Positions 1 through 64,000 of a stretch of 64,000 bases of DNA are shown here, in pieces. Position numbers and translations under genes: made by a program. The notes under the pieces are model-generated. The model was not told the DNA's origin. It did no database searches and saw only the letters and a list, made by a program, of their open reading frames with translations. Where the stretch lies: contig NZ_JAQNDN010000024.1 in NCBI RefSeq assembly GCF_028369095.1, positions 89,350 to 153,349 on the forward strand. Reading direction: 5' to 3'. Positions within the stretch are counted from its first letter, which is position 1, and every line of letters starts with the position of its first letter. The DNA comes from Nannocystis radixulma (lineage in GTDB: Bacteria; Myxococcota_A; Polyangia; Nannocystales; Nannocystaceae).

Positions 1-147
1 CGCGGCCAATCATCGCGGTCGCGCCGGGCGATTCGTAGGATGGGACCCGTCGCGCCGGTCCCGGTCGCGCTGCTCGACAACGTCCGGTGGGATTGCGAGG
101 TTCCCATCCCGAACGAGGTCAACGACTGCGGCGTGCAGCCGATGTGA
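1..147 (+). CDS. 3' end of a paralog of the downstream Cys-rich-repeat lipoprotein (partial, start outside window)
   Basis: Frame 1 reads to TGA at 145-147 and encodes ...DCEVPIPNEVNDCGVQPM*. This parallels the C-terminus ...DCEGCIPSEVDDCGVQPM* of the 347..2089 protein, so the two are tandem paralogs. Confidence 0.5.
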   Translation, partial: RGQSSRSRRAIRRMGPVAPVPVALLDNVRWDCEVPIPNEVNDCGVQPM

Positions 148-346
148 GTCTTGTGGCATGAGGCGCGGGTCGCTCCGGCGAGGTGGCCCGCATCGATGTT
201 TTCGCGGGTGAAATTTGTTGGCACGACGACGCGCGTCGCGGACTTGTACGCTTGATCGATCGCTCGCGATCCGAAACGCTACGGTCGACTCCGTTGGTTC
301 GCGCACGCGTGCGTGGGCGGGCCGCGATCCTTAGACCCGAGGACCC

Positions 347-2089
347 ATGACCATGAAGACTCCCATCGTACGACTGCTCTCCACCGGCCTCTGTGCCACC
401 GCGCTGGTCGCCTGCGGCGACAGCGTGGACAACGTCACCGGCGTGAACCAGACCGAAGGAGACGCCTCGACGAACATCACCACCAACAACCCGACGCCCG
501 GCAGCAACTCGGACAGCGCGACCGGACCGACGACGACGACGACGCCGACGACGGGCGTGAGCATGGGGGAGACCCAGGGCACGACCGACGGCACGACGAC
601 GACGGCGGCGGACACGGAAGGCGATACCGCCGTGACGCCGGAGTGCGGCAACGGCATGCAAGAGGGCACCGAGGAGTGCGACGACGGCAACGACGTGCCC
701 GGCGACGGCTGCGAGCCGACCTGCAACGTCACGGCGGTGTGCGGCAACATGAACGTCGAGCAGGGCGAGGCGTGCGACGACGGGAACACCGAGGACGGCG
801 ACGAGTGCAGCGCCGACTGCCTCACGGCGACGCCGACGCAGGACTGCGGCAACGGCATGACCGAGAACCCCGAGGCGTGCGACGACGGCAACGACGTGCC
901 GGGGGACGGTTGCGAGCCCGACTGCACGCTGACGCCGGCGATGTGCGGCAACGGCATCAAGGAGCGCGGCGAGGAGTGCGACGACGGTAACCCGGTCGAC
1001 GGGGGCCCCGGCGACTTCTGCCTCAACAACTGCACCACGTTCTTCCCGGCGAACTGCCAGGCCCCGGCCAACTACGTCGTGTGCGACGACGCGCCCGACG
1101 TGATCAGCAACAAGGGCGACAAGAACAACATGCTCAAGGCGATCGGTATCTGCAACGATACGCTCGCCAACTCGGTCGTCACGACCAACTTCCAGCACTC
1201 GAACCCGGTCGACGTCAGCTGGCAGGTGACGAAGGGCTACGGCAACTACACGTACGACCACGACAACGACGCGAACACGCCGCCGCAGCGCCTCTACAGC
1301 CCGCGCGAGGGCAGCACGTTCCTGATCATCTCGAACGGCGAGATCGCGCCGCCGAACGGCGAGGGCGTCGTCATCGAGGCGCCCAACAACCAGGGCACCA
1401 CCGACAACGGTAACCCCGACGACATGCCGCTGCCCCCGCCGTTCAAGGCCGTCAACGGCAGCAACAACGGCGCCGGCGGCACGCCGTTCATGAACTGCGA
1501 CAACGGGGTCGGCGACAACGACTGCTCCGACACCATCCAGGCGCAGTGGGAGATGACCGACGCCGACGGCAACGACCGCATCTACTTCAGCTTCAAGACC
1601 GTCGTGCCGCCCGGGACCTTCGGCTACACCTTCGAGTTCGCGTTCTGCTCGGCCGAGTGGCCGACGTGGGTCGACTCGTCGTTCAACGACCTGCTGATCG
1701 CCTACCAGGTCGACCCGACGCCCGACAACCCGAACGCGAACCCGCCGGTCGACCCGTACAGCGGCAACGTCACCTTCATCCCCGACCCGAACGACCCGAC
1801 CAAGGGCCTGCCGATCACCATCACGGCGCTCGATCCGTACTTCATCGCGCAGGGCTACACCTACAACGAGCCGCAGCTGTCCGGCACCGGCTTCGAGAGC
1901 CACGCGTGCTCCGACTGGTTCACCGCCAAGGGCGGCGTGCAGCCGGGCGCCGAGATCACCGTCGGCTTCTTCCTCGCCGACATGTCCGACCAGTACCTGT
2001 CGACCGCGGCGCTGATCGACAACTTCCGCTGGGACTGCGAGGGCTGCATCCCCAGCGAGGTCGACGACTGCGGCGTCCAGCCGATGTGA
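347..2089 (+). CDS. Secreted lipoprotein with 4 Myxococcus cysteine-rich repeats (CGNG..EeCDDGN..PGDGCxxxC) plus a ~390-aa C-terminal domain of unknown function
   Basis: 580-aa ORF. Signal peptide with lipobox (LVAC|GDS) and a Thr/Gly-rich linker. Four copies of the TIGR02232-type Myxo Cys-rich repeat: CGNGMQEGTEECDDGNDVPGDGCEPTC and three more. Confidence 0.8.
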   Translation: MTMKTPIVRLLSTGLCATALVACGDSVDNVTGVNQTEGDASTNITTNNPTPGSNSDSATGPTTTTTPTTGVSMGETQGTTDGTTTTAADTEGDTAVTPECGNGMQEGTEECDDGNDVPGDGCEPTCNVTAVCGNMNVEQGEACDDGNTEDGDECSADCLTATPTQDCGNGMTENPEACDDGNDVPGDGCEPDCTLTPAMCGNGIKERGEECDDGNPVDGGPGDFCLNNCTTFFPANCQAPANYVVCDDAPDVISNKGDKNNMLKAIGICNDTLANSVVTTNFQHSNPVDVSWQVTKGYGNYTYDHDNDANTPPQRLYSPREGSTFLIISNGEIAPPNGEGVVIEAPNNQGTTDNGNPDDMPLPPPFKAVNGSNNGAGGTPFMNCDNGVGDNDCSDTIQAQWEMTDADGNDRIYFSFKTVVPPGTFGYTFEFAFCSAEWPTWVDSSFNDLLIAYQVDPTPDNPNANPPVDPYSGNVTFIPDPNDPTKGLPITITALDPYFIAQGYTYNEPQLSGTGFESHACSDWFTAKGGVQPGAEITVGFFLADMSDQYLSTAALIDNFRWDCEGCIPSEVDDCGVQPM

Positions 2090-2164
2090 GCACCACGGCG
2101 TGACGCGGTCTCCGGGCACCCGCCCGGGGCCCTCGTGGCCGCGAGCCAAAAATGACGTGTGGGC

Positions 2165-2187
2165 GCGATGCGGGTGCACCGCATCGC
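2165..2187. terminator. Perfect 9-bp-stem hairpin (GCGATGCGG-gtgca-CCGCATCGC) in convergent intergenic region
   Basis: Read directly. Lies about 75 bp after the stop of 347..2089 and about 180 bp after the stop of the minus-strand giant repeat gene. Followed by a lower-GC stretch. Confidence 0.35.
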
Positions 2188-2364
2188 GCCCACGCGTCGT
2201 CTGTGCATTGTCATCCTCCTTGCATTCGCAAGGAATCACGGCTCGCCCCGGGCACGTCGCGGCCAGCCATGTCGACGGGTCGCGGGACGAACGGACGCAC
2301 CACAGGCGCACCCGTCGTCTTCACCGGCCCGTCGACATCCGCGCGAGACCGTGGCCGGCGCCGA

Positions 2365-5300
2365 TCAGGGCTTGGGCTGCGCGGGCTCGACCGGGGCCAG
2401 GGCCTTGGGCGCGGCGGGAGTCTGGGCCTTGAGGCGCTTGCGTCGCGGCTCCCACACGGCCTTGGGCCGCAGGGGGATCCGGCCGCCGAACAGCGAGAAG
2501 TAGCGCTGCGCGCCGTCGTTGCCGCCGCCGATGAGGCCGAACAGGGCGCGCCAGTGGAGGCCCTTCTTGACGCCGATGCCGTCGCCCTTGGCGTCGCTGA
2601 TCGCCTGCTCGGTGCGCCACCACCAGCCGAGGCCGGGGCCGATGACCTGGGTCTCGCGGCCGCGGCCGCGCTGACGGGCCCAGATGGCCGGCACGACCTG
2701 CGTGACGCGGCCCTTGCGGCGGATGTCCCACCACAGGAAGGCGCCGAAGGTGCCCGAGTTCTCGCCGCGCTCGATGTGCCAGATCAACGGGAACTGGACC
2801 CAGTCGTTGTCCTGGCCGCGCCGGCGCTGGAACACCAGGGCCGGGAAGACGCTGGTGAAGCTGGTGTCCTTGGCCCAGTTGTTGTCGCGCAGGAACAGCG
2901 GCAAGAGCCAGGTCATGCGCCGCTCGGCGTAGCTGTGCGCGGTGTAGAAGAGCGGCGGCGCGACCACGGTGGTCACCTTGTGCGGTCGGCGGAAGTTCCA
3001 GACCATCAGCCCGGCCTGGAACCACCGGTAGTCCTCGCGGTGGGCGCCGACGAACAGCGGCGGCAGCACGACGGTAGTGCTGCGATCCTTGGTGCGGTAG
3101 GCCTTGCGGAAGAACAGCGGGAAGAAGACGGTGGTCTTGAACTGCCGCGTGGTCGTGTGGCCGAAGTTGAGCGCGTACCAGGTGAGGCGCTCGCCGGGCC
3201 GCACGTTGGCGCCGCCCAGCAAGGTGAGGAACCGGCGGCCGCCCGGGTCCTTGTCGAAGTAGTAGAGCATCAGCGCGCCGTGGCTGGTGCGGCCCTTGCC
3301 GTCCTTGCCGTAGAGGAAGAACGGCCACGAGCCCCACAGCGTGTAGCGGCAACGATCGTCGTCCTCCTCGCGGAAGCCGCACTTCTGGTAGCGGAACGCG
3401 AACGGGACCACGCCGGTGAAGCGGTAGTTCTTGTGCAGGCGGAAGAAGTCGAAGAAGATCGGCGGAGCCAGGCTGAAGCGCGTGAAGTTGAACTGACCCT
3501 TGACGCCGACGACGAACGGGAACGCGACCCACGAGCGGCGACCGTTGGCCCGCTGACGGTCGAACCAGAACGGCACGGCGATGGTGGTGTGCTCGTTCTT
3601 CCCCTTGTCGGCCTGGTGGAAGATGAGCGGCAGCGAGATCAGGCGCCGCTTCTCCGCCGAGTCCATCCACCAGTAGACCGGGACCACACCGGCGTTGAGC
3701 GAGGTGCGGGTGAGGCGGTGGAACGCCGGGCCGGCGATGAGCGTGTGCGTGCGCCGGACCTTGTCGCGGCTGTAGAAGAACGGCAGCAGCAGGCCGGCGT
3801 CGACGTCGATGCCCTCGGGCTGGCGCTGGCGGAAGTAGAACGGGACGACCGCGAGGTTCTTGCGCGGCTTCTCGCCGCGCGTGGCGGTCCGCCAGACCAG
3901 CGGCGACCACATGTCGAGGTCCTCGCTCGGCGCGCGGTGGCGGGCGAACAGCGGCGCGATGACGAGGTTGCTGGCGACGCCGCCCTCGACCTTGCGCCGA
4001 TCGTAGAACACCAGCGGGATCAGGCCGAAGCCGCGGCGGACCGGATCCTTGTAGCCGCGGAAGCCGTAGAGGAGCGCCGCGGCCGACCAGGTGCGCTGCT
4101 CCGGCGTGCGGTAGGCGCCGCCCAGCGGGGTGAGGGTGAGCGTCTTGCCGTCCTTCTGGCGCCGGTAGAAGAGGGGGAACAGCGCGGTGTGGCGCTCGTC
4201 GCCGGCGCGCTTCACGTCCCAGAACAGGTTGAGCACGCCGATCGTGCGGTGGTCGGGGCCCTTGCTGCGGGCGAACAGCGGCGACACCGTCAGCGCGCGC
4301 TGGGCCTCGACGTCGTGGACATGTCCGAAGAGCAAGGGCGGGACGATGCCGTAGCGGTACTTGTCGTCGCGGCCGGCGAACACCAGCGGGGCGAGGCCGC
4401 CGTGACCGCCGGACTTGACCTTCTTGGCGTAGATCGGGCCGAGCACCCACAGGTCGCTCGGCTTGGCCGGGTCGGTGTCGCGGCGGTGCCAGAACAGCGG
4501 GGTGATGGTCTGGTACGAGCGGGTGCCGTCGCGGCCGACGAACGCGAGCGGGGCGAGGCCGGCGTCCCAGCGCTCGCCGCGGCGGCGGTAGAAGCCGAGC
4601 ACGCCGGCCGACAGCGTGCGCGAGCCCTTGCCGTCGTAGGCGCTCGGATCGTGCGAGTGGCCGAACAGCGGCGTGACGACCTGGAAGCTCTTGCCGCCCG
4701 GCTCGTTGCGCACGAACGTCAGCAGCGGGGTGATGCCGAAGCCCCAGCGGCCGTCCTTGCCGGCGCGACCGCCTCCGAGCAGGGTGTAGACCCGCGTGTC
4801 CTGCGGGCTCTTGCGCGCGTACAGCAGCGGGACGAACACGCTGCTGGTGACGCCGGCCTTCACGTCGCCGAACTGCCAGAACAGCGGGAACAGCACCCGG
4901 TTGCGCTGCTCCGGGTCGCGGTAGCTGACCCATGGGAACGCCGACCAGGCGACGCTGCCGCGGTCGCGGTTCTCGGAGCGCCACACCAGCGGCGTGGCCG
5001 AGAACAGCTTGCGCGTCGGGGTCTGGTGCGAGAACGTGAGGAGCGGCGGGACGGCCCACGCGCGCAGGCTGCGGGCCTTGTCGCTGCGCTGCACGTACAG
5101 CAGCGTCCACAGGTCCTTGCGGTTGCCGTACTCGCTCGACTGCCAGTGCACGAGCGGCAGCACCGTGTGCCACTTGACCCCGCGGGCCTTGTTCTGCCCG
5201 CCGATGTAGAGCGGGACGCCGACGTTGACGGTGCTCGGGCCGCGGGTCACGCGGTAGAACAGCGGGAAGCCGACGAAGTAGCGCAGGTCGTTGAGCGGGT

Positions 5301-6414
5301 CCTTGTCGGTGGTGTTCTTGTGGCCGTACCAGAACAGCACCGCCGAGAAGCCGCGCATGCTGTCGGGCGTCTTCTGGTGGTAGTGGAAGGGGACGACGAT
5401 CAGGTTCTTGACCGACTTGTTGCCCCACCGCCACACGAACGGGAACTGGCCGAAGCTGAACTGCTCGCCGACCCGCTTGTAGCCCATCAGCAGCGCGACC
5501 GCGCCCCAGCCGCTGGTGCGCTCGCTGAACGAGCCGAAGAACAGGATCGCCGGCGACAACCACCGCCGCTTGGCCGTGCGCTGGCTGTACCAACCTGTCG
5601 TCAAGGACAGGTTGAAGTGGAACAGCTTCTCGGGGTGGGTCGCGGTGCCGCGGCGGTCGAAGAACAGCGGCGGCAGCGTCAGCGCGCGCGTGCGGTGCGT
5701 CGTGTAGGTGCGGTCGATCCAGAACGGCGGGACGCTCTTGCCCTTGAGGAAGCGCGGGACCTCGTCGGCCGGGTCGGGCTTCTCCGGCTCGGGCACCAGC
5801 ACCGTCACCGGCGGGGCGTTGTCGTTGGTCGGCTCCGGCGCCGGCGCGACTTCCTCGTCGCCGGCCTGGAGATCGTCGCCGCTCGGCGCCGGCGCGAGGT
5901 TCGGGGTCGGCCGCGTCAGCGGGCTGCCCGTGGGGCCAGGTCCCGAAGGCCCTGGCTGAGCGGGCATGTCCTCGGGGACAGGCTCGACCGGCGCGGCCGT
6001 CTCGCTCGCGGGCGGCTCGCTCGCGGGCGGCTCGCCGGCGGGCGGCTCGGCCTGGCCGCCGGGCAGGCGCCGCGGGGTGGTGCGCGGCGGGGCGAGCAGC
6101 AGCGGCGCGCCGAGGCCGGCGACCAGGTCGGCGGGGCGCAGCCCGGGCGCGGCGTGCAGGGCCGGCCAGGTCGGCGCGCCGGTCGAGGCGATCATGCCGA
6201 GCTGCGGGACGGGGCCCGCGGCGTGGCTGTCCCGAGGGACAAGTCCGATCAGACAGGCGCCGATCAGGCAGGCCGACACTGTGGCGACGCGCGTGTGGAT
6301 GACGGCGCCGACGACCGGGACGTCGCCGGGCGCGTCGAGCTGGGGACTCGCGTCGGCGCCTCCGAGGCGCACAGTGGGCTCAGAGGCGACCAAGGGCCGG
6401 GAGGCAATAGCCAA
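2365..6414 (-). CDS. Giant (~1350 aa) tandem-repeat protein with ~50 copies of a 20-24-aa unit around a P-L-F / P-L-(L/V)-x-W core; probable N-terminal signal-anchor and Pro-rich linker; no confident family
   Basis: Uninterrupted ORF with protein-like Y/F/W/K/R-rich repeats such as ...TPLFWHRRDTD, ...APLVFAGRDDKY, ...PLFYRRQKDG. N-terminus has a hydrophobic segment VATVSACLIGACLIGLV then P/E/A-rich spacer. The true start may be downstream of 6414, since the 5966-6414 region contains GGACA-family repeats. Confidence 0.7.
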   Translation of the reverse strand: MAIASRPLVASEPTVRLGGADASPQLDAPGDVPVVGAVIHTRVATVSACLIGACLIGLVPRDSHAAGPVPQLGMIASTGAPTWPALHAAPGLRPADLVAGLGAPLLLAPPRTTPRRLPGGQAEPPAGEPPASEPPASETAAPVEPVPEDMPAQPGPSGPGPTGSPLTRPTPNLAPAPSGDDLQAGDEEVAPAPEPTNDNAPPVTVLVPEPEKPDPADEVPRFLKGKSVPPFWIDRTYTTHRTRALTLPPLFFDRRGTATHPEKLFHFNLSLTTGWYSQRTAKRRWLSPAILFFGSFSERTSGWGAVALLMGYKRVGEQFSFGQFPFVWRWGNKSVKNLIVVPFHYHQKTPDSMRGFSAVLFWYGHKNTTDKDPLNDLRYFVGFPLFYRVTRGPSTVNVGVPLYIGGQNKARGVKWHTVLPLVHWQSSEYGNRKDLWTLLYVQRSDKARSLRAWAVPPLLTFSHQTPTRKLFSATPLVWRSENRDRGSVAWSAFPWVSYRDPEQRNRVLFPLFWQFGDVKAGVTSSVFVPLLYARKSPQDTRVYTLLGGGRAGKDGRWGFGITPLLTFVRNEPGGKSFQVVTPLFGHSHDPSAYDGKGSRTLSAGVLGFYRRRGERWDAGLAPLAFVGRDGTRSYQTITPLFWHRRDTDPAKPSDLWVLGPIYAKKVKSGGHGGLAPLVFAGRDDKYRYGIVPPLLFGHVHDVEAQRALTVSPLFARSKGPDHRTIGVLNLFWDVKRAGDERHTALFPLFYRRQKDGKTLTLTPLGGAYRTPEQRTWSAAALLYGFRGYKDPVRRGFGLIPLVFYDRRKVEGGVASNLVIAPLFARHRAPSEDLDMWSPLVWRTATRGEKPRKNLAVVPFYFRQRQPEGIDVDAGLLLPFFYSRDKVRRTHTLIAGPAFHRLTRTSLNAGVVPVYWWMDSAEKRRLISLPLIFHQADKGKNEHTTIAVPFWFDRQRANGRRSWVAFPFVVGVKGQFNFTRFSLAPPIFFDFFRLHKNYRFTGVVPFAFRYQKCGFREEDDDRCRYTLWGSWPFFLYGKDGKGRTSHGALMLYYFDKDPGGRRFLTLLGGANVRPGERLTWYALNFGHTTTRQFKTTVFFPLFFRKAYRTKDRSTTVVLPPLFVGAHREDYRWFQAGLMVWNFRRPHKVTTVVAPPLFYTAHSYAERRMTWLLPLFLRDNNWAKDTSFTSVFPALVFQRRRGQDNDWVQFPLIWHIERGENSGTFGAFLWWDIRRKGRVTQVVPAIWARQRGRGRETQVIGPGLGWWWRTEQAISDAKGDGIGVKKGLHWRALFGLIGGGNDGAQRYFSLFGGRIPLRPKAVWEPRRKRLKAQTPAAPKALAPVEPAQPKP

Positions 6415-6430
6415 TCCACGTTTGCCGTGT

Positions 6431-6484
6431 CAACAGAAGGATCCAGAAGGATCCGGGGCTGGCGGGGAATGGATCCGGGCTGGC
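6431..6484. repeat. Short tandem direct repeats (gaaggatcc x2; ggatccgg(g)gctggcgg x2) in yceD upstream region
   Basis: Read directly: agaaggatccagaaggatccggggctggcggggaatggatccgggctggcggcgg. Confidence 0.5.
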
Positions 6485-6490
6485 GGCGGT

Positions 6491-6519
6491 TTGACAGCCC
6501 TGGCGCCACGCGCTACATG
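6491..6519 (+). promoter_or_regulatory. Candidate sigma70-type promoter for yceD (TTGACA-17nt-TACATG) predicting a leaderless transcript
   Basis: Perfect -35 TTGACA at 6491-6496. 17-nt spacer. TAcAtg at 6514-6519 ends 7 nt before the ATG at 6527. Confidence 0.3.
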
Positions 6520-6526
6520 CGGCCGG

Positions 6527-7444
6527 ATGAAGGCCACGACCCGCGACGACGGCACGCAGCTCCCGCCGGAGCTTGACCTCGATCTCGTGGCCCTGGCCCG
6601 CTCGGGGCCGGGCCCGTACGACATCCAGGCGGAGCTTCCGGCGCCGTGGATGGCGACGGTGCTGGCGCACACCGACGCGGAGGTCACGAGTGCCGGATCC
6701 ACCAAGCTCGAGGTCACGCCGATCGGCGAGGGCAGCAGCTACCTGGTCCGCGGCTCGATCCAGGGCGGCTACAGCGTCCCCTGCGCCCGTTGCCTGGCGC
6801 CGGCCGCGGTCTCGGCCGGCGGCGAGATTTGTGTGCACTTCGTCCGCGATCGCGTCGGCGACGCCGACGACGAGGAGACCGAGACCGAGTCGCCCGACGA
6901 GCGCAGCTTCTCCGGCACGCGCATCGACCTGCGGCCGCTGATCACCGAGCAGGTGCTACTGTCGTATCCGATCCGGGCGCTGTGCGCGTACGGCGAGGTG
7001 TGCCGCGGCCTGTGCATGCGCTGCGGCGCCGAGCTGAACGGTCAGCCGCTGGGGCCGTGCGCGGCGTGCGGGGCGGTCGACGCCCAGGTGCCGATCGCCG
7101 CCGACGCCGACCTCGAGGAGCCGGCCAAGCCCACGAGCTCGTGGCAAGCGGCCCTGAGGCAGCTCGCCGACTCCGGCGTGGGCGATGACGACGACGGCAC
7201 CGGGGCCGACAACCTGGAGTTTGCCGGTCCTATTCCTGGCGTCGACGATTTCGATCCCGGGTTCGAGCCGGAGCCCGAGCCGATCCCCAAGTCGTCGGGC
7301 AAGCCGGCCGGGAGATCGGCGGCCAAACCGACGGCCAAGTCGGCCGCGGGCAAGCCGGCGGCCAAGTCGTCCGCCGGCAAGTCGCCCGCCGGCAAGTCGG
7401 CGAGCAAGTCGTCCAAGAAGCCTCCCAGCAAGAAGAAGCAGTGA
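6527..7444 (+). CDS. yceD: YceD/DUF177 family protein (large-subunit rRNA accumulation protein) with ~120-aa C-terminal acidic then Lys/Ala/Ser-rich tail
   Basis: Conserved position immediately upstream of rpmF-plsX-fab. DUF177 Cys pairs (CARCL...CMRCG...CAACG). C-terminus ...[35 protein letters not shown]. Confidence 0.8.
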
Positions 7445-7565
7445 TCTTCGCCTCGAGGGCTTGAGTTATCTCAGGTCCCCGGGGCGCCCTACCGCCCCCT
7501 GCGCCGATTGTGGCGCCGGGAAAAGCGCTAGACTCCCGCCCCCGCTTCCAAGGCGGTTTTGTGCC

Positions 7566-7751
7566 ATGGCTGTCCCCAAGAAGAAGAAGTCCCAGTCCCG
7601 CCGCGACATGCGGCGCGCCCACCACGACAAGCGCTCGGCGCCGACCCTCGTCGCCTGCCCGAACTGCCAGGAGCGCGTGCGTAGCCACCACGTGTGCCCG
7701 GCCTGCGGCCACTACAAGGGCCGTGAGGTGATCACGATCGCGCAAGAGTAA
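7566..7751 (+). CDS. rpmF: 50S ribosomal protein L32
   Basis: [55 protein letters not shown]. Typical L32 with CxxC..CxxC. Confidence 0.95.
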
Positions 7752-7758
7752 GTAAGAG

Positions 7759-8820
7759 GTGGCGGCGACGAGGAAGATCGCGCTCGACGCCTTCGGCGGT
7801 GATCACTGTCCCTTCGTCGAGGTCGAGGCCGCAGTCCTCGCCGCGCGCGCCGGGCAAGAGGTGATCCTCGTCGGTGATCGGGCACGGCTCATGCCGCAGC
7901 TCGCGCTCCTCGGGGTCACTCGCTACGACGGCGAGGACGGCATCACCGTCCATCACGCGTCGGAGGTGATCACCATGGAGGACACGCCCTCCAAGGTGGT
8001 GCGCTCCAAGCCCGACGCGTCGATGCTGGTGTGCTTCGACCTGGTCCGGCGCGGCCAGGCCGCGGCCGTGGTCTCGTCCGGTAATTCCGGCGCGATGCTG
8101 GCGTGCGGGCTGTTCCGCTTCGGCCGGCTCAAGGGCATCGACCGTCCGGCGATCGTCTCGAGCTTTCCGCGGCCGAAGGGCGGCCCGTGCGTGCTCATCG
8201 ACATGGGCGCGAACGTCGACTGCAAGCCGATCAACCTCGTGCAGTTCGCGGTGATGGGGGCGATCTTCTCCCGCACCGTGCACGGGGTCACGCCGCGCGT
8301 CGGCGTGCTGTCGAACGGCAGCGAGGAGGGCAAGGGCACGGATCTCACGCGCGCGGCTCACCGCCTGCTGTCCGCCCACCCGAGCCCCGCGTTTTCGTTC
8401 CACGGCTACGTCGAGGGCAAGGACTTCTTTAAAGACACGGTCGACGTCATCGTCACCGACGGGTTCACGGGCAACGTCGCGCTCAAGGTGATGGAGGGGA
8501 CCGCCGGCGGCATCGTCGGGTTCCTGCGCGCCGCGGTGATGAAGACCGCGCGCACCCGCCTCGGCGGGCTGATCCTGCGCCCGGCCTTCCGCAGCCTCGG
8601 CGAGCAGCTCGACCCCGACACCTACGGTGGCGCGCCCCTGCTCGGCGTCGACGGGGTGGCGATCATCTGTCACGGCGGCGCCGGGCCGAAGGCGCTCGCC
8701 CGCGGGATCCGGATCGCCGCCGACTACGCGGCGCGCGACCTCACGCCGGCGCTGCGTGCCGCGATCGGCGATCACCGCGAGCTGTTCGCCGCCGCCAAGC
8801 GCGAGGATTCACCTGCATGA
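7759..8820 (+). CDS. plsX: Phosphate acyltransferase PlsX
   Basis: 353 aa. Begins MAATRKIALDAFGGDH... Contains ...VSSGNSGAM...ITDGFTGNVALK. Canonical position after rpmF. Confidence 0.95.
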   Translation: MAATRKIALDAFGGDHCPFVEVEAAVLAARAGQEVILVGDRARLMPQLALLGVTRYDGEDGITVHHASEVITMEDTPSKVVRSKPDASMLVCFDLVRRGQAAAVVSSGNSGAMLACGLFRFGRLKGIDRPAIVSSFPRPKGGPCVLIDMGANVDCKPINLVQFAVMGAIFSRTVHGVTPRVGVLSNGSEEGKGTDLTRAAHRLLSAHPSPAFSFHGYVEGKDFFKDTVDVIVTDGFTGNVALKVMEGTAGGIVGFLRAAVMKTARTRLGGLILRPAFRSLGEQLDPDTYGGAPLLGVDGVAIICHGGAGPKALARGIRIAADYAARDLTPALRAAIGDHRELFAAAKREDSPA

Positions 8821-9800
8821 ACGAACATGTCTCTTCAGACAGCTCCTCGGCTGGGGTCGCCCGGCCGCTCGCGTTCCTGTTCCCCGGCCAGGGCAGCCAG
8901 GAGCCCGGGATGGGCAAGGCGCTGGCCGAGGCGTTCCCGGCCGCGCGGCGCGTGTTCGCCGAGGCCGACGACGCGCTCGGCGAGTCGCTGTCGCGGCTGT
9001 GCTTCGAGGGTCCGGCCGAGGCGCTGGCACAGACCGCCAACACCCAGCCGGCGATCCTCACCTGCAGCATCGCGGTGTGGACGGTGGTCACGAGCGAGCT
9101 CGGGCTGCAGCCGGCCGCGCTGCTCGGTCACAGCCTCGGCGAGTTCTCGGCGCTGGTCGCCGCGGGCGCGCTGACGTTCGTCGACGCGGTCAAGCTGGTG
9201 CGCCTGCGCGGGCTCGCCATGCAAGAGGCCGTGCCCGCGGGCGTGGGCGCGATGGCGGCGGTGATCGGTGCCGATCCGCTCGCGCTCGAGCAGTGGTGCG
9301 AAGAAGCGAGCACCGGGGGCGAGGTCGTGAGCCCCGCGAACGAGAACGGCGGCGGACAGATCGTGATCGCCGGGCACGCGGCGGCGGTCGAGCGGGTGGT
9401 CGCGCGCGCCAAGGAGAACAAGGCGCGAGCGATGAAGCTCAACGTGTCGGCGCCGTTCCACTGCGCGCTGATGCAGCCCGCGGCCGAGCGGGTGGCCGAG
9501 GCGTTGGCGACGATGGACATCGCCGCGCCGCGTGCGCCCGTGATTGCGAACGTCGATGCCGAGCCGTATCCGACGAGCGGCGGGGCGCAGGACGTCCGCG
9601 ATCGACTCGTTCGTCAGATCACCGGCCGCGTCCGCTGGGAGGCGTCCGTGCGAACGGTAATACGCATGGATATCTCTCGCGGGCTCGAGCTCGGGCACGG
9701 CAAAGTGCTCTGCAACTTGATTAAACGCATCGACAAGGGCTTCTCGCTCGCCGCCGTCGGTTCCCCGGCGGACCTCGATGTGCTAAAGCTCGGCACCTAG
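8817..9800 (+). CDS. fabD: Malonyl CoA-ACP transacylase FabD
   Basis: Contains [14 protein letters not shown] and [20 protein letters not shown] overlap with the plsX stop. The first codons are encoded by a GGACA-family repeat copy. Confidence 0.95.
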
Positions 9801-10597
9801 TGTCGGGCCACGAAGCCAATACCCAGCCCCGGGCGCTGCCGCCGTCGCTCGCGCTCACCGGGCGCGTCGCGCTCGTGACCGGCGCGTCGCGAGGGATCGG
9901 GCGGGCCATCGCCAAGCTGCTCGCGCAGCGCGGGGCGAGCGTCGCCGTCAACTACGCCGCCCGCGAGGATGCCGCCCGCGAGCTGTGCGACGAGATCGTC
10001 GCCGAGGGCGGCGCGGCCCGGCCGTATGGGTTCGACGTCGCCGACGCAGCCGCGGTCGAGGCCGGCGTGCAGCGCATCGCCGCCGAGCTCGGCGGCCTGC
10101 ACATCCTCGTCAACAACGCCGGGATCTCGATCGACGCTCTGCTGATGCGCGCCTCCGCGGCCGACTTCCAGCGCGTCCTCGACGTGAACCTCAAGGGCGC
10201 GTTCTTCTGCGCCAAGGCGGCCGCTCGCCAGCTGCTCAAGGCCAAGGCCGACGGCCGCATCATCAACATCAGCAGCGTGATCGGCGAGCAGGGCAACGCC
10301 GGCCAGGCGATGTACGCCGCCGCCAAGGCCGGCATGCTCGGCCTGACCCGCTCGCTCGCCCGCGAGTTCGCCAGCCGCGGCGTCACCGTCAACGCCGTCA
10401 CGCCCGGCTTCTTCGAGACCGACATGACGGCCGCCAGCGTCCACGGCGAGGCCCGCGAGGCGCTGCTCAAGCAGATCCCGCTGGGCCGGATCGGTCGACC
10501 CGAAGAGGTCGCCGAGGCCGTGGCCTACCTGGCCGCGCCGGCCGCCGCCTACATCACGGGGCAAGTCCTCGCGATCAACGGCGGCCTGCGCATGTGA
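9800..10597 (+). CDS. fabG: 3-oxoacyl-ACP reductase FabG
   Basis: Contains [13 protein letters not shown] and NAG...Y..AK. SDR family. GTG start overlaps the fabD stop (TAGTG). Confidence 0.95.
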
Positions 10598-10651
10598 AGC
10601 CTTCGTATTTAGTGCGCCGCTTGTGACCCGTCCTGAGAGGGAACTACCACC

Positions 10652-10897
10652 ATGACGACATCCGACATCGAGAAGCAGGTCATCGAAATCGTGCGCGAGC
10701 AGCTCGACGTGAAGCCCGAGGACTGCACGCTGGACAAGATCTTCACCGACGATCTCGGCGCCGACTCGCTGGCGATCGTCGAGCTCGTCCTCGCGTTCGA
10801 GGAGCACTTCGAGATCAAGATCCCCGACGAAGAGGTCGAGAACATCAAGACCGTCGGTGACGCGGTGAGCTACATCCGCGCGCGCCGCAAGGCCTGA
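10652..10897 (+). CDS. acpP: Acyl carrier protein
   Basis: 81 aa with the [13 protein letters not shown] phosphopantetheine site. GAGAGGGAA ribosome-binding site 6-14 nt upstream. Confidence 0.95.
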
Positions 10898-10904
10898 GGT
10901 CGTT

Positions 10905-12143
10905 GTGACGGGGCGCAGGGTCGCGATCACGGGAGTGGGGCTCATCAGCCCGCTGGGCGTCGGCAACGACGACAACTGGCGGAGCTTGTGCGCAGGGCAG
11001 TCGGGGATCGGGCCGATCACGCGGTTCGACGCCAGCAACTTGTCGACGCGGATCGCGGGTGAGGTCCGGAACTTCGAGCCGACCCGCTGGATCGCCAAGA
11101 AGGAGGTCCGGCAGATGGACCTCTTCATCCAGTACGCGATCGCGGCCGCGGCGATGGCCGTCGAGGACGCGCAGCTCGGTTCGCCCGACGACCCCGAGCG
11201 CTTCGGCGTCTACGTCGGCGCCGGCCTCGGCGGTCTGCCGGTCCTCGAGGCCACGCACGACTCGCTGCGCGAGAAGGGCCCGCGCCTCGGCATCAGCCCG
11301 TACTTCGTGCCGGCGATCATCGTCAACCTCGCGCCCGGGCAGATCTCGATCCGCCACAACTACCGTGGGCCGAACATGAGCCACGTGTCGGCCTGCTCGA
11401 CCGGTGCGCACAGCATCGGCGAGGCGTTCCACTTGATCGCCCGCGGTGGCGCCGACGTGATGATCGCCGGCGGCACCGAGGCCACCGTGACGCCGCTGTG
11501 CGTCGGCGGCTTCGCGTCGATGCGCGCGCTGTCGACCCGCAACGACGAGCCGACCCGAGCGTCGCGGCCGTTCACGCTCAGCCGCGACGGCTTCGTCCTC
11601 AGCGAGGGCTGCGGCCTCGTGGTCCTCGAGGAGTGGGAGCGCGCGAAGGCCCGCGGGGCCCGGATCTACGCCGAGATCGTCGGCTACGCTGCTACTTCGG
11701 ACGCGCATCATATCACCGCGCCGTCGCCCGACGGCGAGGGTGCGCAGCGGTGCATGCGGCTCGCGCTGCGCGACGCAGGCCTCGCCCCCGAGACGGTCGG
11801 TTACATCAACGCGCACGGCACCTCGACCAGCGCCGACGCGACCGAGACCGGCGCGATCAAGGCGGTGTTCGGCGAGCACGCGCGCAAGCTGGCGGTGTCG
11901 TCGACGAAGTCGATGCACGGCCACCTGCTCGGGGCCACCGGCGGGCTCGAGGCGGCGATCTGCGCCCTCGCGCTGCACCACAACGTGCTGCCGCCGACCA
12001 TCAACCTCGACGACCCCGACCCCGACTGCGACCTCGACTACGTGCCGCACGAGGCGCGCCGCGTCGCGGTCGACGTCGCCCTCTCCAACAGCTTCGGCTT
12101 CGGCGGCACCAACGCGTGCCTCGTGTTCAAGCGGGCAGGCTAG
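10905..12143 (+). CDS. fabF: 3-oxoacyl-ACP synthase II FabF
   Basis: 412 aa. Contains ...[11 protein letters not shown]... and ...[13 protein letters not shown]...[12 protein letters not shown]...[14 protein letters not shown]. Confidence 0.95.
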
Positions 12144-12150
12144 ACCGACC

Positions 12151-12591
12151 ATGCGCGTGCACCTCGGCAGCGACCACGCGGCGATCGACCTCCGGCGCGA
12201 GCTCGCGGCGGCCGTGGCCGCGTTCGGCCACGAGGTCGCCAGCGAGAGCGGGCCGGCCGCGGCCAGCGAGTCGGTCGACTACCCCGACGTCGCGGTCGAG
12301 GTCGCCCGCCACGTGCGCGCCGACCCGGGCTCGCTCGGCCTCCTGGTCTGTGGGACAGGTCAGGGCATGGCCATGGCCGCCAACAAGCAGGCGGGCATCC
12401 GCGCCGCGGTGGTGATGGATCCGTTCAGCGCGGCGATGGCCCGCGAACACAACGACGCCAACGTGCTCTGTCTGGGCGCGCGGGTCGTCGGCGTCGAACT
12501 GGCGAAGGTCCTGCTCAGGACCTTCCTCGACGCCCGCTTCGCCGGGGGGCGCCACGCCCGGCGAGTCGAGAAGCTGGAGCCCGGGGGGTAG
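12151..12591 (+). CDS. rpiB: Ribose-5-phosphate isomerase B (RpiB/LacAB family)
   Basis: Begins MRVHLGSDHAAIDLRREL... Contains ...LLVCGTGQGMAMAANK... Confidence 0.9.
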   Translation: MRVHLGSDHAAIDLRRELAAAVAAFGHEVASESGPAAASESVDYPDVAVEVARHVRADPGSLGLLVCGTGQGMAMAANKQAGIRAAVVMDPFSAAMAREHNDANVLCLGARVVGVELAKVLLRTFLDARFAGGRHARRVEKLEPGG

Positions 12592-12592
12592 G

Positions 12593-13210
12593 TTGCTCTG
12601 CCCGGTCTGCCGCAGCGGTAGCATCAAGGTCCTCGACTCGAGGGAGAGTCGGGACGGCGGTGCGATCCGGCGGCGCCGCGCGTGCCTCGACTGCAACCAC
12701 CGCTTCACCACCTACGAGCGTATCGAGACCACGCCGCCGATCGTGCTCAAGCGCGGCGGAGGCAAGCAGCTGTTCGATCGCAACAAGATCCGCGCCTCGC
12801 TGCAGGCGGTCTGCCGCAAGCGCCCCGTCGATGACGAGCAGATCGAGGCGCTGCTCGGCGTGGTCGAGCTGTGGGCCGCGACGCGCGGCGAGAAGGAGAT
12901 CCGCGCCGAGGAGATCGCCGACCGGATCCTCCGCCTGCTGCGCCCGCTCGACGCCGTCGCCTACGTGCGCTACGTCGCCATCCACGGCGAGTACCAGGCG
13001 GTCGACGAGTTCGTGCACCTGCTGAACGAGATGGAGAAGGCCGCGCACACCAGCCCGGAGGGCCAGCGCACGCTGTTCGAGATCGACGCCCGCGGGCAGA
13101 TCCAGCTCAGCGCGCCGACCCGGCTGGCGGCCTTCCCCGAGGGCGAGGACGAGGCTGACTCTGGGGACAGGTCCGCGCCGGCCGCGTCGCCGGAGAGCGA
13201 GGTCAATTGA
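12593..13210 (+). CDS. nrdR: Transcriptional repressor NrdR (Zn-ribbon + ATP-cone) with ~50-aa C-terminal extension
   Basis: TTG start 2 nt after the rpiB stop. MLCPVCRSGSIKVLDSRE...CLDCNHRFTTYE... The tail ...ADSGDRSAPAASPESEVN is encoded by a GGACA-family repeat copy. Confidence 0.9.
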   Translation: MLCPVCRSGSIKVLDSRESRDGGAIRRRRACLDCNHRFTTYERIETTPPIVLKRGGGKQLFDRNKIRASLQAVCRKRPVDDEQIEALLGVVELWAATRGEKEIRAEEIADRILRLLRPLDAVAYVRYVAIHGEYQAVDEFVHLLNEMEKAAHTSPEGQRTLFEIDARGQIQLSAPTRLAAFPEGEDEADSGDRSAPAASPESEVN

Positions 13211-14442
13211 TCCACCCCGAGCTCGTTGACCTGCTCGGCGGCGCGAGCGGGACCGCAGACGACGGCCCGAGGGCGATCGCGGCGGCGCTGGCGAGCGCGC
13301 CGGTCGCAGACGAGTCGCCGACGGCACGCGACGTGCGACTGATGGGCGCGGCCGTGGCGCTGGCCCGCTCGGGCACCGGCGCGACCTACCCGAACCCGTG
13401 CGTCGGCGCGATCGTCGTGCAGGGCGAGAAGGTCGTCGGCGCCGGACGCAGCGCGGTCACCGGGGGCCCGCACGCCGAGGTCGCCGCGCTGCAGCAGGCC
13501 GGCGAGGCCGCGCGCGGGGCGACGGTCTACGTCACGCTCGAGCCTTGCTCGCACTTCGGCCGCACGCCGCCGTGCACCGGGGCGCTGATCGCCGCCGGTG
13601 TCGCCGAGGTCGTGATCGGCAGCCTCGATCCCGCCGTGCACGCCGGCGGTCGCGGGATCGAACTGCTGCGCGCGGCCGGCCTCCGCGTGCGTGAGGGCGT
13701 GCTCGCGGGCGCGTGCGCGTCTGCGCACGAGCACTACCTGCACCACGAGAGGACGCGGCTGCCGTTCGTCACGCTGAAGATCGCGTCGTCGCTCGACGGC
13801 CAGATCGCGGCTGGCTCGGGCGACAGCAAGTGGATCACCGGCGAGCCGGCGCGGCGCCTCGGACACTGGTTGCGCGCCCGTCACCACGCGATCGCCGTGG
13901 GCGCCAACACGGTGCTGCGCGACGATCCCGCGCTGTCGGTGCGCATGGTGACCGGCGTCGACCCGCTGCCGGTCATCTTCGACAGCGGGCTGCGCGTGGC
14001 CGGGGCGGTGCGTCGGCCGACGTTGCTGCGGCCGGGCACCGTGGTGCTGCACACCAGCCGCGCTCCCGCCGCGGCGCAGCGGGCGGTCGAGGAGCTCGGC
14101 CTGCGGCGCATCGAGCTCGACGGCGATGCCGAGGGCCGGGTCGATGTCGCCGGCGCGTTGCAGGCGCTGGGCAAGCTGCCGCTACGTTCGCTGTTGGTCG
14201 AGGGCGGCGGGCGGATGATCGCCAGCTTCGTCGCCGCCGCCGCGTGGCAGCGGTTCTATTGGTTCCATGCGCCGATCGTGCTGGGTGACGGACGACCCGC
14301 CGCCGCCGGCCTCAAGGTCGCGGCGGTCGCCGACGCCACGCGGCTTCGTCCGCTGCTGCGCACCGACGTCGGGGTCGACGGCCTGACCGTCCTCGGCCCG
14401 CCGGCGGACGCCGCCGACGATCTCGCAGGACGCGAGATCTGA
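13207..14442 (+). CDS. ribD: Bifunctional riboflavin biosynthesis protein RibD (deaminase/reductase)
   Basis: CMP/dCMP deaminase motif HAEVAAL...TLEPCSHFGRTPPC plus a C-terminal RibD reductase domain. The start may instead be ATG at 13342 (MGAAVALARS). Confidence 0.85.
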   Translation: MIHPELVDLLGGASGTADDGPRAIAAALASAPVADESPTARDVRLMGAAVALARSGTGATYPNPCVGAIVVQGEKVVGAGRSAVTGGPHAEVAALQQAGEAARGATVYVTLEPCSHFGRTPPCTGALIAAGVAEVVIGSLDPAVHAGGRGIELLRAAGLRVREGVLAGACASAHEHYLHHERTRLPFVTLKIASSLDGQIAAGSGDSKWITGEPARRLGHWLRARHHAIAVGANTVLRDDPALSVRMVTGVDPLPVIFDSGLRVAGAVRRPTLLRPGTVVLHTSRAPAAAQRAVEELGLRRIELDGDAEGRVDVAGALQALGKLPLRSLLVEGGGRMIASFVAAAAWQRFYWFHAPIVLGDGRPAAAGLKVAAVADATRLRPLLRTDVGVDGLTVLGPPADAADDLAGREI

Positions 14443-14502
14443 CGCATCCGGCGGGCTTTGCGGGCCGTCGCACCGGCCGGTGATCTGTGCCATAACCCCC
14501 GC

Positions 14503-15267
14503 ATGTTCACCGGCCTCGTGCGCGGCGTCGGCACGGTCGAGCGCGTGATCCCTGGCGCGCAGCGACGCACCTTCGTGATCCGCTACGCGCTGTCGGAGGG
14601 CGATCGCAGCCTCGGCGCCAGCGTCGCGATCTCCGGCGTGTGTCTCACCGTGGTCGCCTCGACCGCCAGCGAATTCACCGTCGAGGCCGCGTTCGAGACG
14701 CTCGCAGTCACCACCCTGGGCGAGCTGCGGCCCGGCAGCCGCGTCAACCTCGAGCCGGCGCTGCGGCTCGGCGATGCGCTCGGCGGTCACCTCGTGTCCG
14801 GCCACGTCGACGGCCTGGCGCGCGTGCGCAGCCGGGTCGCCCGCGGCGACGCGGCCGAGATGTGGTTCGACGTCCCGGCCGAGCTGGCCCGCTACATCGC
14901 GGTCAAGGGCAGCGTGTGCGTCGACGGCGTCAGCCTCACCGTCAACGCCGTCGACCCGCGCGGGTTCGCCGTGGGCCTGATCCCGCACACGCTCACGGCC
15001 ACGACCCTGGCCGACCTGAAGGTGGGCGACGCGCTCAACCTCGAGGTCGACCTGCTGGCGCGCTACGTCGCCCGCCTGCTCGGCTCCGAGGCCGAGGCCG
15101 GCCGCGCTGCCGCGCCCGCGCTCACGCGCGAGGCCCTGGTCCGCGCCGGCTACGTCGACGCCGCGGCCGGCTACGCCGACAACGCCGCCGCGCCCGCCGT
15201 GAATGCTGACTCCGGGGACAGGTCCGAAGCGCCCTGTCCCGAAGTACCTGTCTCCAAGAACAGCTAA
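14503..15267 (+). CDS. ribE: Riboflavin synthase alpha subunit RibE, with ~50-aa C-terminal tail
   Basis: MFTGLVRGVGTV... Two lumazine-binding repeats (GASVAISGVCLTV / GSVCVDGVSLTV). Tail ...NADSGDRSEAPCPEVPVSKNS is encoded by GGACA-family repeat copies. Confidence 0.85.
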   Translation: MFTGLVRGVGTVERVIPGAQRRTFVIRYALSEGDRSLGASVAISGVCLTVVASTASEFTVEAAFETLAVTTLGELRPGSRVNLEPALRLGDALGGHLVSGHVDGLARVRSRVARGDAAEMWFDVPAELARYIAVKGSVCVDGVSLTVNAVDPRGFAVGLIPHTLTATTLADLKVGDALNLEVDLLARYVARLLGSEAEAGRAAAPALTREALVRAGYVDAAAGYADNAAAPAVNADSGDRSEAPCPEVPVSKNS

Positions 15268-15271
15268 AGAC

Positions 15272-16424
<1,153 letters not shown>

Positions 16425-16432
<8 letters not shown>

Positions 16433-17747
16433 GGCTGGCGCCACGGACATGTCCCAGGGGACACGTCCGCGGGGCCGTCGCGTCCTGCTGATCGTCAGCG
16501 GCGGGATCGCGGCCTACAAGGCGCCGGAATTGGTGCGGGCGTTCGTCGCCGCCGGCTGCGAGGTCCAGGTGGTGATGACGCCGGCCGCGGAGGCGTTCGT
16601 CAGCGCGCTGTCGCTGGCGACGGTCTCGACCCGGCCGGTGCGCACGCGCCTGCTCGACCCGGAGGAGGAGGGCCACGTCGGCCACATCGAGCTCGCCGAC
16701 TGGCCCGACCTGGTGGTCGTCGCGCCGGCCACCGCCGACCTGCTGGCGCGCGCGACCCACGGGCTGGCGAACGACCTCGCGGCGACGGTGCTGCTGGCCA
16801 CGCGCGCGCCGGTGCTGTGGGCGCCGGCGATGAACACCAACATGTGGCGCCACCCGGCCACGCAGGACAACCTGGCGACGCTGCGCGCCCGCGGGGCCGA
16901 GTTCGTCGGGCCCGATCGCGGGCAGCTGGCGTGCGGGTGGATCGGCGAGGGCCGCATGATCGATCCGCCGCTGATCGTCGCCGCCGCGCTGGCGCGGCTC
17001 GGCGTCGGCCCGGCGAGCCGCGGGCCGTGGGCCGGCAAGCGCGTGCTGGTGTCGGCCGGGCCGACGCGGACGTACATCGATCCGGTCCGCTTCGTCACCA
17101 ACGCGTCGACCGGGGCGATGGGCTTCGCGCTGGCCGACGCGGCCCAGCGCGCCGGCGCCTCGGTGACGCTCGTGGCCGGACCGGTCGAGCTGGTCACGCC
17201 GGCGGGCGTGCGCCGCGTCGACGTCGAGACCGCGGCCGAGATGCAGGCGGCGCTGGAGAACGAGCTGTCTCAAGGGCCATGTGATTGGGTGGCCATGGTG
17301 GCGGCGGTGCAGGACCTCGAGATCGACGGCGGTGCCGCGCGCAAGCTCGAGAAGGCGGAGCTGCTGGCGACGCTGCCGACGCTCGGCTGGCGGGCCGCGC
17401 CCGACATCCTCGCCGCGCTGACGGCCCGCTTCGGCCGCGGCGCGGCGCCGGGCGCCCCGCGCTCGCGCTTCCTCGGGTTCGCGGCGCAGACGGTCGAGGA
17501 TGGCCCCGAGGACAGGTTGCAGCAGGAGCTGATCCGGCTCGGCTCGGTCAAGCTGCGGGCCAAGGGCGCCGACGCGATCTTCGTCAACCGCGTCGGCGCG
17601 CCCGGGGTCGGCTTCGCGTCCGCGACCAACGCCGGCCTGTTGCTGGCGCGCGACGGCGACGCGATCGCCGTGCGCGCCTCGGGCCCGCCGATCGCCAAGG
17701 CGGCGCTGGCCGCCTGGCTGCTCGACGCGCTGGCCGCGACGAGCTGA
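16425..17747 (+). CDS. coaBC: Bifunctional phosphopantothenoylcysteine decarboxylase/phosphopantothenate-cysteine ligase CoaBC
   Basis: RVLLIVSGGIAAYKAPELVR flavoprotein domain plus C-terminal CoaB ligase domain. The likely start is ATG at 16449, inside a GGACATGTCC repeat. Confidence 0.9.
16445..16468. repeat. GGACA-family palindromic repeat pair (GGACATGTCC-cagg-GGACACGTCC) at the ribBA/coaBC junction
   Basis: Read directly. The internal ATG (16449) is the likely coaBC start. Confidence 0.8.
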
Positions 17748-17761
17748 CGGAGGATCTCGCA

Positions 17762-19198
17762 GTGGAAGGCGATCGACGCGACGCGACCCGGCGGCTGGCG
17801 GTTCAGTTCGCCGCCCACCTGCGTCACCTCCGGGAGTTCCGGGGTTTGGCGTACGTGTCCGCCGCGTCCTCTCCGCGTCGCGCCGGCGCGCCGAGTTCCG
17901 CGCCCGAGGAGCGATCGCCGGCTCCGGACAGCACCTGGTCGTCCGGACAGGTGACCGATCACGCCGCCGCGGACGCGCGCACACCGACATGGCCCGAAGA
18001 CCAGGCCAGATCCGCCCGCGATTCCGGGCCGCGAGCGCGCACACAACCGGGCCCGGCGGCCTCGGGGCCGCCGCCGCAGGAGATGAAGCGAGGGCGCGCG
18101 CAGCCGGGCCCTGCGGACTGGGAGCCGTCGCAGGAGACGACACGCGGTCGCGCGCAGGCGGGCCCCGAGGACTGGGAGCCGTCGCCGCAGCCGGACCCCG
18201 GGGACTGGGAGCCGTGGCCGCCGCAGGAGACGACACGCGGGCGCGCGCAGCCGGGCTCCGGGGACTGGGAGTCGTCGCAGCAGGAGACGACACGCGGGCG
18301 CGCGCAGCGGGAGTCGCCGCCGCAGGAGCCGACGCGAGGGCGCGCCCAGCGGGGCCCTGCAGAGTGGGAGTCGTCGCCGCCGCAAGAGGCACCGCGCTCA
18401 CGCGCCGCGACCCCGCCGTCCGCGGAGCCGCCGCGCGCTCGCACGGTCAACCAGCAGCCGGCCGAGCCGTCGCCGCGACCCCGGACGGTCAGCCTGCCGC
18501 TGGCGGATCAGGGCACACCGCCGCGTGCGGCCGAGGGCGCGCCGCGCCCGGCCGGCGATGCCTCGCTGCGCACGCAGGCTCAGGCGTGGACGCCGGCGCA
18601 GAAGCTCGAGTACTTACGGGCTCGTAACGTCGGCGACTGCACCCGCTGCAAGCTCTCGAAGACCCGCACGAACATTGTATTCGGCGTCGGCGACCCCAAC
18701 GCGCGGGTGATGTTCATCGGCGAGGCGCCCGGCGCGGACGAAGATCGGCGCGGCGAGCCGTTCGTCGGCGCTGCCGGCCGGCGGCTGACACAGTGGATCG
18801 AGCGCCTGGGCATGAAGCGCGAGCAGGTCTACATCGCCAACGTGCTGAAGTGCCGGCCGCCCGGCAACCGCGAACCGGCCGCCGACGAGATCGAGAAGTG
18901 CTCGCCGTTCCTGCGCGCCCAGATCCGGGCGATCCGCCCCGCGGTGATCGTGGCGCTCGGCAGGTACGCGGGGATGTTGCTGATCGGCACCGATCAGGAT
19001 CTGAAGTTGGCACAGATGCGCAACCGTCGTTGGACCTACGACGACCCAGGTGCAGGCCTGCAGATCCCACTTCACGTCACGTATCATCCGTCGTACGTGA
19101 TCCGACGCGAGGGTGAACTCCCTCCGGGGCAGCGAAACCCGGCCGACGACACGGTGATGTCGGACCTCGAGCGAGCGCTGCGCGTGCTGCGAAGTTGA
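17762..19198 (+). CDS. Family-4 (UdgA-type, Fe-S) uracil-DNA glycosylase with long N-terminal disordered tandem-repeat extension
   Basis: C-terminal ~200 aa: [52 protein letters not shown]...HPSY. GTG at 17762 is preceded by GGAGG at 17749-17753, just after the coaBC stop. The nearest in-frame ATG is at 18083, so at least ~165 aa of repeat region is translated. Confidence 0.7.
18075..18410. repeat. Tandem ~57-bp coding repeats (protein units ..[18 protein letters not shown]..) in the udg 5' region
   Basis: Read directly. Both strands show long ORFs here purely because of the repeat. Confidence 0.7.
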
Positions 19199-19364
19199 TC
19201 GCGTCATGCACATGCAATGCCCGGATGCGCGACGGATTTTCACGCGTGAAGAGCTGTGGAGAAGTGGGTCGCGCGCGCCGCTCGCGAGCGCGTAGTGAAA
19301 TTTCTGTAGTCCAGTTTTCAGCGATGATCGTCACGTCAGCTGCTGATGCTGTTCGGCAGTACAG

Positions 19365-19393
19365 TTGACGGTTCGCGTCGCCACTTCTACAGT
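19365..19393 (+). promoter_or_regulatory. Candidate promoter for the HU-like gene (TTGACG-17-TACAGT), embedded in a 10-bp perfect inverted repeat
   Basis: -35 at 19365-19370, -10 at 19388-19393. Arms GCGTCGCCAC (19375-19384) and GTGGCGACGC (19403-19412) bracket the -10 and abut the ATG at 19414. Confidence 0.3.
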
Positions 19394-19413
19394 CACGTTT
19401 CTGTGGCGACGCG

Positions 19414-20073
19414 ATGACGAAGGCTGAACTCATCGAAAAAATCGCACGCAACCGTGATCTGCCGCCGGACATCACGAAGAAGTGCGTGCAGCAGATCCTC
19501 GAGATCGCGTTCGGGGAGATGGCCGCCTACTTCGTCAAGGCGAGGGTGACGCGGGCCCAGAGCCCGCGCTTCACGTTCCCCGGCTTCGGCACCTTCACCA
19601 AGAAGAAGCGCTCGGCTCGCAAGGGCGTCAACCCGCGGACGCTCGAGCCGATGACGATCGATGCGGCCTTCACGATCGACTTCCGTCCGGGCGTCGAGCT
19701 GCGCGCCAGCCTCAACGCTCCGGCTGGCAAGTCCGCCCCCGCGGCTCGGAAGCGGCGCGCCAGCCCGGCCCAGCTCGAGCTCGAGCCGCCGAGCGCCGAT
19801 CCGACCGAGCTCGACGAGGTCGACGAGGAGGATGTCGGCGAGATGAGCGACGAGGCCGACGCGGCCGACGAGGCGCTGATCCTCCGCCGCCGCTTCACCG
19901 CCCGCGAGGACCTCGAGGAGGACGACGCCGACGACGAGTTCGACGAGGTCTCGCTCGACGTGCTGCGCCGCAGCCAGCCCGCCGACCCGCGGCTCGAGCT
20001 GCCGCCGGCGCCGATGCAGCGCGCCGACGTGCCGGGCCGCCGCGCCCACGTACGCACCGGCTCGCGCTCCTGA
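19414..20073 (+). CDS. HU/IHF-family DNA-binding protein with ~120-aa Asp/Glu-rich C-terminal tail
   Basis: MTKAELIEKIA...RFTFPGFGTFTKKKRSARKGVNPRT is the HU fold. The tail is ...DEVDEEDVGEMSDEADAADE...EEDDADDEFDE. Confidence 0.85.
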   Translation: MTKAELIEKIARNRDLPPDITKKCVQQILEIAFGEMAAYFVKARVTRAQSPRFTFPGFGTFTKKKRSARKGVNPRTLEPMTIDAAFTIDFRPGVELRASLNAPAGKSAPAARKRRASPAQLELEPPSADPTELDEVDEEDVGEMSDEADAADEALILRRRFTAREDLEEDDADDEFDEVSLDVLRRSQPADPRLELPPAPMQRADVPGRRAHVRTGSRS

Positions 20074-20180
20074 GAGCTGTCCCGGGGGACATGGCAGCAG
20101 CCGGCCGACCCGCGGCTCGAGCTGCCGCCGGCCGATGCAGCGCGCCGGCTCGCGCTTCTGAGAACTGTCCCCGCGGACAT
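19961..20180. repeat. Partial tandem duplication of the 3' end of the HU-like gene, ending in GGACA-family motifs
   Basis: gccgacccgcggctcgagctgccgccgg...gctcgcgct(c/t)ctgaga(g/a)ctgtccc..ggacatg occurs twice: 19975-20092 and 20093-20180, with internal deletions. Confidence 0.6.
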
Positions 20181-20218
20181 GAACGAAGGGCCATGACCTC
20201 ACGGTCATGGCCCTTCGT
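20181..20218. terminator. Perfect 17-bp-stem hairpin (AACGAAGGGCCATGACC-tcac-GGTCATGGCCCTTCGTT) between convergent genes
   Basis: Read directly. Lies between the HU-like gene stop (20073) and the minus-strand lipoprotein stop (20248). Confidence 0.6.
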
Positions 20219-20247
20219 TCACTGAGGGCGGACGAGCGGTCGCCGGC

Positions 20248-20802
20248 TCACTGCGGCGCGGCCAGCTTGGCCCCGTTCTTGGGCGGCTCGGTCGGCTTGG
20301 GGGTGCCGGTCAGGGTGGCGGGCTTGGTCGTCGGCGCAGCGCCGCCGTTGGAGATGGTGCTGGTCTTGGGCTTGGACTCGCCGGTGGTGAGGCTGAGGCC
20401 GGCCTTCTGCGTGCCGTCACGCGGGGTGGCCTGGGTCCCCGGATCGAGGCGGGCCGGCGTGGGGTCGGTGGCGCGGCCCGGCTTGGGATCGGTGGCGCGG
20501 CCCGGCTTGGGGTCGGTGGCGCGGCCCGGCGTGGGCTCTTCGGTCGGCTCCGGCGCGGGCTCGGGAGTGGTGGTGGCGGGCTCGGGCTCGGGGGCAGGCT
20601 TGGGGGCGGGCTTGGCAGCGGGAGCCGGAGCAGGTGTGCTCGACGTGTCGACCGCGGCCTGGCGCGCCGGCTTGCCCTTGCCGTTCTTCGTCCCGTTGGT
20701 GGTGCCTGGCGCCGTTCCGGAGCGGCTCGACGACGAATACGAGAAGGAGCAGGCGGGCAGCGAGAAGGCGATGGCCATGAAGACCGGAAGGAGCTTGCGC
20801 AT
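20248..20802 (-). CDS. Putative secreted/lipoprotein, Pro/Thr/Ala-rich low-complexity with GRATDPKP x3 repeats
   Basis: Signal peptide MRKLLPVFMAIAFSLPAC. The alternative plus-strand ORF lacks protein-like features. Confidence 0.55.
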   Translation of the reverse strand: MRKLLPVFMAIAFSLPACSFSYSSSSRSGTAPGTTNGTKNGKGKPARQAAVDTSSTPAPAPAAKPAPKPAPEPEPATTTPEPAPEPTEEPTPGRATDPKPGRATDPKPGRATDPTPARLDPGTQATPRDGTQKAGLSLTTGESKPKTSTISNGGAAPTTKPATLTGTPKPTEPPKNGAKLAAPQ

Positions 20803-21054
20803 AAAACCTCGGCGTCCAGGACGCGCGACTTAGTGTCTTATTCAGGAGGGGGTCGGGCCAAGGGGTAGCCTCGCGCGGGGCGGCATCGCCCGCCAGCAGC
20901 GAGCTCACGGCGACGGAGATCGACGCGTGCGAGGGCCGATACCGCCCGCGTACCGCACAAGGGCCGATCCGGCGGCCTGGCCACCTCTACGCGGCCGTTC
21001 GCGGCGAGAGGGCCATTATCACCCGTCGTCTGTGAGGGTGCGAGGCGGCTTTAC

Positions 21055-21070
21055 AGACCGGTGGGGGTCT
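21055..21070. promoter_or_regulatory. Imperfect palindrome AGACC-ggtggg-GGTCT upstream of the TetR gene (candidate operator)
   Basis: Read directly, about 57 bp upstream of the TetR ATG. Confidence 0.2.
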
Positions 21071-21126
21071 CCGTTAGCGTGGAGGCCGGGGGCGCTGGCC
21101 AGGCGCCGGGAGGGTGGGGAGCAGCG

Positions 21127-21720
21127 ATGACACGCCAGAAGATCGACGACCAGCGCAAGCAGCAGATCAGGGCTGCGGCGACGCGGTGCTTCGTGCGCCG
21201 CGGCTACTCCTCGACGCGGCTCCTGGACATTGCCCGCGACGCCGGCCTCAGCAAGGGCGGGGTTTACTTCCACTACAAGGCCAAAGAGTCGCTGTTCCAC
21301 GACATCCTGGACGCGCAGCTCCTGGCCCTGCAAGAGCGCTGGGCGGCGGACGTCCCGCCGGACCTGCCGGCCGACCGGGCGCTCGCGCAGGTGGCGGCCA
21401 ACCACCTCCGCCTGTTCGTGGAGCACGGCGACGAGGCCAAGCTCTGCAACTTGCTGGTGACGATGTCGGGCCAGATCCAGGAGTACCGCGAGAAGCTCGA
21501 GAAGACGTTCGCCGAGATGCGCACGGCCTACGCCGAGATCGTGCGCCGCGGCGTCGAGCAGGGCGTGCTGGCCGGGGACCCGCAGGTGGTGGCCCGCGGC
21601 ATCATCGCCGTGATCTACGGGCTGGCGGCCCAGGCGTCGGTCGACCCGCAGGGACGGATCCCGCTGACGGTGGAGCAGGCCGTCGAGCAGATCATGAGGC
21701 TCGCGGGCTCGCGGGCCTGA
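21127..21720 (+). CDS. TetR family transcriptional regulator
   Basis: IRAAATRCFVRRGYSSTRLLDIARDAGLSKGGVYFHYKAKESLF helix-turn-helix. GGGAGGGTGGGGAG ribosome-binding site upstream. Confidence 0.85.
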   Translation: MTRQKIDDQRKQQIRAAATRCFVRRGYSSTRLLDIARDAGLSKGGVYFHYKAKESLFHDILDAQLLALQERWAADVPPDLPADRALAQVAANHLRLFVEHGDEAKLCNLLVTMSGQIQEYREKLEKTFAEMRTAYAEIVRRGVEQGVLAGDPQVVARGIIAVIYGLAAQASVDPQGRIPLTVEQAVEQIMRLAGSRA

Positions 21721-22972
21721 AGTCGTCGTCGTCGCCGCTGTCGACGGGCCGCGTGAAGCGGACCCCGCCGAGGCCGACCCACCCGTCGTCGGGACCGACC
21801 GGGCGGCCGGACGCGTAGGCGACGAGGTCGGCCCCGTAGCCGACAGGGAACAGACGCGCAGCGGTGACGAGGGCCGCGGTGCCGCTCGGCGGGTCGAGGC
21901 CCGGGACGCCCTTGCAGCAGCGTTCCAGCTGCTCGGGCCGCGCGTCGGCCAGGGCGGCCAGGCAGGCCCGGTCGCGGGCCACCAGGGCGGCGGCCCGCTC
22001 CCTCGTCAGCGGCGCGCGCCCGTAGGCGGGCCCCTCGTGGCCGAGCTCGGCGGTCACCCACCAGAGCACGCGCCTGTCCTCGAGGACATGTTCCATGGTA
22101 GCGAGGAAGCTCTCGACCGGGCCGCCGTCGTCGAGCTCGATCGCCCCCGGGCCGCACAGCACCGGGAGTACCGGAGGACATGCTCCATCGTACAGGTGCT
22201 GAAGGACAGCCGCGGCGAGCTCGAGGCTCAGCGCCTCGCGGTGGCGGATCTCCTCGCGCCGGATCCACGGCAGGCGGCGGTCGAGCGCGCGGACCAGCGC
22301 CGGGTCGCTGGCCAGCTCGCCGCGCGGGGTGGCGTAGCGCTTGTCGGTGATGACGAACGGCTGCAGGCCGGGGTGGTAGTCGGTGCCGACGACGACGACG
22401 AGGTCGATGTCGCGGGCGCGCGGCAGGCCGCGCAGGACCTCGTCGCTCAGGCCGGCGGCGGCGTGGACGGCGGCGTCGGGCGGCGCGGCGCCGGTGCCCG
22501 GCAGCGGCTGGTGCGGCAGGAGCACGCCGAGGACGTCGCTGGCGTCGGCGAGCCTGGCCGAAGGGTCAGGTAGTGCGGCGGCCAGGGCGGCGCCGAGGGC
22601 CGTCGGGTCGTCGGGGTAGAGCAGGCCGGCCCAGCGCGGCCGCCTCACCGGGTTGGCCAGGAACTCGCGGTGGATGGCCTCCCAGCGGGCGCGGAAGGCG
22701 TCGTCGTCGAGGTAGCCGGCGCTCTCGAGGTCGCGCACCAGGGCCTCGAGGTCGGCGAGCGGGATGTCGATGATCCCGCGCATCGCCAGCGACTGGCGCA
22801 GCTGCGGCACGGTGCGCTGGCCGTCGAGCGCGTCGAGGATGACGGAGGCCTCCTGCGGGAAGGCGACCTGCTCGCTGAGTCCGGTCGGGTCGCGCAGGAC
22901 GAGCAACGCCTCGTCGCCGCGCTGCAGCGCGACGCGCTCGACTTTGCGGAGCCTGGGCTTGTCGGTGGCCAT
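21692..22972 (-). CDS. MEMO1/AmmeMemoRadiSam-protein-B-like protein with extra ~90-aa N-terminal domain
   Basis: MATDKPRLRKVERV...RRPRWAGLLYPDDP (cf. R..AG.WY)...LVVVVGTDYH...EEIRHREALSLE (cf. EHSIE). ATG lies 2 bp after the stop of the upstream gene. Confidence 0.7.
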   Translation of the reverse strand: MATDKPRLRKVERVALQRGDEALLVLRDPTGLSEQVAFPQEASVILDALDGQRTVPQLRQSLAMRGIIDIPLADLEALVRDLESAGYLDDDAFRARWEAIHREFLANPVRRPRWAGLLYPDDPTALGAALAAALPDPSARLADASDVLGVLLPHQPLPGTGAAPPDAAVHAAAGLSDEVLRGLPRARDIDLVVVVGTDYHPGLQPFVITDKRYATPRGELASDPALVRALDRRLPWIRREEIRHREALSLELAAAVLQHLYDGACPPVLPVLCGPGAIELDDGGPVESFLATMEHVLEDRRVLWWVTAELGHEGPAYGRAPLTRERAAALVARDRACLAALADARPEQLERCCKGVPGLDPPSGTAALVTAARLFPVGYGADLVAYASGRPVGPDDGWVGLGGVRFTRPVDSGDDDDFRPASPRAS

Positions 22973-22974
22973 CG

Positions 22975-24690
22975 TCAGTTGCTCGCGCAGGGATCGTCGA
23001 GGTCGGGGAACAGGCCGCGGACGGCCCGCTGGGCGCTCGTGGCCAGCTCCTCGCGCTTGCTCGCGGCGCACAGGGCCGCGCGCACGTCGTCGGACGGGGC
23101 CGCCTTGTCGTCGGCGTAGCGCTGCAGGGCGCGCACGAGGCGGAGCGCGACCGCGAGGTCGTCGGTGCTGCGCAGTACGGCGGCGACGACGTCGGCGCCG
23201 GCGCTGCCGTGGCGATCGACGAGCTGGCGCGCGGCCTCGGCCCGCCGGTCGACGTTCTGATCGGCGTCGACCACCACGGCCTGCAGCGCGGCGAAGGCGT
23301 CGGGACCACCGCAGCGGCCGAGCGCGGCGATGACCTCGCGCGCGACGGTGGCGTCGGTCTCGAAGGTGTTGCCCGAGGTGCTGGTGCCGTCGCGCAGCCG
23401 GCGGAGGAGGCCCGCGGAGCACGGGCCGTCGACGCGGGCGAGCGCGGCTGCGCGGACCTCGGGCCAGGCGTGGCGCTGGCTGACGTCGAGCCAGGCGCCA
23501 TCGGCCGGCAGGGTGGCGACGGCGAAGGCCGCGACGGCGACCCGCGGCGCGTCGGCGCCGGTGAGCTGCAGGCGGTCGACGACGGCGGCGGCAGGGCCGG
23601 GCTCGAGCCCGGCGAGGGCGAGGCTGCCGAGGATCTCGCTGCGCAGCTCGACGCGCTTGTCGGCGGGCAGGTGCTGCTCGGCGAGGCGCGCGAGCACCGT
23701 CTGCGCCGCGGGATCGCTGCGCCGCGCGACGAGCACGCGGAGCGCGGCGACGCGGGCGGCGAACTCGGCAGCGGCGTCCTCGGCGAGGGCGGCCGCGCGC
23801 TGGGTGAACACGCCGTCGTCCCTGCCGCCGATCGCAGCCCGCAGCAGCACGAGGCCGGGCAGGCGCGCCGGTTCGCGGGCCTCGATCGCGGCGTCGACGA
23901 CCTGCACGAGCTGGGCCCGCTCGCCGGCGGACGCGTGCGCGCGGCGGGCGATCGCCTGGCGCAGCGCGGCGCGCAGGCTCGGCGCGCCGAGGCCGACCAG
24001 CGCGACGAGCTCGGGCAGCTTGTCGGCCGGCGTGACGGCGACGAGGTCGGCGAGCAAGAGGCCACGCAGCTCCTCGCTGAACGACTTCTCGGCCACGAGC
24101 CCGGTGAGCGCGGGCGCGGCCGCGGGGCCCTGCGCGCGCAAGATCTCGCGCCATGGTTCGGCGGCCGGCAGCTCGATGCCCTGCTCCTGCGACTGCTTGG
24201 CCGCGGCGGCGACGTCGCGGCGCATGGCGTCGGCGAACAGCGGGACGTCCTCGGGGCGGGCGATGCCGCCGAGCAGCGCGAGCAGGCGGCGCTGCTCGAC
24301 CGCGGTGGGCGCGGGCGTGGCGGTCATGCGCGCGGTGACCAGCGGCGCGGCGACGGTCGGGTGCTGCTCGAGCCGCGCGCGGGCCTGCAGGTAGTCCTGG
24401 CCGCGGCCGGTGAGCACGAGCTCGATGTCGGCGCGGGCCTGCTCGGGGCCGTAGGCCGGCGGGATGGGGGCCGGAGCGGGCTCGGGGGCGGAGGCCTTGG
24501 CCTTGCCGCCGCGGGCCGGCGCGAGGGCCAGGAGCGGGCCTGGCCGTTCGGACATGCCCGAACGCACCTGGCCGCCAGGACCTGCGCCGAGGGACATGCT
24601 CGAACCGCCAGGTGCCGCGCCGGCGAGCGCGAGCCAGGCGATCAGCGAGAGGGCCGACAGGGGGGTCGCCACGGGGGACAAGACTGCCAC
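22975..24690 (-). CDS. Secreted all-alpha (HEAT/ARM-like) repeat protein
   Basis: 571 aa. Signal peptide MAVLSPVATPLSALSLIAWLALAGAA. Leu/Ala-rich helical repeats. The N-terminal region carries GGACA-family copies. Confidence 0.55.
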   Translation of the reverse strand: MAVLSPVATPLSALSLIAWLALAGAAPGGSSMSLGAGPGGQVRSGMSERPGPLLALAPARGGKAKASAPEPAPAPIPPAYGPEQARADIELVLTGRGQDYLQARARLEQHPTVAAPLVTARMTATPAPTAVEQRRLLALLGGIARPEDVPLFADAMRRDVAAAAKQSQEQGIELPAAEPWREILRAQGPAAAPALTGLVAEKSFSEELRGLLLADLVAVTPADKLPELVALVGLGAPSLRAALRQAIARRAHASAGERAQLVQVVDAAIEAREPARLPGLVLLRAAIGGRDDGVFTQRAAALAEDAAAEFAARVAALRVLVARRSDPAAQTVLARLAEQHLPADKRVELRSEILGSLALAGLEPGPAAAVVDRLQLTGADAPRVAVAAFAVATLPADGAWLDVSQRHAWPEVRAAALARVDGPCSAGLLRRLRDGTSTSGNTFETDATVAREVIAALGRCGGPDAFAALQAVVVDADQNVDRRAEAARQLVDRHGSAGADVVAAVLRSTDDLAVALRLVRALQRYADDKAAPSDDVRAALCAASKREELATSAQRAVRGLFPDLDDPCASN

Positions 24691-24700
24691 GCCTCGCCGC

Positions 24701-26065
24701 TCAGCGCAGCACGATCGTCTCGATCTGCCGGCGCGACATGACGTACGACAGGAGGAGCGCGCGCTTGTCCGTGGCTTGAGTCACGTCGAGCAGGCGCAGG
24801 AAGTCGGCGCTCTCGGAGTCGGCCTCGGCCTGGTTGGCGATCATCCGCTGGACGATCTCGACGAGCGCGCCGGCCTTGAGCGGGGTGTCGGTCGGCATGC
24901 GGAGGAAGAAGCCGAAGTACTCGTGGGCCACGCCGGCCATCTGCAGGCCCTCGGGGCGCGGCAGCAGCAGCTGGAGCAGCCCGCGGCGGCCCTTCGACAT
25001 GCCGCCGAAGCCGAGCTCGCGGACGGCGGCCTCGGTGGCGACGGCGAAGAAGCCGGCGTCGACCGGCACGCCGACGACGAGGCGGTCGACCTCGCGGGGC
25101 AGTGTGCGCTTGCCGCGGGCATAGTTGGCGGCGATCTCGTTCATGACGCCCGGCGGCGCGACGACCAGCTCGCCGCCGTCGAGCACGCGCAGCAGCACCT
25201 CGCCGCCGTGGTAGCGCAGCGGCGTGAGCGCATAGGCCCGCTCGCCGCGGGGGAGCAGGCGGCCGGCGGCGACCGCGGCCTCGAGCTTGGCGGCGAGGTC
25301 GGGGATCTCGATGATCGCGGCGGAGCGGGTGAAGTCGCCGTGCGCGAGGGCGAACGCGCCGCGGGTCCAGACCGCCGCGGTGTCGTCGCCGAGGGCGCGC
25401 GCGACCTGGCAGGTGGCGTCGGCGAACACCGGCTCGGGCCGGCGCGGGCGCCCCTCGGCCTCGGCCTGGGCGCGCCGCTTCTTGTACGCCTCGGTCCGCT
25501 TCTTCTCCTCGGCGACGACGTCGGACATGGCCTTTTGGACAGTCACACCTGTCTCTCGGGACTTGCGCTGGGCCTTGCGGAAGATCCGGACGTCGTCGAG
25601 CTGGTCGCGCACGTGCGGGTCGCAGGTCATGACGTACTCGGCGATCTCGTCGAGCTGCTTGGCCAGCGGCGCGGCCATGAGGCGCTGCATGTGGGCGTGG
25701 AAGACGACGTCGAAGTCCTTCGGCAGGAAGCGGGCGGTGTAGGGCAGGTGGCCGCGGCGGGTGTCGGTCTTGCCGGCGTCCCAGAAGCGGCGCAGCGCGG
25801 CCTTGAGGTCCTCGGGTCGATCCTCTTTCTCGTACAGCTTCACGAGGCGCAGGAGGCCGTCGGTGACCAGCTCGCGGCGATCGGTGCGCTCGTCGAGCAG
25901 CGCCTCGAAGTGCTCGATCGCGCAGTCGCGGCGTTCGATCTCCTCCATGCAGTGCACGCCCTTGCGGTGCAGGCGCTCGGCGCTCGACTCGCCGCCGCGG
26001 ACCGACGCGGGCGCCAGGGCGAGCAGGGCGAGGGAGGCGGCGGCGAGGAGCGTGCGGGCGGACAC
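24701..26065 (-). CDS. Hypothetical secreted protein (454 aa), first gene of a three-gene minus-strand operon
   Basis: Signal peptide MSARTLLAAASLALLALAPASVRG. Balanced composition. 10-bp gap to the next gene. Confidence 0.55.
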   Translation of the reverse strand: MSARTLLAAASLALLALAPASVRGGESSAERLHRKGVHCMEEIERRDCAIEHFEALLDERTDRRELVTDGLLRLVKLYEKEDRPEDLKAALRRFWDAGKTDTRRGHLPYTARFLPKDFDVVFHAHMQRLMAAPLAKQLDEIAEYVMTCDPHVRDQLDDVRIFRKAQRKSRETGVTVQKAMSDVVAEEKKRTEAYKKRRAQAEAEGRPRRPEPVFADATCQVARALGDDTAAVWTRGAFALAHGDFTRSAAIIEIPDLAAKLEAAVAAGRLLPRGERAYALTPLRYHGGEVLLRVLDGGELVVAPPGVMNEIAANYARGKRTLPREVDRLVVGVPVDAGFFAVATEAAVRELGFGGMSKGRRGLLQLLLPRPEGLQMAGVAHEYFGFFLRMPTDTPLKAGALVEIVQRMIANQAEADSESADFLRLLDVTQATDKRALLLSYVMSRRQIETIVLR

Positions 26066-26145
26066 TGCGGCGAGGATGGCACTGTCGCGCGGCGGGGACC
26101 ACTTGTGTGCGGCGGCAGGGGTGTGTCAAAACCCGCGCGCGAGCG

Positions 26146-27171
26146 ATGGGTCCCGAAGCCTACGACTACGTGTTACCGCCCGAGCAGATCGCCCAGACGC
26201 CGGCGGCGCGGCGCGGCGATGCCCGCATGCTGGTGCAGCGCGACGCGGGGGCGCCGGTCCACGCGCACGCGCGTGAGCTGCCGCGCTTCCTCGACGCGCG
26301 CGCGCTGGTCGTGGTCAACGACTCGCGGGTGGTGCCGGCGCGGCTGCGGGTGCAGCACAACGGGCGCGAGCTGGAGTTGCTGGTCTGCGATCCGCGGCCG
26401 GGGCTGTTGCCTGGGCAGACGTTCCGCGCGTGGGTCCGCGGGGCCAAGCGGCTGCGGGCCGGCGACGTGGTGCGCTGCGGCGAGTGGGTGGCCCGCTACG
26501 TCGAGCCCGACGTCGTCGACCCGCGGGCGCGGGTGTTCTGCGTCGAGGCCGGCGAGTGGATGGGCGCGCTCACGAGTCGCGGCGAGGTGCCGCTGCCGCC
26601 GTACATCCGCCGGCCCGCGGGGCCGACCGACGAGGACGCGTCGCGCTACCAGACGACCTACGCGGCGCAGCCGGGCTCGGTGGCCGCGCCGACGGCCGGG
26701 CTGCACTGGGAGCCCGAGGTGCTGGCGCAGCTCGACGTCGTGCGGGTGACGCTGCACGTCGGGCCGGGCACGTTCCTGCCGCTCGAGGCCGAGGATGTCC
26801 GCGAGCACAAGGTGGGCGCCGAGCGGGTCGAGCTCGACGCGACGGCCGCGAGCCGGATCGCGGCGGCGAAGGCCGAGGGCCGGCCGGTCGTGGCCGTCGG
26901 CACCACGGCCACGCGCGCGCTCGAGGCGGTCGCCCGCGCCGGCGAGATCGCGCCGTTCTCCGGCACGACCGACCTGGTGATCGCGCCCGGCTTCGAGTTC
27001 AAGGTGGTCGACGCGATCGTCACCAACTTCCACCTGCCGCGCAGCTCGCTGCTGATGCTGGTGTGCTGCCTCGGCGGGCGCGAGCGCGTGCTCGCGGCCT
27101 ACGCCGAGGCGGTGGCCGCCGGCTATCGCTTCTACTCGTACGGCGACTGCATGCTGCTCACGCGCCTCTGA
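26146..27171 (+). CDS. queA: S-adenosylmethionine:tRNA ribosyltransferase-isomerase QueA
   Basis: MGPEAYDYVLPPEQIAQTPAARRGDARMLV...GEVPLPPYI...APTAGLHW...AVGTTATRALE. Confidence 0.9.
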   Translation: MGPEAYDYVLPPEQIAQTPAARRGDARMLVQRDAGAPVHAHARELPRFLDARALVVVNDSRVVPARLRVQHNGRELELLVCDPRPGLLPGQTFRAWVRGAKRLRAGDVVRCGEWVARYVEPDVVDPRARVFCVEAGEWMGALTSRGEVPLPPYIRRPAGPTDEDASRYQTTYAAQPGSVAAPTAGLHWEPEVLAQLDVVRVTLHVGPGTFLPLEAEDVREHKVGAERVELDATAASRIAAAKAEGRPVVAVGTTATRALEAVARAGEIAPFSGTTDLVIAPGFEFKVVDAIVTNFHLPRSSLLMLVCCLGGRERVLAAYAEAVAAGYRFYSYGDCMLLTRL

Positions 27172-27595
27172 GTGCATAGGACATGCTCGGTGGAGCATGT
27201 CCTTGCGGACAGCCATCTCCGTCCGGGAGAGCATGTCCTCTTGGACATGGTACATGCGACACCGCCGCGCTCGCCGCCGCTCGATGAGCCGTCCCGCACG
27301 GCGACAAGCGGGGCCGGCGACGCTCTTCGCAGGCGGGCACGGAGCGGCGGAGTGGGACGCCGGCGGGAGGGGCCGCAGGCAACCGCGCGCAGGCGCCATC
27401 GTCCGCCAGGCACGAACGAACCTGTCCTCAACGACGGATCAACATCGAAGCCCACGGGCGCCGAGCACGTTGCCTGGGAGGGCCCCGCCGAAGCGAGCCG
27501 AAGCGAGGGACCTGCTCCGCCGCTCCGTGCCCGCCGTCACCCAGCTCTCCACGGCCCCGCGTCTTCGGTCGCGCGCTTGTCTCAGACAGGCCCCT

Positions 27596-28471
27596 CTAGC
27601 CGAGGGCGAGGACGGCGAGGCCGAGGACGACGAGGTAGGGCACGAAGGGGACCACGCCGACGCGGACGAGCAGGACCAGCAGCACGCGCAGGGTGGCGAC
27701 GCCGACGACGAAGCTGACGAAGAAGCCGACGACGAAGGCCAGCGGGTCGACGGCGGGCAGGCCCTCCTTCATCAGGTCGAGCGCCTCCTTGAGCGAGGCG
27801 CCGAGGATGGCGGGGATCGCCAGCAGGAACGAGAAGCGCGCGGCCGGCAGGCGGCCGAGGCCGAGGCCCATGGCGGCGGCGATCGTCGAGCCGCTGCGCG
27901 AGATGCCGGGCAGGATGGCGACGAGCTGGGCGAGGCCGATGAGCAGCGCCTGCAGCGGCCGCGGGACCTCCTGCGGGCGCCGGCGCTTGCGGGTCAGCCA
28001 CTCGGCCAGGCCCAGCATGGCCGCGGTGACGAGGAAGCAGGCGCCGATGGCCTTGGGGTGGTGCTCGGCGGCGATGACGAGGTTCTCGACCGGCGGGGCG
28101 AGGGCGGCGGCCAGCGGCAAGGTGCCGATGACGAGCGCGAGCAGCAGCGCCCGCGCGTCGGTCGGCGAGCTGCCCGAGGGGACATGTCCCTCCGAGCCTG
28201 GCGTATCGGGCATGCGCTCGGGGACATGTCCCGGACGCAGCACGGCGCGGGCCAGCGCGAGCAGGTCGTCGCGGTAGTGGATCAGGACGGCCAGCAGGGT
28301 GCCGGCGTGGACGACGATGTTGAACGAGTGGCCGCCGGCGCCGGCGTCGAGGCCGGCGACGCGTTGGGCCAGGGCGAGGTGGCCGGACGAGGAGATCGGC
28401 AGGAACTCGGCCACGCCCTGGAGGGCGCCGAGGAGGGCGGCGAGGCCGAGGTCGAGCTCGGGGGCGGACAT
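27596..28471 (-). CDS. uppP: Undecaprenyl-diphosphatase UppP/BacA, with ~25-aa loop insertion encoded by two GGGACATGTCCC copies
   Basis: ...GISRSGSTIAAAMGLG... Insertion RPGHVPERMPDTPGSEGHVPSGSS corresponds to nt 28178-28232. Confidence 0.9.
   Translation of the reverse strand: MSAPELDLGLAALLGALQGVAEFLPISSSGHLALAQRVAGLDAGAGGHSFNIVVHAGTLLAVLIHYRDDLLALARAVLRPGHVPERMPDTPGSEGHVPSGSSPTDARALLLALVIGTLPLAAALAPPVENLVIAAEHHPKAIGACFLVTAAMLGLAEWLTRKRRRPQEVPRPLQALLIGLAQLVAILPGISRSGSTIAAAMGLGLGRLPAARFSFLLAIPAILGASLKEALDLMKEGLPAVDPLAFVVGFFVSFVVGVATLRVLLVLLVRVGVVPFVPYLVVLGLAVLALG
28178..28232. repeat. Two GGGACATGTCCC copies inserted in frame in uppP
   Basis: Read directly. Confidence 0.8.
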
Positions 28472-30213
28472 CAGGGCTCTTCACCCGTGTACGTGGCCGC
28501 GCGCTCGATCATTCCGCGCTCCCACAGGTGAGTCTCGATGGCGTGCATGAGCGGGAAGGTGCTGCGGCGGTCGATGGCGCTGATGAAGAAGGCGTCGGGG
28601 CCGGCGTCCTCGCGGCGAGCGGCCAGCTCCTCCGGCGCGAGCAGGTCGCACTTGTTGAACACGACGAGGCGCGGGACCTTGCCGGCGCCGAGGTCGCCGA
28701 GGATCCCCTCGACGGCGGCGCGCTGCTGGTCGCGGTCGGGGTCGCTGGCGTCGACGACGAGCAGCAGCAGGTCGGCGTCGGCGACCTCCTCGAGGGTGGC
28801 GCTGAACGCCTGCAGCAGGGCCGGCGGGAGGTCGCGGATGAAGCCGACGGTGTCGAGCAGGACGACCTCGCGGTCCTCGGGGAAGCGGATCCGGCGGACG
28901 GTCGGGTCGAGGGTGGCGAACAGCTTGTTCTCGGCCAGCACCTCGCTCTGGGTCACCGTGTTGAGCAGGCTCGACTTGCCGGCGTTGGTGTAGCCGACGA
29001 TCGCTACGACCGGGACGTTGGTGCTGCGGCGCAGCGCGCGGCGCTGGTCGCGACGCTGGCGCAGCTCGTCGAGGCGGCGCGTCAAGGCGCTGATGCGCTC
29101 CTTGGCGCGGCGGCGATCGATCTCGAGCTTGGTCTCGCCGGGGCCGCGCCCGCCGATCCCGCCGGCCAGCCGCGACATCGCGGTGCCCTTGCCGACCATG
29201 CGCGGCAACATGTAGCGCAGCTGGGCCAGCTCGACCTGCAGCTTGCCGTCGGCGCTGCGGGCGTGCTGGGCGAAGATGTCGAGGATCAGCGTGGTGCGAT
29301 CGATGACCTTGAGCTCGGTCTCCTCGGCGATCGCGTGCGCCTGCGAGGGCGTGAGGTCGGGGTCGCAGATCAGGAGCTCGCAGTCCTGCTCGAGCGCGCG
29401 GACGATGACCTCGCGCAGCTTGCCGTGGCCGAAGAAGGTGCGCGGGTCGGGCTGCGGGCGCCGCTGGGTCACGAGGTCCATCAGCTGGATGCCGGCGGTT
29501 CGGCACAGCTCGCGCAGCTCGGAGATCCGCGCCGGGACCTCGGGGCCGCCGCCGTGTATCATCAGCGCGGTCGCCTTGGTGCCGCGCGCCTCGGCCCGCG
29601 CGTCGGTGGTCGCGGCGACCAGCTTGGCCTCGAGCTCGCGGATGAAGCCCGTGAAGTCGATCGGCAGGTCGGGCGCGTCGGCCGGCGGGGGCGTCTCCTC
29701 GTCGGGTCGCGTCGACAGGTCGCGGCTGAGCGTCGAGACAGGTACTCTCGGCCAGGTCCGCAGCGTGAACACCTCGGCGGCCCCGGGCGCGGCCGGGGTG
29801 AGGCTGGCGAGGTCGAGCTGGATGCCGGCGGGGCCGCGGTGCACGGCGGCGACGAGGTCGAGGCGCAGCTTGGCGAGGTCGGCCAACTCCTCGCGCGTGA
29901 GCGGGTCGGGCACGAGGTGCGTGACGATCAGGCGGATGCCGCGCAAGCGGCCGAGCGCGCCGCGGACGCGGGCGAACTCCGGCAGGCTGAGGCTGTGCGC
30001 GTCGCCGAGGATGACGCGCTCGACCTGACCGCGGCGGTCGATGAAGAGGCCGAGCTGACGCCCGAGCTGGTGCGAGAGGTCGAGCAGGTCGCGCGCGAGG
30101 GCGGCCGAGATGACGCGGTCGGCGGGGACGCGGCGCTCGCCGAGGCGCTGGAGGGCGCGCGACTGGCTGCTCTTCAGGTTGGCGGTGTCGCCGTGGATGC
30201 GGTCGGCGCTCAA
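28471..30213 (-). CDS. hflX: GTPase HflX with ~200-aa N-terminal extension
   Basis: HflX N-domain (..LICDPDLTPSQAHAIAEETELKVIDRTTLILDIF..). G-domain motifs IVGYTNAGKSSLLN, DTVGF, NKCD. 1-nt overlap with uppP. Confidence 0.85.
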   Translation of the reverse strand: MSADRIHGDTANLKSSQSRALQRLGERRVPADRVISAALARDLLDLSHQLGRQLGLFIDRRGQVERVILGDAHSLSLPEFARVRGALGRLRGIRLIVTHLVPDPLTREELADLAKLRLDLVAAVHRGPAGIQLDLASLTPAAPGAAEVFTLRTWPRVPVSTLSRDLSTRPDEETPPPADAPDLPIDFTGFIRELEAKLVAATTDARAEARGTKATALMIHGGGPEVPARISELRELCRTAGIQLMDLVTQRRPQPDPRTFFGHGKLREVIVRALEQDCELLICDPDLTPSQAHAIAEETELKVIDRTTLILDIFAQHARSADGKLQVELAQLRYMLPRMVGKGTAMSRLAGGIGGRGPGETKLEIDRRRAKERISALTRRLDELRQRRDQRRALRRSTNVPVVAIVGYTNAGKSSLLNTVTQSEVLAENKLFATLDPTVRRIRFPEDREVVLLDTVGFIRDLPPALLQAFSATLEEVADADLLLLVVDASDPDRDQQRAAVEGILGDLGAGKVPRLVVFNKCDLLAPEELAARREDAGPDAFFISAIDRRSTFPLMHAIETHLWERGMIERAATYTGEEP

Positions 30214-30247
30214 GCGATCGATCCTCGCAGATGACCTTCAGGATAGG

Positions 30248-32026
30248 TCAGGTCTGGTCGTCGTCTTCGAGCAGCTTGAGGCCGACGGCGAGCGCTTGCT
30301 GGGCGCGCTGGGCGGCGTCGCGGCGGCGGGCCAGCAGGGTCTCGGAGCGATCGAGCTGAGCGCCGAGCTCGTCGACCTGATGCTCGAGGCCGGCGATCCG
30401 ACGGTTGGCGTCGGCGGCCGCGTCCTCGGCCTGGGCGCGGCTGTCGGCGAGGGCACCTTGCAGCGCGCCGATCTCGCCGCGGGCGGTCTCCTCGGCCTGC
30501 GCCAGCGTCTGCTGCAGCTGCTGGATCTCCCGCCGCGCCGCCTCCTCGGTGGCGGCCAGCGTCTGGGTCAGCTGGCTGATCTGCAGGCGGGCGTTCTCCT
30601 CGGTCTCCATGATCGTCTGCGACACGCGCTCGCGCTCTTGTTGGGCCTGGTCGCGCAGGGTCGCGATCTGGCCGTGGAGCTGGTTGACGGTGGCGCGGTG
30701 GTCCTGCTCGTGGTCGTCGATCTCGGACTGGTGCTGGCGGGCCAGCGACTCGAGCGCGGCGACCCGCTCGATCTCCGCGTCGGCGAGGACGCGCTCCATC
30801 TCCTGGCGATGCTGCTCGAGCTGCGCCTCGAGGTCGGCGACGCTCTTGCGCGCGCCCTCGAAGCCGTCGACGAGGCTGGTGACCTGACCGCTGGACTCGA
30901 GCAGCTGCGCGTTCAGGCGCTCGCGCTCGGCCTCGAGCTCGGTGATGGCCACGGCCTGGCTCTCGACGCGCTGATGGGCCTCGGCGAGGGCGATGGCGGA
31001 TTTGTCGCGGTCCTGGGCGTTCTGGGCGCGGACGGCGGCGAACTCGGTCTCGGTGTCCTTGAGCTTCTTCTGCAGCACCTCGAGGCGGGTCTTGACGCCC
31101 TCCTCGCGCTTGAGCGCGGTCTGCTTGTCGCGCACGGAGGCCTCGACGGCCTCCCGCGACGACAGGATCTGCTCCTGGGCGGCGAGCACCTGGTTCTCGA
31201 GCTCGCTGATCTGGGCCTGCAGCTCGCGCTGGAGCTTCTTCGAGTCGAGGATGGTGCGCTCGCGCGACTCGAGCTCGTCCTTGAGGGTCAGGATCTCGCG
31301 GCTGCGCGCGTTGAGCTGGCTCTTGAGCTGCAGCACCTCGCGCTGGGCCTTGAAGCCGCCGGCGGCCATGGTGGCGTCGGACATCTCGGAGTCGGGCGGC
31401 GGGACGGCGCCAGAGCCCTCGCGCGGGAGGGCGCTCGAGGGCTCGTCCTGCAGGGCGCTGAAGCCACCCTCGAACTCCTGCTCGAACTGCTGCCGACTCT
31501 CGCCCGTGCGCGCGGGCGGGTCGCGCAGCTCGATCTCGAGGCGTTCTTTCGGGCGCGGGGAGCGGGCCGGCTTGGCGGGCGCGGCGGGCGGGTTCGCGCC
31601 CGAGCCGGGCCGCGCGCCGGGGCCGGGCGAGGCATCGGCGCCGGCTTTTGCCTCGCCGATCGGCAGGACGGGGCGGATCGCCGAGATCAGGCGGCCCTCG
31701 TCGAGCGGCAGGCGCAGGTAGTCGTCGGCGTGGGTCTTGAGGTTGCGGTGCTGCTCGAACACGTCCTCGCTGACGTTCGAGGAGTACATGATGAGCGGGA
31801 TCCGCTTGGTGTCCTCGTGGCGTCGCAGGCGGTTGCACACCGAGAAGCCGGAGGTCAGCGGCAGCTCGGCGCGCAAAAAGATGATGTCCGGCGCGGCCTG
31901 GCGCGCGACGTTGACAGCTTCAGGCCCGTTCTCGGTGATCGTGAACTCGAAGCCGTACGGGGCCAGGATGTTCTTGAGGGTGGCCGGGGTCTTGCCGTCC
32001 GCGTCGATGATCAGCGCTGAGTGCAC
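30248..32026 (-). CDS. FrzS/AglZ-like protein: N-terminal pseudo-receiver domain (Arg in place of the phospho-acceptor Asp) plus Pro-rich linker plus ~350-aa coiled coil
   Basis: ALIIDADGKT...PDIIFLRAELPLTSGF...IPLIMYSS. Then a long heptad-rich Q/E/A/L region. Start GTG at 32026 (alternative TTG at 32035); the long ORF to 32164 is probably overcalled. Confidence 0.7.
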   Translation of the reverse strand: MHSALIIDADGKTPATLKNILAPYGFEFTITENGPEAVNVARQAAPDIIFLRAELPLTSGFSVCNRLRRHEDTKRIPLIMYSSNVSEDVFEQHRNLKTHADDYLRLPLDEGRLISAIRPVLPIGEAKAGADASPGPGARPGSGANPPAAPAKPARSPRPKERLEIELRDPPARTGESRQQFEQEFEGGFSALQDEPSSALPREGSGAVPPPDSEMSDATMAAGGFKAQREVLQLKSQLNARSREILTLKDELESRERTILDSKKLQRELQAQISELENQVLAAQEQILSSREAVEASVRDKQTALKREEGVKTRLEVLQKKLKDTETEFAAVRAQNAQDRDKSAIALAEAHQRVESQAVAITELEAERERLNAQLLESSGQVTSLVDGFEGARKSVADLEAQLEQHRQEMERVLADAEIERVAALESLARQHQSEIDDHEQDHRATVNQLHGQIATLRDQAQQERERVSQTIMETEENARLQISQLTQTLAATEEAARREIQQLQQTLAQAEETARGEIGALQGALADSRAQAEDAAADANRRIAGLEHQVDELGAQLDRSETLLARRRDAAQRAQQALAVGLKLLEDDDQT

Positions 32027-32183
32027 GTGGCTCAAAATATCCGGCCTTGCTCGCTTCCACCAGGGGCGAGGGGCCGGTCCATGGGGCCCTGCATAACGAC
32101 GTTCGACGGGTCGGCGGCGCCGCCTGCGACGAGGCTCTTGCGACGACGATCGTCGCGCGGTCACCGCGAGGTGGGCGCCGGCT

Positions 32184-32561
32184 TCACGCGCTCACGGACA
32201 GGCACGCGGCGACGGCGGCGTGGACGCGGGCGGGGTCGAAGGGCACGTGCAAGTAGGCGGTGGCGCGGGTGCGCAGCTTGCTGTGGCCGTCGAAGACTTC
32301 GGGTGGGACCTCGGAGCCGTACAGGATGAGCGGGATCGCCCGGGTGTCGTCGTCGCGTCGCAGGCGGTTGCACACCGCGAAGCCGGAGGTGCCCGGCAGC
32401 TCGACGCGCAGCAGCACGAGCGCGGGCGCGTGGGCCCGCACCCACGCGACGGCCTCGCCGGGATCGACGAGCACCGCGGCCGGCAGCGAGCGGGCGGCGA
32501 GGATCGTCGCCAGGCGGATCGTCAGCCGCGCGTCGGCGTCGATGATGAGGGCGGACGCCAC
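32184..32561 (-). CDS. Stand-alone pseudo-receiver (CheY-like) domain protein, paralog of the FrzS-like N-terminus, also with Arg at the phospho-Asp position
   Basis: VASALIIDADARL...ALVLLRVELPGTSGFAVCNRLRRDDDTRAIPLILYGS. Start (GTG near 32561) is uncertain. The longer ORF to 32747 runs through a GGACA-repeat cluster. Confidence 0.5.
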   Translation of the reverse strand: MASALIIDADARLTIRLATILAARSLPAAVLVDPGEAVAWVRAHAPALVLLRVELPGTSGFAVCNRLRRDDDTRAIPLILYGSEVPPEVFDGHSKLRTRATAYLHVPFDPARVHAAVAACLSVSA

Positions 32562-32595
32562 CGCGCCGCACGGTACCACGCGACGCAGCGATCGA

Positions 32596-35145
32596 CTAGG
32601 CGCGCGAAGCCAGCAGGCACAGCGCGCCGTGGAGGTCGAGGTCGACCTCGACCTGCATGCCGGCGCGGATCTGGCCGCGCAGGATCGCGTCGGCCAGGAG
32701 CGCCTCGACGCTGCGCGTAAGGACATGTCGCAAGGGACGTGCCCCAAGAGACATGTCCTTTCCGCACAGCGAGACGACGTGGCGGGTGGCGGCCTCGGTG
32801 AGGCGGTAGCGGATGCCGCGCTCGCGCAGCAGGCGGTCGGAGGAGGCGCGGACCAGGCGGGCGCAGATCCGGGCCAGCTGCTCGCCGCCGAGCGGGTGGA
32901 GCACCAGCGGGGCCTCGATGCGGTTCCACAGCTCGACCGGGAAGGCGGCGCGGGCGGCCTCGAGCACGCGGGCCTCGTCGAGGCGGGCGTCGCCGGTGGC
33001 GTCGAGGCAGGTGGCGCCGAGGTTCGAGGTCATGATGATCGCGGCGTGGCGGAAGTCGATGGTGCGGCCGCGGCCGTCGGTGAGGCGGCCCTCGTCGAAC
33101 ACCTGCAGCAACAGCTGGTGGACGTCGCGGTGGGCCTTCTCGATCTCGTCGAGGAGGACGACGCAGTGCGGCTGCTTGAGCAGCGGGTCGGTCAGCGCGC
33201 CGCCCTGCTCGTGGCCGACGTAGCCGGGCGGGGCGCCGACGATCCGCGCGACCGCGTGGGCCTCGGCGTACTCGCTCATGTCGAGGCGGACGAACGCGTC
33301 GGGGCGGTCGAACAGGGCGCCGCACAGGGCCTTGGCGATCTCGGTCTTGCCGACGCCGCTGGGGCCGAGCAGGAGGACGGTGGCGATCGGGCGCTGCGAG
33401 CCGAAGCCGGCGCGGTTCCTGCGGATCAGCTGGGCGATGGCGGCGAGGGCGTGCTCGTGGCCGACGACCTTGCGCGCGAGCTCGGCCTCGAGCTCGAGCA
33501 TGTCCTGGTGGCCCTGGCCCTCGAGGCGCTCGCGCGGGACACCGCTGCGCTCGCAGACGATGTCGACCCAGGTGTCGCGCTGGACGGCGCCGCGGCCCTC
33601 GCGGGCGGTGCGGGCGCAGGCGAGGTCGAGCAGGTCGAGGCTGCGGCCGGGCTGGGCCAGGCCGGCGAGGAAGCGGTCGGACAGGCGCACGAGCTCGGCC
33701 AGGCGGCTACCTGACCCGAGAGACAGGCCGTGCTGGGCCAGCACCGCCGGCGCGGCGGCGGCCACGGCGGCGCGCAGGTCGTCGCCCTCGAGCGGCTGGA
33801 GGGTGACGAGGTCGAGGGCGGCGGTCAGGCCGGGGGCCCAGGCGCACAGGCGGGCCTGACCCTCGGGCGAGGCGACGGCGACGATCGGCGGCTGTCCCGA
33901 AGACCAGGCCTTGGCGAGGGCGCCGAGCAGCGCCGGCGGACCGTCGCCGCCGAGGCGGTCGAGGTCGTCGAGGATGGCGACGCCGCCCTGTTTGGCGATC
34001 GCAGCGAGGTCGGCGCGCAGGCCGTCCTCGTCCTCGTAGCGGGTCGCGGACAGGTAGAAGACCGGTTGGTGGAGCAGGCCGGCGAGGTGCTTGGCGACCA
34101 GCGTGCGGCCGCTGCCGGCCGGACCCACGAGCAGCGGCGGGCGCGGCGAGCGGCGCAGGACGGCGTCGGCGAGGCGCGCCAGCTCGCCCTCGCGGCCGTG
34201 CAGCGGCGGCAGGGCCGAGGGGTCGATCGGGCTCAGGCGGTGGCTGCGGGCCTCGGGCTGAGGCGCGGGGGCCGGGCGCGGCTCGGGCTCGCTGGCCGGC
34301 GCGACCTGGGCGTTGGGACCTGGCTTGAGGGACAGGGCCGACGGACGGCCGGGCTCGGGGCGGGCGGGCAGGCGCGGCTGGGTGCGGGTCGGGGCGCGCG
34401 TGAGCAGGCGCGGCGAATCGGACTGGTCTTCGGGCCAGGTGCGGGCGGCGTCGAGGCGGGCGCGGGCCGGATGGTCTTCGGGCCAGGTGCGGACGTCGGT
34501 CGGTCGAGGCGAGCGCGTGGCAGGCTGGCCTTCGGGCCAGGTGCGGGCGCCGCCGCGGGCGGGGCGGGGCTGGGCCTCGCTGGCGCCTGTCCGCGGGGAC
34601 ATGTCGCCCGTGCGACCGTCGGCGAGCGAGCGGCGGACGGGGCGCTCGCCGGCGGCGACGAGGGTGGACATGCGCTGGACGACGGGGCGCCGCGGCATGG
34701 CTGTCTCGGAGGACATGGCCGATGCGACATGGCGTGAGGGACCTGTCCCGGTGAGCGCGGCGGCCTCGAGCGCGCGCAGGCGGTCGATCAGCAGCTTGCG
34801 CAGGGTGCCGCAGGCGGCGCCGGCCCGCTCGAGCAGCTGGTAGGCGTGCGAGTCGGCGGAGCGGACGAGGGCGAGCAGGAGGTCGAGGTCGGGATCGGCG
34901 GCGCGACCCCCGCGCTGGGTGATCCGCAGGCGCCAGTCGGCCGGCTCGGTCTCGACCTCGGCGTGCAGCTCGTCGACGAGGGCGCGCAGGCGGGCGACGT
35001 CGAGGCCGTGCGCGGCCAGGACGCCCTGGACCGAGTCGGCGGCGCACAGCGAGAGCAGGAGCTCGCACGAGCAGCCGGCCCGCGGCCCGGCTTGCGAGGT
35101 TCGGCGCGAGCCGCTGCGCACGCCAGGCTCCGGGGATCCGATCAT
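32596..35145 (-). CDS. Atypical Clp/Hsp100-family AAA+ ATPase: single Clp-N repeat, ~250-aa disordered insert with RTWPED repeats, degenerate AAA-1, canonical AAA-2
   Basis: AAA-1 has Walker A GPAGSGRT and Walker B ILDDLD. AAA-2 has GPSGVGKTEIAKAL and VVLLDEIEKAH, and ...GARPLRHVL. Confidence 0.75.
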   Translation of the reverse strand: MIGSPEPGVRSGSRRTSQAGPRAGCSCELLLSLCAADSVQGVLAAHGLDVARLRALVDELHAEVETEPADWRLRITQRGGRAADPDLDLLLALVRSADSHAYQLLERAGAACGTLRKLLIDRLRALEAAALTGTGPSRHVASAMSSETAMPRRPVVQRMSTLVAAGERPVRRSLADGRTGDMSPRTGASEAQPRPARGGARTWPEGQPATRSPRPTDVRTWPEDHPARARLDAARTWPEDQSDSPRLLTRAPTRTQPRLPARPEPGRPSALSLKPGPNAQVAPASEPEPRPAPAPQPEARSHRLSPIDPSALPPLHGREGELARLADAVLRRSPRPPLLVGPAGSGRTLVAKHLAGLLHQPVFYLSATRYEDEDGLRADLAAIAKQGGVAILDDLDRLGGDGPPALLGALAKAWSSGQPPIVAVASPEGQARLCAWAPGLTAALDLVTLQPLEGDDLRAAVAAAAPAVLAQHGLSLGSGSRLAELVRLSDRFLAGLAQPGRSLDLLDLACARTAREGRGAVQRDTWVDIVCERSGVPRERLEGQGHQDMLELEAELARKVVGHEHALAAIAQLIRRNRAGFGSQRPIATVLLLGPSGVGKTEIAKALCGALFDRPDAFVRLDMSEYAEAHAVARIVGAPPGYVGHEQGGALTDPLLKQPHCVVLLDEIEKAHRDVHQLLLQVFDEGRLTDGRGRTIDFRHAAIIMTSNLGATCLDATGDARLDEARVLEAARAAFPVELWNRIEAPLVLHPLGGEQLARICARLVRASSDRLLRERGIRYRLTEAATRHVVSLCGKDMSLGARPLRHVLTRSVEALLADAILRGQIRAGMQVEVDLDLHGALCLLASRA

Positions 35146-35243
35146 GGAGCGAGACGCTACTCGCCGGACCGCGGACCGCCAAAAAACCGGCAGACGGGCG
35201 ACTTGCGGGGCCTGGGCGTTGTTCGCTACAAGGCCCGGGCGCC

Positions 35244-35579
35244 ATGCGAAGGTTTCAGATCCTCGTCTGCGACGGGCCGAGCTGCGGCATCACCCATGAG
35301 AGCGAGCGCCTGGTGACGCTGCTCAAGGCGGGGATCGCGGCCGACCCCGGGCTGAAGCCGCGCTGCCACGTGGTCGCCTACAACTGCTTCGGCCGCTGCA
35401 GCGAGGGGCCCAACGTGTTCGTGAGGCCGCTGGCCCCCGGCGAGAACGGGGACGTCGAGCCCCGCGACGTCAGCGGACGCGGGTTCTATCCGGGGGTGAC
35501 CGAGGAGAAGCTGCCGGTCATCCTCGAGCGCCACGCCGGCGAGGGCACGCCCGTGGCGGAGTGGGTCGAGGAGTACTGA
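35244..35579 (+). CDS. Thioredoxin-like [2Fe-2S] ferredoxin family protein
   Basis: MRRFQILVCDGPSCG...YNCFGRCSEGPNV Cys pattern. Confidence 0.65.
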   Translation: MRRFQILVCDGPSCGITHESERLVTLLKAGIAADPGLKPRCHVVAYNCFGRCSEGPNVFVRPLAPGENGDVEPRDVSGRGFYPGVTEEKLPVILERHAGEGTPVAEWVEEY

Positions 35580-35799
35580 GGCGCGCGAGAGCGCTCGTGG
35601 CGCGAGAACGCGCCAGGGCGACTTGGTCGCCAGCGCCAGCCGACGCTTCGGGCGGTGAGGGCGCGCGAGGCGCTGGCTGCTAGCGAGCGCGATCTTGCCG
35701 AGAATTGAGATGTTCTCATGGACATGTCTCATGAGACATCCGCGAGCGACCCGCCCGGGCTGGAGCCTCGGGCGGGCGATGCTCGGAGGCGAGGCGGGC

Positions 35800-36360
35800 T
35801 CAGCCGACGCTCTCGATCACCGGGGACCAGAACAGACAGTCGTCGCCTGGCTGCTCGCCGCGGGCCCAGCCGCCGAGCTTGCAGCTGTCGCCGCGGAGGA
35901 CGTCGATGGTGCGGACGAGGACGTCCATCGGCACGTCGCCCTCGGCGGTGATCGTGACGGTCGACTCGGCGGGGAACAGCTGCTTGAGATCGCGGGCGGC
36001 GGCGGCGAGGGCGGCGTAGTCGTAGTCGCCGCCGTTCAGGGGGATCGTGCCGGGGCCGGCGTCGGCACCGCCGGAGCGGGTGCGGAAGCCGTCGCGGCCG
36101 ATCGCCACCTTGAAGCCGAGCTCGGGCTGGCTGGGATCCTTCGGCCGCGCGGTCACGTCGCTGACGGTGCGCGGGACGGCGACCGAGATCTGGGCCATGC
36201 TGGCGAACTCCATCGCCAGGAGCAGGGCGGGGATCAGCAAGAACATGATGTTCATGACGGGCAGGAGGTCGGCTTGGACGGTGTCTTCCTCGGGCGGCTT
36301 GCGGGTGGGCACGGCGGGGTCCTCCGATGGCAGCGAATAGTCAGCTGGTGAAATGGACAT
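35800..36360 (-). CDS. ExbD/TolR-family biopolymer transport protein with C-terminal extension
   Basis: LLPVMNIMFLLIPALLLAMEF transmembrane motif typical of ExbD/TolR. Confidence 0.65.
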   Translation of the reverse strand: MSISPADYSLPSEDPAVPTRKPPEEDTVQADLLPVMNIMFLLIPALLLAMEFASMAQISVAVPRTVSDVTARPKDPSQPELGFKVAIGRDGFRTRSGGADAGPGTIPLNGGDYDYAALAAAARDLKQLFPAESTVTITAEGDVPMDVLVRTIDVLRGDSCKLGGWARGEQPGDDCLFWSPVIESVG

Positions 36361-36480
36361 GTCGCGACGGACATGTCGGCCGCCACCGGCCGCACGCGCG
36401 TCGCTCGGGAGCGGCAGACAGCGCCGCCCCGGCGAGGTTCCCGAGGAATATTCAGAGCCGTACGCGCGTGACCGCGAGCT

Positions 36481-36960
36481 TCAGGCGAGGCGGGCGATGA
36501 CGTCGGCGTGGGCCGGGTGGGCGCGGAGGAGCGCGTCGCGGTCGGCGAACTCGAGGTCGGCGAACTCGAAGCCCGGGGCGACGGTGCAGCCGACGAGCGC
36601 CCAGCCGCCCGGCCGCTCGACCTCGGCGCCGAACCACGCGCCGGCGGCCACCCACTGCTGCGGGGCCTCGCCGGCCGCGAGGTCGAGGCCGAGCCGCAGG
36701 ACGGCGTGACCCCGCGCGTCGAACACGTGGACCTGGAGCCCGTCGCCGGCGTGGAAGTGCCACAGCTCGTCGCTGCGGATCCGGTGCAGCCGCGAGCGCT
36801 CGCCGTGGCGCAGGAGGTAGTAGATCGCGGTCGAGGCGCTGCGCCGCTGGCCGTCGCGCTCGACGGCGAGCCCGGCCCGGTAGGTCTCGCGGTAGTGCCC
36901 GCCCTCCGGGTGCGGGACGAGGTGAAGCGCGTCGATCCAGTCCTGGGCGTCGTGCGGCAC
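36481..36960 (-). CDS. Cupin-fold protein (DUF985/cupin_5-like)
   Basis: ...LHLVPHPEGGHYRETYR... GTG start at 36960. The upstream part of the longer ORF is a GGACA-repeat cluster. Confidence 0.6.
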   Translation of the reverse strand: MPHDAQDWIDALHLVPHPEGGHYRETYRAGLAVERDGQRRSASTAIYYLLRHGERSRLHRIRSDELWHFHAGDGLQVHVFDARGHAVLRLGLDLAAGEAPQQWVAAGAWFGAEVERPGGWALVGCTVAPGFEFADLEFADRDALLRAHPAHADVIARLA

Positions 36961-37136
36961 GGACGGAGGGTAGCGCGTTTTGCCGCCGTCTCGGACGCAA
37001 AGCGAGCGGCTCGAGACGCGTGAGGCATCTTTGCCGGCCGAGCGGCGGGGGAGATGGCTTCGGTCGCTCAGGGCCAGCCGGGCGAGCCGGGTGGGCTGCG
37101 GTGGGGCGTCACGGCGGAGCAGGACGACCGCCGAAG

Positions 37137-37200
37137 CATGTCTTCGGGACATGTCCTTTCTACGCTGTCGCGGAAGTCATGTCCTCAAGAACATGTCCTC
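37137..37200. repeat. GGACA-family array (GCATGTCTTCGGGACATGTCC ... GTCATGTCCTCAAGAACATGTCC) in the ClC/cupin intergenic spacer
   Basis: Read directly. Confidence 0.8.
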
Positions 37201-39466
37201 AGGGTCGCATCGGCGGCGGCGTGACCGGCACGCCGGGATGGGTCGGGCCCATGCGCCGGGCGGCGAGGATCTGCTCGCGGGTGCCGACGATCGCCAGGAC
37301 GTCGTTGTGCTGCAGCGGGGCGTTGGGGTCGAGCGCCAGCGGGGCGTCGCCGCGCAGCCACTCGACCACGGTGGAGCCGGTCTGGGAGCGCAGGGCGAGG
37401 TCGGCGAGGGTGCGGCCGGCCCAGCGGCGGCCGACGACGATGTGATCGAGGATCATGCCCTTGCCGAGGCCGACCTCGTGGCCGTGGACGGCGCCGCCGG
37501 TGGTGTGCATGTGCACGGCCTCTTCCTGCTGGCCGAGCACCTTGTCGCTGTAGTGGGCGAGCAGGTCGCCGCGGCGGATGACGCCGACGAGCCGGCGCTC
37601 GTGGTCGACGACCGGCAGGACCTCGGTGGCGGCGCGCGCCGAGGCCAGCATCGCGCCGGCGAGGGTGTCGGTCGGGTAGAGGAGGGCGAGCTGGACGTCG
37701 GACATGAGGTCGCGCGCGGCGGCGTCGGCCGGGACGTCGCCGTGGAGGACGCGCTTGGCCAGCAGGTCGGCGTCGATGAAGCCGACCACGGCGCCGGTGT
37801 CGTCGACGACGAACGGCGAGCGGCCCTCGTCGAGGGCGACGCGCCGGACCTCGGCGGCGCCTGTCCCTTCGGACAGGGTGCGCGGGGGCGGGCGCATGAG
37901 GTCGGCGACGTGGCCGCGCTTCATGACCTCGACCTCGGCCTCGTGCCCGAGCACCACGCCCTGCTGGTGGAGGACCTCCTGGAACAGGCTGCGTGGCGAC
38001 ATGCGGCGGGCCACGAACACCGCGAGGATGCAGCCGAGCATCAGCGGGAGGATGAGCTGGTAGTCGCGGGTGAGCTCGAAGATCATCACGATCGGCGTCA
38101 GCGGGGCCTGCATCGTGGCGGCGAAGATCGCCCCCATGCCGACGAGCGCGTAGGCGGCGGTCGACTCGGCGGCGGGGCCGAGCGCGAAGTTGGCGAGCGC
38201 GCCGACGACGGTGCCGAGACAGGCGCCGATGTACAGCGAGGGCGTGAACACGCCGCCGAAGCCGCCGCTGCCGACGGTCAGCGCGGTGGCGACGATCTTG
38301 AGGCCGAGCAGCGCGAGCGCGAGCTGCCAGCCGAGATGCCCCTGCAGCGCCTCGTTGATGGTGGGGAGACCGCCGCCGAGGACGTCGTTGGAGACGACGG
38401 CGGCGAGCACACCGACGCCCAGGGCCCCGAGCGCCGGCTTGAGCAGGACGGGGGCCTTCAGCGTCTGGAACCACTTCGTCATGCCGATGACGGCCCGGCC
38501 CATGAGCGTGCCGAGCACCCCGGCGAGCGCGGCGAGGGCGACGAACAGGCCCATCTCGGCGAGCATGGCGTCGCCGTGCTGGACTGTCGCAAAGGTCAGG
38601 TGCTCGCCGCGGATCGCGTGCGAGGTGAAGGTGCCGGCGACCGCGGCGACGATCAGCGGCACGAACACCGACATGGTGCCGATGTTGCCGCCGATGGCGC
38701 CGCCGAACACGATCTCGACGGTGAACACGACGCCGGCCAGCGGGGCGTTGAAGGCCGCCGCGAGGCCGCCGGCGCAGCCGGCCCCGACCATCGCCAGGTG
38801 CCAGCGCATGCGCAGGCCGAAGAAGCGGGCCAGCACGCTGCCGACGGCGGCGCCGATGGCGACGCTCGGACCCTCGTGCCCGCACGAGCCGCCGCTGCCG
38901 ATCGTGATGCCGGTGCCGACGCCGGCGATGACGGCCTGGCGCCCGCGGATGGTGCCCTGCTTGCGCGCGATGGCCTCGATGACGGCGGGGATGCTCTGGA
39001 CCAGCGGTTGCTGGATGATCCGCCGCAGCACGAAGTGCAGGCCGCCGGCCGCGAGCCCGCCGAGCACCGGGACGCCGATGACCGCGGCCCAGCGGACCAG
39101 CGCGCTGCTCTCCTCGGGCCGCGGGAACAGGCGGAAGGCGTAGTCGATCCACGCCAGCAACGCACCGGCCGCGATCCCGCTGGTGGTGCCGACGACCGCG
39201 GCCATGACGATCAGGAACACGTGGTCGTCGCGCACGACCCGGGCCAGCTGCTGGCCCATGAGCAGGCCGAAGCGGGCCCACAGCCGCATCAGCACGGTGC
39301 CGTGCGGCAGCGCGTCGAAGAAGCCGGTCGCCTCGGCGCTGGCGATCCGGTGCGCGCCGGTCGGCCGCGTCGAGGTCGCACTGCCTGCCGCCGCGGCGGG
39401 GTCGGGGGGCGAACCTCGCGCGGCCTCTGAGGGCTCCGTCTCGGGCACGGAGGACGACGATAGCAA
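37199..39466 (-). CDS. ClC-family chloride channel/transporter with C-terminal CBS pair and TrkA-C-like domain
   Basis: GSGGSCGHEGP, GLAAAFNAPLAG, GGFGGVFTPSLYIGA signature segments. The true start may be internal (e.g. MRLWARFG near 39286). Confidence 0.85.
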   Translation of the reverse strand: MLSSSSVPETEPSEAARGSPPDPAAAAGSATSTRPTGAHRIASAEATGFFDALPHGTVLMRLWARFGLLMGQQLARVVRDDHVFLIVMAAVVGTTSGIAAGALLAWIDYAFRLFPRPEESSALVRWAAVIGVPVLGGLAAGGLHFVLRRIIQQPLVQSIPAVIEAIARKQGTIRGRQAVIAGVGTGITIGSGGSCGHEGPSVAIGAAVGSVLARFFGLRMRWHLAMVGAGCAGGLAAAFNAPLAGVVFTVEIVFGGAIGGNIGTMSVFVPLIVAAVAGTFTSHAIRGEHLTFATVQHGDAMLAEMGLFVALAALAGVLGTLMGRAVIGMTKWFQTLKAPVLLKPALGALGVGVLAAVVSNDVLGGGLPTINEALQGHLGWQLALALLGLKIVATALTVGSGGFGGVFTPSLYIGACLGTVVGALANFALGPAAESTAAYALVGMGAIFAATMQAPLTPIVMIFELTRDYQLILPLMLGCILAVFVARRMSPRSLFQEVLHQQGVVLGHEAEVEVMKRGHVADLMRPPPRTLSEGTGAAEVRRVALDEGRSPFVVDDTGAVVGFIDADLLAKRVLHGDVPADAAARDLMSDVQLALLYPTDTLAGAMLASARAATEVLPVVDHERRLVGVIRRGDLLAHYSDKVLGQQEEAVHMHTTGGAVHGHEVGLGKGMILDHIVVGRRWAGRTLADLALRSQTGSTVVEWLRGDAPLALDPNAPLQHNDVLAIVGTREQILAARRMGPTHPGVPVTPPPMRP

Positions 39467-39848
39467 AACCGTGCGCGAGCGGTGCGCCGGCTGGTCTTTG
39501 GGACAGGAGCGAAATGTGGGCCTGGCTCAAGGGGCAGGTCGCATCCGCGCGCGGAGGCGGCGAGAGGTCGCTCGAGGTCGATTCACCGCGGGGTGCTCCG
39601 CGGCAAGGAGTCGCTTAACGCCTGCACACGCTGCGGTCGATCCCGCCTCGCGGGCTCGACAATTCGGGAGACGCGAGGATGGTCGAGGCGATGGGCCGTG
39701 CCGCCGGCGCGAGCTTCGACCGCGCCGGGTCGCGCCGGTTGCAAGATCGGCAGGCGCTCACTTCGTGCGGCGCTGCGTGTGCGACAGCGACCCGTTCAGG
39801 CCGGGCGTGCCCGGCCAGGTCGCGTCGCTCGCGTCGCTCGGCAGGCGC

Positions 39849-41942
39849 TCACTTCTTGATCTGCTGGGTGTGCGACTGCAGGGCCTCGGTCAGGCCGGAT
39901 ACGCCGTCGGCGCCGGCCGGGACGGTGATGCTCGATCCGGTGAAGTCCTTGCCGATTGGCTCGACGCGGCCGCCGAGGCAGGCGCCGAGGAAGCCCTCGG
40001 CGACGGCGGTGAACGCCTTGTTGTTCTCCGGGCGGGCGAAGCCGTGGCCCTCGTCGGGGAACAGCACGTAGGTGACCGGGATCTTCTTGGCCTGCATGGC
40101 GGTGACGATCTGGTCGCTCTCGGCTTGACTGACGCGCGGGTCGTTGGCGCCCTGGGCGATCAGCAGCGGCTTCTTGATGCGGTCGACGCGGCTGATCGGT
40201 GAGCGCTCGAGCAGCTTCTTCTTGCCGTCCTCGGTGCGCGAGTCGCCGACGCGCCCGTACCACTGCTGCATGAAGCTGGCCCAGTAGGCCGGGAAGGTGG
40301 CGAACAGGGTGTTGAGGTTGGACGGGCCGACGACGTCGACGCCGCACTTGAAGGTGTCGGGCGTGAAGGTCAGGCCGACCAGGGTGGCGTAGCCGCCGTA
40401 GCTGGCGCCCATGATCGCGACCTGGTCCTCGGTGGTGACGCCCTGCTTGACGGCCCACTTGACGGCGTCGAGCAGGTCGTCGTGCATCTTGCCCGACCAC
40501 TCGTAGTTGGACTTGTTGACGAAGTCTTTGCCGAAGCCGGTCGAGCCGCGATAATTGACCTGCAGCACCGCGTAGCCGCGGTTGGCCAGCCACTGCGGCG
40601 AGGGGGCGTAGCCGTAGGTGTCGCGCCCCCACGGGCCGCCGTGGACGTAGAGCACCAGCGGGACGGCCGTGTTCGCCTTGCCGTCCTGGTCGGGGTCGGC
40701 CTGCAGCGGGAGGCTGAGGTAGCTGACCAGCGTGAGGCCGTCGCGCGACGGGATCTCCTGCGGCCACTGTTTCACCAGCGGCTTGCCGTCGAGCGCGGGG
40801 CGGGCCGAGAACAACTTCTGCGGCTCGCCGCCGCGGTCGTAGCGGTAGTAGATCGCGGGCGCCTCGGCGGCCGAGTAGGTGACGATCCAGGTCTTGTCGT
40901 CGAGCGTGCGCGCGCCGACGCTGATCACGCCGGGACCGAGCGCCTGCAGCTTCTCGAGGTCGGTTTCGATGCCGGGGTCGACCGCCTTCCACTCCTCGCG
41001 CAGGTAGTTGGCGGCGACCGCCTGCACCACGCCGGTCCTGGGGTCAGCCAGCACGCCGCTGATGTCGGCCCGCGGATCTTCGAACACGAGCTTCCGCTCG
41101 CGCGTGGCGAGGTCGACCGCGTAGAGGGCGATGGTGTTGCGGTTGCGCGACTCACGGAGGTAGACGGTCTTGCCGTCGGTGGTGAAGCCGCCGTAGCCGG
41201 TGCTCAGCGAGTCGTCGAACGGGATCTGCTCGAGCTCCTTCCAGCCGTTCTTGCCGTCGGGCTGGAGGACGTCGAAGCCGCCGTCTTCGCGCGCGCGCGT
41301 GGCGAGGCGCAGCTTGAAGTCGGAGTCGGTGATGTGGACGGCGATCTTGCTGTCGTTGCGGGCGAGCAGGGTCCGCTCGCCGGTGGCGAGGTCGACGCGG
41401 TAGAGGTCGTGCCACTGAGCGTCGCGGTCGTTCATCCTGACGAGCACGGATTCGGGGTGCAGGTGGCTGACGCCGTTGACCTGCGCGCGGGTCTTGGGGA
41501 ACGGCGAGAGGTCGCGGCTCTGGCCGCTCGTGAGGTCGACCGCGTAAAGGTGGAAGTCCTCGTCGCCGCCGGTGTCGCGCAGGTACAGCAGCGTGTCGGG
41601 CTTGAAGGTCCAGAAGTACTGGACGATGCCCCGCGCCTTGTCGCTGGTGACGGCGCGCGCCTTGGCGGGCTCGTTCGCCGGCGCGACGTGGACGTTGAGC
41701 ACGCCGTCGACCGGTGCGACCCAGCTGAGGTATTTGCCGTCGGGGCTGATCTGCACGTTGGCCCGCTCGGGGTTGCCGAACAGCGCCTCGCGCGGGATGA
41801 GCTCCGGCGCCGCCGCGGCGGCGGGCGGCGCGGCCTCCGGCGTGGGCTTGGCGGCGGCGGGCTTGGCCGGGGTGGATTCGGCGGGCTGGCCGCTACAGCC
41901 GGCGAGGGCGAGGCCGACGGTCAGGAGCAGAGGACGGCGCAT
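39849..41942 (-). CDS. S9-family serine peptidase (prolyl oligopeptidase/dipeptidyl aminopeptidase-like) lipoprotein
   Basis: MRRPLLLTVGLALAGCSG lipobox. Beta-propeller N-domain. GASYGGY nucleophile elbow. GGAG Shine-Dalgarno before the ATG. Confidence 0.85.
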   Translation of the reverse strand: MRRPLLLTVGLALAGCSGQPAESTPAKPAAAKPTPEAAPPAAAAAPELIPREALFGNPERANVQISPDGKYLSWVAPVDGVLNVHVAPANEPAKARAVTSDKARGIVQYFWTFKPDTLLYLRDTGGDEDFHLYAVDLTSGQSRDLSPFPKTRAQVNGVSHLHPESVLVRMNDRDAQWHDLYRVDLATGERTLLARNDSKIAVHITDSDFKLRLATRAREDGGFDVLQPDGKNGWKELEQIPFDDSLSTGYGGFTTDGKTVYLRESRNRNTIALYAVDLATRERKLVFEDPRADISGVLADPRTGVVQAVAANYLREEWKAVDPGIETDLEKLQALGPGVISVGARTLDDKTWIVTYSAAEAPAIYYRYDRGGEPQKLFSARPALDGKPLVKQWPQEIPSRDGLTLVSYLSLPLQADPDQDGKANTAVPLVLYVHGGPWGRDTYGYAPSPQWLANRGYAVLQVNYRGSTGFGKDFVNKSNYEWSGKMHDDLLDAVKWAVKQGVTTEDQVAIMGASYGGYATLVGLTFTPDTFKCGVDVVGPSNLNTLFATFPAYWASFMQQWYGRVGDSRTEDGKKKLLERSPISRVDRIKKPLLIAQGANDPRVSQAESDQIVTAMQAKKIPVTYVLFPDEGHGFARPENNKAFTAVAEGFLGACLGGRVEPIGKDFTGSSITVPAGADGVSGLTEALQSHTQQIKK

Positions 41943-42150
41943 GAGATTCTCCAGGGCTGAGGGTTCCAGGCTTGGAATGCGCTGACCGCGGGTTGGATTC
42001 ACCGGCTGGTGTGAAAGTTCGCCAATTATACATGGGCGAAAACGAGCATTATGCGTTTCGTCGGGCCGAATCCGGTATGTGCATTGTGTTTCGTGACGAT
42101 GGCGGCCTCCGGGCGAACATCACAGTGCGACCATTGCGGTCGCTCGCCCG

Positions 42151-43029
42151 TCAGCCCTTGACGCCGCCGGCGGTGAGGCCGGCGATGAGGTGGCGCTGGG
42201 CGATGTAGAAGAGGATCATCACCGGGATCGAGACGATCAGCGAGCCGGCGGCGAACTTGGGCCAGTCGGCGCTGAACTCGGAGATGTAGCGCTGCAGCAC
42301 CACCGGGACGGTGTACATCTCCTCGCGACCGAGCATGGTGTGGGCCAGCACGAACTCGTTGTAGGCGCTCATGAAGGCGAACAGCGCGGTGACGGCGATG
42401 GCGGGACGCGCGGCGGGCAGGACGACCTTGAGGAAGGCCTCGAAGCGGGTCGCGCCGTCGACCATCGCGGCCTCCTCGAGGTCGCGCGGGATGGTCTCGA
42501 AGGCGCCGCGCAGCTGGAAGATGGCGAACGGGACGGCGGTGGTGGCGTAGCAGAGGACCAGGCCCGAGCGGGTGCCGAGCAGGCCGAGGCCGTCGAGGAT
42601 GATGTAGAGGGGGATCGCGCTGGCGACCGCGGGGAACATCTGCGTGGCCAGCAGCGCGCGCACGCCCGAGTCCTTGCCGACGAACTCGAAGCGGGCCAGG
42701 GCGTAGGCGGTCGGCACGGCGATGACGACACCGACCAGCGCGGTAGCCAGGCTGATGACGATCGAGTTGGCGAGCTGCAGGCCGAACAACCATCGGTCGG
42801 GGCCGCCGGGCACCTCGAGGGTCGAGAAGGCGACGCCGCGCAGGTGCTCGAGGGTCGGCTCGATCGGGACCGGGATCACCCGCGCGGTCGGCTCGACGGC
42901 GCCGGAGAAGGCGAGCGAGATGACCCAAAGGACAGGATAGAGGGCGAACGCGACGGCGACGATCAGCAGCAGGTGGGCGCCGATCGACTCGGCGAGGCTG
43001 ACCCTGCGACCCTGCCCGGAGGCGCTCAT
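42151..43029 (-). CDS. malG: Carbohydrate ABC transporter permease (MalG-like)
   Basis: EAA loop ...EEAAMVDGATRFEAFLKVVLP... Six TM segments. Start ATG at 43029 (MSASGQG). Confidence 0.85.
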   Translation of the reverse strand: MSASGQGRRVSLAESIGAHLLLIVAVAFALYPVLWVISLAFSGAVEPTARVIPVPIEPTLEHLRGVAFSTLEVPGGPDRWLFGLQLANSIVISLATALVGVVIAVPTAYALARFEFVGKDSGVRALLATQMFPAVASAIPLYIILDGLGLLGTRSGLVLCYATTAVPFAIFQLRGAFETIPRDLEEAAMVDGATRFEAFLKVVLPAARPAIAVTALFAFMSAYNEFVLAHTMLGREEMYTVPVVLQRYISEFSADWPKFAAGSLIVSIPVMILFYIAQRHLIAGLTAGGVKG

Positions 43030-43174
43030 CGATCGACCTCGCTGGTGAACGTGGGGTGGATGGTCGTCACGGCATGTCGTGAGAGGCATGTCCCGGAGGA
43101 CATGGTCACGGGGGCATGCTCGAAGAGACCCGTGGCCAGGCGACGAGGGGCAGGGGCAGAGCGCTCGCGGTGGA

Positions 43175-45370
43175 TCATCGCGCGGCCTCCGGGCGACGGG
43201 CCAGCCAGGCCGGCAGGCGGGTGGTGACGAGCAGGAGCAGGAAGATCAGGACGGCGTAGGCGGCGGCGTAGCCGTACTGGGCCTCGCGGGTGAAGGCCCA
43301 GCGGTAGGCCTCGCTGACGAGGATGTCGGTCGCGCCGTCGGGGTCGCCGCCCGAGACGAGGAACACGACGTTGAACATGTTGAAGGTCCAGATCGCGCCG
43401 AGGGTGACGGCCGGGGCGAGGGCGGGGCGGATCATCGGCAGGGTGACGCGGGTGAGGCGTTGCCAGCGCGAGGCGCCGTCGACCTCGGCGGCCTCGAGCA
43501 CGTCGGTGGGCACGGCCGTGAGCGCGCCGAGGGTGACGACCATCATGAAGGGGAAGCCGAGCCACACGTTGGTGGCGACGTTGGCGGCGAAGGCGGTGGC
43601 GAAGCGCGAGAACCAGGCGATCGGCTCGATGCTGGTGCCGAACAGGTCGTTGACGGCGTGAATCAGGCCGGTGACGGCGCCGAACTGCTGGTGGAACATG
43701 CCCTTCCACGCCAGGGCGGTGACGTAGCTGGGGACGGCCCAGGGGATGATCAGGAGCACGCGGTAGAGCGCGCGCAGGCGCAGGGTCGGGCGCGACAGCA
43801 CGAGGCCGAGCGCGAGGCCGATGCCGAGGTGGAGGACGACGTTGACGGCCGTCCACAGGAAGGTGACGAGGAGGACGAACCAGAACGAGCCGGTGGCGAG
43901 CAAGGGGCCGCCGCGGGCGGTGAGGATCTCGAAGAAGTTGGCGAGGCCGACGTAGTAGCCCTCGCCGGGGCGGCCGGCGAACAGCGAGGTGGCGGCGCCG
44001 ACGATCAGCGGGACGAACACCAGGAGGCCGACGACGACGACGCTGTGGGCGACGTAGCGGTAGGCAGGCAGCGAGCGGCGCAGGGCCTGGCGCGCGTCGG
44101 GGTCGCGGGCGCGGCGGACCAGGTGGAACGCGACGAGCAGGAGGCCGAGGCCGAGCAGCAAGAGCGCGGGGGTCGGCGAGGCCGCGGCGGGAGGGGGACG
44201 GCGGACGTCGGCGAAGCGGTGCGCGGCCTCGGCGAGGGCCTCGGCGGGGTCGGCCTGGCCGCGCAGGACCTTGCGGATCGCGCGGAACGCCGGCTCCCAG
44301 GTCGAGCGCATCGCCGGGTCGGCCGACATCGGCTCGGCCAGCTCGGCCTGGGCGCGGAAGCCGGCGAGGACGGGGCTGTCCTCGGGGACAGGTACGTCTG
44401 TCCTCACGGACAGGGTGCCGGCCTGGCGCTGGCGCAGCTCGGCCGCGTCGGCGCTGCCGAGGGCGCGGGCCAGGGCCAGCGCTGCCGGCTTCTCGACCCC
44501 CTGCGGCGATAGCATGGCGGCCTCGACGGTCAGCGGCGGGCGCATCGGCAGGCCGGTCTCGGCGACGATCGGCAGCGGGACGACGCGCCAGGCGAAGCCG
44601 ACCTGCGCGAGGTCGCCGACCAGCCACGGGCCGCTGATGGCGAAGGCCGCTCGGCCGCTGCGGAACAGATCCGCGACCAGCGCCCCGTCGGCGTCGCGCG
44701 GGACGGCGCCGCGCTCGGCGAGCTCGCGCGCGAACGCCAGCGAGCGCTCGGCCGCCGGCCCGACGAAGCCGAAGGATCCGTCCTCGGCGAGCATGCGCCC
44801 GCCGAAGGCCGCCAGCAGCGGCATGTGGCCGTAGGCGCTCTGGGCCTCGTAGGCCAGCGGGTAGACGCCGGCGGGCAGCGACAGCGCGGCGATCTCCTCC
44901 AGGGTCTTCGGGACATGTCCGACGAGACCGGCGTTGACGAACAGCGCGACCGACTTGGCGCTCAGCGGCACGCCCCAGACGACGCCGTCCTGGGTGACCG
45001 CGGCCAGCGACTGCGCGGAGTAGACGTCGGGTGCGTCGAGCGCGGCAGTCGCCGGGCCGACGAGGGCGCGCTGGCGGTAGTCGCCGAGGCGCTCGTGCGA
45101 GTCGATGAAGACGTCGGGCCCCTGGCCGCGCGGGATGGTCGCCACCAGCTTGCTGGCGAAGCTCTCGTGGGCGACGGCCAGCAGCTCGACGCGGTGGCCG
45201 GTGGTCGCGCTGAAGCGCTCGACGACCTCGACCAGGGCGGCGGCCTCGGCGTCGCGGTAGGCATGCCACAGCCGCAGCTCGTCGGCCCGCGCGAGGGCGG
45301 GGGCGAGGGCGGCGAGCAGCGCGAACGCGGCGCAGAGGACATGTCCGGGAGAGCCTGTTCGCTGACGCAT
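43175..45370 (-). CDS. Fused maltose/maltodextrin-type periplasmic solute-binding protein plus MalF-like ABC permease
   Basis: N-terminal ~400 aa is a signal peptide plus SBP (..LRLWHAY..VFIDSHERLGDY..). C-terminal ~300 aa is a permease with EAA loop EAAEVDGASRWQRL. The ATG is supplied by a GGACATGCG repeat copy. Confidence 0.8.
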   Translation of the reverse strand: MRQRTGSPGHVLCAAFALLAALAPALARADELRLWHAYRDAEAAALVEVVERFSATTGHRVELLAVAHESFASKLVATIPRGQGPDVFIDSHERLGDYRQRALVGPATAALDAPDVYSAQSLAAVTQDGVVWGVPLSAKSVALFVNAGLVGHVPKTLEEIAALSLPAGVYPLAYEAQSAYGHMPLLAAFGGRMLAEDGSFGFVGPAAERSLAFARELAERGAVPRDADGALVADLFRSGRAAFAISGPWLVGDLAQVGFAWRVVPLPIVAETGLPMRPPLTVEAAMLSPQGVEKPAALALARALGSADAAELRQRQAGTLSVRTDVPVPEDSPVLAGFRAQAELAEPMSADPAMRSTWEPAFRAIRKVLRGQADPAEALAEAAHRFADVRRPPPAAASPTPALLLLGLGLLLVAFHLVRRARDPDARQALRRSLPAYRYVAHSVVVVGLLVFVPLIVGAATSLFAGRPGEGYYVGLANFFEILTARGGPLLATGSFWFVLLVTFLWTAVNVVLHLGIGLALGLVLSRPTLRLRALYRVLLIIPWAVPSYVTALAWKGMFHQQFGAVTGLIHAVNDLFGTSIEPIAWFSRFATAFAANVATNVWLGFPFMMVVTLGALTAVPTDVLEAAEVDGASRWQRLTRVTLPMIRPALAPAVTLGAIWTFNMFNVVFLVSGGDPDGATDILVSEAYRWAFTREAQYGYAAAYAVLIFLLLLVTTRLPAWLARRPEAAR

Positions 45371-45414
45371 GTCCGGGCGGACATGCGCGAATCGACAGGC
45401 TCTCGCGGACATGC

Positions 45415-45420
<6 letters not shown>
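45345..45420. repeat. GGACA-family array of 5 copies (GAGGACATGTCC..GCATGTCC..GGACATGCGC..GACAGGCTC..GGACATGCTC) at the malK / SBP-permease junction
   Basis: Read directly. Confidence 0.8.
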
Positions 45421-46488
<1,068 letters not shown>

Positions 46489-46494
46489 GAATCG

Positions 46495-48453
46495 TCAGAC
46501 GTCTTGCTGCGGGACCAGGAGCATGCCGGACACCGGCGGGAGGGTGAGGTCGAGCGCACCGCCGGCGCCGACGGTGTATTGCTTGTTGCCGCCGAGCACG
46601 TCGACCAGCACGGCCCCGGCCGGCGCGGAGGTGGTCATGGTGGTGCCGTCGAAGGCGGTGCGGCTGTCGTGGTTCTGGTTGGTGTTGAACACGACGAGCG
46701 CATAGTTGCCGCCGGCGTCGCCGCCGGCCCGCTCGAACGCGAAGATCCCGGCGTCGGACTCGTCGCCGGTCCGCGAGGTCGACCACACGACCGTGGTGTC
46801 GCCGCGGCGCAGGGCGGCCAGCTTCTTGCGCATCTCGATCAGCTTCTTGGTGAAGACGAAGGTCGGACCGGTGGTGTCGAACGCGGGCGGCGCGGCGGTG
46901 TCGCCCAAATAGGGGTAGGGCCGCCACATGTCCTCGCGGTTGCTCGGGTCGTTGCCGCCGCGGTACTCGAGCTCGGTGCCGTAATAGAGGCACGGGATGC
47001 CCTCGGCGGTCATGAGCATGAGGAGGGCGTTCTGCAGCATGGCGCGCAGGCGCAGCTCCTTGTCGCGCAGCGACTTGCCGGCGAACGCGGGGTCGTTGTC
47101 GACGCGCGCGCGGGCGAAGTAGAGGAAGCGGGCGACGTCGTGGTTGTCGATGAAGTTGACGAGGACCTTGTGCGGCGCGACGCCGGCGCTGGCGGCCGGG
47201 GCGACGGTGCCGTAATTGACGGTCTTGTTGGCCCACAAATTGGCGATCCGGTCGGTCGAGGCGGCGTCCTGGAACACGTCGCGGAACACCTGGTAGTGCT
47301 GCGGGAAGTAGAAGGCGCTGTCGAGCTGGTCGCCGGTGAGCTTGGGGCCGTCGTCGCACGAGTTCTCGCGCGCGAGCTCCTCGTCGCTCGGGAGGTCGTT
47401 CTTGGTGAAGGAGCCGACCAGATCGTCGCGGCCGTCGAAGGCCTCGCCGAACATGAAGAATTTGGTCTTGCCCTGGGCCGCCAGCCGCTGGCGCACGCGC
47501 TGGGTGAAGTAGCGCCAGAACTCGCGCTCGACGTGCTTGACGGTGTCGATGCGGAAGCCGTCGGCGTCGGTCAGCTCGATCCACCGCGCGTACGAGTCGA
47601 CGAACGCCTGCTTGACGTCGCAGCGGGTGGTGTTGACGTCCTTCAGGCCGCCGGGGAAATCACCGGTGAGGAGCTGCTGCGGGTCGTCGTAATTGAAGGT
47701 GCGACCCTTGCGGTTGTAGACGTCGGGGTTCTGGAAGATGGCCGGCATCGGGGTGACGTGGCCGCTCTTCGGATCGAAGGGAAAGATGATCGGCGCCGGG
47801 CCGGCGGGGCCCAGCGAGGTGAAGGCCTGGACGCCGCCGGGGTTGAAGTCGGGGTCGTACTCGGTGATGTGGGTGAAGCCGGATTGATCGAAGCCGGGCG
47901 GCACCGGGGTGCCCTGCGGGCGGGTGCCGGTGCCCTGCAGCAGGATGTCGGGCACGCCGTTGAGGTTCATGTCGTAGAAGAACAGCTGACCCATGTGATT
48001 GGCGACGATGTCGATCACGACCAGCATGTCGCGCTCGTGCGCGGCCTGGACGAGGCTGCGCAGGTCGTCGAGGTTGCCGAAGTGGGCGTTCGGCTGGGTC
48101 AGGTCGACGGCCCAGTAGCCGTGGTAGCCGTCGACGTTGGCGTCGGTCTCGATGTTCTTGATGACCGGCGAGATCCACAGGGTGTTGACCCCGAGCTCCT
48201 GGATGTAGTCGAGTCGGTTCTCGAGCCCGATCCAGTCGCCGCCGTGGTAGCGGGCCATGTTCTCGCGGTCGAGCAAGTAGTTGTTGCCGTCGTCGCCGTC
48301 GTCGAAGCGGTCGATGAGGACCTGGTAGATGACGGCCTCGCGCCAGTCCTTGGCGTGGGTGGCGACCTTGACCGGCTCCTCGAGGGTGTCGAAGTGCAGG
48401 CAGCCGGCGGCGGCGAGGAGCGCGGGGGCGAATGCGAGGAGTCGGAATTGCAT
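46495..48453 (-). CDS. GH13 alpha-amylase-family lipoprotein
   Basis: Signal peptide with AAAGC lipobox. DGYHGYW, GFRIDTVKH, catalytic-core motifs. Confidence 0.85.
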   Translation of the reverse strand: MQFRLLAFAPALLAAAGCLHFDTLEEPVKVATHAKDWREAVIYQVLIDRFDDGDDGNNYLLDRENMARYHGGDWIGLENRLDYIQELGVNTLWISPVIKNIETDANVDGYHGYWAVDLTQPNAHFGNLDDLRSLVQAAHERDMLVVIDIVANHMGQLFFYDMNLNGVPDILLQGTGTRPQGTPVPPGFDQSGFTHITEYDPDFNPGGVQAFTSLGPAGPAPIIFPFDPKSGHVTPMPAIFQNPDVYNRKGRTFNYDDPQQLLTGDFPGGLKDVNTTRCDVKQAFVDSYARWIELTDADGFRIDTVKHVEREFWRYFTQRVRQRLAAQGKTKFFMFGEAFDGRDDLVGSFTKNDLPSDEELARENSCDDGPKLTGDQLDSAFYFPQHYQVFRDVFQDAASTDRIANLWANKTVNYGTVAPAASAGVAPHKVLVNFIDNHDVARFLYFARARVDNDPAFAGKSLRDKELRLRAMLQNALLMLMTAEGIPCLYYGTELEYRGGNDPSNREDMWRPYPYLGDTAAPPAFDTTGPTFVFTKKLIEMRKKLAALRRGDTTVVWSTSRTGDESDAGIFAFERAGGDAGGNYALVVFNTNQNHDSRTAFDGTTMTTSAPAGAVLVDVLGGNKQYTVGAGGALDLTLPPVSGMLLVPQQDV

Positions 48454-48480
48454 GGGTGCCTCCGTTCGCGAAAGTCCGCG

Positions 48481-50115
48481 TCAGCGGAAATAACTGGTGG
48501 AGCCGAACCACCATTCGGCGCCGACGCCGATGAAGTGGTCGACGCCGCGGCGGGCGAACTTGTCGTCGGCCGGGTAGAACGAGCGCGCGCCGGCGTCGCG
48601 CACGGTGAGGAGATAGATCAGGCGGATGTGCGGGCGCTGGAACGCGCCGGGGCCGCCCGGGGTGATGAAGGGGATCAGGCCGAAGCGGCCCATCTGCGCG
48701 AACACGGGCTTGAACAGGTTGGGCTCGGCCTCGGTGGCGACGCCGCGCTGCTGGGCCTGATACGAGGCCTCGAGCGCGACGCCGGCGATCTTGGCGAACC
48801 ACACCTGCGGGCGGGCGATGACGATGCCCTCGTTGAGGTCGTCCCAGTCGAGCGAGCGGCTGGCGTTGCGGAACTGGCGATAATACGAGCCCATGAGCAG
48901 GCCGAACGGGCCGCGCTCCCAGTTGCCGCTGAGGGTGACGAGCAATTCGTAGGCGCCGGTGGTCAGGCGATCGGGGCGCAGCTGTCGGGGCGCATTGAGC
49001 TCGCCGTAGGCGGCCAGGCCGGAGGCGAAGCGCGCGGTGAGGTTGACGTAGGTGCTGCGCTTGCCGGTGAAGGCGCCGACCTGGGCGCCGCCGACGAAGC
49101 CCTTGTCCTTGGGGACCTGCTCGTAGACCTTGCTCTCGACCTCGCGCTGGCCCTCGGGCACGTAGTGCAGCTCGCCGTAGAGGATGCCCTTGATGCCGCC
49201 GCTCTCGCCGATCGGCCAGACGTGGCTGAGCTTGACGCTGCTGACCAGCTTCTGACGATCGAGGATCGCGACCTCGGCCTGCCCGAATTGATTGTAGGTG
49301 GGCGGGCGCAGGATGGTCTGGCGATAGTACGGATCGGTCGGCTGATTGAGGCCGGCGTGGAACTTGAGCTCGGTGCCGGTCTTGAAGGTGTAGCCGACGC
49401 CGCCGCCGATGGTGTTGAGGTTGTCGAGCGGCCAGAAGTCGAGCAGGTAGATGTCGTCGCCGCGGTACATGCGTGAACCTGCCCAAAAGGACAGGCCCTT
49501 GACGCCGGCGTTGCGGACCTCGAGGTAGAGGTTGCGGATCGCCAGCGAGGCGGCGAACTGGCCGTTGTAGTGGAAGATCGGGTTGGCGAACGCGGTGGTG
49601 GCGACGATCCGCGTGTAGGCGCCGGTCGACTTCCAGTAGTCCTCGCGGCGCAGCTCGAGCTCGGCGTAGTTGGCCTCGTCGAGCCGCGAGCCGCGGGCGA
49701 CGATGTCGCCGTTGCGCCCGGCCCGACCTGCCGCGTCACCGCCAGCGATGACGCGGCCGTAGGAGCCGAAGTGGAAGCCGTCGGCGAGGCCCGGGGGGCT
49801 ATTGGGATCGTGCGGGTGCGGGCCCTTGGCGGCCGGCTTCTTCTCCGGCTTGACGGCTGGCTCGGGCACGGGCGCGGGGGCAGGCTCCTCGCGCGGGGTG
49901 GCCTCGGCGGGCGCGGGCTCCGGCTCGGTGGCGACGTCCGTCGGGCTGTCCGCAGGGACAGCTTCGGTCGGTGCCGGGGTGACCGGCGGCGTCGAGGCGG
50001 TCGGCTGCGAGGTGGTCGGCGGCGCGGACGGGCTCTGGGCGGCGGCCGCAGGCGATACGGCGGCGCCGAGGAACGCGACGGCGAGGGACAGGACAGGACG
50101 AAGATCGCGGCGCAC
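48481..50115 (-). CDS. Secreted beta-rich protein, putative outer-membrane carbohydrate porin (maltoporin-like) with Pro-rich N-terminal linker
   Basis: Signal peptide MRRDLRPVLSLAVAFLGAAVSPAAAA. G/Y/N/F-rich alternating pattern. Position at the head of the maltodextrin locus. The function call is tentative. Confidence 0.45.
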   Translation of the reverse strand: MRRDLRPVLSLAVAFLGAAVSPAAAAQSPSAPPTTSQPTASTPPVTPAPTEAVPADSPTDVATEPEPAPAEATPREEPAPAPVPEPAVKPEKKPAAKGPHPHDPNSPPGLADGFHFGSYGRVIAGGDAAGRAGRNGDIVARGSRLDEANYAELELRREDYWKSTGAYTRIVATTAFANPIFHYNGQFAASLAIRNLYLEVRNAGVKGLSFWAGSRMYRGDDIYLLDFWPLDNLNTIGGGVGYTFKTGTELKFHAGLNQPTDPYYRQTILRPPTYNQFGQAEVAILDRQKLVSSVKLSHVWPIGESGGIKGILYGELHYVPEGQREVESKVYEQVPKDKGFVGGAQVGAFTGKRSTYVNLTARFASGLAAYGELNAPRQLRPDRLTTGAYELLVTLSGNWERGPFGLLMGSYYRQFRNASRSLDWDDLNEGIVIARPQVWFAKIAGVALEASYQAQQRGVATEAEPNLFKPVFAQMGRFGLIPFITPGGPGAFQRPHIRLIYLLTVRDAGARSFYPADDKFARRGVDHFIGVGAEWWFGSTSYFR

Positions 50116-50172
50116 GGCGTCGTCGCAAGTGGTACTCCGAAGCGACGACGGTTGTCGAGCGTGGATCGCGGG

Positions 50173-50481
50173 CTACGTCAGACGAGTCTTGCAGAGGCGC
50201 AGCATCTCGCGGTCGGCGGGGTCGTCCTGCTCGGCGACGAGGGCCTGGATCGGCCCGAGAGCGGCGTCGTGGGCGACCCGCATGGTCCGGGTGAACTGGG
50301 TCGGGGCACCCTGGGTGTAGACGAGTTGCCGCAGGGCGTGTCGCCGATCGTCGGCATTACCCTGGTTGAAGGCGGGGCTGCTGAACAGGTCGCGATAGCC
50401 CTGATAGGCGGCGTCGACGTCGCCGCGGCGGAAGTCCGAGGTGATCTGCGCGAGGGCCTGGATCATCTGTTGTGACTGCAT
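50173..50481 (-). CDS. Small hypothetical protein (102 aa)
   Basis: GGAG plus 7 nt plus ATG. MQSQQMIQALAQITSDFRRGDVDAAYQGYRDLF... The longer ORF upstream is a low-complexity artifact. Confidence 0.4.
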   Translation of the reverse strand: MQSQQMIQALAQITSDFRRGDVDAAYQGYRDLFSSPAFNQGNADDRRHALRQLVYTQGAPTQFTRTMRVAHDAALGPIQALVAEQDDPADREMLRLCKTRLT

Positions 50482-50607
50482 GAGTGGCTCCGTGAAACCC
50501 GTAGCACCACAAGGCAGACGCGCACGGGGCTGCACGCGGCGGCCGGCAGGAGAGCCCGGCGTGATACGCTGGGGCCGATGCGTGGGGGAGGTCGGCACGT
50601 CCGTGTG

Positions 50608-52716
50608 ATGGTCGCGGCGATCGCGGTCGGGCTCGCCGCTTGCGAGGATGCGGCGCCACCGCGGCGCGACTGCACGATGACGGTGTGGGCGCAGCCGCTG
50701 CGGGCCGGGGCGTCGCTCGAGATCGTGGGCTCGTGGAACGCGTGGTACGTGCCCGGAGTGCCGCTGCGGACCAGCGCCGAGGACCCGCAGTGGCAGGTGG
50801 CGCAGCTCGAGCTGCCGCCCGGCGAATACGGCTACCTGATCGTCGAGGACGGGGTCGATCGCGTCGACGAGCACAACCCGCTAACGACGTTCTGGCGCGA
50901 GCAGGAGGACCTCGAGGTGTCGCTGCTGCGGATCGCCGATTGTGCGCAGCCGGAGCTGGTGGTCGACGCGGTCGAGGCGACGCCGGCGGGGACGTGGTCG
51001 GCGTCGGCGCGGCTGCTGGCGGGCGCCGACGGCTCGCCGCTGCTGCGCGCGGAGGGCCGTGCGAGCGACGGGACGGTGGTGCCGGCGGTGATCGATCCGG
51101 CGAGCGGGTCGATCACGGTCGAGCGCGCGGGGCTGCCTCGCGGCAAGCACTCGCTCGAGCTGGTGGCGGTCGATCGCGCCGGTCGCGAGGCGCGGGCGCG
51201 GGCGGTCGGATGGGTCGAGCCGGCGGCGGCCCGGCCGCAGGAGGGCGTGCTCGTGCAGGTGATGATCGATCGCTTCCGCGGGCCCGGCGGGGCGACGCTG
51301 GCGCCGCCGGCGAGCCCGGGCGGGCGCGCGGGCGGGACGCTCGACGGGATCGAGGCGGAGCTCGAGTCGATCGTGGCGCTCGGGGCGACGGCGCTGTGGT
51401 TGTCGCCGGTGTACGTGAACCCGACCGAGGCCCGTGAGGGCCGCGGCGACGGGCACCTCTACGAGGGCTATCACGGTTACTGGCCGCTCGAGTCGCGCGC
51501 GGTCGATCCGCGGATCGGCGGGGAGGCGGCGCTGCGCTCGCTGGTGGCGGCGGCGCACGCCCGGGGAATCCGGGTGCTGCTCGACCTGGTGCCCAACCAC
51601 GTGTACGAGGCCAACGAGCGCTACATGACGCACGCGTCGGATGACCTGTGGAACAGGTCCGATCCGACATGTGTGTGCGGGCTCGGGAGCTGCGACTGGG
51701 GGCGCTACATCCAGACGTGCTGGTTCACGCCGTACCTGCCGGACCTGCGGCTCGAGCGGCCGGAGGCGCTGCGCTGGGCCTACGAGGACGCGGTGTGGTG
51801 GATGGAAGAATTCGACGTCGACGGGATGCGGATCGACGCGGTGCCGATGATGCCGCGGGCGGCGACGCGCCGGATCGCGGCGGAGGTGCGCGAGCGGCTG
51901 GCGCCGCGCGAGGCGAGCTTCTTCGTCGGCGAGGTGTTCACGGGGCCGGGGGCGGGCGGGATCGAGGTGATCCGTTACTACCTCGGTCCGGAAGGGCTCG
52001 ACAGCGTGTTCGACTTCCCGCTGATGTGGGCGCTGCGCGACGCGGTGGCCCACGAGTCGGCGGGGTTCGAGGCGGTCGAGACGTCGCTGCTCGCGGTCGA
52101 GGCCAAGACGGCCGGCAGCGGCGGGACGCTGGCGCGGATGATCGGGAACCATGACACGACGCGGTTCTTGTCGGAGGCTGCCGGCGGGACGGCACCTGAC
52201 CCTTGGGCCAGCCCGGAGCCGCAGCCGGTCGCGACGGAGCCGTACGAGCGCCAGGCGCTGGCGCTCGGGCTGGTGCTGACGCTGCCGGGGCTGCCGGTGA
52301 TCTACTACGGCGACGAGGTCGGACTGGCCGGCGGCAACGACCCCGACTGCCGGCGGGTGATGCCGGCGGCCGACGCGTTGATGGCGCCGCAAGCGAAGTT
52401 GCTGGCGACGACGCGCCGGCTCGGGCAGCTGCGCCGCTGCTCGCCGGCGCTGCTGCGCGGCGAACGGCGGGCGCTGGTGGCCGAGGGCGAGGCGTACGCG
52501 TTCGAGCGGGCGACGCCGGAGGGGCAGCGCGCGCTGGTGCTGGCGTGGCGCGCAGGGCAGGCGGGGACGATCGCGCTCGAGGACATGTCCTTCGCGCCAG
52601 GTCCGTACGTGGACGCGCTGACGGAGGAGCAGATCGAGGTGACGCCGGGCGCGGAGGTGGCGATGGCGCCGCGCTCGCTGCGGGTGCTGATGCCGGCCGG
52701 CGACCCGTGCCTGTGA
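50608..52716 (+). CDS. GH13 alpha-amylase-family lipoprotein with N-terminal CBM48/E-set-like domain
   Basis: MVAAIAVGLAAC lipobox. YHGYWP, GMRIDAVPMMP, NHDTTRF motifs. Confidence 0.85.
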   Translation: MVAAIAVGLAACEDAAPPRRDCTMTVWAQPLRAGASLEIVGSWNAWYVPGVPLRTSAEDPQWQVAQLELPPGEYGYLIVEDGVDRVDEHNPLTTFWREQEDLEVSLLRIADCAQPELVVDAVEATPAGTWSASARLLAGADGSPLLRAEGRASDGTVVPAVIDPASGSITVERAGLPRGKHSLELVAVDRAGREARARAVGWVEPAAARPQEGVLVQVMIDRFRGPGGATLAPPASPGGRAGGTLDGIEAELESIVALGATALWLSPVYVNPTEAREGRGDGHLYEGYHGYWPLESRAVDPRIGGEAALRSLVAAAHARGIRVLLDLVPNHVYEANERYMTHASDDLWNRSDPTCVCGLGSCDWGRYIQTCWFTPYLPDLRLERPEALRWAYEDAVWWMEEFDVDGMRIDAVPMMPRAATRRIAAEVRERLAPREASFFVGEVFTGPGAGGIEVIRYYLGPEGLDSVFDFPLMWALRDAVAHESAGFEAVETSLLAVEAKTAGSGGTLARMIGNHDTTRFLSEAAGGTAPDPWASPEPQPVATEPYERQALALGLVLTLPGLPVIYYGDEVGLAGGNDPDCRRVMPAADALMAPQAKLLATTRRLGQLRRCSPALLRGERRALVAEGEAYAFERATPEGQRALVLAWRAGQAGTIALEDMSFAPGPYVDALTEEQIEVTPGAEVAMAPRSLRVLMPAGDPCL

Positions 52717-52989
52717 GGAGCTGTCTCTCGGGACATGTCATGGTGACTTGGAGGACATGTCCTCCGGGGCATGCCGATGGCGATGAGGATGTGCTGTTCA
52801 CCTGGTCGACTGCGCGCGGGGCGAATTTGCGCGCGAAAATCGAGGCGATCGGACGCGACGGAAAGGGCGTAATGGCGGCTGGGGCTGGCGACGGGGCAGG
52901 AATGCTCGCCATCGCGCGAAGTGGCCTCTTGCCTGGAAATGAAACGCGTTCTAGATGTGTAGAACGCGTTTCACAGAGGACGAATCTCC

Positions 52990-54372
52990 GTGCTGCAAGC
53001 CCTGCTCGACCGTGTCTCGCCGCCGCCCATCGACTCGATCCCCACACCGTCGCGGTGGCCGGTGTTCGGCCACCTGCCGATGCTCACGCGCCACGGGCTG
53101 ATGCCGGTGGTCGAGGCGGCGCGGCAGAAGCACGGCGACTTCTTTCGCCTGTGCGTCGGCAAGCACTCGCTGTTCGTGGCGCTGCACCCGGACGCGGTCG
53201 AGCAGATCCTGCTGACGGACAAGGACTCGTACGGCAAGCGCGACACGTACGACTCGATCCGCGTGCTGGTCGGTGACGGGATCCTGACCAGCGAGGGCGA
53301 GCTGTGGCGGCGCGAGCGCCGGATCGCCCAGCCGAGTTTCAATAAAGGCAGCGTGGCGGCGCTGGCGGGCAAGATGACGCGGCTGACGGAGCGGACGCTG
53401 ACGGCGTGGACGCAGCGCTACAAGGTCGGCGACGAGTTCGACGTGTACAAGGAGCTGCTGGCGCTGGCGATGGAGATCATCGGCGAGACGCTCTTCAGCC
53501 TCGACCTGCGCGGGCGCGTGGGTGAATCGGCGGAGGCGTTCACGGTGGCGCTCGAGCAGGTGTCGGGCCGCGGCAACCAGATGCTGCAGCTGCCGCTGCA
53601 CTGGCCGACGCCGGGCAACCTGCGCCTGCGCAAGGCGCTGCGGACGCTCGACGAGGTGACGTTCGAGATCATCTCGCGCCGCCGGGCGGCAGGGACGCAC
53701 GGCGACGACCTGCTGGCGGCGTACCTGAACGCGCGCGACGAACAGGGGGCGCCGCTCGACCCACGGCTGGTGCGGGACGAGATCGTGACGTTCTTCCTGG
53801 CGGGCCACGAGACGACGGCGATCGCGCTGGCTTGGACGTTCTATCTGCTGGGGACCCATCCGGAGGTGTGGGACCGCTTGATCGCGGAGGTCGATGCGCT
53901 GGACGGACGGGTGCCGACCGCCGAGGACGTGCAGACGACGCTGATGTACACGAAGGCGGTGCTGCAAGAGTCGCTGCGGCTGTACCCGCCGACCTGGAGC
54001 GGAGGGCGCGACATCGTGGCCGAGACCGAACTCGCCGGCCACCGGGTCCACCCGGGCGATCGCGTGCTGTACGTGCCGTTCTTGATGCACCGCGACCCGC
54101 GCTTCTGGGACGAACCCGAGCGCTTCGAACCCGCGCGCTTTCTGCCAGGTCAGGCGCAAGGTCGGCACAAGCTGGCCTACATCCCGTTCAGCGCCGGTCC
54201 GCGAATGTGCATCGGCAATCATTTCACGCTGCTCGAAGGGACGCTGGTGCTGGCGATGATCGCCCAGCGCTTCCGCCTGTCGCTGAGCCCGCAGGCCCGG
54301 ATCGCGCAGGAATTCCAGATCACGATGCGGCCCCGCCACGGGGTCCTCGTTCGCGTCGAAGCGAAGCGTTGA
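52990..54372 (+). CDS. Cytochrome P450
   Basis: FFLAGHETTA, ESLRLYPP, heme loop FSAGPRMCIGNHF. Confidence 0.9.
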   Translation: MLQALLDRVSPPPIDSIPTPSRWPVFGHLPMLTRHGLMPVVEAARQKHGDFFRLCVGKHSLFVALHPDAVEQILLTDKDSYGKRDTYDSIRVLVGDGILTSEGELWRRERRIAQPSFNKGSVAALAGKMTRLTERTLTAWTQRYKVGDEFDVYKELLALAMEIIGETLFSLDLRGRVGESAEAFTVALEQVSGRGNQMLQLPLHWPTPGNLRLRKALRTLDEVTFEIISRRRAAGTHGDDLLAAYLNARDEQGAPLDPRLVRDEIVTFFLAGHETTAIALAWTFYLLGTHPEVWDRLIAEVDALDGRVPTAEDVQTTLMYTKAVLQESLRLYPPTWSGGRDIVAETELAGHRVHPGDRVLYVPFLMHRDPRFWDEPERFEPARFLPGQAQGRHKLAYIPFSAGPRMCIGNHFTLLEGTLVLAMIAQRFRLSLSPQARIAQEFQITMRPRHGVLVRVEAKR

Positions 54373-54405
54373 CGCGTGCCCCCGAGCCGCATACACCGGG
54401 GAGAC

Positions 54406-55167
54406 ATGACGGCTGCCCCGATCCCCGGCGAGCTCACCCTCGTCGACGACCGCGCCCGCCGAATCCTCGACGCGGCAGTCCGACTCGCCGAGTCCGGCGG
54501 GTTCTCGGCCGTGCGCCTGCGCGATGTGGCCCAGGCGTCCGGCGTGGCCCTGGGCACGGTCTACAAGCGCTTCCGCAGCAAGGAAGACCTGCTGGTCGGA
54601 GTGCTGTCGCTCGAGCTGGTGGCGCTGCGCGAGCGCTTCGGCGATGCACCACTCCCCGGCGCGACCCGCCTCGACCGCCTGATCGAGTGCTTCGCAGCGC
54701 TGACCGAGACGCTGTGCGCACGACCGCATCTGGGACGCGCGGTGATCCGCTCGGCGGCGACGGGAGAGAACGCGCTGGCCGAACGACTGCACCGCTTCCA
54801 CAGCGCGCTGATGGAGCTGATCGTGGGGGCGATCCGCGGCCGCGACGAGGGACCGGTGACGGCGACGGAGCTCGAGATGCTGGCTGTCCTGCAGGATGTA
54901 TGGTTCTCTCGCCTGGTCGGCTGGACGGCGGAACTGCACGGGCCGGAGACGGTGGTGGAGCAGGTGGCTCGGGCGGCTCGGTTGCTTTACGGGGCGATCG
55001 AGGGGGCAGGCTCGTCCGGGGAGATTCGCTCGGGGGGATCTGAGTCCGAGGAGATTCGCTCGTCCGGAGGGGCTGAGTCCGGAGAGCTTCGCTCGTCCGG
55101 AGGCGCGGGGGCTGAGTCCGGAGAGCTTCGCTCGTCCGGAGGCGCGGGGCATGGAAGAACTGGGTGA
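54406..55167 (+). CDS. TetR-family regulator with ~60-aa C-terminal tandem-repeat tail (SGEIRSGGSES / SGELRSSGGAG x4)
   Basis: ATG at 54406 preceded by GGGGAG. HTH ..FSAVRLRDVAQASGVALGTVYKRFRSKEDLL. The stop TGA lies inside the MITE-like element. Confidence 0.8.
   Translation: MTAAPIPGELTLVDDRARRILDAAVRLAESGGFSAVRLRDVAQASGVALGTVYKRFRSKEDLLVGVLSLELVALRERFGDAPLPGATRLDRLIECFAALTETLCARPHLGRAVIRSAATGENALAERLHRFHSALMELIVGAIRGRDEGPVTATELEMLAVLQDVWFSRLVGWTAELHGPETVVEQVARAARLLYGAIEGAGSSGEIRSGGSESEEIRSSGGAESGELRSSGGAGAESGELRSSGGAGHGRTG
55010..55150. repeat. Tandem ~33-bp minisatellite (gctgagtccggagagcttcgctcgtccggaggcgcggg, 2 perfect plus 2 degenerate copies) forming the TetR C-terminal tail
   Basis: Read directly. 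Confidence 0.8.
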
Positions 55168-55400
55168 CGGCGGGCACGGAGCGGCGGACTTGGGTCCCTC
55201 GCTCGGCGGGCCCCTACCGGTTCACGTGCTCGGCGCTGTCTCTTTGGACAGGATGGTCTTGAGGACAGGTTCGTCGAGTCGGCACAGGACGGGCGCCTGC
55301 GCGCGCTGAACCGCGTCTCCGTCCCACCGGCGTCCCAAATCCGCCGCTCCGTGCCCGCCTCTCGACGATCGTCGCGGGCCCCGCTCGTGGCGGGGCGGGG
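55153..55400. mobile_element. MITE-like ~250-bp element copy A with ~26-bp terminal inverted repeats GGCGGGCACGGAGCGGCGGA(C/T)TTGGG
   Basis: About 90% identical to 59745-60005. Left inverted repeat 55169-55194. Right inverted repeat ends 55359 (ccgccgctccgtgcccgcc). Contains GGACAGG motifs internally. Confidence 0.65.
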
Positions 55401-55528
55401 CGTGCGCCGTTGCTCGTTTGCGAGGCGCTGTTTCTTGGGACAGGGTGGTCTTGGGGACAGGTTGATGGCGTGGGTGGATTGGCTGTGCTGCGAGCTCGAT
55501 CGAACGCGGGGCGAGCGCGTTCGCGGGG

Positions 55529-56140
55529 TCATCGTCGGCGCCGGCGCAGCGCCAGGGCCAGCGACGCCAGGAGCATCAGCGCGGGCGTGCCGTCTTCGCT
55601 GGCGCGGCAGCCGTCGCAGCCGAGGGGCTTCGTCGGCGTGCCGCCGCTGCTCGCCGCCGAGTCGCCGGAGCTCGAGCTGGCGCCGCTCGAACCGCCGCTC
55701 GCGGTCGAGTCGCCGGAGCCGGAGCCCGTGACGGAGCTGCTGCCGGCGGTGTCGCTGGTCGTCGCGCTCTCCGAGACGCACAGCTTGAACATCTTGCACG
55801 TCCCCTTGGCGCAGGTGCCCCCCTCGCCGCACTCGCCGACGATGTCGTCGAGGAGGTCGCCGCCAGCGCTGGTCGTGAGGCCGCCGCCGCACTCGAAGGA
55901 CTGGGCGCACTTCTCGACCGCCTGGCACACCTTGCCTTCGGGACAGGTCGGGTCGTTGCTGCAATCCTGCGGGCTGCAGAACGGGCCGCTGTGACAGGCG
56001 TTCGGGGTCGCGCCGTCGGGGCAGCTCTCCGGCTCGACGACGACGTCGGCCCGGGCGAGGCCGCTCGTCGCGGCGAGGAGCGCGAGCAGGGCCGCCGCAC
56101 ACCACTTGCCCGCGAAGCGATAAGATGGAGCGATAAGCAT
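55529..56140 (-). CDS. Secreted Cys-rich protein with C-terminal MYXO-CTERM sorting domain
   Basis: Signal peptide. 20 Cys. Ser/Gly linker. Terminal ...GCDGCRASEDGTPALMLLASLALALRRRRR. Confidence 0.75.
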   Translation of the reverse strand: MLIAPSYRFAGKWCAAALLALLAATSGLARADVVVEPESCPDGATPNACHSGPFCSPQDCSNDPTCPEGKVCQAVEKCAQSFECGGGLTTSAGGDLLDDIVGECGEGGTCAKGTCKMFKLCVSESATTSDTAGSSSVTGSGSGDSTASGGSSGASSSSGDSAASSGGTPTKPLGCDGCRASEDGTPALMLLASLALALRRRRR

Positions 56141-56193
56141 CGTTCGATGCTACACGTCGCCGGCGGGGGCAGCAACGGCGGCTGCGCGGGCGG

Positions 56194-56853
56194 GTGCTCG
56201 CAGGCTATCATCGCACCGTGCATGTCGGCCGGCACCGCGTCCTGAGCGTCGTCCTGGCGGCGGCGCTGCCCGGCTGCGGCGAGCCGGTGAAGGCGGGCGC
56301 GGATCGGCCCCCGAGCCCGACGGCGGGCTGCCCCGAGAGCACTGTCGCCGATCCGTCGCGCGCTGCGACGTTGCTCGCCGGCGTGACGAACACCCGATCC
56401 GGGGCCCGCGCGCTGGCGCGGCTGGGGCTGCGCGACTACAGGATCTGCTTCGGCGGCCGGGAGCTCGGCAGCGTGCGTGCCGGAGGCGTGCTGGTGCTCG
56501 ATCGATCGGCGCCCGTGCAGGTCAGCGTGGCGCGTGTCGTGCACCTGCTCGAGCATGTGGCCGACGGCCTCGACCGCTTCCCCGCGCCGGGTGTCCCATG
56601 CTCGCAGCAGCTCGACGCGGTGATCGCCGGCGAGGCGCGAGCGATCGTGGCCGAGATCGAGGCGCGGGAGGAACTGGGCGTCGAGGCCGGCGGGCTGGCA
56701 GAGGTCGCCGAGCAACTCCGCGGCCTCGCTGCCGACGAGCGCCTCGCGCTGGTCGAGCGCCAGCTCCGCGCGGCCGAACCGCAACACTCGCCAGAGCTCG
56801 CCGAGCTGATGCGCAGCTACGCCGCGCGGTGCGAGCGGGCCGCGAGTCCGTGA
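56194..56853 (+). CDS. Hypothetical lipoprotein
   Basis: ...VLSVVLAAALPGCGEP lipobox. Start (GTG or ATG) uncertain. Confidence 0.45.
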   Translation: MLAGYHRTVHVGRHRVLSVVLAAALPGCGEPVKAGADRPPSPTAGCPESTVADPSRAATLLAGVTNTRSGARALARLGLRDYRICFGGRELGSVRAGGVLVLDRSAPVQVSVARVVHLLEHVADGLDRFPAPGVPCSQQLDAVIAGEARAIVAEIEAREELGVEAGGLAEVAEQLRGLAADERLALVERQLRAAEPQHSPELAELMRSYAARCERAASP

Positions 56854-56920
56854 ATCTCCGGCGACGCGGGCGCACGTCGATGCATGCGAGCTCCGCCGGC
56901 GGAGACGTGGAGAATATGAT

Positions 56921-57010
56921 TGTCTAGACATGTCTCATTGGGCATGCGCAGACGGCAAGGTCATGAGGCGCCCCGGGCGATCAGACATGTCGTCACAGAC
57001 ATGTCCGAAT
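56921..57010. repeat. GGACA-family array (AGACATGTCTC..GGCATGCGC..AGACATGTCGTCACAGACATGTCC) in a convergent intergenic region
   Basis: Read directly. Confidence 0.75.
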
Positions 57011-57026
57011 GAACATTCCCCTTTGG

Positions 57027-57632
57027 TCAGCCGGCGCGTGAGTCGGCGACCTCGGCCAGGGCGCACAGGGCCGAGTCGCAGTGTTGGCTGGCGATCGGGC
57101 TGCAGCCGTCGGGGAGGGCGTCGACGCGGGTGATCTGGGCCTGCTGGGCGGGGGAGCGCAGGAGGTAGACGAGGCCCTGGCGGGTGACGTAGTAGGTCTC
57201 GCGGGCGCGGGTCCAGAAGCCGGACAGGGAGCGCGGGGCGGTGTTGGCGGGCGGGGCGACGTCGATCATGACGAAGTCGTCGCCGTGGACGAGCGGCTCG
57301 ACGAGCGCCGGCGGGCTGACAGGGGTGAGGCGCTCGGGCGACGGGCGGCCGACGGCGACGAAGTGGCGCTCGTCGCGGAAGTCGGCGGGGGCGTAGAGCT
57401 TGGTGTGATGGTGGGTGATCAGGCGGAACAGCCCGGCGAACACGACGAACGGGAACACGACCACGAATCCGAGCAGGACGTCGCGCTGCCCGGGGGTGAG
57501 GTGGGCGACGGCGAGGCTGCCGAACATGTTGGCGACGCCGTACGAGAACACGAGGCACAGCGCGAGCAAGCCGAGCGGGCCGCGGGCCAGGACGGCGGCC
57601 GTACGCCCGAATCGTGCCGGATCGACGGTCAT
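57027..57632 (-). CDS. Hypothetical membrane protein (2 TM)
   Basis: Hydrophobic segments LGLLALCLVFSYGVANMF and LLGFVVVFPFVVFAGLF. Protein-like composition. Confidence 0.4.
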   Translation of the reverse strand: MTVDPARFGRTAAVLARGPLGLLALCLVFSYGVANMFGSLAVAHLTPGQRDVLLGFVVVFPFVVFAGLFRLITHHHTKLYAPADFRDERHFVAVGRPSPERLTPVSPPALVEPLVHGDDFVMIDVAPPANTAPRSLSGFWTRARETYYVTRQGLVYLLRSPAQQAQITRVDALPDGCSPIASQHCDSALCALAEVADSRAG

Positions 57633-57725
57633 GTCGAGGCGAAACTATCACGGAGGCGCCGTTACCGCCAAACTGCAAGTTTGGTGATCTGAATTACGAA
57701 AAGGGCATTGCTGCCGTGCGTGCGA

Positions 57726-57811
57726 CGTGACCCTTGGGACAGGTCCGTACGCGTTCGCCCGGGAACATGGGGAGCTTCGCCGTGTGGACCTGGCCATCAG
57801 GACATGTTCAT
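57726..57811. repeat. GGACA-family array (GGGACAGGTCC ... GGACATGTTCATGGGGACATGG) upstream of the membrane-protein gene
   Basis: Read directly. Confidence 0.75.
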
Positions 57812-58695
57812 GGGGACATGGTGCTGCGGGCGGCGGCGACGAGGAAGTCGACGACGGCGCGGACGCGCGGGGCGAGCAGGCGGCTCTGCGGGAACACGAG
57901 CTGGATCGGCAGGCCGGGCTCCTCGGGGGTGTCGGCGAAGAGCTGGCGCAGGGCGCCGCGCTTGAGGTCGGCGGCGATCGTGACGTCGGGCAGCCAGGCG
58001 ATGCCCATGCCGGCGAGCACGAGCTGGCGCAGGGCCTCGTTGCTGTCGCTGGCGACGGGGCCCTGCGGGGTGAGGTGGCCGCCGCCGGGCAGCTCCCAGG
58101 CGACGCGCCGGCCGGCGCGGAGGATGGCGAGCAGGCGGTGACCCGCGAGGGCCTCGGGGGTGCGCGGGACGCCGTGGGCCTTGAGGTAGGTCGGGGTGGC
58201 GCAGAAGCAGCGGCGCAGGCGACCGAGCCGCCGCTGGACCAGCCGGCCGTCGCCCTCGCCGCCGACGCGCAGGGCGAGGTCGAATTGCTCGGCGTGCAGG
58301 TCGACGAAGCGGTCGGCGAGCTCGAGCGCGACGGCGATCTGCGGGTGCGCGCGGTGAAGGGCAGGCAGGCGCGGGACGAGCCAGGCGTGGCCGAGCTCGA
58401 CCGGGGCGCTCATGCGGACCTGCCCGCGCGGGCCAGTGGCGCGGGCGGCCTCCTCGCAGGCGTCGGTGATGTCGTCGAATGCCCGCTGCACCCGCGCGAA
58501 CAGGGCCTCGCCCTCGGGAGTCGGCTGCAGACCCTGGCCGCTGCGCACGACCAGCGGTACGCCGAGCTTCTGCTCGAGCCGCGCGACCTGCTTGCTGAAG
58601 GCCGAGGGGGTGGTGCCGGCCTCGCGCGCGGCGGCGCTGAAGCTGCCCGCCCGCACGCTGCGGACGAACGCGTGGAGTTGCGGCGACAGGTCCAC
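57808..58695 (-). CDS. LysR-family transcriptional regulator
   Basis: N-terminal HTH (LHAFVRSVRAGSFSAAAREAGTTPSAFSKQVARLEQKLGVPLVVR) plus LysR substrate-binding domain. Confidence 0.9.
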   Translation of the reverse strand: MDLSPQLHAFVRSVRAGSFSAAAREAGTTPSAFSKQVARLEQKLGVPLVVRSGQGLQPTPEGEALFARVQRAFDDITDACEEAARATGPRGQVRMSAPVELGHAWLVPRLPALHRAHPQIAVALELADRFVDLHAEQFDLALRVGGEGDGRLVQRRLGRLRRCFCATPTYLKAHGVPRTPEALAGHRLLAILRAGRRVAWELPGGGHLTPQGPVASDSNEALRQLVLAGMGIAWLPDVTIAADLKRGALRQLFADTPEEPGLPIQLVFPQSRLLAPRVRAVVDFLVAAARSTMSP

Positions 58696-58787
58696 GGGGT
58701 TTGCCTTTCAGGCACAGGCGATGTGCCAGCAATCACACTACCATGCTGCGCAGGAACACACCATGCTCACGGCACAGGAGCAGCGAG

Positions 58788-59705
58788 ATGAAGCGTGCAT
58801 TCGTGACAGGTGTTTCCGGTTATATCGGCGGCTCGGTGGCGCGACGGCTGGTGCAGGACGGCTACGAGGTGATGGGCCTGGTCCGCGATCCGGCGAGCGC
58901 GGCGCGCGTGGAGGCGACGGGGGTGCGCCCGGTGATCGGCGGGCTCGACGATACGGAGCTGCTGGGGCGGCTGGCCGCCGAGGCCGACGTGGTGGTCAAC
59001 GCCGCCGACTCGGACCACCGCCCGGCGATCGAGGCGCTGGTCGAGGGGCTGCGCGGGACGGGCAAGACGCTGGTGCACACCAGCGGGTCGTCGATCGTCG
59101 CCGATGTCGGCACAGGCGCGCTGTCGGAGCAGGTGTTCACCGACGACACGCCGTTCACGCCGGTGGCGGCGAAGGCGGCGCGCGTGGCCATCGACCGCTT
59201 CGTCCGCGACGCGGCGAAGCTGGGGATCCGCAGCTTCGTGGTGTGCCCGACGATGATCTACGGCCGTGGCAGTGGCAGCAAGCGCGACTCGATCCAGGTG
59301 CCGATGCTGATCCGCGAGTCGCAGCAGCGCGGCGCCGGGGTGTACATCGGCGAAGGCCGCAACATCTGGTCGAACGTGCACATCGACGACCTCGTCGACC
59401 TGTACACGCTGGTGATCGACAAGGCCGAGCCCGGTAGCTTCTTCTTCGCCGAGAACGGCGAGACGTCGCTGCGCGAGGTGGCGCTGGCGATCGCGCACCT
59501 GCTCGGGTTCGGCGACCGCACGACGTCGTGGCCGCTGGCCGAGGCGATCGCGGCGCTCGGCGCGGAGGCTGCGGCCATGGGCCTGGCGTCCAACAGCCGG
59601 GTGCGAGCGACGCACGCGCGGGCACTCGGCTGGCGTCCGTCGCGGCCGGGGCTGGTCGAGGACATCGAGCGCGGCAGCTATCGCCAGGACTTCGGGCCGG
59701 GGTGA
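58788..59705 (+). CDS. NAD(P)-dependent epimerase/dehydratase (NmrA/SDR-like), divergent from the LysR gene
   Basis: MKRAFVTGVSGYIGGSVARRL Rossmann motif. Confidence 0.85.
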   Translation: MKRAFVTGVSGYIGGSVARRLVQDGYEVMGLVRDPASAARVEATGVRPVIGGLDDTELLGRLAAEADVVVNAADSDHRPAIEALVEGLRGTGKTLVHTSGSSIVADVGTGALSEQVFTDDTPFTPVAAKAARVAIDRFVRDAAKLGIRSFVVCPTMIYGRGSGSKRDSIQVPMLIRESQQRGAGVYIGEGRNIWSNVHIDDLVDLYTLVIDKAEPGSFFFAENGETSLREVALAIAHLLGFGDRTTSWPLAEAIAALGAEAAAMGLASNSRVRATHARALGWRPSRPGLVEDIERGSYRQDFGPG

Positions 59706-59744
59706 ACGCGCGCTTCATGGTGACGGCGAGTCCGAGGGCGCGGG

Positions 59745-60005
59745 GCCCGGAAGAACCGGGTGACGGCGGGCACGGAGCGGCGGATTTGGGCCCCTCGCTC
59801 GGCCTCGCTCGGCGGGCCCCTACCGGTTCACGTGCTCGGCGCCTGTCGCTGCGGACAAGATGCTCTTGAGGACATGTTCATCGCGCGCGCGCAGGACAGG
59901 GCGCCTGCGCGCGCTGAACCGCGTCTGGTGTCCCACCGGCGTCCCAAATCCGCCGCTCCGTGCCCGCCTGCAGCGAGCGTCGCGGGCCCCGCTCGTCGCC
60001 GGGCG
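59745..60005. mobile_element. MITE-like element copy B
   Basis: Aligns end to end with 55153-55400. Has the same terminal inverted repeats plus a 9-bp internal duplication (cctcgctcgg). Confidence 0.65.
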
Positions 60006-60211
60006 GAGGACGCTACGCCGAGCCAGCAGCGGGGCGAGTTCTGTATGATTGATGAGACATGTTCAAAGGGACATGTGGATGGCGTGACTGTGAGGCCTGG
60101 CCGGTCGGGGCCGGCGAGGAGCGTCGTCCGCGGCCCGAGGTCGGCGTGCGCGGGTCGGAGGCGGCCGGGCGCTTGACCGCGAGCCGGCCGAGGCGCCATC
60201 CTCGGGGCCGC

Positions 60212-62248
60212 GTGTCGCGCTCGCACCGGATCCTGCCTGTCCTTTCGATCTTGTGGGTCGGCTGCACCGATCCGCCGCTGATGTCGGAGACGACGGACTC
60301 GGTGACGATGCCGCCGAGCACGATGCCGTACGACCCGTCGCAGGGCGGGAACGTGACGGGCTACGCCACGGGAGGGCCCGAGCCGACCACCGGTGAGCCG
60401 ACCACCGGCGAGCCGCCGCCGCCGATGTGCGACGACGCGCTGAAGCGCTGCGACCACGAGTTCACGTACCCCGACAACGGCGAGACGTCGGTCGATGTGA
60501 TGGGGAGCTTCGCGCCCGACGGGTGGACGAAGGGCGCGGCGATGAAGAGCGACGGGACGACCTGGCGCGTGACCGTGACGGTCCCCTGGGACACCCCGGT
60601 GCAGTACAAGCTGCGCATCGACGGGTCGATGAGCTGGATCCCCGACCCGAACAACCCCGAGCAGATCGACGACGGGTTCGGCGGCTACAACTCGGTGCTC
60701 GAGCCGAAGACCTGCGACCCGTTCACCTGCGAGGCGGCCTCGTGCGGGGCGCCGCAGGAGGGTCAGTTCGACTGGCGCGACGCGGTGATCTACTTCGTGT
60801 TCGTCGACCGCTTCAACAACGGCGACCCGGGCAACGACGCGCTGATCGGGGTCGAGACGGCGGCCGACTGGCAGGGCGGCGACTGGGCGGGGGTGACGGC
60901 GAAGATCGAGGAGGGGTACTTCACCGAGCTCGGGATCAACACGCTGTGGTTGACGGTGCCGATGAACAACACGTCGGATGACGGCCTCGGCACCGACGGG
61001 CACCTGTACAGCGCGTACCACGGCTACTGGCCGACCGACCTGACGCAGACCGAGGAGCACTTCGGCACGCTGGCGGAGCTGCAGGCGCTGGTGGCGGCGG
61101 CCCACACGGCCGACCTCAAGGTGATCCTCGACTACGCGATGAACCACGTGCACATCAGCGCGCCGGTCTACGCCGACAACCCCGACTGGTTCAACCCCAA
61201 CGACAACGGGAGCGGCGGCAATTGCGTGTGCGGGGCCGGCTGCTCGTGGGACGGGGCCGACGGCGAGCGCTGCTGGTTCACCGACTACCTGCCCGACTTC
61301 AACTTCGGCAACCAGGCGGCCCGCGACTTCTCGGTCGACAACGCGATCCAGTGGATCATGGACACCGGCGCCGACGGGTTCCGCCTCGACGCGGTCAAGC
61401 ACATCAAGATCGAGTGGCTGACCGACCTGCGCGCGCGCGTGCAGGCCGACGTCGAGCCGATGTCGGGCCAGCACTTCTACATGGTCGGCGAGACGTTCAC
61501 GGGCGACAAGCCGACCATCAACAAGTACGTCGGCTGCGACAAGCTCGACGGCCAGTTCGATTTCCCGCTGCGCATGCAGATGGCCTACAACGTGCTGATG
61601 CGCCAGGGCTCGATGGGAGAGCTGGCCGACTTCTACGACGCCAACAACAATTATTACAACGGCGGGGCGGCGGTGATGAGCACGTTCATCGGCAACCACG
61701 ACATCCCGCGCGCGATCCACCTGGCCGAGGACTCGCCGCTGTGGAACAACCAGTGGGCCGACGGCAAGGACCGGGCGTGGGACAACAAGCCGGGGCTGCC
61801 GGGCGGCGCCGCGGCGTTCGAGCGCCTGGGGCTTTCGTTCACGATGCTCTACACGTCGCTCGGCGCGCCGCTGGTGTACTACGGCGACGAAGTCGGCATG
61901 CCCGGCGCCGGCGACCCCGACAACCGCCGCTTCATGCAGTGGGACGGCTACTCGGCGGGGCAGACCTGGCTCTTGGGTCATATCCAGGATCTGGGGGCGA
62001 TCCGCGCGGCTCACCCGGCGCTGCGCCGCGGCTCGTACACGCGCCTCGGCGCCGATGCCGACAGCTTCGCCTACTCGATGTCCGGCGAGGGCGAGACGGT
62101 GACGGTGGCCGTCAACCGCAGCGACGCCGACAAGTCGGTCGGCAACCTGCCGGCGATGACGCTGAAGGACGAGTTGACCGGCGAGATGGTCGAGGGGCCG
62201 ATGGTGACGGTGCCGGCCCGCTCGGCGCGGATCCTGGTCGCGCCCTGA
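60212..62248 (+). CDS. GH13 alpha-amylase-family lipoprotein with N-terminal CBM-like domain and Pro/Thr linker
   Basis: GTG start gives VSRSHRILPVLSILWVGC lipobox. GFRLDAVKH, FIGNHD, YYGDE motifs. Confidence 0.85.
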   Translation: MSRSHRILPVLSILWVGCTDPPLMSETTDSVTMPPSTMPYDPSQGGNVTGYATGGPEPTTGEPTTGEPPPPMCDDALKRCDHEFTYPDNGETSVDVMGSFAPDGWTKGAAMKSDGTTWRVTVTVPWDTPVQYKLRIDGSMSWIPDPNNPEQIDDGFGGYNSVLEPKTCDPFTCEAASCGAPQEGQFDWRDAVIYFVFVDRFNNGDPGNDALIGVETAADWQGGDWAGVTAKIEEGYFTELGINTLWLTVPMNNTSDDGLGTDGHLYSAYHGYWPTDLTQTEEHFGTLAELQALVAAAHTADLKVILDYAMNHVHISAPVYADNPDWFNPNDNGSGGNCVCGAGCSWDGADGERCWFTDYLPDFNFGNQAARDFSVDNAIQWIMDTGADGFRLDAVKHIKIEWLTDLRARVQADVEPMSGQHFYMVGETFTGDKPTINKYVGCDKLDGQFDFPLRMQMAYNVLMRQGSMGELADFYDANNNYYNGGAAVMSTFIGNHDIPRAIHLAEDSPLWNNQWADGKDRAWDNKPGLPGGAAAFERLGLSFTMLYTSLGAPLVYYGDEVGMPGAGDPDNRRFMQWDGYSAGQTWLLGHIQDLGAIRAAHPALRRGSYTRLGADADSFAYSMSGEGETVTVAVNRSDADKSVGNLPAMTLKDELTGEMVEGPMVTVPARSARILVAP

Positions 62249-62575
62249 CGACGCCTGTCCGTTCGGTCAGGCTCAGACGGCCGCACCTGAACCTTCACCG
62301 AGCCGGCGCCGGCCGCGGCGCCGACGGCCGCGAGGGGCGTTTCGGGGCCGCCTGCGCGCGGCTCGACGCGTCGGCCGCGAACCCGTCCGCCCGGCGGATC
62401 GCGGCGCGGGGGAGCGCGAATGTCCGTCGCGGCGGAGGTCTTCCCAGCTGTCTTCAAGGTCATGTCTGGTGATTGCCGGCGCGGCGGCCTCCGCGGCGGC
62501 GTGGGCCGCGACGAGCAGGCGGCGCGGTCACTGGCGCGGGCGCGGTCCTCGGCCATCGTGGGCGTATGCAGCCAC

Positions 62576-64000
62576 GCAGAGCTCAATTTTCGCGGATCTG
62601 GTTCGTCGCCCTCGGACTGCTGCTGGCTGGTGTGACCTACGCGGGGCTGGCCGCGGCGCCGAACGGGCCGAAGCCGGCGACGGAGGCGACGCGGCAGGCC
62701 AACGCGGCGCTGCTGCAGTCGCTGCCGTTCTCGGACCGCGCCGACTTCGAGGACGCCGAGCGCGGGCTCATCGCCCGCCCGCACACGCTGACCATCACCG
62801 ACGGCGACGGTAATGTGGTGTGGGACCTCGAGCCGTTCAAGAAGTTCATCCGCCGCGACGCGCCGGCGCCCGACACGGTCAATCCGAGCCTGTGGCGACA
62901 ATCGCAGCTCAACATGATCTACGGCCTGTTCAAGGTGACCGAGCGCGTTTATCAGGTGCGCGGCTTCGACCTGGCGAACATCACGTTCATCAAGGGCGAC
63001 CGCGGGTGGATCGTGATGGACCCGCTGCTCACCGTCGAGTCGGCGAGGGCCGCGCACGCGCTGGTGAAGCAGCACCTCGGCGACCGGCCGATCGTGGCCG
63101 TGATCTACAGCCATTCGCACCCCGATCATTACGGGGGCGTGCGCGGGCTGGTCGACGAGGCCGACGTGCGCGCGGGACGGGTGCGGATCATCGCGCCGGA
63201 GGGCTTTCTCGCCCACGCGGTGAGCGAGATGGTGCTCGCGGGCGCGGCGATGACCCGCCGGGCGGCGTACATGTACGGGACGTTCCTGCCGCGCGACCCC
63301 CAGGGCACGGTCGGTGTCGGACTCGGCATCGCGAACGCGATGGGCACGGTGTCGCTGATCGCGCCGACGCAGTCGATCACGAAGACCGGGCAGGAGCTGA
63401 ACATCGACGGGGTGAAGATGGTGTTCCAGCTGACGCCCAACACCGAGGCGCCGGCCGAGATGAACACGTACTTCCCGCAGTTCAGGGCGATGTGGATGGC
63501 CGAGAACGCGACGCACACGCTTCACAACATCCTGACGCTGCGCGGGGCCCAGGTGCGCGACGCGCTGGCGTGGGCCAAGTACCTCGACGAGACGATCGAG
63601 CTGTACGGCGACGCGACCGAGGTCAAGTTCCAGGCCCACCACTGGCCGATGTGGGGCAAGGCCAACGTGCGCTCGTACCTCGAGAAGCAGCGCGATCTTT
63701 ACAAGTACATCCACGATCAATCGGTGCACATGCTGAACTTCGGCTACATCGGGCCGGAGATCGCGGAGTACCTGCAATTGCCGCCCGACCTGGCGCAGTA
63801 CTGGCCGAACCGCGACTACTACGGGACGGTGCGCCACAACTCGCGCGCGGTGTACCAGCGCTACATGGGCTTCTACAGCGGCAACCCGTCGGACCTCAAC
63901 GTGCTGCCGCAGGAGCCGGCGGCCCGCAAGTACGTCGAGTACATGGGCGGCGAGGCGGCGGCGATCGAGCGGGCCCGCACCGACTTCGAGCGCGGGGAGT
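62576..64000 (+). CDS. Alkyl/aryl sulfatase of the metallo-beta-lactamase fold (BDS1/SdsA1-like), 3' partial
   Basis: Signal peptide MQPRRAQFSRIWFVALGLLLAGVTYAGLAAAP. HSHPDHYGG MBL motif. No stop before the window ends. Absent from the supplied ORF track because it has no in-window stop. Confidence 0.85.

Follow-up and report, generated by a model that had tools for sequence, protein, structure and literature searches.

The window, a 64,000-nucleotide stretch of the Nannocystis radixulma genome, carries three consecutive coding frames on its minus strand, here called g1, g2 and g3, which were delineated by codon-position GC (Table 1). The spacing between them is 10 bp (g1-g2) and 2 bp (g2-g3), in agreement with a sequence-only reading of the same DNA, which had described three minus-strand genes with gaps of 2-10 bp. 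The three genes are probably co-transcribed as one operon. Each of them has database entries that are 100% identical, from Nannocystis radixulma or Nannocystis sp.; in the NCBI version, g2 is 565 amino acids long and starts at 24672.

Table 1. Genes and protein domains at the g1-g2-g3 locus, in window positions.
Feature	Position	Strand	Description	Basis
g1	24701-26065	-	454 aa, GTG start	GC3 frame
g2	22975-24690	-	571 aa, GTG start	GC3 frame
g3	21692-22972 (whole gene including stop)	-	426 aa, ATG start; RRE-Memo fusion, cytoplasmic	
RRE/PqqD-like winged helix	22649-22972	-	g3 residues 1-108	Predicted structure
Memo/LigB-type fold, degenerate metal site	21743-22648	-	g3 residues 109-410	Foldseek and residue mapping
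TetR-family regulator	21061-21720	+	Convergent with g3	Pfam TetR_N
queA	26107-27171	+	Divergent from g1	Pfam Queuosine_synth, E 1e-102

The upstream limit of the cluster is set by queA, whose annotated start lies 41 bp from that of g1 and which, being found in the same position in all long related loci, also provides a synteny anchor. At the opposite end, the gene for a TetR-family regulator overlaps g3 by 29 bp at the 3' ends. Synteny places this gene beside g3 in all related loci examined that have sequence past g3, with the exception of one distant locus (L092), and its orthologs are 47-59% identical. The g3 locus is a syntenic housekeeping block, not a biosynthetic cluster. An open reading frame on the plus strand (20207-20833) was rejected, and a minus-strand lipoprotein gene (20248-20802) is preferred. 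A scan for promoters and terminators between 20000 and 27500 returned zero sites and is uninformative in DNA of 74% GC.

Predicted exported products of g1 and g2

Hydropathy profiles of g1 and g2 show one hydrophobic segment each, at the N-terminus, and both proteins contain four cysteines; unlike them, g3 has no N-terminal hydrophobic segment. In g1, a Sec-type signal peptide is predicted, the four cysteines are invariant in the family alignment, and conservation peaks directly after the signal peptide (ESSAERLHRKGVHCMEEIERxxCAIEHFE). All named sequences among its 97 homologs come from Nannocystaceae, Myxococcales or Myxococcota. The g1 family lacks a Pfam match, and its profile has no match among PDB sequences; the Pfam and NCBIfam hits of g1 itself are noise only (Ferritin, E 0.035; TPR, 0.3). 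Judged from these features, g1 looks like an exported orphan protein without a known domain.

The composition of g2 is that of an alpha-repeat protein rich in Ala, Leu and Arg, HEAT-like and of the PBS-lyase type, and NCBI labels it “HEAT repeat domain-containing protein”. Three of its cysteine columns are invariant in the family alignment, and a fourth lies close to the C-terminus. The window protein alone has no Pfam match at E<=0.1. Of the 23 members of its family, ten match HEAT_2 (PF13646), with a best E of 2.6e-9, and positions 396-508 of the family profile match alphaRep HEAT-like structures with E 1e-11. The protein thus looks exported and, at the family level, HEAT-like, in line with the earlier description of g1 and g2 as two signal-peptide proteins, one of them an all-alpha repeat.

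Domain architecture and metal site of g3

The product of g3 had been taken for a Memo-like protein with an extra N-terminal domain, and this is what we find: it scores 44.0 bits against PF01875 (cutoff 27), with residues 112-352 aligned to profile positions 2-215 of 269, and about 105 residues precede the Memo domain. The extra domain, which the sequence-only reading had left unexplained, is an RRE/PqqD-type peptide-recognition fold. Its predicted structure (pLDDT 93) consists of three strands (12-18, 21-27 and 36-39) followed by three helices (42-48, 55-64 and 72-85); the same elements are present in the AlphaFold model of the full-length protein, a linker helix (91-106) follows the RRE-like fold, and the domain is acidic (pI 4.8). 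A conserved PxLRK tail is present at the N-terminus of g3. The domain is structurally similar to solved RREs, and a Foldseek search with the N-terminal domain alone gave nothing significant. At the sequence level, matches to PqqD (PF05402) are sub-threshold in 13 of 19 family members (best E 5.5e-4; E 0.1 for the window protein), and the family profile matches the RRE of PaaA with E 0.006, which becomes 9e-4 when a more distant group of homologs is added; PqqD is matched as well. Fusions of this kind are already catalogued in the 2025 RRE-Finder update as model RREFam044 “Memo_RRE”, listed with a value of 20 that is presumably its bit-score cutoff and with no function or substrate assigned (PMC12710340).

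The full-length model of g3 (pLDDT 89.9, pTM 0.86) retrieves MEMO1 in Foldseek with E 1e-12 and TM scores (target) of 0.73-0.76, with class III extradiol dioxygenases as the next hits. The metal ligands of human MEMO1 are H49, H81 and C244; D189 and H192 are not ligands, and Fe binding is abolished by C244S or H49A (PMC11081632). In g3, H49 corresponds to His154 (in HQPL), H81 to Tyr199 (in TDYH) and C244 to Ser363, so that the triad is not kept and two of its three residues are lost. The two further sites, D189 and H192, correspond to Glu309 and His312. Several ligand positions had previously been called substituted on the basis of the HQPL and TDYH motifs; both motifs are present and the second ligand is indeed replaced by tyrosine, but the first is retained as His154. 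The loss of the third ligand does not appear in that earlier account. Compared with human MEMO1 (PDB 3BCZ, 7KQ8, 7L5C), g3 has the same fold, a conserved N-terminal AGxxYP motif and counterparts of H49, of H192 and, in the form of Glu309, of D189, but the two proteins are only about 14% identical and differ in H81 and C244. Furthermore, g3 carries the additional RRE domain, and proteins of the N. radixulma clade have 14 extra residues inserted behind their PHQP motif.

Proteins of the Nannocystaceae type nearly always have Ser in place of Cys and have Glu in place of Asp, with His, Tyr or Ser at the first histidine position and His, Tyr or Leu at the second. In the distant group, which has the motifs PHID / GTDH / DLAHVGP, the five positions read H-H-D-H-C in about 105 of 110 sequences. 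Loss of the metal triad is a property of the Nannocystaceae branch, where the Cys is gone and both His are variable, whereas distant members of the catalogued RRE-Memo group keep His-His-Cys. Despite the eroded triad, other pocket residues are invariant in the Nannocystaceae branch. With His154, Tyr199 and Ser363 in the triad positions and other pocket residues invariant, g3 is therefore most likely metal-free or differently metallated. Tyrosine and serine are able to coordinate metals, and because of this a remodelled metal site, for example one holding Fe(III) with Tyr, may be present. The occurrence of Tyr199 and Ser363 at MEMO1 ligand positions also makes it plausible that g3 is a non-catalytic or re-purposed Memo paralog.

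Family and gene neighbourhoods

At E<=1e-3, homologs of g3 amount to 4826 representatives, and 692 clusters remain at E<=1e-30; the best 150 are nearly all full length (about 400-430 amino acids). The Nannocystaceae proteins and the distant group align over both domains (hhalign E 2.6e-71), and g3 is a divergent member of a large family that joins an N-terminal RRE to a Memo domain. In GTDB species genomes, we identified at least 584 loci encoding such proteins, using a narrower alignment as the query, the 25-sequence alignment of the distant group being too diverse. Distant neighbourhoods were taken from the best 80 of these loci, mostly Chloroflexota, and no conserved neighbour or small open reading frame was found next to the homologs in this set. 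A cluster of neighbours present in 22 of the 80 loci was rejected as paralogy noise, because it lumps histidine kinases with response regulators and has no fixed position. Similarly, a search for precursor peptides among open reading frames of 12-110 amino acids within 900 bp of the 80 homologs returned only off-frame reading frames of neighbour genes from closely related genomes. No nearby precursor peptide that the RRE could bind through a leader was found, and in the window the gaps of 2 and 10 bp leave no room for one.

Closer to the window, the g1-g2-g3 order is found in 13 long loci, and a further seven short contigs have g2 directly upstream. The operon proposed by the sequence-only reading is thus kept in relatives, and its gene order is confined to Nannocystis-like lineages. 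In the distant locus L092, g2 and g3 are adjacent and overlap by 4 bp. In four loci, g2 lies 5 kb away from g3, parted from it by Kelch, kinase and PEGA-like genes; Enhygromyxa-type loci, the Plesiocystis locus and one further locus (L127) have no g2. Both g1 and g2 are absent where g3 is present in Enhygromyxa, Plesiocystis and others, and g1 occurs as a solitary gene at other, unrelated loci. Because g3 occurs without its partners, g2 can be 5 kb off and g1 is solitary elsewhere, the three genes are neither an obligate three-part system nor a fixed functional unit, and the term “module” originally applied to them does not fit. The tight junctions between g2 and g3 in two distant lineages (2 bp and 4 bp) could reflect a real functional link.

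A divergent gene of about 400 codons beside g3 in Enhygromyxa-type loci was considered as a relative of g1 or g2, and BLAST and HMM tests were negative. Judged from its sequence, this neighbour appears to encode a PEGA/TPR-like membrane protein.

Possible roles of RRE-Memo proteins

We are moderately confident that g3 is an RRE-Memo paralog, probably metal-free, that binds peptides or proteins and is encoded in a lineage-specific operon. In proteins of this type, beta-strand addition would let the RRE capture a stretch of extended peptide from a substrate or partner and present the captured stretch to the Memo pocket. Qiu et al. reportedly found in 2008 that MEMO1, too, binds a peptide in its pocket. 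Canonical members of the family, most of those seen being Chloroflexota, keep His-His-Cys in the pocket and so may act on the bound peptide by metal-dependent chemistry. In the Nannocystaceae branch, where the triad is eroded, the protein would most likely bind peptides or proteins without metal, or with the site differently metallated, and not be a metalloprotein of the MEMO1 type. In Nannocystis-like lineages, g3 would be co-transcribed with the putatively exported g1 and g2, in a cluster that probably arose via descent and local insertions in the syntenic block.

Several known systems resemble g3 in part. We compared it with RRE-fused RiPP tailoring enzymes and discrete RREs (TigE, LynD, ThcOx, PaaA, NisB; TfuB1/TbiB1, PqqD); unlike these systems, neither g3 nor its distant relatives have a precursor-peptide gene, a protease or a dedicated exporter conserved beside them. 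MINA53 and NO66 are oxygenases that act on proteins and also have a winged-helix substrate-recognition domain, but their catalytic fold is a JmjC cupin, as opposed to LigB/Memo in g3, and the domain order differs. The resemblance is one of analogy, not of homology of the catalytic part.

Among other explanations, we weighed a role of g3 in the maturation of g1 and g2, which we consider unlikely. Prior to Sec export, the cytoplasmic RRE of g3 would bind pre-g1 or pre-g2 near the N-terminus, and g3 would modify or chaperone the bound protein, much as RRE-partnered enzymes act on signal-peptide-bearing precursors, for example in DUF2063/DUF2282 systems; RRE-associated precursors with Sec signal peptides have precedent (PMC12710340). 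The tight coupling of the three genes, the overlapping g2-g3 pair in L092, the long residence of g2 at the locus and the His/Cys/Met/Glu-rich conservation peak behind the g1 signal peptide are all consistent with such a role, but the lineages with g3 and no g2 at the locus, the four loci in which the two are 5 kb apart and the solitary copies of g1 argue against it. Moreover, with their 450-570 amino acids g1 and g2 are proteins and not peptides, and the degenerate triad of g3 makes catalysis doubtful. A broader scenario, speculative and in our estimation quite unlikely, would have RRE-Memo proteins as widespread leader-guided factors acting on proteins or unclustered peptides. The Nannocystaceae branch, catalytically dead with peptide binding kept, would then have been recruited before Sec export to the exported g2 (in Nannocystis, also g1) as an RRE-based chaperone or targeting factor.

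NCBI and JGI name g3 “AmmeMemoRadiSam system protein B”, and its score against TIGR04336 is above the cutoff (43.6 vs 26 bits). We find it improbable that g3 is an ordinary protein of this kind with its AMMECR1 and radical-SAM partners elsewhere in the genome, since a full-length match would be expected to score above 43.6 bits, the metal triad is lost, and the family has a conserved RRE domain and, in the distant group, motifs of its own. Neither an AMMECR1 nor a radical-SAM domain is found among the window proteins scanned (335-54372), where the absence of these partners had already been remarked upon, and neither partner adjoins the gene in related Nannocystaceae loci or recurs as a neighbour in the 80 distant ones. 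A third reading takes the N-terminal winged helix for a DNA-binding domain and g3 for a ligand-sensing transcription factor. It can point to the winged helix-turn-helix fold and to the TetR regulator as constant neighbour, but we reject it as barely credible: each of the 19 family members tested has an acidic N-terminal domain (pI 4.4-5.4), helix 3 (LADLEALVRDLESA) is acidic too, and the strand-then-helix order is typical of RREs.

Peptide-modifying pathways of any class are found chiefly through their RRE domains, Memo proteins are functionally obscure from bacteria to humans, and the RRE-Memo family joins both domains in hundreds of lineages. The public name of g3 is probably misleading for these proteins. 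The lack of a clustered precursor in the best 80 loci (mostly Chloroflexota) suggests Memo chemistry directed at peptides or proteins, with an unlinked substrate. In the lineage of the window protein, two of the three metal residues are lost, and the link to the two putatively exported proteins is lineage-specific. Since the Nannocystaceae branch shares the architecture of the distant group and carries, with Ser for Cys, precisely the substitution that deprives human MEMO1 of its metal, the two branches form a natural contrast from which functions of the Memo pocket other than metal binding could be learned.

The three-gene cluster and its surroundings

Codon-position GC in the window, which averages ~74% GC, reveals three consecutive coding frames on the minus strand at 21.7-26.1 kb. 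In order of transcription, these genes encode an exported orphan protein (g1), an exported HEAT-like protein (g2) and a predicted fusion of a RiPP recognition element to a Memo domain (g3, RRE-Memo), and identical database proteins are recorded for all three from Nannocystis radixulma or Nannocystis sp., which places the window in that genus. The measured gaps are 10 bp (g1-g2) and 2 bp (g2-g3); thus the compact cluster proposed in an earlier sequence-only reading is real and correctly placed. Upstream it ends at queA, a divergent gene lying 41 bp from the start of g1; downstream it meets a convergent tetR, whose 3' end (plus strand) overlaps that of g3 (minus strand) by 29 bp (21692-21720), leaving no space for a terminator between the two genes. 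A comparable g3/tetR overlap is seen in the related locus L006. The surrounding genes are housekeeping: ribD, ribE, ribBA, coaBC, uracil-DNA glycosylase (UDG), HU and a lipoprotein on the tetR side, and uppP, hflX, a response regulator and a Clp-type ATPase on the queA side. No AMMECR1 or radical-SAM domain was detected among the window proteins scanned from 335 to 54372, in agreement with the reported absence of these usual Memo partners.

Features of the window (positions within the window)
Feature	Position	Strand	Description
ORF	2365-6429	-	1354 aa; GC3 0.97, a strong coding signal; nothing in Pfam at E<=1e-5
UDG	17285-19198	+	637 aa; UDG domain at residues 466-611 only
HU-type DNA-binding protein	19414-20073	+	domain at residues 1-101; C-terminal tail of about 120 aa
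Lipoprotein	20248-20802	-	184 aa; lipobox LPAC/S; between HU and tetR
g3	21692-22972	-	426 aa; ATG start
g2	22975-24690	-	571 aa; GTG start (565-aa NCBI version implies start at 24672)
g1	24701-26065	-	454 aa; GTG start
Maltodextrin or starch utilisation cluster	42151-52716		ABC permease, MalK-type ATPase, two alpha-amylase family enzymes, LamB-type porin
Cytochrome P450	52963-54372		follows the maltodextrin/starch cluster

The lipoprotein gene was preferred to a plus-strand ORF of the same GC3 phase (20207-20833). Its product has a Pro/Thr/Ala-rich tail with three GRATDPKP copies and an N-terminus (..ACS[FC]SYSSS) that Nannocystaceae loci share at this position; being divergent from tetR and conserved in this way, the gene may be a TetR target. 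The tail of HU is strongly acidic (EEDVGEMSDEADAADE..., EEDDADDEFDE), and the HU proteins of relatives are likewise long (163-241 aa). Before the UDG domain, at about 17.7-18.6 kb, the frames contrast only weakly, each codon position having a GC of ~0.7-0.9, and UDG genes in related loci encode 164-377 aa; this ORF may have a miscalled start or a long low-complexity extension.

Domain architecture and metal site of g3

The g3 protein lacks a signal peptide. From about residue 110 on, it scores above the cutoffs of both PF01875 (44 bits against 27) and TIGR04336 (43.6 bits against 26). AlphaFold, given 29 family members, produced a confident model (pLDDT 89.9, pTM 0.86) whose best PDB match is human MEMO1 (E 1e-12, TM 0.73-0.76), ahead of LigB-type extradiol dioxygenases. 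The preceding residues 1-108 form the additional N-terminal domain that the sequence-only reading had recognized. This domain, the most interesting element of the cluster, turns out on the evidence of modelling to be a predicted RRE, a PqqD-like peptide-recognition domain: three strands are followed by three helices and a linker helix, with a pLDDT of 93 when the domain is modelled by itself. Structural ranking places it closest to TfuB1 solved with leader peptide (8.1), TbiB1 (7.5), the PbtF RRE (7.4), ThcOx and LynD (both 6.9) and PqqD (6.6), with MccB, TbtB, NisB, MibB and TglI lower down; winged helices outside RiPPs, PKMT2 (7.7) and MINA53 (7.2), also rank high. A Foldseek search with the isolated domain model returned no significant match. 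Sequence comparisons point, more weakly, in the same direction as structure: the two best PDB matches of the domain profile are the PaaA RRE (E 0.006) and PqqD (E 0.23), and 13 of 19 family members have sub-threshold matches to the PqqD Pfam model. Across the family this domain has an acidic pI (4.4-5.4), and a DNA-binding role was rejected for that reason. We consider the identities of both g3 domains highly probable.

In human MEMO1, Fe and Cu are bound by H49, H81 and C244, iron binding is lost in both H49A and C244S, and D189 and H192 are non-ligands (PMC11081632). We transferred these positions to g3 via the MEMO1 alignment of a distant, mostly Chloroflexota group of RRE-Memo proteins and a profile-profile alignment. 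About 105 of 110 distant sequences have H, H, D, H and C at the positions of H49, H81, D189, H192 and C244. In the Nannocystaceae type, the first His position holds H, Y or S and the second H, Y or L, Asp is replaced by Glu, H192 is kept as His, and the Cys position is nearly always Ser. The g3 protein of the window has His154, Tyr199 (adjoined by His200), Glu309, His312 and Ser363. With Tyr199 in place of H81 and Ser363 in place of C244, g3 has thus lost two of the three residues proven to bind metal in human MEMO1, whose fold it shares. The suggested loss of Memo ligands therefore holds for the second His and extends to the Cys, while the first His is retained. Many further residues are invariant in this branch, for example in WIRREEIRHR and AELxHxGPA, indicating that g3 is under constraint rather than decaying. 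The earlier idea of a non-catalytic paralog is reasonable, although the metal site may be remodelled instead of lost.

Partner proteins and conservation of gene order

Both proteins encoded beside g3 look exported, as had been proposed. The g1 protein, which begins with a typical Sec signal peptide (MSARTLLAAASLALLALAPASVRG), contains four invariant Cys. Searches of its family against Pfam and PDB sequences gave no match, and its named homologs are all from Nannocystaceae, Myxococcales or Myxococcota. Its best-conserved part, at residues ~26-55 directly after the signal peptide, is a His/Cys/Met/Glu-rich stretch (ESSAERLHRKGVHCMEEIERxxCAIEHFE) that matched no known family and is a possible metal-binding motif. 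The g2 protein has a single N-terminal hydrophobic segment, four Cys and 23% Ala. It has no Pfam match when searched alone; at the family level, HEAT_2 is matched by 10 of 23 members (best E 2.6e-9), and alphaRep HEAT-like proteins are hit by the family profile (E 1e-11), in line with the all-alpha repeat fold noted earlier. In NCBI the protein already bears the name HEAT repeat protein.

Searches of 50-odd related loci with HMMs of the three genes and tblastn of reference neighbours identified five arrangements, each inside one syntenic block flanked by secDF-yajC-tgt-queA on one side and by tetR, the lipoprotein, sometimes an MMPL transporter, HU, UDG, coaBC and ribBA on the other. The order queA-g1-g2-g3 (type A) is found in 13 long loci, the window included, with g2 identity down to about 45%, so the cluster is kept in relatives; seven short contigs have g2 directly upstream of g3. 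The distant locus L092 (g2 HMM E 1.9e-39) lacks g1 and has queA-g2-g3 with a 4-bp overlap (type B). Four loci have g2 after queA, then Kelch (minus), Ser/Thr kinase (plus) and PEGA-like (minus) genes before g3 (type C); Enhygromyxa salina and three others have these inserted genes and no g2 (type D); in Plesiocystis pacifica and L127, g3 follows queA directly (type E). In Paraliomyxa and a Myxococcota MAG, g1 homologs lie at unrelated loci that lack both g2 and g3.

In Enhygromyxa-type lineages (L001, L005, L093, L112, L117, L120, L124, L129), three genes separate the g3 homolog from queA (or from g2). They encode a Kelch-like beta-propeller, a Ser/Thr protein kinase and a membrane protein of ~400 aa, PEGA/TPR-like by the look of its sequence; the gene for the membrane protein diverges from g3, the annotated genes lying 3-186 bp apart.

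The constant element is g3; g2 is its old neighbour, which can be separated or lost, and g1 is a later addition at this locus. Descent within one syntenic block, with genes inserted and lost locally, explains the pattern better than a system of three obligate partners would. Since g2 and g3 adjoin tightly in two distant lineages, a facultative link between them may exist.

The RRE-Memo family and its possible role

RREs fused to Memo-like proteins (PF01875) were reported in a 2025 RRE-Finder update, which termed them "unprecedented in RiPPs", provided the model RREFam044 "Memo_RRE" in its supplement and stated no function (PMC12710340). The fusion is thus already catalogued but uncharacterised. 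Our search of 1.84 billion representatives with the Nannocystaceae protein profile yielded 4826 proteins at E<=1e-3, of which 692 reached E<=1e-30. With few exceptions, the 150 best matches are about 400-430 aa long and align across both domains. Below the Nannocystaceae-like sequences lies a plateau of distant full-length members; hhalign aligns these with the Nannocystaceae family at 100% probability (E 2.6e-71), starting at residue 1 and ending near residue 405.

With one genome per species, at least 584 RRE-Memo loci were found; the 80 kept are almost all from Chloroflexota (Anaerolineae, Thermoflexia, Caldilineae), with a few from Acidobacteriota and Armatimonadota. When every ORF within 5 kb of these 80 was clustered, no neighbour recurred in more than eight loci except for one mixed histidine kinase/response regulator cluster, rejected as a conserved neighbour because its positions vary. 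Nor did any peptide recur when ORFs of 12-110 aa were sought up to 900 bp away. In both respects the 80 loci are unlike a RiPP gene cluster. On one Chloroflexota-like metagenome contig (L011, 8214-11209), a canonical RRE-Memo gene directly follows ABC ATPase and ABC-2 permease genes on the same strand after a 22-bp gap, with an 87-aa ORF downstream on the opposite strand; this ABC/RRE-Memo arrangement did not recur in the 80 genome loci.

We somewhat favour a reading in which g3 is an RRE-Memo protein with a degenerate triad that presents a peptide to the Memo pocket, this branch binding rather than catalysing. The RRE would bind an extended peptide segment and hand it to the pocket; canonical members could then perform metal-dependent chemistry on the peptide, and binding alone seems more likely in Nannocystaceae. 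These mechanistic steps are tentative and, in our judgement, rather doubtful. The main rival is that g3, a cytoplasmic protein encoded after two exported ones, handles the precursor of g1 or g2 before export. RRE-partnered systems whose precursors bear Sec signal peptides set a precedent, but this explanation is weakened by the separability of the three genes.

What is new here is that the 80 best-matching species-genome loci share neither a common neighbour nor a nearby small ORF, that the g1-g2-g3 cluster is lineage-specific, and that the Nannocystaceae branch represents an RRE-Memo variant with a degenerate metal triad.

Follow-up and report, generated by a model that had tools for sequence, protein, structure and literature searches.

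The window analysed here is a 64-kb stretch of DNA from the soil myxobacterium Nannocystis radixulma (Myxococcota), with a G+C content of 69-75%, and syntenic loci of its relatives amounting to about 105 kb were examined alongside it. Genes were called with a home-made map built from codon statistics, which yielded 49 ORFs covering 89% of the window; since the map is home-made, gene ends are approximate and the assignment of positions near them to ORF or intergenic DNA is uncertain. Pfam was searched with about 40 of the 49 ORFs. The housekeeping genes comprise plsX-fabD-fabG-acpP-fabF, rpiB, nrdR, ribD-ribE-ribBA, coaBC, a UDG-family gene, an HU-like gene, queA, uppP, hflX, response regulators, a Clp-like AAA+ ATPase and exbD, together with a ClC channel, a maltodextrin-type ABC transporter, amylases and a LamB-like porin. 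The UppP encoded in the window is 100% identical to an N. radixulma UppP (P0001), and the neighbouring AAA+ ATPase shares 99% identity with a protein of Nannocystis sp. SCPEA4. An exact-protein look-up of genomic context for UppP found no record. The gene and the segment that form the starting point of this study are:

27596-28471, minus strand: uppP, undecaprenyl-diphosphate phosphatase (BacA family), 291 aa; Pfam PF02673, E=4.7e-65
28166-28237, minus strand: in-frame insert in uppP, residues 79-102 (RPGHVPERMPDTPGSEGHVPSGSS), five 14-bp units

UppP matches positions 1-256 of the 257 in the PF02673 profile and contains the invariant SxxxH and PGxSRSG segments. Within the insert, units 2 and 5 are perfect and the rest degenerate, and the perfect cores lie 42 bp apart. 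A sequence-only reading of this DNA had singled out a pair of GGGACATGTCCC copies inside uppP as an in-frame insertion that UppP homologs lack, and had likened it to the RPEs of Rickettsia. The 12-mer indeed occurs exactly twice in the window (28179-28190 and 28221-28232, against 0.01 copies expected), and both copies read G-H-V-P in the uppP frame. In a protein alignment the 24-residue segment was absent from UppP of Enhygromyxa, Pseudenhygromyxa and other Nannocystaceae, which bears out the claim that the insertion is lineage-specific; Plesiocystis uppP is about 24 codons shorter, and the segment is 12-16 residues longer than the loop of E. coli UppP. Mapping the insert onto an AlphaFold2 model of UppP (mean pLDDT 88) also agreed with the earlier placement in a loop, as the segment was predicted to be disordered coil (pLDDT 45-55) between helices 67-78 and 103-124. 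The positive-inside rule suggests that this loop faces the cytoplasm. As RNA or DNA, the insert is predicted to fold into a hairpin of -44.3 kcal/mol (z=-2.8).

The length of this loop ranged from about 25 to approximately 110 residues among Nannocystis species, in proteins of 291-374 aa. Cores of the type ACATGT/ACATGC recur with a 42-bp period in the loop DNA of L001, L002, L003, L007 and L008, a set of loci that comprises N. exedens, N. punicea, N. bainbridge, strain RBIL2 and N. pusilla, and the RBIL2 loop (L007) carries two near-identical 42-bp copies in tandem. Three deeper Nannocystis-like MAGs (L004, L005 and L012) instead carry long, unrelated inserts at the same place, without CATG arrays, and the UppP loop is therefore a generally permissive hotspot. 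A separate observation concerns N. pusilla Na p29, where the uppP loop (L008:10190-10560) is interrupted by a TAA stop and by the loss of 1 nt before the frame is regained further on; annotations for this species include a truncated UppP of 247 aa (P0030) and, in another strain, an intact protein of 335 aa (P0007). The lesion in Na p29 reflects either a pseudogene or split gene or else an error of long-read assembly.

Analysis of the window as a whole revealed a palindromic core of 10 bp, GGACATGTCC, which the 12-mer represents in its best-preserved form. Allowing up to two mismatches, we counted 91 copies of this core against 23.7 expected; perfect copies numbered 9 against 0.07 expected, an over-representation of about 135-fold, and the 8-mer GACATGTC was present in 20 copies against 0.78 expected. 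The core is joined to a free 4-nt spacer in a 14-bp unit that forms tandem arrays. Core-to-core distances of 14, 28 and 42 bp were found for 49, 18 and 11 pairs, respectively, compared with a background of 1-5, and spacings of 13 or 15 bp were almost nonexistent. A sequence logo showed the central C and G of the core to be invariant (62/62). The spacers vary in sequence, CTTG/CAAG and GAAG/CTTC being weakly preferred; they are enriched in AT (54% GC vs 72%), and the likeness of successive spacers within an array (33%) did not exceed that of random pairs (29%). Most arrays contain 2-6 units, the overall range being 1-6 or more, and neither their length nor their ends are fixed. Arrays or strong single cores number about 40 in the 64 kb, approximately one per 1.5 kb. 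Isolated cores are few (about 5/32 at no more than one mismatch), and copies lie overwhelmingly in 14-bp-phased arrays. None of the six reading frames of the core contains a stop codon, and a triple of units measures 42 bp, which is 14 codons and four helical turns.

The same 14-bp signal was recovered from five syntenic Nannocystis loci (19-28 pairs per 21 kb), and none was detected in loci of Enhygromyxa, Plesiocystis and other Nannocystaceae of equal G+C; judged from these loci, the repeat is specific to the genus Nannocystis. Scanned in full against Rfam at gathering thresholds, the window gave zero matches. Tandem Repeats Finder missed most arrays because their spacers diverge, and it also left the 42-bp repeat of the RBIL2 loop uncalled. 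Searches of the literature returned no account of the motif in bacteria or of Nannocystis repeats, the hits being p53 papers and genome announcements only. Viral contigs scanned for a perfect core-N4-core doublet gave one match (L066:8925-8948, IMG/VR), which is a single 14-bp duplication in phage-like DNA of 66% GC without enrichment and is probably coincidental.

Arrays mapped elsewhere in the window are listed below; those of the Clp-like ATPase are described separately.

8823-8846, plus strand: two-unit array directly after the overlap of the plsX stop and fabD start (ATGA, from 8817)
15216-15253, plus strand: three-unit array, riboflavin synthase C-terminal tail, past the last Pfam domain
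16445-16468, plus strand: two-unit array, coaBC start codon and codons 1-8 (MSQGTRPR)
20161-20221, unstranded: intergenic array between convergent genes; perfect 19-nt arms, 4-nt loop; -44.9 kcal/mol, z=-8.5
24536-24615, minus strand: six-unit array, codons 19-45 of a 565-aa protein without Pfam match
27179-27266, unstranded: arrays 8 bp past the queA stop, in the convergent gap with uppP
35706-35743, unstranded: three-unit intergenic array between convergent genes
36355-36378, unstranded: two-unit array upstream of exbD, its position kept in six species
37147-37198, unstranded: four-unit array 1 bp past the stop of the ClC-channel gene
43070-43121, unstranded: four-unit intergenic array between ABC-transporter permease genes
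45337-45416, unstranded: six-unit array at the malK stop and the next ORF's start; -60.2 kcal/mol, z=-8.5
52581-52604, plus strand: perfect core and one degenerate unit, C-terminal part of alpha-amylase (EDMSFAPGP)
52717-52776, unstranded: arrays beginning 1 bp past the amylase stop codon
56926-57020, unstranded: two three-unit arrays in a convergent intergenic gap
57723-57823, unstranded: arrays at the end of a LysR-family gene and in the gap to the next gene

Units were approximately 4.5-fold denser in intergenic DNA than in ORFs (4.7 vs 1.0 per kb), and 59 of the 91 copies still lie within called ORFs because ORFs make up 89% of the window. The core dominates intergenic DNA and is present in all three reading frames and on both strands. 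For 10 of the 49 genes a unit lies between -45 and +20 bp relative to the stop codon, and arrays closely follow the stops of queA (+8), the ClC channel (+1), plsX (+3) and the amylase (from +1). Convergent 3'-3' gaps with arrays are found at 20161-20221, 27179-27266, 35706-35743 and 56926-57020. The 5' regions of genes carry arrays too, and arrays are as common in convergent gaps and right after stops as in promoters. Within ORFs, the strong arrays occupy N-termini (coaBC codons 1-8; 24536-24615), the linker of the Clp-like ATPase and the UppP loop, and the C-terminal tails of nrdR, ribE and the LysR gene likewise carry strong arrays past the last domain. Codons ending in A or T make up 31% of those within arrays, compared with 4.9% elsewhere. 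At fabD, the acyltransferase domain does not begin until residue 20, about 14 residues later than usual, and this points to an extension of that length (42 bp) at the N-terminus. In their C-terminal tails, nrdR and ribE also share a 22-bp sequence, GCTGACTCYGGGGACAGGTCCG (13154-13175 and 15205-15226), with ADSGDRS as the reading of both tails; chance would be expected to give no match of this kind, and it may represent the end of a longer repeat or local gene conversion.

Neighbouring units pair with each other in a 10-bp stem with a 4-nt loop, and the resulting hairpins reach z values down to -8.8. At 45340-45413 this pairing extends to a 74-nt imperfect palindrome whose 36-nt arms, spacers included, are 81% complementary, and at 20180-20221 the 19-nt arms are 100% complementary, with the stem conserved and the loop variable in six species. 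Deviations from the consensus were compensated in the neighbouring unit in 4 cases, compared with 1.1 by permutation (p = 0.035, window alone), and pooling over six species, which are non-independent samples, gave 23 against 10.9 ± 3.1. In direct register, deviations were not shared between units; since neither spacers nor deviations are shared in this register, a recent simple tandem duplication was ruled out as the source of the arrays. A model in which the arrays are hairpins only was rejected as well, as it leaves unexplained why every arm is itself palindromic with an invariant CATG.

Comparison among species pointed to the core as the constrained part of the unit. In a comparison resting on a few hundred alignable positions and non-independent species, intergenic cores were conserved at 88% across five relatives, spacers at 64% and background at 80%; the corresponding in-ORF values were 93% for cores and 76% for spacers, with third codon positions conserved at 91% in cores vs 84% elsewhere. 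Orthologous array sites persist in six species while unit number and spacers change. This is illustrated by the queA-uppP gap, where orthologous arrays of 4-7 units are present in 5/5 relatives, the cores being kept and the spacers and unit number differing.

The Clp-like AAA+ ATPase carries three arrays:

32721-32758, minus strand: three-unit array on the conserved sensor-2 segment (DMSLGARPLRHVL) of the AAA+ D2 module
34583-34606, minus strand: two-unit array in the linker (GDMSPRTG)
34711-34748, minus strand: three-unit array in the hypervariable N-terminal linker (TGTGPSRHVASAMSSET)

The linker had been named as a further site of in-frame insertion, and a three-unit array does lie there in frame; insertion is compatible with a 17-residue gap that falls exactly at this array in an ortholog (P0126), and on the strength of that alignment the array is probably a lineage-specific insertion. 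The same linker also contains a 54-bp tandem repeat in three copies (34419-34568), which encodes repeats of the RTWPEDxP type and differs in copy number among six species, and thus constitutes a second, distinct source of length variation. The sensor-2 array behaves differently. Its units have 1, 2 and 1 mismatches, and such triples are expected by chance at about 3e-6. Orthologs down to 53% identity align through this region free of gaps and share D-x-x-LGARPLRH(V/L). In Nannocystis, the motif is built by changes of DAA/DSA to DMS together with the rare codons CTT, GCA, CGT, TTG, CGA and CAT, and both the substitutions and the rare codons are kept in six species. Together with its flanks the array is predicted to form a 61-nt hairpin (-39.3 kcal/mol, z=-8.8). 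Insertion of a mobile element cannot account for this strong array, which requires selection or drive for the DNA motif on existing codons. Peptides predicted from array-bearing genes include HVPERMPDTPGSEGHVPSGSSPTDAR for UppP and DMSLGAR for the AAA+ ATPase.

The sequence-only reading had listed several more in-frame copies, and these fared unevenly. Those in the amylase (52581-52604; gene at 50605-52716) and in a hypothetical protein (25523-25546; gene at 24701-26065) proved genuine motif copies in frame, and may be either insertions or overlays. At the HflX site (29736-29759, minus strand), the motif match is weak (3 and 2 mismatches) and lies on conserved codons; LRTWPRVPV aligned without an indel across 13 Nannocystaceae orthologs, which contradicts an insertion. 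In HflX itself (28471-30213), the GTP-bdg_N domain is preceded by some 228 additional N-terminal residues, an extension that Nannocystaceae orthologs conserve in full. The internal CoaBC site (17261-17285) matches the motif poorly and differs by 2 residues only from the M. smegmatis and E. coli structures, and is likewise no insertion; the true copies in coaBC are those at its start codon (16445-16468). The proposed udg site (17921-17955) is weak, as its units have 3 mismatches and are out of the 14-bp register, and it falls in a repeat-rich extension upstream of the conserved UDG domain. Of the peptides said to follow from the reading frame, GHV(P) and DMS did recur, whereas TCP was rare.

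The likeness to RPEs held in part. RPEs are discrete elements of about 100-150 bp that form sequence families, each with its own conserved peptide, and they are fused in frame at high frequency (PMC10969869). What the Nannocystis repeat has in common with them is a palindromic repeat lying in frame in housekeeping genes, a peptide at a permissive site and restriction to a lineage, as in the UppP loop insert. It differs in anatomy, in its intergenic bias and in the non-insertions at HflX and CoaBC: the arrays are variable in number of 14-bp units, share only a 10-bp core and are commoner per kb outside genes, and the motif is able to overlay conserved codons without insertion. A selfish RPE- or MITE-like palindrome that transposes into genes and survives where it falls in frame in surface loops could account for the lineage-specific UppP insert in a loop predicted to be disordered, for the folding of the entire insert as a hairpin and for copy numbers that differ between species, and the frequent in-frame fusions known for RPEs would lend it precedent (PMC10969869). 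However, neither a unit of fixed length nor target-site duplications nor terminal inverted repeats separate from the core are present, orthologous arrays occupy the same sites in six species with turnover of units rather than presence or absence, the sensor-2 array is free of indels, and 2 of the 7 proposed insertions (HflX and internal CoaBC) are not insertions; we therefore regard a mobile element of this kind as unlikely. By analogy with known systems, the arrays resemble RPEs in the UppP outcome only and are closer to REP/BIME and HIP1. Like REP/BIME and REPIN sequences, they are short imperfect palindromes that are arrayed, form hairpins and are lineage-restricted; in position the likeness is partial, with units denser between genes and arrays after stops and in convergent gaps, and with 59 of the 91 copies in called ORFs. 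In contrast, the arms of REPs are non-palindromic, REP clusters lack strict phasing, ORFs are essentially free of REPs, and REPs are tied to a RAYT transposase, none of which was seen among the roughly 40 Pfam-scanned ORFs of the window. With HIP1 (GCGATCGC) of cyanobacteria the repeat shares the character of a hyper-abundant short palindrome conserved between genomes, both in and between ORFs (PMC5861425, PMC4390886); HIP1 is over-represented 15- to 300-fold, compared with 20 vs 0.78 for GACATGTC and 9 vs 0.07 for GGACATGTCC here. No peptide or RNA role has been found for HIP1 (PMC5861425). A HIP1-like palindrome kept by a repair bias linked to methylation, or because chromosome structure is under selection, with CATG/ACATGT as the site of an orphan methyltransferase, would explain a perfect 10-mer in such excess in and between ORFs and its conservation between genomes. 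It seems a distinctly improbable explanation all the same, since the HIP1 8-mer is scattered singly with a kb-scale periodicity and without strictly phased tandem arrays, whereas isolated cores are few here and the units follow each other at an exact 14-bp step; HIP1 is linked to two orphan methyltransferases.

Exact phasing is instead a property of tandem operators and iterons. MetJ met-box arrays are tandem palindromic operators, and they, like iterons, resemble the Nannocystis arrays in having exactly phased palindromes with conserved cores, each presumably one dimer site. Arrays under host selection and bound by an abundant dimeric nucleoid-associated protein or global regulator that polymerises at 14-bp steps (three dimers to four helical turns), with coding copies selected for binding and the encoded peptide incidental, would be consistent with the 10-bp dyad, its invariant CATG centre, strict spacing and free spacers, with conservation of the cores above background at synonymous sites as well, and with the rare codons that build the motif in a conserved protein segment, and the met-box arrays offer a precedent by analogy. 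Met boxes and iterons are confined to few promoters or plasmid loci, whereas the Nannocystis arrays occur about once per 1.5 kb and extend to 3' ends and coding DNA. The frequency of arrays in convergent gaps and after stops, equal to that in promoters, speaks against this reading, and the arrays in convergent gaps rule out a promoter or operator function alone; compensated deviations point to pairing between units, and no candidate protein was found among the roughly 40 Pfam-scanned ORFs of the window. We therefore consider operator-like arrays a possible, though not a probable, explanation. Ordinary expansion of a low-complexity linker, with selection acting on a GHVP/DMS peptide repeat and the palindrome arising as a by-product, might be thought to fit the many other in-frame tandem repeats in linkers of the window (18070-18435, 20449-20564, 34419-34568 and 55002-55149) and the unrelated inserts in the UppP loop of the deeper MAGs. 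It is contradicted by the intergenic enrichment, as the core prevails between genes and likewise in every reading frame of both strands; a period of 14 bp is no multiple of a codon and codon usage within arrays is grossly atypical, and we give this explanation hardly any credence. The UppP loop also resembles coding minisatellites of the MIRU type in varying by frame-preserving gain and loss of units, with the difference that its frame-preserving 42-bp unit is itself made up of three smaller units of 14 bp, which recur genome-wide.

We consider it fairly probable that the palindromes in uppP are units of a short interspersed repeat of Nannocystis that combines extragenic hairpins, a core read by sequence and expansion within ORFs. 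Arrays that arise or expand in ORFs would survive if the segment is permissive and the length is a multiple of three; tolerance in frame follows from a core that is stop-free in six frames and from a triple of units that keeps the frame. The UppP loop is such a segment, and among species it grew and shrank in 42-bp-periodic steps; its periodicity and length variation suggest slipped-strand events or unequal recombination between units as the driving process. Genome-wide, the core may be kept by a sequence-specific reader, most likely a dimeric DNA-binding or DNA-processing protein. The argument for such a reader is that each arm is a dyad with an invariant CATG and that the step is exactly 14 bp, which suggests that a protein reads each unit. 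Selection or molecular drive for the core also acts on existing codons, as shown at one site, the AAA+ sensor-2 segment, and the translated peptides GHVP and DMS would be by-products. The behaviour of the arrays genome-wide is an extrapolation from the 64 kb of the window and about 105 kb of relatives, and no binding protein, transposase or methyltransferase was identified, with none of the Y1/RAYT type among the approximately 40 of 49 ORFs scanned against Pfam.

If these arrays extend genome-wide, the 12-13 Mb genome would by extrapolation contain several thousand of them, and they would represent a new kind of bacterial interspersed repeat in which traits of REPs (extragenic hairpins), HIP1 (a conserved palindrome in genes) and RPEs (in-frame peptides) are combined. 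The growing UppP loop and the overlay on sensor-2 codons of the AAA+ ATPase would then provide a tractable case of a DNA-level signal invading coding sequence. Arrays could also account for unusual extensions at either end of ORFs (N- and C-terminal), for orthologs that vary in length and for possible problems of annotation or assembly in Nannocystis, whose genomes are mined for natural products. A bolder version of the interspersed-repeat reading, which we hold only tentatively and think rather doubtful, is that a dedicated sequence-reading system, in which a protein binds or processes dimers of GGACATGTCC at 14-bp steps, actively propagates and homogenises arrays chromosome-wide and rewrites even conserved codons. 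Were this true, a change in unit number within an ORF (uppP, the transporters, the AAA+ linker) could switch the reading frame, 14 not being a multiple of 3, or unit gain and loss could alternatively generate variable disordered loops.

Several other features of these loci were recorded. Conserved array hairpins lie downstream of a gene (19414-20073) for an HU/IHF-type protein, whose Bac_DNA_binding domain (residues 1-101) is extended at the C-terminal side by about 120 residues. Upstream of the UDG domain, 18070-18435 is dense with in-frame tandem repeats (periods of 33, 42, 54, 57, 93 and 99 bp), which form either a long low-complexity N-terminal extension or else untranslated DNA and have no relation to the 14-bp arrays. 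A perfect 39-bp tandem repeat (2.1 copies, 100% identity) is found at 55069-55149, where the coding signal is weak. A single ORF of 747 aa (43175-45418) joins a solute-binding-protein domain (59-343) to an ABC permease domain (534-742), apparently as a MalE-MalF-type fusion or read-through, and has motif copies at its start (45337-45416), residue 166 and residue 341. Finally, an extra coding segment of about 1 kb lies between uppP and the queA-side arrays in three relatives (L002:11140-12200, L003:11020-11900 and L007:11090-12000), and the window, L001 and L008 are without it.

Follow-up and report, generated by a model that had tools for sequence, protein, structure and literature searches.

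A FrzS/AglZ-like protein of Nannocystis radixulma with arginine at the phospho-acceptor position of its pseudo-receiver, and an adjacent stand-alone copy of the domain

What keeps a bacterial pseudo-receiver active or inactive is recognized as a question still to be answered (review PMC12632262), and a locus of Nannocystis radixulma raises it in a particular form: two neighbouring genes on the minus strand encode receiver domains that carry Arg where the phospho-acceptor Asp should be. Which family do these proteins belong to, what does the Arg do, and is the shorter gene a functional copy of the longer one? We analyzed these genes, here called gene A and gene B, within a window of 64,000 nucleotides, which is the whole stretch of DNA under study. 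The features of the locus are as follows.

30248..32026, minus strand: gene A, predicted FrzS-family protein of 592 aa (GTG start at 32026, TGA stop at 30248-30250; ORF and codon bias, GC3 0.95)
31667..32026, minus strand: gene A pseudo-receiver domain, residues 1-120 (AlphaFold2, Foldseek, phmmer)
31871..31873, minus strand: gene A Arg52 codon CGC, phospho-acceptor position (alignment with CheY D57, PhoB D53 and FrzS A53)
31373..31666, minus strand: gene A Pro/Ala/Gly-rich linker, residues 121-218 (composition and low pLDDT)
30251..31372, minus strand: gene A coiled-coil region, residues 219-592 (heptad score, predicted helices, hhalign)
32034..32039, minus strand: putative -10 hexamer TATTTT of gene A, 7 nt upstream of the GTG (presumed leaderless transcript)
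32184..32561, minus strand: gene B (RD2), stand-alone pseudo-receiver of 125 aa (GTG start at 32561, TGA stop at 32184-32186; Pfam Response_reg)
32406..32408, minus strand: gene B Arg52 codon CGC, phospho-acceptor position (alignments)
32570..32575, minus strand: putative -10 hexamer TACCGT of gene B, 8 nt upstream of the GTG

Gene A and the FrzS/AglZ family

The receiver of gene A scored 52 bits against Pfam Response_reg (curated cut-off 30.2) and was modelled by AlphaFold2 as a (beta-alpha)5 fold with a pLDDT of 92.7. Its best Foldseek matches were the FrzS receiver structures 2i6f and 2gkg (TM 0.85-0.91, rmsd 1.5-1.6 A), and FrzS also ranked first when the domain was compared with the PDB by phmmer (E 2.9e-17). 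Every remaining proline falls in the linker (A 14, P 12, E 11 and G 9%), for which single-sequence AlphaFold2 gave a pLDDT below 50 and predicted no regular structure; after residue 211, prolines are absent. The initial annotation had proposed a heptad coiled coil of ~350 aa, and both heptad score and helix prediction confirmed it, at about 370 aa: residues 261-592 scored 7.3 sd above shuffles, the hydrophobic periodicity was 3.55-3.6 residues, and helices were predicted at 219-355 and 383-591 by single-sequence AlphaFold2. This region carries a conserved entry motif, KAQREVLQLKSQLNARSREILTLKDELESRE, and a conserved C-terminal motif, RAQQALAVGLKLLED. Since full-length BLASTP returned coiled-coil segments only, the tails were compared profile to profile with reversed-sequence controls. 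The gene A-type and FrzS-type tails were aligned by hhalign over 51 columns (prob 99.2, E 1.3e-19), with E values of 5e-8 and 2e-9 for the reversed controls, and their C-termini were co-linear in the alignment. Judged from these profiles, the non-receiver part is homologous to the FrzS tails beyond a generic coiled-coil similarity.

Gene A was then compared with FrzS of M. xanthus (MXAN_4149; 2GKG, 2I6F), which is built in the same way: the N-terminal receiver fold lacks the acceptor Asp, a linker rich in Pro and Ala follows, and the coiled coil, a few hundred residues long, has entry and C-terminal motifs common to both. The function of FrzS needs the output-face residues His92 and Tyr102 and the loop A97-H98-A99 (PMC1974792, PMC9811614); gene A has the two residues as H93 and Y103, and its loop reads T98-H99-A100. 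Both proteins also have an acidic residue two positions past the acceptor site and a conserved alpha3/alpha4 face. When the R-type consensus was set against the FrzS-type one, conservation was highest in alpha4 (5/8), the alpha3-beta4 loop (5/8), the alpha4-beta5 loop (5/7) and alpha3, and poor in alpha1 and alpha2. The two proteins differ in several respects, with a receiver identity of about 30%, Arg in place of Ala53, Leu in place of Lys105 with a basic residue one position before it, a three-residue insertion after beta4, and Ser instead of Gly at the CheY T87 position. Furthermore, gene A has a presumed leaderless GTG start and, unlike FrzS, is linked to hflX and uppP rather than lying near frz genes.

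Orthology was assessed through genome loci, an exhaustive profile search and the literature. A complete ORF was found in 60 of the 66 related loci, coding for 552-779 aa. The genomic context in relatives, which the initial annotation had suggested checking, showed an ECF sigma gene upstream in the loci L007 to L066, as at one frzS locus of Myxococcaceae, with 40-53% identity to the protein of that Myxococcaceae contig. The window and its closest relatives (L001-L006) lack this upstream gene and have a ClpB-like gene there instead. Gene A, hflX and uppP are tightly linked, and this arrangement is conserved across Nannocystaceae; hflX was looked for beside frzS in Myxococcaceae and was not found, and no motility or chemosensory gene was present within 20 kb around gene A and gene B. 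In the literature, Guzzo et al. 2015 gave a P. pacifica protein of 737 aa as the single FrzS/AglZ homolog of that species, and described the single-copy homolog as resembling FrzS more than AglZ. This protein (ZP_01907822) is locus L053 of our set of relatives. It has IIFLRVELP at the acceptor, MRLP at the Lys position, and the architecture and hflX linkage of gene A; its receiver is 55% identical, its linker is longer, and it has no tandem stand-alone copy. It also keeps the upstream ECF sigma gene and an unannotated, putative anti-sigma gene, both lost from the window.

The second M. xanthus member, AglZ (MXAN_2991), is likewise a paralogous pseudo-receiver with a coiled coil, of about 1076 aa as compared with about 370 aa in gene A. 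The very long coiled coil (about 1000 aa or more in M. xanthus-type members) and AglZ-type alpha4 motif that define the AglZ subfamily were not found in gene A, and AglZ stems from a duplication within Cystobacterineae, which rules it out as the ortholog of gene A. Collectively, the fold match, the common coiled-coil motif, the upstream synteny of the relatives and the listing in the literature support the initial description of a FrzS/AglZ-like receiver plus coiled coil. On these comparisons, gene A is assigned to the FrzS/AglZ family and is probably a positional ortholog of FrzS. This much is already anticipated, with the Plesiocystis ortholog listed and the phosphorylation site of the family known to be nonfunctional.

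The acceptor position and its pocket

The Arg that had been noticed at the phospho-Asp position of both proteins was confirmed by alignment. When the two proteins were aligned with CheY, PhoB and FrzS by MAFFT, the acceptor stretch was IIFLRAELP in gene A and LVLLRVELP in gene B, with R52, encoded by CGC in both genes, in the column of CheY D57 and PhoB D53; the profile alignment agreed on this column. Alignment to FrzS, a check that the initial annotation had proposed, revealed no Asp at the acceptor column, which is occupied by A53 in FrzS and by R52 in genes A and B. As for the rest of the pocket, the equivalent of CheY D12 is kept and that of D13 has become Ala in both proteins; at the T87 position gene A has Ser and gene B has Gly, and at the K109 position they have Leu and Val, respectively. 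Neither protein shows the set of Asp acceptor, metal Asp pair and pocket Lys of canonical phosphorylatable response regulators. With gene A as the Nannocystis FrzS, the absence of the acceptor Asp is expected, and Guzzo et al. 2015 had already stated that no member of the FrzS/AglZ family has a functional phosphorylation site.

The acceptor Arg was invariant in all 66 related Nannocystaceae-type loci, which are 44-99% identical, and this conservation indicates that the residue is not there by chance. Elsewhere in the family, the acceptor residue is Ala, Ser, Cys, Gly or Glu. In a set of 77 single-domain representatives of the family, the conserved Lys was present in none of the 33 that bear Arg and in 37 of the 43 that bear Ala, Ser, Gly or Glu, a correlation that amounts to about two independent events; nine Ser/Cys-type loci retain LKPF or RKPF. 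The second, separate gain of Arg occurred in a subfamily of membrane-anchored FrzS-like receivers, which read LRVELP at the acceptor and likewise lack the pocket Lys. Of these, P0039, P0043 and P0036 have Arg, and P0041 and P0044 have Ala; since the Ala-bearing members are also devoid of Lys, Lys loss does not require Arg. These proteins differ from gene A in their length of about 170 aa, their C-terminal transmembrane helix, the lack of a coiled coil, and a genomic context near a KaiC-like ATPase and another receiver. Arg was thus never found together with the conserved Lys, suggesting that the positive charge of the pocket has moved. The invariance of Arg in 66 loci and its never occurring with Lys are two seemingly new details. 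Arg at the phospho-Asp column has been described for Asp-less receivers with a basic acceptor residue by Maule et al. 2015, who considered that a positive charge there might substitute for the absent metal ion. That class is a survey category of 63 sequences with no characterized member; in gene A, by contrast, the Arg occurs within a defined family whose function has been studied, and it co-varies with the loss of Lys.

The initial annotation had offered two readings of the Arg, a mimic of the phospho-state or the cause of lost signalling, and neither fits these data well. The whole family is already without Asp, and relatives bear Ala, Ser, Cys or Gly, so the loss of Asp preceded the Arg, which makes mimicry unlikely; moreover, the charge of Arg is opposite to that of phospho-Asp, and the loss of Lys fits charge relocation better. 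As to lost signalling, the pocket is dispensable in M. xanthus, where the FrzS receiver binds neither Mg2+ nor BeF3 and a D55A variant behaves as the wild type (PMC1974792).

The stand-alone copy

Gene B scored 37 bits against Pfam Response_reg, above the same cut-off, and its receiver was 46% identical to that of gene A over 124 aa without gaps. It keeps H93, Y103 and A100, and has R99. As it lacks any coiled coil, gene B derives from the family through the receiver domain alone and does not count as a full member. An intact gene B of 125 aa was found in five genomes, the window and four other Nannocystis genomes, and LLRVELPGTSGF was the same at the acceptor site of all five RD2 orthologs. 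It was absent from L006 and all other related loci, and in N. bainbridge (L003), the species closest to the window, it is a decayed, degenerate remnant; the gene A receiver protein of N. bainbridge is identical to that of the window. The arrival of gene B coincides with the insertion of a ClpB-like gene in place of the ancestral upstream genes. In a neighbor-joining tree, gene B was placed as sister to all R-type domains (69% bootstrap) and not within Nannocystis, and a recent duplication is therefore suggested by its distribution and the common character states, not by the tree.

The dN/dS values of gene B were 0.06-0.43, with 0.62 for one near-identical pair, and those of the parent domain were 0-0.15; gene B has evolved several-fold faster than its parent. 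The copy in the window is the most diverged (dN about 0.09 and dN/dS 0.36-0.43 against the other copies). Even so, GC3 is 0.96, and between species no more than one residue changes in each of the segments PALVLLRVELPGTSGF, VCNRLRRDDD.RAIPLILY and PEVFDGHSKLRTRA.AYLHVPFD. These substitution patterns indicate that gene B is under relaxed purifying selection, and the adjacent paralogous pseudo-receiver noted initially is a real copy.

Translation probably begins at GTG 32026 in gene A and at GTG 32561 in gene B, and both genes look leaderless. A TAnnnT hexamer stands 6-8 nt before the gene A GTG in 66 of 67 orthologs, and 10 nt before it in the remaining one; C occupies position -1 in 93% of these orthologs, and a Shine-Dalgarno core upstream of the GTG was found in none of the 67. 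For gene B, the GTG is preceded by GGTACCGTGCGGCGCG in the window and, in the four other species, by GCTACCGTGCGSCGCG (S = G or C). This element resembles the GCTACCCTGCCGCG that stands before the GTG in some gene A orthologs, L010 and L012 among them. Both the -10-like element and the GTG start of gene B are conserved. A consensus scan for promoters and terminators produced nothing useful.

A proposed role and what it would mean

We consider it probable that gene A is the Nannocystis ortholog of FrzS/AglZ with a dead, remodelled pocket, and that gene B is a young duplicate of its domain. Gene A would correspond to the single-copy FrzS/AglZ-family protein of non-Cystobacterineae myxobacteria and, by homology with M. 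xanthus FrzS, would most likely be a coiled-coil scaffold at the cell pole, whose N-terminal pseudo-receiver may serve as a docking module independent of phosphorylation. In M. xanthus, the FrzS module binds the TPR protein SgmX through its alpha3-beta4-alpha4 face and activates type IV pili; docking to SgmX and pilus activation by gene A may be expected by analogy. The phospho-acceptor pocket is dead in the whole family and has been remodelled in the Nannocystaceae lineage, where Arg52 stands in place of the Ala, Ser or Cys of relatives and a hydrophobic residue in place of the pocket Lys (CheY K109, FrzS K105). The side chain of Arg52 could take over the role of Lys and neutralize the retained acidic residues D8, D10 and E54, giving a self-filled, metal-free pocket rather than a phosphomimic. 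Gene B would have arisen in part of the genus, with a -10-like element as putative promoter, a GTG start and a receiver copied from gene A. Its alpha3-to-beta5 core is unchanged across species. It is most likely a free copy of the docking domain that would modulate, or compete for, the partner of gene A, and the lineage can lose it.

An alternative is that Arg52 is an active regulatory feature, either a phosphomimic that locks the domain 'on' or a residue that is itself reversibly modified, for instance by arginine phosphorylation, in a domain that still switches. Its strict conservation in 66 loci and in both paralogs does show selection at the site, and Maule et al. 2015 raised arginine phosphorylation for receivers with an acceptor Arg. 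However, with a cationic side chain, relatives of identical architecture that have Ala, Ser, Cys or Gly instead, a dispensable pocket in M. xanthus FrzS, a coupled Lys loss that points to structural compensation, and no arginine kinase evident nearby, we regard this reading as highly improbable. That gene A acts like AglZ in a gliding motor, or in a role tied to its neighbour hflX, and not as a FrzS-like pilus regulator, is also unlikely, though less so: gene A descends from a single copy predating the FrzS/AglZ duplication, its linkage to hflX and uppP is tight, and, as far as the partial AglZ sequence compared goes, the insertion after beta4 and the hydrophobic Lys position are common to gene A and the AglZ type. 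On the other hand, its coiled coil has the length of that of FrzS and not the more than 1000 aa of M. xanthus AglZ, the upstream synteny is with the frzS locus, the single copy is nearer to FrzS according to Guzzo et al., and alpha4 reads QHRNLKTHAD, close to QHRKLKAHAD of FrzS and not to QHRQTPQAAD in the same partial AglZ sequence.

Gene B could instead be a functionless leftover of a local rearrangement on its way to becoming a pseudogene, and neither the partner nor the decoy that the initial annotation had suggested. This is a serious possibility, even if we lean against it. The restriction to five Nannocystis genomes, the appearance together with the ClpB-like insertion, the divergence of the window copy, and the reduction of gene B to a partly deleted, degenerate remnant in N. 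bainbridge, although the gene A receiver there has the same protein sequence as in the window, would all be explained. Nevertheless, an intact ORF of exactly 125 codons in five genomes, a high GC3, dN/dS well below 1, segments that vary by at most one residue across species, and the conserved -10-like element and GTG start argue against it. A bolder extension of the duplicate-domain explanation holds that the FrzS orthologs of Nannocystaceae have a self-latched pseudo-receiver, in which Arg52 replaces Lys and fixes the docking face in one state, and that in a few Nannocystis species the leaderless, separately transcribed gene B copy is a soluble competitor that titrates the polar partner. We offer this as speculation and think it quite improbable as a whole.

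FrzS is among the few pseudo-receivers with a known ligand, and an acceptor Arg that occurs only where the pocket Lys is gone is a natural experiment on how a dead phosphorylation pocket can be re-stabilized. In addition, the stand-alone duplicate, which a sister species has recently lost, provides a small test case for domain-level decoys. In other respects, gene A is an unremarkable ortholog of an already known motility scaffold and leaves the current picture unchanged. If the latched domain and the soluble competitor were true, cell polarity or pilus activation would come under a new, additional level of control.

Gene layout and membership in the FrzS family

The two receiver genes lie in a co-directional run of five genes separated by short gaps or overlapping, in a window with a G+C content of ~72%:

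35145..32596, minus, ClpB-like AAA+ gene, 849 aa
32561..32184, minus, gene B (stand-alone receiver), 125 aa; most likely start GTG 32561, stop 32184-32186
32026..30248, minus, gene A (receiver, linker and coiled coil), 592 aa; most likely start GTG 32026, stop 30248-30250
30213..28471, minus, hflX, 580 aa
28471..27596, minus, uppP, its start overlapping the hflX stop

The third-position G+C of gene A (0.95) and gene B (0.96) was at the level of real genes, both products exceeded the Pfam Response_reg cut-off, and their receiver domains were 46% identical over 124 ungapped residues. As for the neighbors, the ClpB/ClpA-like protein has an intact C-terminal AAA_2 domain and a D2-small domain, weakly matches Clp_N at its N terminus, and contains a Pro/Arg-rich insert with repeated (A)RTWPE(D/G) motifs at about residues 190-240; the hflX product carries a long N-terminal extension, its GTP-bdg_N domain beginning near residue 229.

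The reading of gene A as FrzS/AglZ-like held up. The best solved relative by sequence was the FrzS receiver (E 2.9e-17), above every canonical regulator, and the AlphaFold2 model of the receiver (pLDDT 92.7) gave FrzS structures 2i6f and 2gkg as the best Foldseek matches (TM 0.85-0.91, rmsd 1.5-1.6 Å). FrzS His92 and Tyr102, which are functionally important (PMC1974792), and the loop A97-H98-A99, which contacts SgmX and lies on the alpha3-beta4-alpha4 face (PMC9811614), are retained in gene A as H93, Y103, and T-H-A. When the Arg-type consensus (the subfamily with Arg at the phospho-acceptor position) was compared with that of FrzS-type proteins, alpha4 (5/8), the alpha4-beta5 loop (5/7), the alpha3-beta4 loop (5/8), and alpha3 were best kept, and helices alpha1 and alpha2 were weakly conserved, as would be expected were constraint to act mainly on the docking face.

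The predicted coiled coil also proved real. Residues 261-592 gave a heptad score 7.3 sd over shuffles with a hydrophobic periodicity of ~3.55-3.6 residues, no proline occurs beyond residue 211, and single-sequence AlphaFold2 predicted two long helices, 219-355 and 383-591, preceded by a Pro/Ala/Gly-rich linker without predicted structure (residues 121-218). Moreover, profile-profile comparison of tails without the receiver found a 51-column motif at the coiled-coil entry (probability 99.2, E 1.3e-19; reversed-sequence controls reached E 5e-8 and 2e-9 at best), kaQREVlqLKsQlNAKnREiLsLkdELE versus ksdKe.FALrEa.NKKDKEILRLKsELn, and the extreme C-termini were co-linear, RAQQALAVGLKLLED versus RAKKALGIAQQLLEE. 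Judged by these alignments, homology with FrzS-type proteins reaches beyond the receiver into the tail.

The family and a close ortholog of gene A are already on the published record. FrzS and AglZ are paralogs that arose by duplication inside the Cystobacterineae, the relatives of which have one copy closer to FrzS, and all these proteins lack a functional phosphorylation site (Guzzo et al. 2015, PMC4546325). The same study lists the 737-aa Plesiocystis pacifica protein ZP_01907822, and the sequence at our P. pacifica locus is identical to it as printed.

Genomic context in relatives and the origin of gene B

The genome scan returned 76 related loci, with N. bainbridge, N. exedens, N. punicea, and N. 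pusilla as the closest relatives of the window. Loci L001-L066, from Nannocystis, Enhygromyxa, Plesiocystis, Paraliomyxa, and many Nannocystaceae or Polyangia MAGs, carry a frzS-like gene followed by hflX and usually then uppP; the tight 3' linkage of hflX was seen in nearly all Nannocystaceae loci. In L007 to L066, an ECF sigma gene and then a ~320-aa gene without a Pfam match, possibly an anti-sigma factor, are found ~1.2-1.8 kb upstream of the frzS-like gene. This sigma factor is 40-53% identical to the one preceding Myxococcaceae frzS, which on the contig compared (L077) occupies 6302-7027, ~1 kb upstream of frzS, with cheW and receiver genes nearby. We took the shared upstream sigma gene as support for positional orthology between frzS and the frzS-like gene of L007 to L066; it also hints at a conserved regulatory link, for which no description was found in the literature. 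The sigma pair is absent from the window and L001-L006, the core Nannocystis genomes, and only there does a ClpB-like gene lie directly upstream, replacing the ancestral ECF sigma and ~320-aa genes. One N. pusilla database protein (P0001) is truncated at 223 aa, its tail being out of frame; another N. pusilla assembly has an intact 582-aa ORF (L004, 8001-9746), so an assembly frameshift, rather than true pseudogenization, probably explains the truncation.

Beyond the window copy, gene B was intact (125 aa) in just four of the compared genomes, those of N. exedens, N. punicea, N. pusilla, and strain RBIL2. In N. bainbridge, the closest species, the gene A receiver and that of the window have the same amino acid sequence, and a shortened, degenerate gene B remnant sits between the ClpB-like and frzS-like genes (L003, 7553-7846; recognizable pieces include ...TGCAATCGCCCGCGACGGCGACACCCGGGCGATCCCG...), indicating that pseudogenization there is very recent. 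The next relative (L006) has a 166-bp gap without a gene B copy, and none was found at any other compared locus. Pairwise dN/dS was 0.06-0.43 for gene B (0.62 in one nearly identical pair) versus 0-0.15 for the gene A receiver of the same species; gene B is thus under weaker selection than gene A. Of the five copies, that of the window has diverged most; in the stretches PALVLLRVELP to IPLILY and PEVFDGHSKLRTRA to VPFD, the copies vary by no more than one residue. In a neighbor-joining tree, gene B branched as the sister group of all Arg-type domains (69% bootstrap). A genus-level duplication followed by fast divergence is nevertheless a more likely origin than an ancient paralog, given the restricted distribution, the states gene B has in common with the Nannocystis clade (TSGF, CNRLRR, EAV, IPLI), and the similarity of its upstream element to that of gene A orthologs. 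Gene B may be a modulator, for instance the decoy proposed in the initial annotation, or a copy on its way to being lost.

The acceptor site and the pocket lysine

The initial annotation had read Arg at the phospho-Asp position of both receivers, and the alignments with CheY, PhoB, and the FrzS receiver bore this out: R52 of each protein (IIFLRAELP in gene A, LVLLRVELP in gene B) falls in the column of CheY D57, PhoB D53, and FrzS A53. A CheY-anchored profile alignment agreed. Around this site, CheY D12 and Y106 are retained as D8 and Y103, the D13 position is Ala, and, in genes A and B, respectively, T87 corresponds to Ser and Gly and K109 to Leu and Val, the K109 position being preceded by Arg or His. 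E54, an acidic residue two positions past the acceptor, is the counterpart of FrzS D55.

Arg occupied the acceptor position in 66/66 Nannocystaceae-type loci (44-99% identical), and nine more distant loci (L067-L075) had Ser or Cys. An exhaustive profile search covered 1.84 billion representatives, and the catalytic columns were read in the 77 from this family that have one receiver, at the N terminus; the acceptor column held Ala (34 proteins), Arg (33), Ser (6), Gly (2), or Glu (1). The 43 proteins with Ala, Ser, Gly, or Glu included 37 that retained the pocket Lys (CheY K109, FrzS K105), and the 33 with Arg included none, this position being Leu, Met, Phe, Ile, Val, His, or Tyr; the correlation reflects about two independent events. 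A separate FrzS-like subfamily, which is membrane-anchored, also includes members with Arg, and its members with Ala are already without the Lys. Asp loss therefore preceded Arg gain, and Arg is seen only where Lys is gone. AglZ-type proteins likewise lack this Lys (PMC4546325), a further caveat for the charge shift proposed below.

The membrane-anchored receivers (P0039, P0043, P0036, P0041, P0044) are ~170 aa long, with an Arg or Ala acceptor, no pocket Lys, and a predicted C-terminal transmembrane helix in place of the coiled coil; at L078 and L079 (near 2860-3451), their genes have a KaiC-like ATPase gene and another receiver gene a few kb away. Proteins such as P0066 and P0067 have two tandem receivers, both with an intact acceptor Asp, then a coiled coil, and carry the FrzS-like alpha4-beta5 motif F.RHSKL..HAD.YL.KPF; they may resemble a phosphorylatable ancestor of the family.

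As to what the Arg does, the proposal that it mimics the phospho-state was not sustained: its charge is wrong for this role, and the FrzS pocket is dispensable, with D55A behaving as wild type and neither Mg2+ nor BeF3 being bound (PMC1974792), so that a phosphomimic is unlikely. In the survey of Maule et al. 2015 (PMC4395418), 63 aspartate-less receivers had Arg as the acceptor residue, and the authors' speculation was that a positive charge might substitute for the metal ion. The FrzS pocket combines three acidic residues with Lys105, and the Arg-type pocket D8, D10, and E54 with Arg52, giving an equal net charge; the basic charge may thus have shifted from the beta5-alpha5 loop to the end of beta3.

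Translation starts of the Arg-type genes

All 67 Arg-type frzS-like genes (the window and L001-L066, read just upstream of the match) start with GTG and are without a Shine-Dalgarno core between -17 and -4 (14 bases). Each carries a TAnnnT hexamer upstream of the GTG, at 6-8 nt in 66 and 10 nt in one, and 93% have C at -1. In the window, the hexamer-to-GTG regions are:

32024-32039, minus, gene A
32559-32575, minus, gene B

Gene B shows this arrangement in all five species (TACCGT, 8 nt, GTG). The Ser/Cys-type relatives (L067-L075) differ, with GGAG-type ribosome-binding sites and ATG starts. The spacing is that of a -10 box placed for transcription to start at the start codon, which would yield a leaderless mRNA; this suggests that Arg-type frzS-like genes are expressed from conserved leaderless GUG-initiated mRNAs.

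Collectively, the family, its loss of Asp, and Arg at the acceptor of some receivers were previously known. The strict Arg conservation in Nannocystaceae, the mutual exclusion of Arg and pocket Lys, the short-lived stand-alone receiver duplicate, and the putative leaderless GTG transcripts appear to be new, details of modest interest.

Follow-up and report, generated by a model that had tools for sequence, protein, structure and literature searches.

What does a Clp/Hsp100 ATPase do when its first ring has lost the residues needed for ATP hydrolysis? This question is raised by an 849-aa protein encoded in Nannocystis within the window, by which we mean the whole 64-kb stretch of DNA that was analysed. 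The protein is encoded by a single ORF at 32596..35145 on the minus strand, with exact boundaries in the ORF list, and its start ATG together with the flanking bases is kept in 5 other Nannocystis species. Its closest match is an 'AAA family ATPase' of Nannocystis sp. SCPEA4 (99% identical). Members of the family carry the database labels 'ClpC' or, generically, 'AAA family ATPase'. The gene and its parts are:

32596..35145, minus strand: whole gene, apparent Clp/Hsp100 class-I (double AAA+) paralog, 849 aa (ORF list, GC3, homologues, Foldseek)
35074..35145, minus strand: basic N-terminal tail, aa 1-24, predicted disordered (pLDDT <50 for residues 1-20)
34750..35073, minus strand: diverged Clp N-domain, aa 25-132, 7 helices (AF2 pLDDT 88; fold search)
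34231..34749, minus strand: disordered Pro/Arg/Ala-rich linker, aa 133-305, net charge +11 (AF2 pLDDT, composition)
34402..34563, minus strand: three tandem [A/V]RTWPE[G/D][Q/H] repeats, aa 195-248 (TRF and motif copies)
33571..34230, minus strand: D1, degenerate AAA+ module with a short lid and without M-domain insertion (hhalign, Pfam)
34102-34125, minus strand: D1 Walker A GPAGSGRT, Lys replaced by Arg, R347 (sequence)
34027..34047, minus strand: D1 equivalent of pore loop 1, ATRYEDE (alignment to the ClpB segment AGAKYRGEFEE)
33958..33981, minus strand: D1 Walker B VAILDDLD, catalytic Glu replaced by Asp, D394 (sequence)
33811..33834, minus strand: site of the two trans-acting D1 Arg fingers (ALERRF in ClpB), reads PGLTAALD, without Arg (alignment)
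32599..33513, minus strand: D2, canonical AAA-2 and ClpB_D2-small, without ClpP-docking tripeptide (Pfam, motifs)
33343-33366, minus strand: D2 Walker A GPSGVGKT
33208-33237, minus strand: D2 pore loop GAPPGYVGHE (GYVG)
33139-33162, minus strand: D2 Walker B VVLLDEIE
32596-32598, minus strand: stop codon

The assignment to the Clp/Hsp100 ATPases, made in an earlier note from the letters, holds, as domain search, hhalign and Foldseek agree. In Foldseek, the whole AF2 model matches ClpC, ClpC1, ClpB and ClpA over ~570 columns, with ClpC chains at the top. In hhalign, the family profile matches D1 and D2 of a true ClpB (P0051) from ClpB residue 174 onwards (probability 100, E=2e-68). In this alignment ~130 ClpB residues, roughly 409-540 of P0051, stand opposite a gap, and the AF2 model contains no long coiled coil. 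The M-domain, which the earlier note had described as not obvious, is absent. Of the features of class-I double AAA+ proteins, we find AAA_2 and D2-small at the C-terminus and an Hsp100 D1 homologue upstream. The two rings are not both catalytically competent as in this class: in D1 the Lys is replaced by R347 and the Glu by D394, and neither finger position has Arg, while D2 is intact.

Within the Clp/Hsp100 proteins, NCBIfam scores stay far under the cut-offs of the described types. The ClpB equivalog TIGR03346 gives 337.7 bits (cut-off 1232.1), the ClpA/ClpC equivalog TIGR02639 298.9 bits (cut-off 993.15) and ClpV/TssH TIGR03345 276.4 bits (cut-off 884.95); for ClpK and ClpG, which are stand-alone disaggregases with an extended N1 domain and an M-domain, the NCBIfam exception model has a cut-off of 1900, compared with scores of 244 (ClpK) and 232 bits (ClpG). 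The N-domain found here matches that of ClpV poorly in fold (ranks 45-46, probability at most 0.16), and the 64-kb window around the gene contains no T6SS genes. As its scores fall well short of the ClpB, ClpA and ClpV cut-offs, the gene appears to be an additional paralog. Among Nannocystales, 51 species representatives carry the family, with a single copy at each locus and conserved synteny; the family is a class-I Clp/Hsp100 family restricted to this order. In the literature searched, there was no description of a myxobacterial or Nannocystis Clp paralog with degenerate D1. We regard the family as a so far unstudied form within a familiar group of chaperones, not as a novel type of system.

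In D1, the degenerate Walker A (GPAGSGRT) and Walker B (ILDDLD) noticed at first reading are both found, and both are conserved across the order (~40 species). Arg occupies the Walker A position in 39/40 species and Lys in 1/40 of that alignment, with Lys-bearing D1 modules in two lineages overall (L004 and L011), and Walker B reads DD in 39/40 species. To these Walker changes we add the loss of both Arg fingers: Arg occurs at either finger position in 0/41 species. The Tyr of the pore loop (Y370) is retained in 36/40 species, flanked by acidic residues in contrast to the K-Y-R of ClpB. Alignment with ClpB and ClpV D1 reveals 17-aa and 5-aa deletions, and Pfam AAA_lid_9 matches at residues 481-516. 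That D1 has lost ATP hydrolysis is well supported at the sequence level. Binding of nucleotide by D1 is plausible, since the P-loop glycines (GxxGxGR[ST]), the Walker B Asp, the sensor-1 Ser and a sensor-2-like Arg are conserved. With dN/dS of 0.05-0.13 in D1 versus 0.14-0.32 in D2, purifying selection on D1 is at least as strong as on D2, which indicates a conserved pseudo-ATPase and not decay. The D1 Arg pair of ClpB is reported in PMC4239642 to be essential for oligomerisation and activity. Given this requirement in ClpB, loss of the pair in the Nannocystales family implies a different role for D1.

D2 is canonical, as first described, with Walker A, Walker B, GYVG loop and matches to Pfam AAA_2 (179.9 bits, cut-off 27, E=5.4e-53) and ClpB_D2-small (48.7 bits, cut-off 21.9, E=8e-13). 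Its motor residues, namely Walker A Lys (K600), Walker B Glu (E667), GYVG Tyr (Y642), sensor-1 Asn (N708), Arg finger (R742) and sensor-2 GARPLR (R803), are invariant in 39-40/41 species. A ClpP-docking loop was sought between sensor-1 and FPVELWNRIE, a segment that is short as in ClpB. The motif [ILVM]G[FLIM] is absent from this segment in 31/31 members, a search for IGF-type motifs that would miss non-canonical docking.

At the N-terminus, the basic tail lies where a canonical Clp_N domain has its helix 1. Pfam Clp_N gives one sub-threshold match to one repeat (15.4 bits, cut-off 20.7, E=0.021), and the single Clp-N repeat of the earlier note mirrors this match. In the AF2 model, by contrast, the domain has 7 helices and can be aligned with the N-domains of ClpC, ClpC1 and ClpA, which have 8 helices and two repeats; the alignments cover 105-123 columns, and both pseudo-repeats therefore appear to be present, with helix 1 alone missing. 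These N-domains are the best PDB folds at probability 1.0 and TM ~0.6, but with E ~0.03. Signature motifs of the family in this domain are EPADWRLR and LLAIVRSADSHAYQLLE, and E67, W71, R95, H100 and Y102 are invariant in 41 species. A Cys/His metal site (C25-x-C27...C34, H61, H100) was considered and rejected because the positions are too variable, with Cys at C25 in 23/41 and at C34 in 10/41 species and His at H61 in 25/41.

The N-domain is connected to D1 by a linker with pLDDT <50 at residues 137-301 and a composition rich in Pro (0.17) and Arg (0.16). The low-complexity insert with RTWPED repeats noticed at this position is thus predicted to be disordered, though it comprises ~170 aa (aa 133-305) where about 250 had been estimated. 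The GGACA-family motifs mentioned alongside are unremarkable; counting gives GGACA 2x in the insert and 5x in the ORF, without enrichment. Three RTWPE copies lie at aa 201, 219 and 235, within aa 201-242, and at the DNA level TRF reports an array at 34419-34568 with period 54, 3.0 copies and 78% matches. Copies containing W, 3-5 per protein, are confined to the genus Nannocystis, which rules out RTWPED as a motif of the whole family. Some sister lineages carry PEDSS-like repeats in the linker, and many others have short linkers with neither motif. Linker length varies between 67 and 226 aa among species (median 112), and its dN/dS of 0.39-0.57 compares with 0.05-0.32 in the folded domains.

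We consider it fairly likely that the protein works on its own as a hexameric unfoldase or remodelling ATPase, driven by D2 as its only motor, with D1 as a pseudo-ATPase scaffold ring. D2 alone would hydrolyse ATP and draw substrate through its GYVG pore loops. D1 would probably serve as structural or assembly ring and as entry collar, and may still bind nucleotide. The diverged N-domain, on its disordered Pro/Arg-rich tether of 67-226 aa, would presumably capture clients or an adaptor. We expect neither DnaK coupling as in ClpB, since the M-domain is missing, nor feeding of ClpP, since there is no ClpP-docking loop. We infer the D2-only motor, the independence of ClpP and DnaK, and the formation of a hexamer, which is not guaranteed for a D1 without Arg fingers. 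The specialised disaggregase suggested in the earlier note is compatible with the lack of ClpP loop and M-domain.

An extension of the proposed D2-driven unfoldase, which we regard as unlikely, is that the dead D1 senses nucleotide without hydrolysing it and acts as an allosteric or assembly ring, that short acidic-aromatic motifs in the tether (RTWPED in Nannocystis, PEDSS-like in sisters) recruit specific clients or partners, and that the machine is redox-linked via a ferredoxin. The candidate partner is encoded next to the gene:

35244..35579, plus strand: divergent thioredoxin-like [2Fe-2S] ferredoxin-like gene, 111 aa (tblastn, Pfam)

It is the most widely conserved neighbour, located upstream on the opposite strand in ~38/51 Nannocystales loci (tblastn). 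Its match to Pfam 2Fe-2S_thioredx (E=0.008) lies below the cut-off, and the N-terminus of HydB is matched at E=0.0045. If true, the unfoldase would have an order-wide conserved, divergent thioredoxin-like [2Fe-2S] ferredoxin as its partner, and a single-motor Hsp100 with a ferredoxin-linked redox tie would represent a new regulatory logic for Clp ATPases.

The N-domain fold, nearest to those of ClpC, ClpC1 and ClpA, and the ClpC chains at the top of the whole-model Foldseek search would fit an unfoldase of the ClpC/ClpA type that hands substrates to ClpP as component of a protease. The nearest D1 outgroup points in the same direction. It consists of ClpC-like proteins of Polyangiales and other Myxococcota (P0071, P0081, P0074, P0078 and others), which score at most 111 bits versus at least 130 bits within the Nannocystales family. 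These proteins are also devoid of an M-domain, and several have Arg in the D1 Walker A. However, they retain an [ILVMF]GF ClpP loop, which is absent in the Nannocystales family. Together with the ClpB-like short segment in D2, the ClpA score of 299 bits against a cut-off of 993 and a 64-kb window without clpP, this makes the protease reading quite improbable. Orthology with the Arg-bearing Polyangiales protein P0071 was examined by synteny and dropped, as the loci have no neighbours in common. The occurrence of Myxococcota Clp proteins without M-domain and with variably degenerate D1 suggests that D1 has been inactivated repeatedly.

Of about equally low probability is a role as dedicated remodeller of a polarity or motility module in Nannocystis, acting on or with two FrzS-type pseudo-receiver proteins encoded downstream:

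32184..32600, minus strand: single-domain FrzS-type pseudo-receiver, directly downstream of the Clp-like gene (Pfam Response_reg)
30248..32164, minus strand: FrzS-like protein, 638 aa, pseudo-receiver and long coiled coil, next downstream (Pfam Response_reg)

FrzS (2gkg) is the best PDB match of both receivers, at 3e-13 for the single-domain protein, whose phospho-acceptor position reads LLRVEL, and at 3e-16 for the coiled-coil protein. The order clp-like, pseudo-receiver, FrzS-like coiled-coil gene and hflX, closely spaced on the same strand, is shared by the window and 4-5 other Nannocystis species. This linkage is confined to one genus, with the pseudo-receiver at loci L005-L008 and the coiled-coil gene at loci L005-L009. 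In contrast, ~30 other Nannocystales loci have a convergent NadD-DUF2520 gene downstream, which places the Clp-like gene between divergent and convergent neighbours, and outside the one genus there is no functional operon around it. The conserved function of the family can therefore not depend on the FrzS-type neighbours, and an operon link to these receivers was discarded as a clue for the whole family. A scan of 32000-35700 for promoters and terminators with consensus sequences of the E. coli type found none, which is no surprise in a genome of 72% GC.

An ATP-independent adaptor, regulator or scaffold without motor, as known from the plant Clp-like repressors SMAX1/D53, is a very unlikely description. 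In its favour, one ring is already catalytically dead, and long disordered linkers that repeat short motifs are a typical feature of proteins with scaffolding or regulatory roles. SMAX1 is among the remote PDB sequence matches of D2 (9kkx, E=2.6e-5), and SMAX1/D53 share with our family a double Clp-like architecture, in their case one that has drifted from chaperone function. These eukaryotic proteins, however, are transcriptional co-repressors targeted for degradation, while the Nannocystales D2 keeps all motor motifs. Invariance of these motifs over ~40 species would be anticipated only for a D2 that hydrolyses ATP and threads substrate, so that the adaptor-like paralog raised as an option in the earlier note becomes unlikely.

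Less probable still is the organism's ordinary ClpB, that is, a DnaK-dependent general disaggregase that is merely divergent. Similar to ClpB/Hsp104, the protein has the order N-domain, D1, D2 and D2-small and no ClpP-docking loop. The top-scoring NCBIfam and PDB sequence matches of D2 are ClpB, with ClpB of E. coli and T. thermophilus at ~275 bits. In contrast to ClpB/Hsp104, the Nannocystales family has no M-domain and with it no element for Hsp70/DnaK coupling. Its D1, a ring needed for ClpB activity, is catalytically dead with neither Walker A Lys, Walker B Glu nor Arg fingers, and its connector between N-domain and D1, short in ClpB, is long and disordered. The TIGR03346 score of 338 against a cut-off of 1232 also argues against it.

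Two genes separated by a non-coding insert, or a decaying pseudogene, can practically be dismissed: the linker is of low complexity and fast-evolving with a tandem repeat in its DNA, and a related gene in one Polyangiales MAG is called as two overlapping ORFs, but the frame runs uninterrupted with GC3 of 0.87-0.93 in the linker and 0.87-1.00 over the full gene length, continuous ORFs of ~40 species keep the same domain order, and dN/dS <0.2 for N-domain and D1 argues against a pseudogene. The frame check on the insert, which could have revealed two genes, thus leaves one gene with a coding insert.

For the proposed unfoldase with D2 as only motor, there are precedents for a division of labour between an active and a silent ring. 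In type-II AAA+ proteins with one non-hydrolysing ring, such as NSF (D2) and Pex1/Pex6 (D1), the silent ring serves assembly or scaffolding and the other one is the motor. NSF and Pex1/Pex6 belong to the classical AAA+ clade and not to Clp/Hsp100, the silent ring of NSF is the second one, and their sequence relation to the Clp-like family is limited to the AAA+ fold. Closer in sequence is Skd3, the human CLPB, which is matched by D2 at ~160 bits and shares the single active ring and the lack of an M-domain. PMC7343390 and PMC9934407 describe Skd3 as a disaggregase of the Hsp100 type that lacks an M-domain, is powered by one active ring of the NBD2 type and does not depend on Hsp70. Unlike the Nannocystales family, which retains a dead D1 under strong selection, Skd3 lacks a D1 ring altogether and carries ankyrin repeats at its N-terminus. 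A family of restricted distribution also has a counterpart in ClpI of Actinomycetota, an order- or phylum-restricted third class of double-ring Clp unfoldases that was found by bioinformatics, with sub-classes with or without the ClpP-binding LGF motif and a variable N-domain (PMC10149685). ClpI differs in having intact ATPase modules and an M-domain of ClpC length, in contrast to the dead D1 and missing M-domain of the Nannocystales family from a different phylum.

Engineered Walker mutants are the usual means to probe how ClpB, Hsp104 and ClpA divide labour between their rings. The Nannocystales family represents a natural experiment, in which D1 is silenced by three independent losses (Lys, Glu and Arg fingers) and the silenced ring is no less tightly conserved than the active one over a whole bacterial order. 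With the ClpP loop missing, the label 'ClpC' should not imply proteolysis, which corrects the annotation. Beyond that, the family could reveal what D1 contributes other than hydrolysis, be it assembly, substrate entry or allostery.

The open reading frame list holds exactly one frame at the position where the earlier note placed a Clp/Hsp100 ATPase:

32596..35145 (-), clp-like gene, one ORF, 849 aa

GC content of the window is ~72%, and GC3 in the gene's own frame is 0.87-1.00 in every 60-codon block, with 0.87-0.93 in the low-complexity stretch. Since GC3 stays high throughout, the insert is coding, and a split into two genes around a non-coding insert, considered in the earlier note, does not hold. 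An 'AAA family ATPase' from Nannocystis sp. SCPEA4 shares 99% identity with the protein, against 87-89% for proteins from N. exedens, N. punicea and others; the annotation 'ClpC' appears on some of these similar proteins.

The domain search identifies a canonical second AAA+ module, D2, with strong matches to the Clp-type Pfam family AAA_2 (aa 585-744, 5e-53) and to ClpB_D2-small (aa 752-834, 8e-13). The first half yields only weak generic P-loop matches and sub-threshold matches to AAA_lid_9 (aa 481-516, 19.5 bits against a cut-off of 22.8) and Clp_N (aa 89-121, E=0.021). The NCBIfam equivalogs ClpB, ClpA, ClpV, ClpK and ClpG match the C-terminal half alone, the first three at a quarter to a third of their cut-offs and ClpK and ClpG at about an eighth; PDB sequence matches follow the same pattern. 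With hhalign, the profile of the family alignment (A1, 31 members) aligns to a genuine ClpB (P0051) at probability 100 from the start of D1, the first AAA+ module, through the end of D2. The profile contains no M-domain, as the earlier note had proposed: the entire ClpB M-domain, ~130 residues of P0051, lies opposite a gap. D1 and D2 are confident in the AlphaFold model of the full protein, which Foldseek aligns over ~570 columns to ClpC, ClpC1, ClpB and ClpA chains.

AlphaFold, run on aa 1-132, places seven helices between aa 26 and 131 (pLDDT 88). Nearly all of this model's best 40 PDB matches are Clp N-domains (ClpC, ClpC1, ClpA, ClpT, ClpD, PfHsp101), over 105-123 columns at TM ~0.6, with probabilities up to 1.0 and E-values of only ~0.03. 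Helices and matches together point to a diverged two-repeat Clp_N fold that has lost its first helix, rather than the single repeat described earlier. A signature of E67-P-A-D-W71-R-x-R74 with R95, H100 and Y102 is invariant and family-specific. A suspected Cys/His metal site in this domain was discarded, since its cysteines vary among species.

The degeneracy of D1 noted earlier is present in the sequence (Walker A GPAGSGRT, Walker B VAILDDLD) and common across Nannocystales species. Alignment with the D1 of ClpB and ClpV reveals further changes that the earlier note did not record: Ala-Leu stands where Hsp100 D1 has its two trans-acting arginines (ClpB ...ALERRF...), Ser takes the place of the sensor-1 Thr, deletions remove 17 residues behind the Walker A helix and 5 behind Walker B, and the pore-loop Tyr is retained in acidic surroundings (ATRYEDED). 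A scan of the genome collection with the N-domain signature found 51 loci, every one in Nannocystales (Nannocystis, Enhygromyxa, Plesiocystis, Paraliomyxa and MAGs). In a 41-species comparison, Walker A Arg occurs in 39/40, Walker B D-D in 39/40, sensor-1 Ser in 35/40, the sensor-2-like R501 in 39/40 and the pore-loop Tyr in 36/40; none of the 41 species has Arg at either finger position. Between Nannocystis species, D1 gives dN/dS values of 0.05-0.13, the N-domain 0.10-0.18, D2 0.14-0.32 and the linker between N-domain and D1 0.39-0.57. Given these conserved motif states and the low dN/dS, D1 is thus a conserved, selected pseudo-ATPase.

In AAA+ enzymes water is activated by the Walker B Glu, and stabilisation of the transition state falls to the Arg fingers together with the Walker A Lys. 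Because all of these are gone, it follows from established enzymology that D1 is predicted not to hydrolyse ATP. Nucleotide may still be bound, to judge from the kept P-loop glycines, Ser/Thr, Walker B Asp and sensor residues. Walker A Lys persists in only two lineages overall. The Lys-bearing loci L004 (protein P0047) and L011 (GPAGVGKT, GAHGSGKT) both already carry a D-D Walker B, which suggests that the Lys-to-Arg change came later than the other losses or was reverted; P0047 likewise lacks the D1 Arg fingers.

The low-complexity linker spans aa 133-305 (pLDDT <50 at 137-301) and is thus shorter than the about 250 aa first estimated. It contains 17% Pro and 16% Arg, with a net charge of +11. 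The ARTWPEDQ-type repeats are real, in three [A/V]RTWPE[G/D][Q/H] copies encoded by a DNA array:

34419-34568, within the (-) gene, tandem array encoding the RTWPE repeats, period 54, 3.0 copies, 78% matches

GGACA motifs, also reported earlier, are not enriched in the linker. All family members have a linker, of 67 to 226 aa. The W-containing repeat is found in Nannocystis only (3-5 copies), PEDSS-like repeats occur in a sister group, and many members have neither. The conserved property is therefore the long flexible tether, and the RTWPE repeat is a rapidly changing trait of it at the level of the genus.

D2 is canonical, as first read: Walker A GPSGVGKT, Walker B LLDEIE, the pore loop GAPPGYVGHE, sensor-1 Asn, the Arg finger and the GARPLR sensor-2 are all invariant across the family. 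ClpA, ClpC and ClpX carry an IGF/LGF loop that docks ClpP. The corresponding D2 segment is short, and a motif search found no [ILVM]G[FLIM] there in any of 31 members. Together with the M-domain gap, this indicates at the sequence level that the elements coupling to DnaK and to ClpP are both missing.

When the D1 profile was searched exhaustively with HMMER against 1.84 billion representatives, 14 reached E <=1e-30; these are the Nannocystales family. After a gap comes a second tier at <=111 bits. Sampled second-tier proteins, named ClpC or AAA ATPases at source, come from Polyangiales and other Myxococcota; most lack an M-domain, and they have a linker rich in Pro between N-domain and D1 and retain an [ILVMF]GF loop. 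P0071, P0074, P0076, P0081, P0085, P0095 and the gene at L056:7309-9701 are ClpC-like, with an IGF loop and no M-domain. The last, from a Polyangiales MAG, is called as two overlapping ORFs, a Clp_N part and an AAA part. Several sampled D1s are degenerate (GAPGSGRT with ALDP, GIPGVGRT, or D-D Walker B), with independent changes to GxxGxGR in Walker A and to ALDP, LDRL or VEDM in Walker B. D1 degeneration thus seems to recur in a myxococcotal radiation of ClpC-like proteins, within which the Nannocystales family would be the branch where the ClpP loop has disappeared as well. Synteny is not shared with the Polyangiales relative.

The neighbouring genes are as follows:

32184-32600 (-), single-domain FrzS-type pseudo-receiver, directly downstream of the clp-like gene
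30248-32164 (-), FrzS-type pseudo-receiver with a ~470-aa coiled-coil tail, 638 aa, downstream
35244-35579 (+), thioredoxin-like [2Fe-2S] ferredoxin-like gene, 111 aa, divergent

Downstream of the clp-like gene in Nannocystis, and on its strand, come the single-domain receiver, the 638-aa protein, hflX and then uppP; this linkage is confined to the genus. For each receiver the best match is the FrzS pseudo-receiver of M. xanthus (2gkg), and Arg replaces the phospho-acceptor Asp (FLRAEL, LLRVEL). The ferredoxin-like gene is paired with the clp-like gene in ~38/51 Nannocystales loci, reflecting either co-regulation or just stable synteny. Its product has C9, C14, C48 and C52 as candidate ligands and a Pfam match below threshold. 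Six Nannocystis species show 94% identity over the 98-bp intergenic region between the divergent genes (35146-35243), which exceeds the conservation of the coding linker. The region contains an invariant GCCGGTTTTTTGGCGG element and may be a shared regulatory region. A convergent NadD-DUF2520 gene adjoins in 30 loci, and outside Nannocystis the position between divergent and convergent neighbours suggests that the clp-like gene has its own transcript. Its inheritance looks vertical.

The window is ordinary chromosome (fab genes, nrdR, rib operon, coaBC, queA, uppP, hflX, CLC channel), also holds maltodextrin transport genes and amylases, and contains no T6SS, clpP or dnaK genes in its 64 kb. 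Context gives no firm functional clue. Three large ORFs in this otherwise housekeeping region (22975-24690 (-), 24701-26065 (-) and 2365-6414 (-); 571, 454 and 1349 aa) have good coding statistics, no Pfam match at E <=1e-3 and are uncharacterised. An HU/IHF-type domain (aa 1-101) followed by ~120 residues, at 19414-20073 (+), is unusually long for Bac_DNA_binding. At 43175-45418 (-), SBP_bac_8 and BPD_transp_1 (solute-binding protein and ABC permease) are fused in one 747-aa ORF inside a maltodextrin-type cluster with LamB porin, amylases and a MalK-like ATPase.

The best-supported model, which we consider probable, is a stand-alone hexameric unfoldase. D2 by itself would supply the drive, D1 would form a structural ring or an entry ring, perhaps with bound nucleotide, and clients or an adaptor would be captured by the N-domains on their long tethers. 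The alternatives are given from the most to the least supported. A role with the FrzS-like proteins that is specific to the genus is unlikely, though compatible with this model. A ClpP-coupled unfoldase of the ClpC type is similarly doubtful, as the docking loop is missing. A non-motor adaptor of the SMAX1 type is less probable still, given the invariant D2 motor motifs, and a divergent ordinary ClpB, with M-domain missing and D1 dead, is very improbable. Two genes or a pseudogene can practically be dismissed.

The family is not a new kind of system, and no description of it turned up in the literature that was searched. One ClpB report (PMC4239642) describes the D1 arginine pair as essential for oligomerisation and activity; the Nannocystales family, in contrast, lacks this pair. 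ClpI of Actinomycetota comes nearest as a precedent, being likewise an additional, lineage-restricted class of double-ring Clp proteins, but its ATPase modules are intact and it has an M-domain (PMC10149685), whereas here the M-domain is absent and D1 is dead. For single-motor Hsp100 function, Skd3/CLPB is a precedent. The findings correct the 'ClpC' annotations of family members, and the family is a natural experiment useful for the division of labour between D1 and D2.
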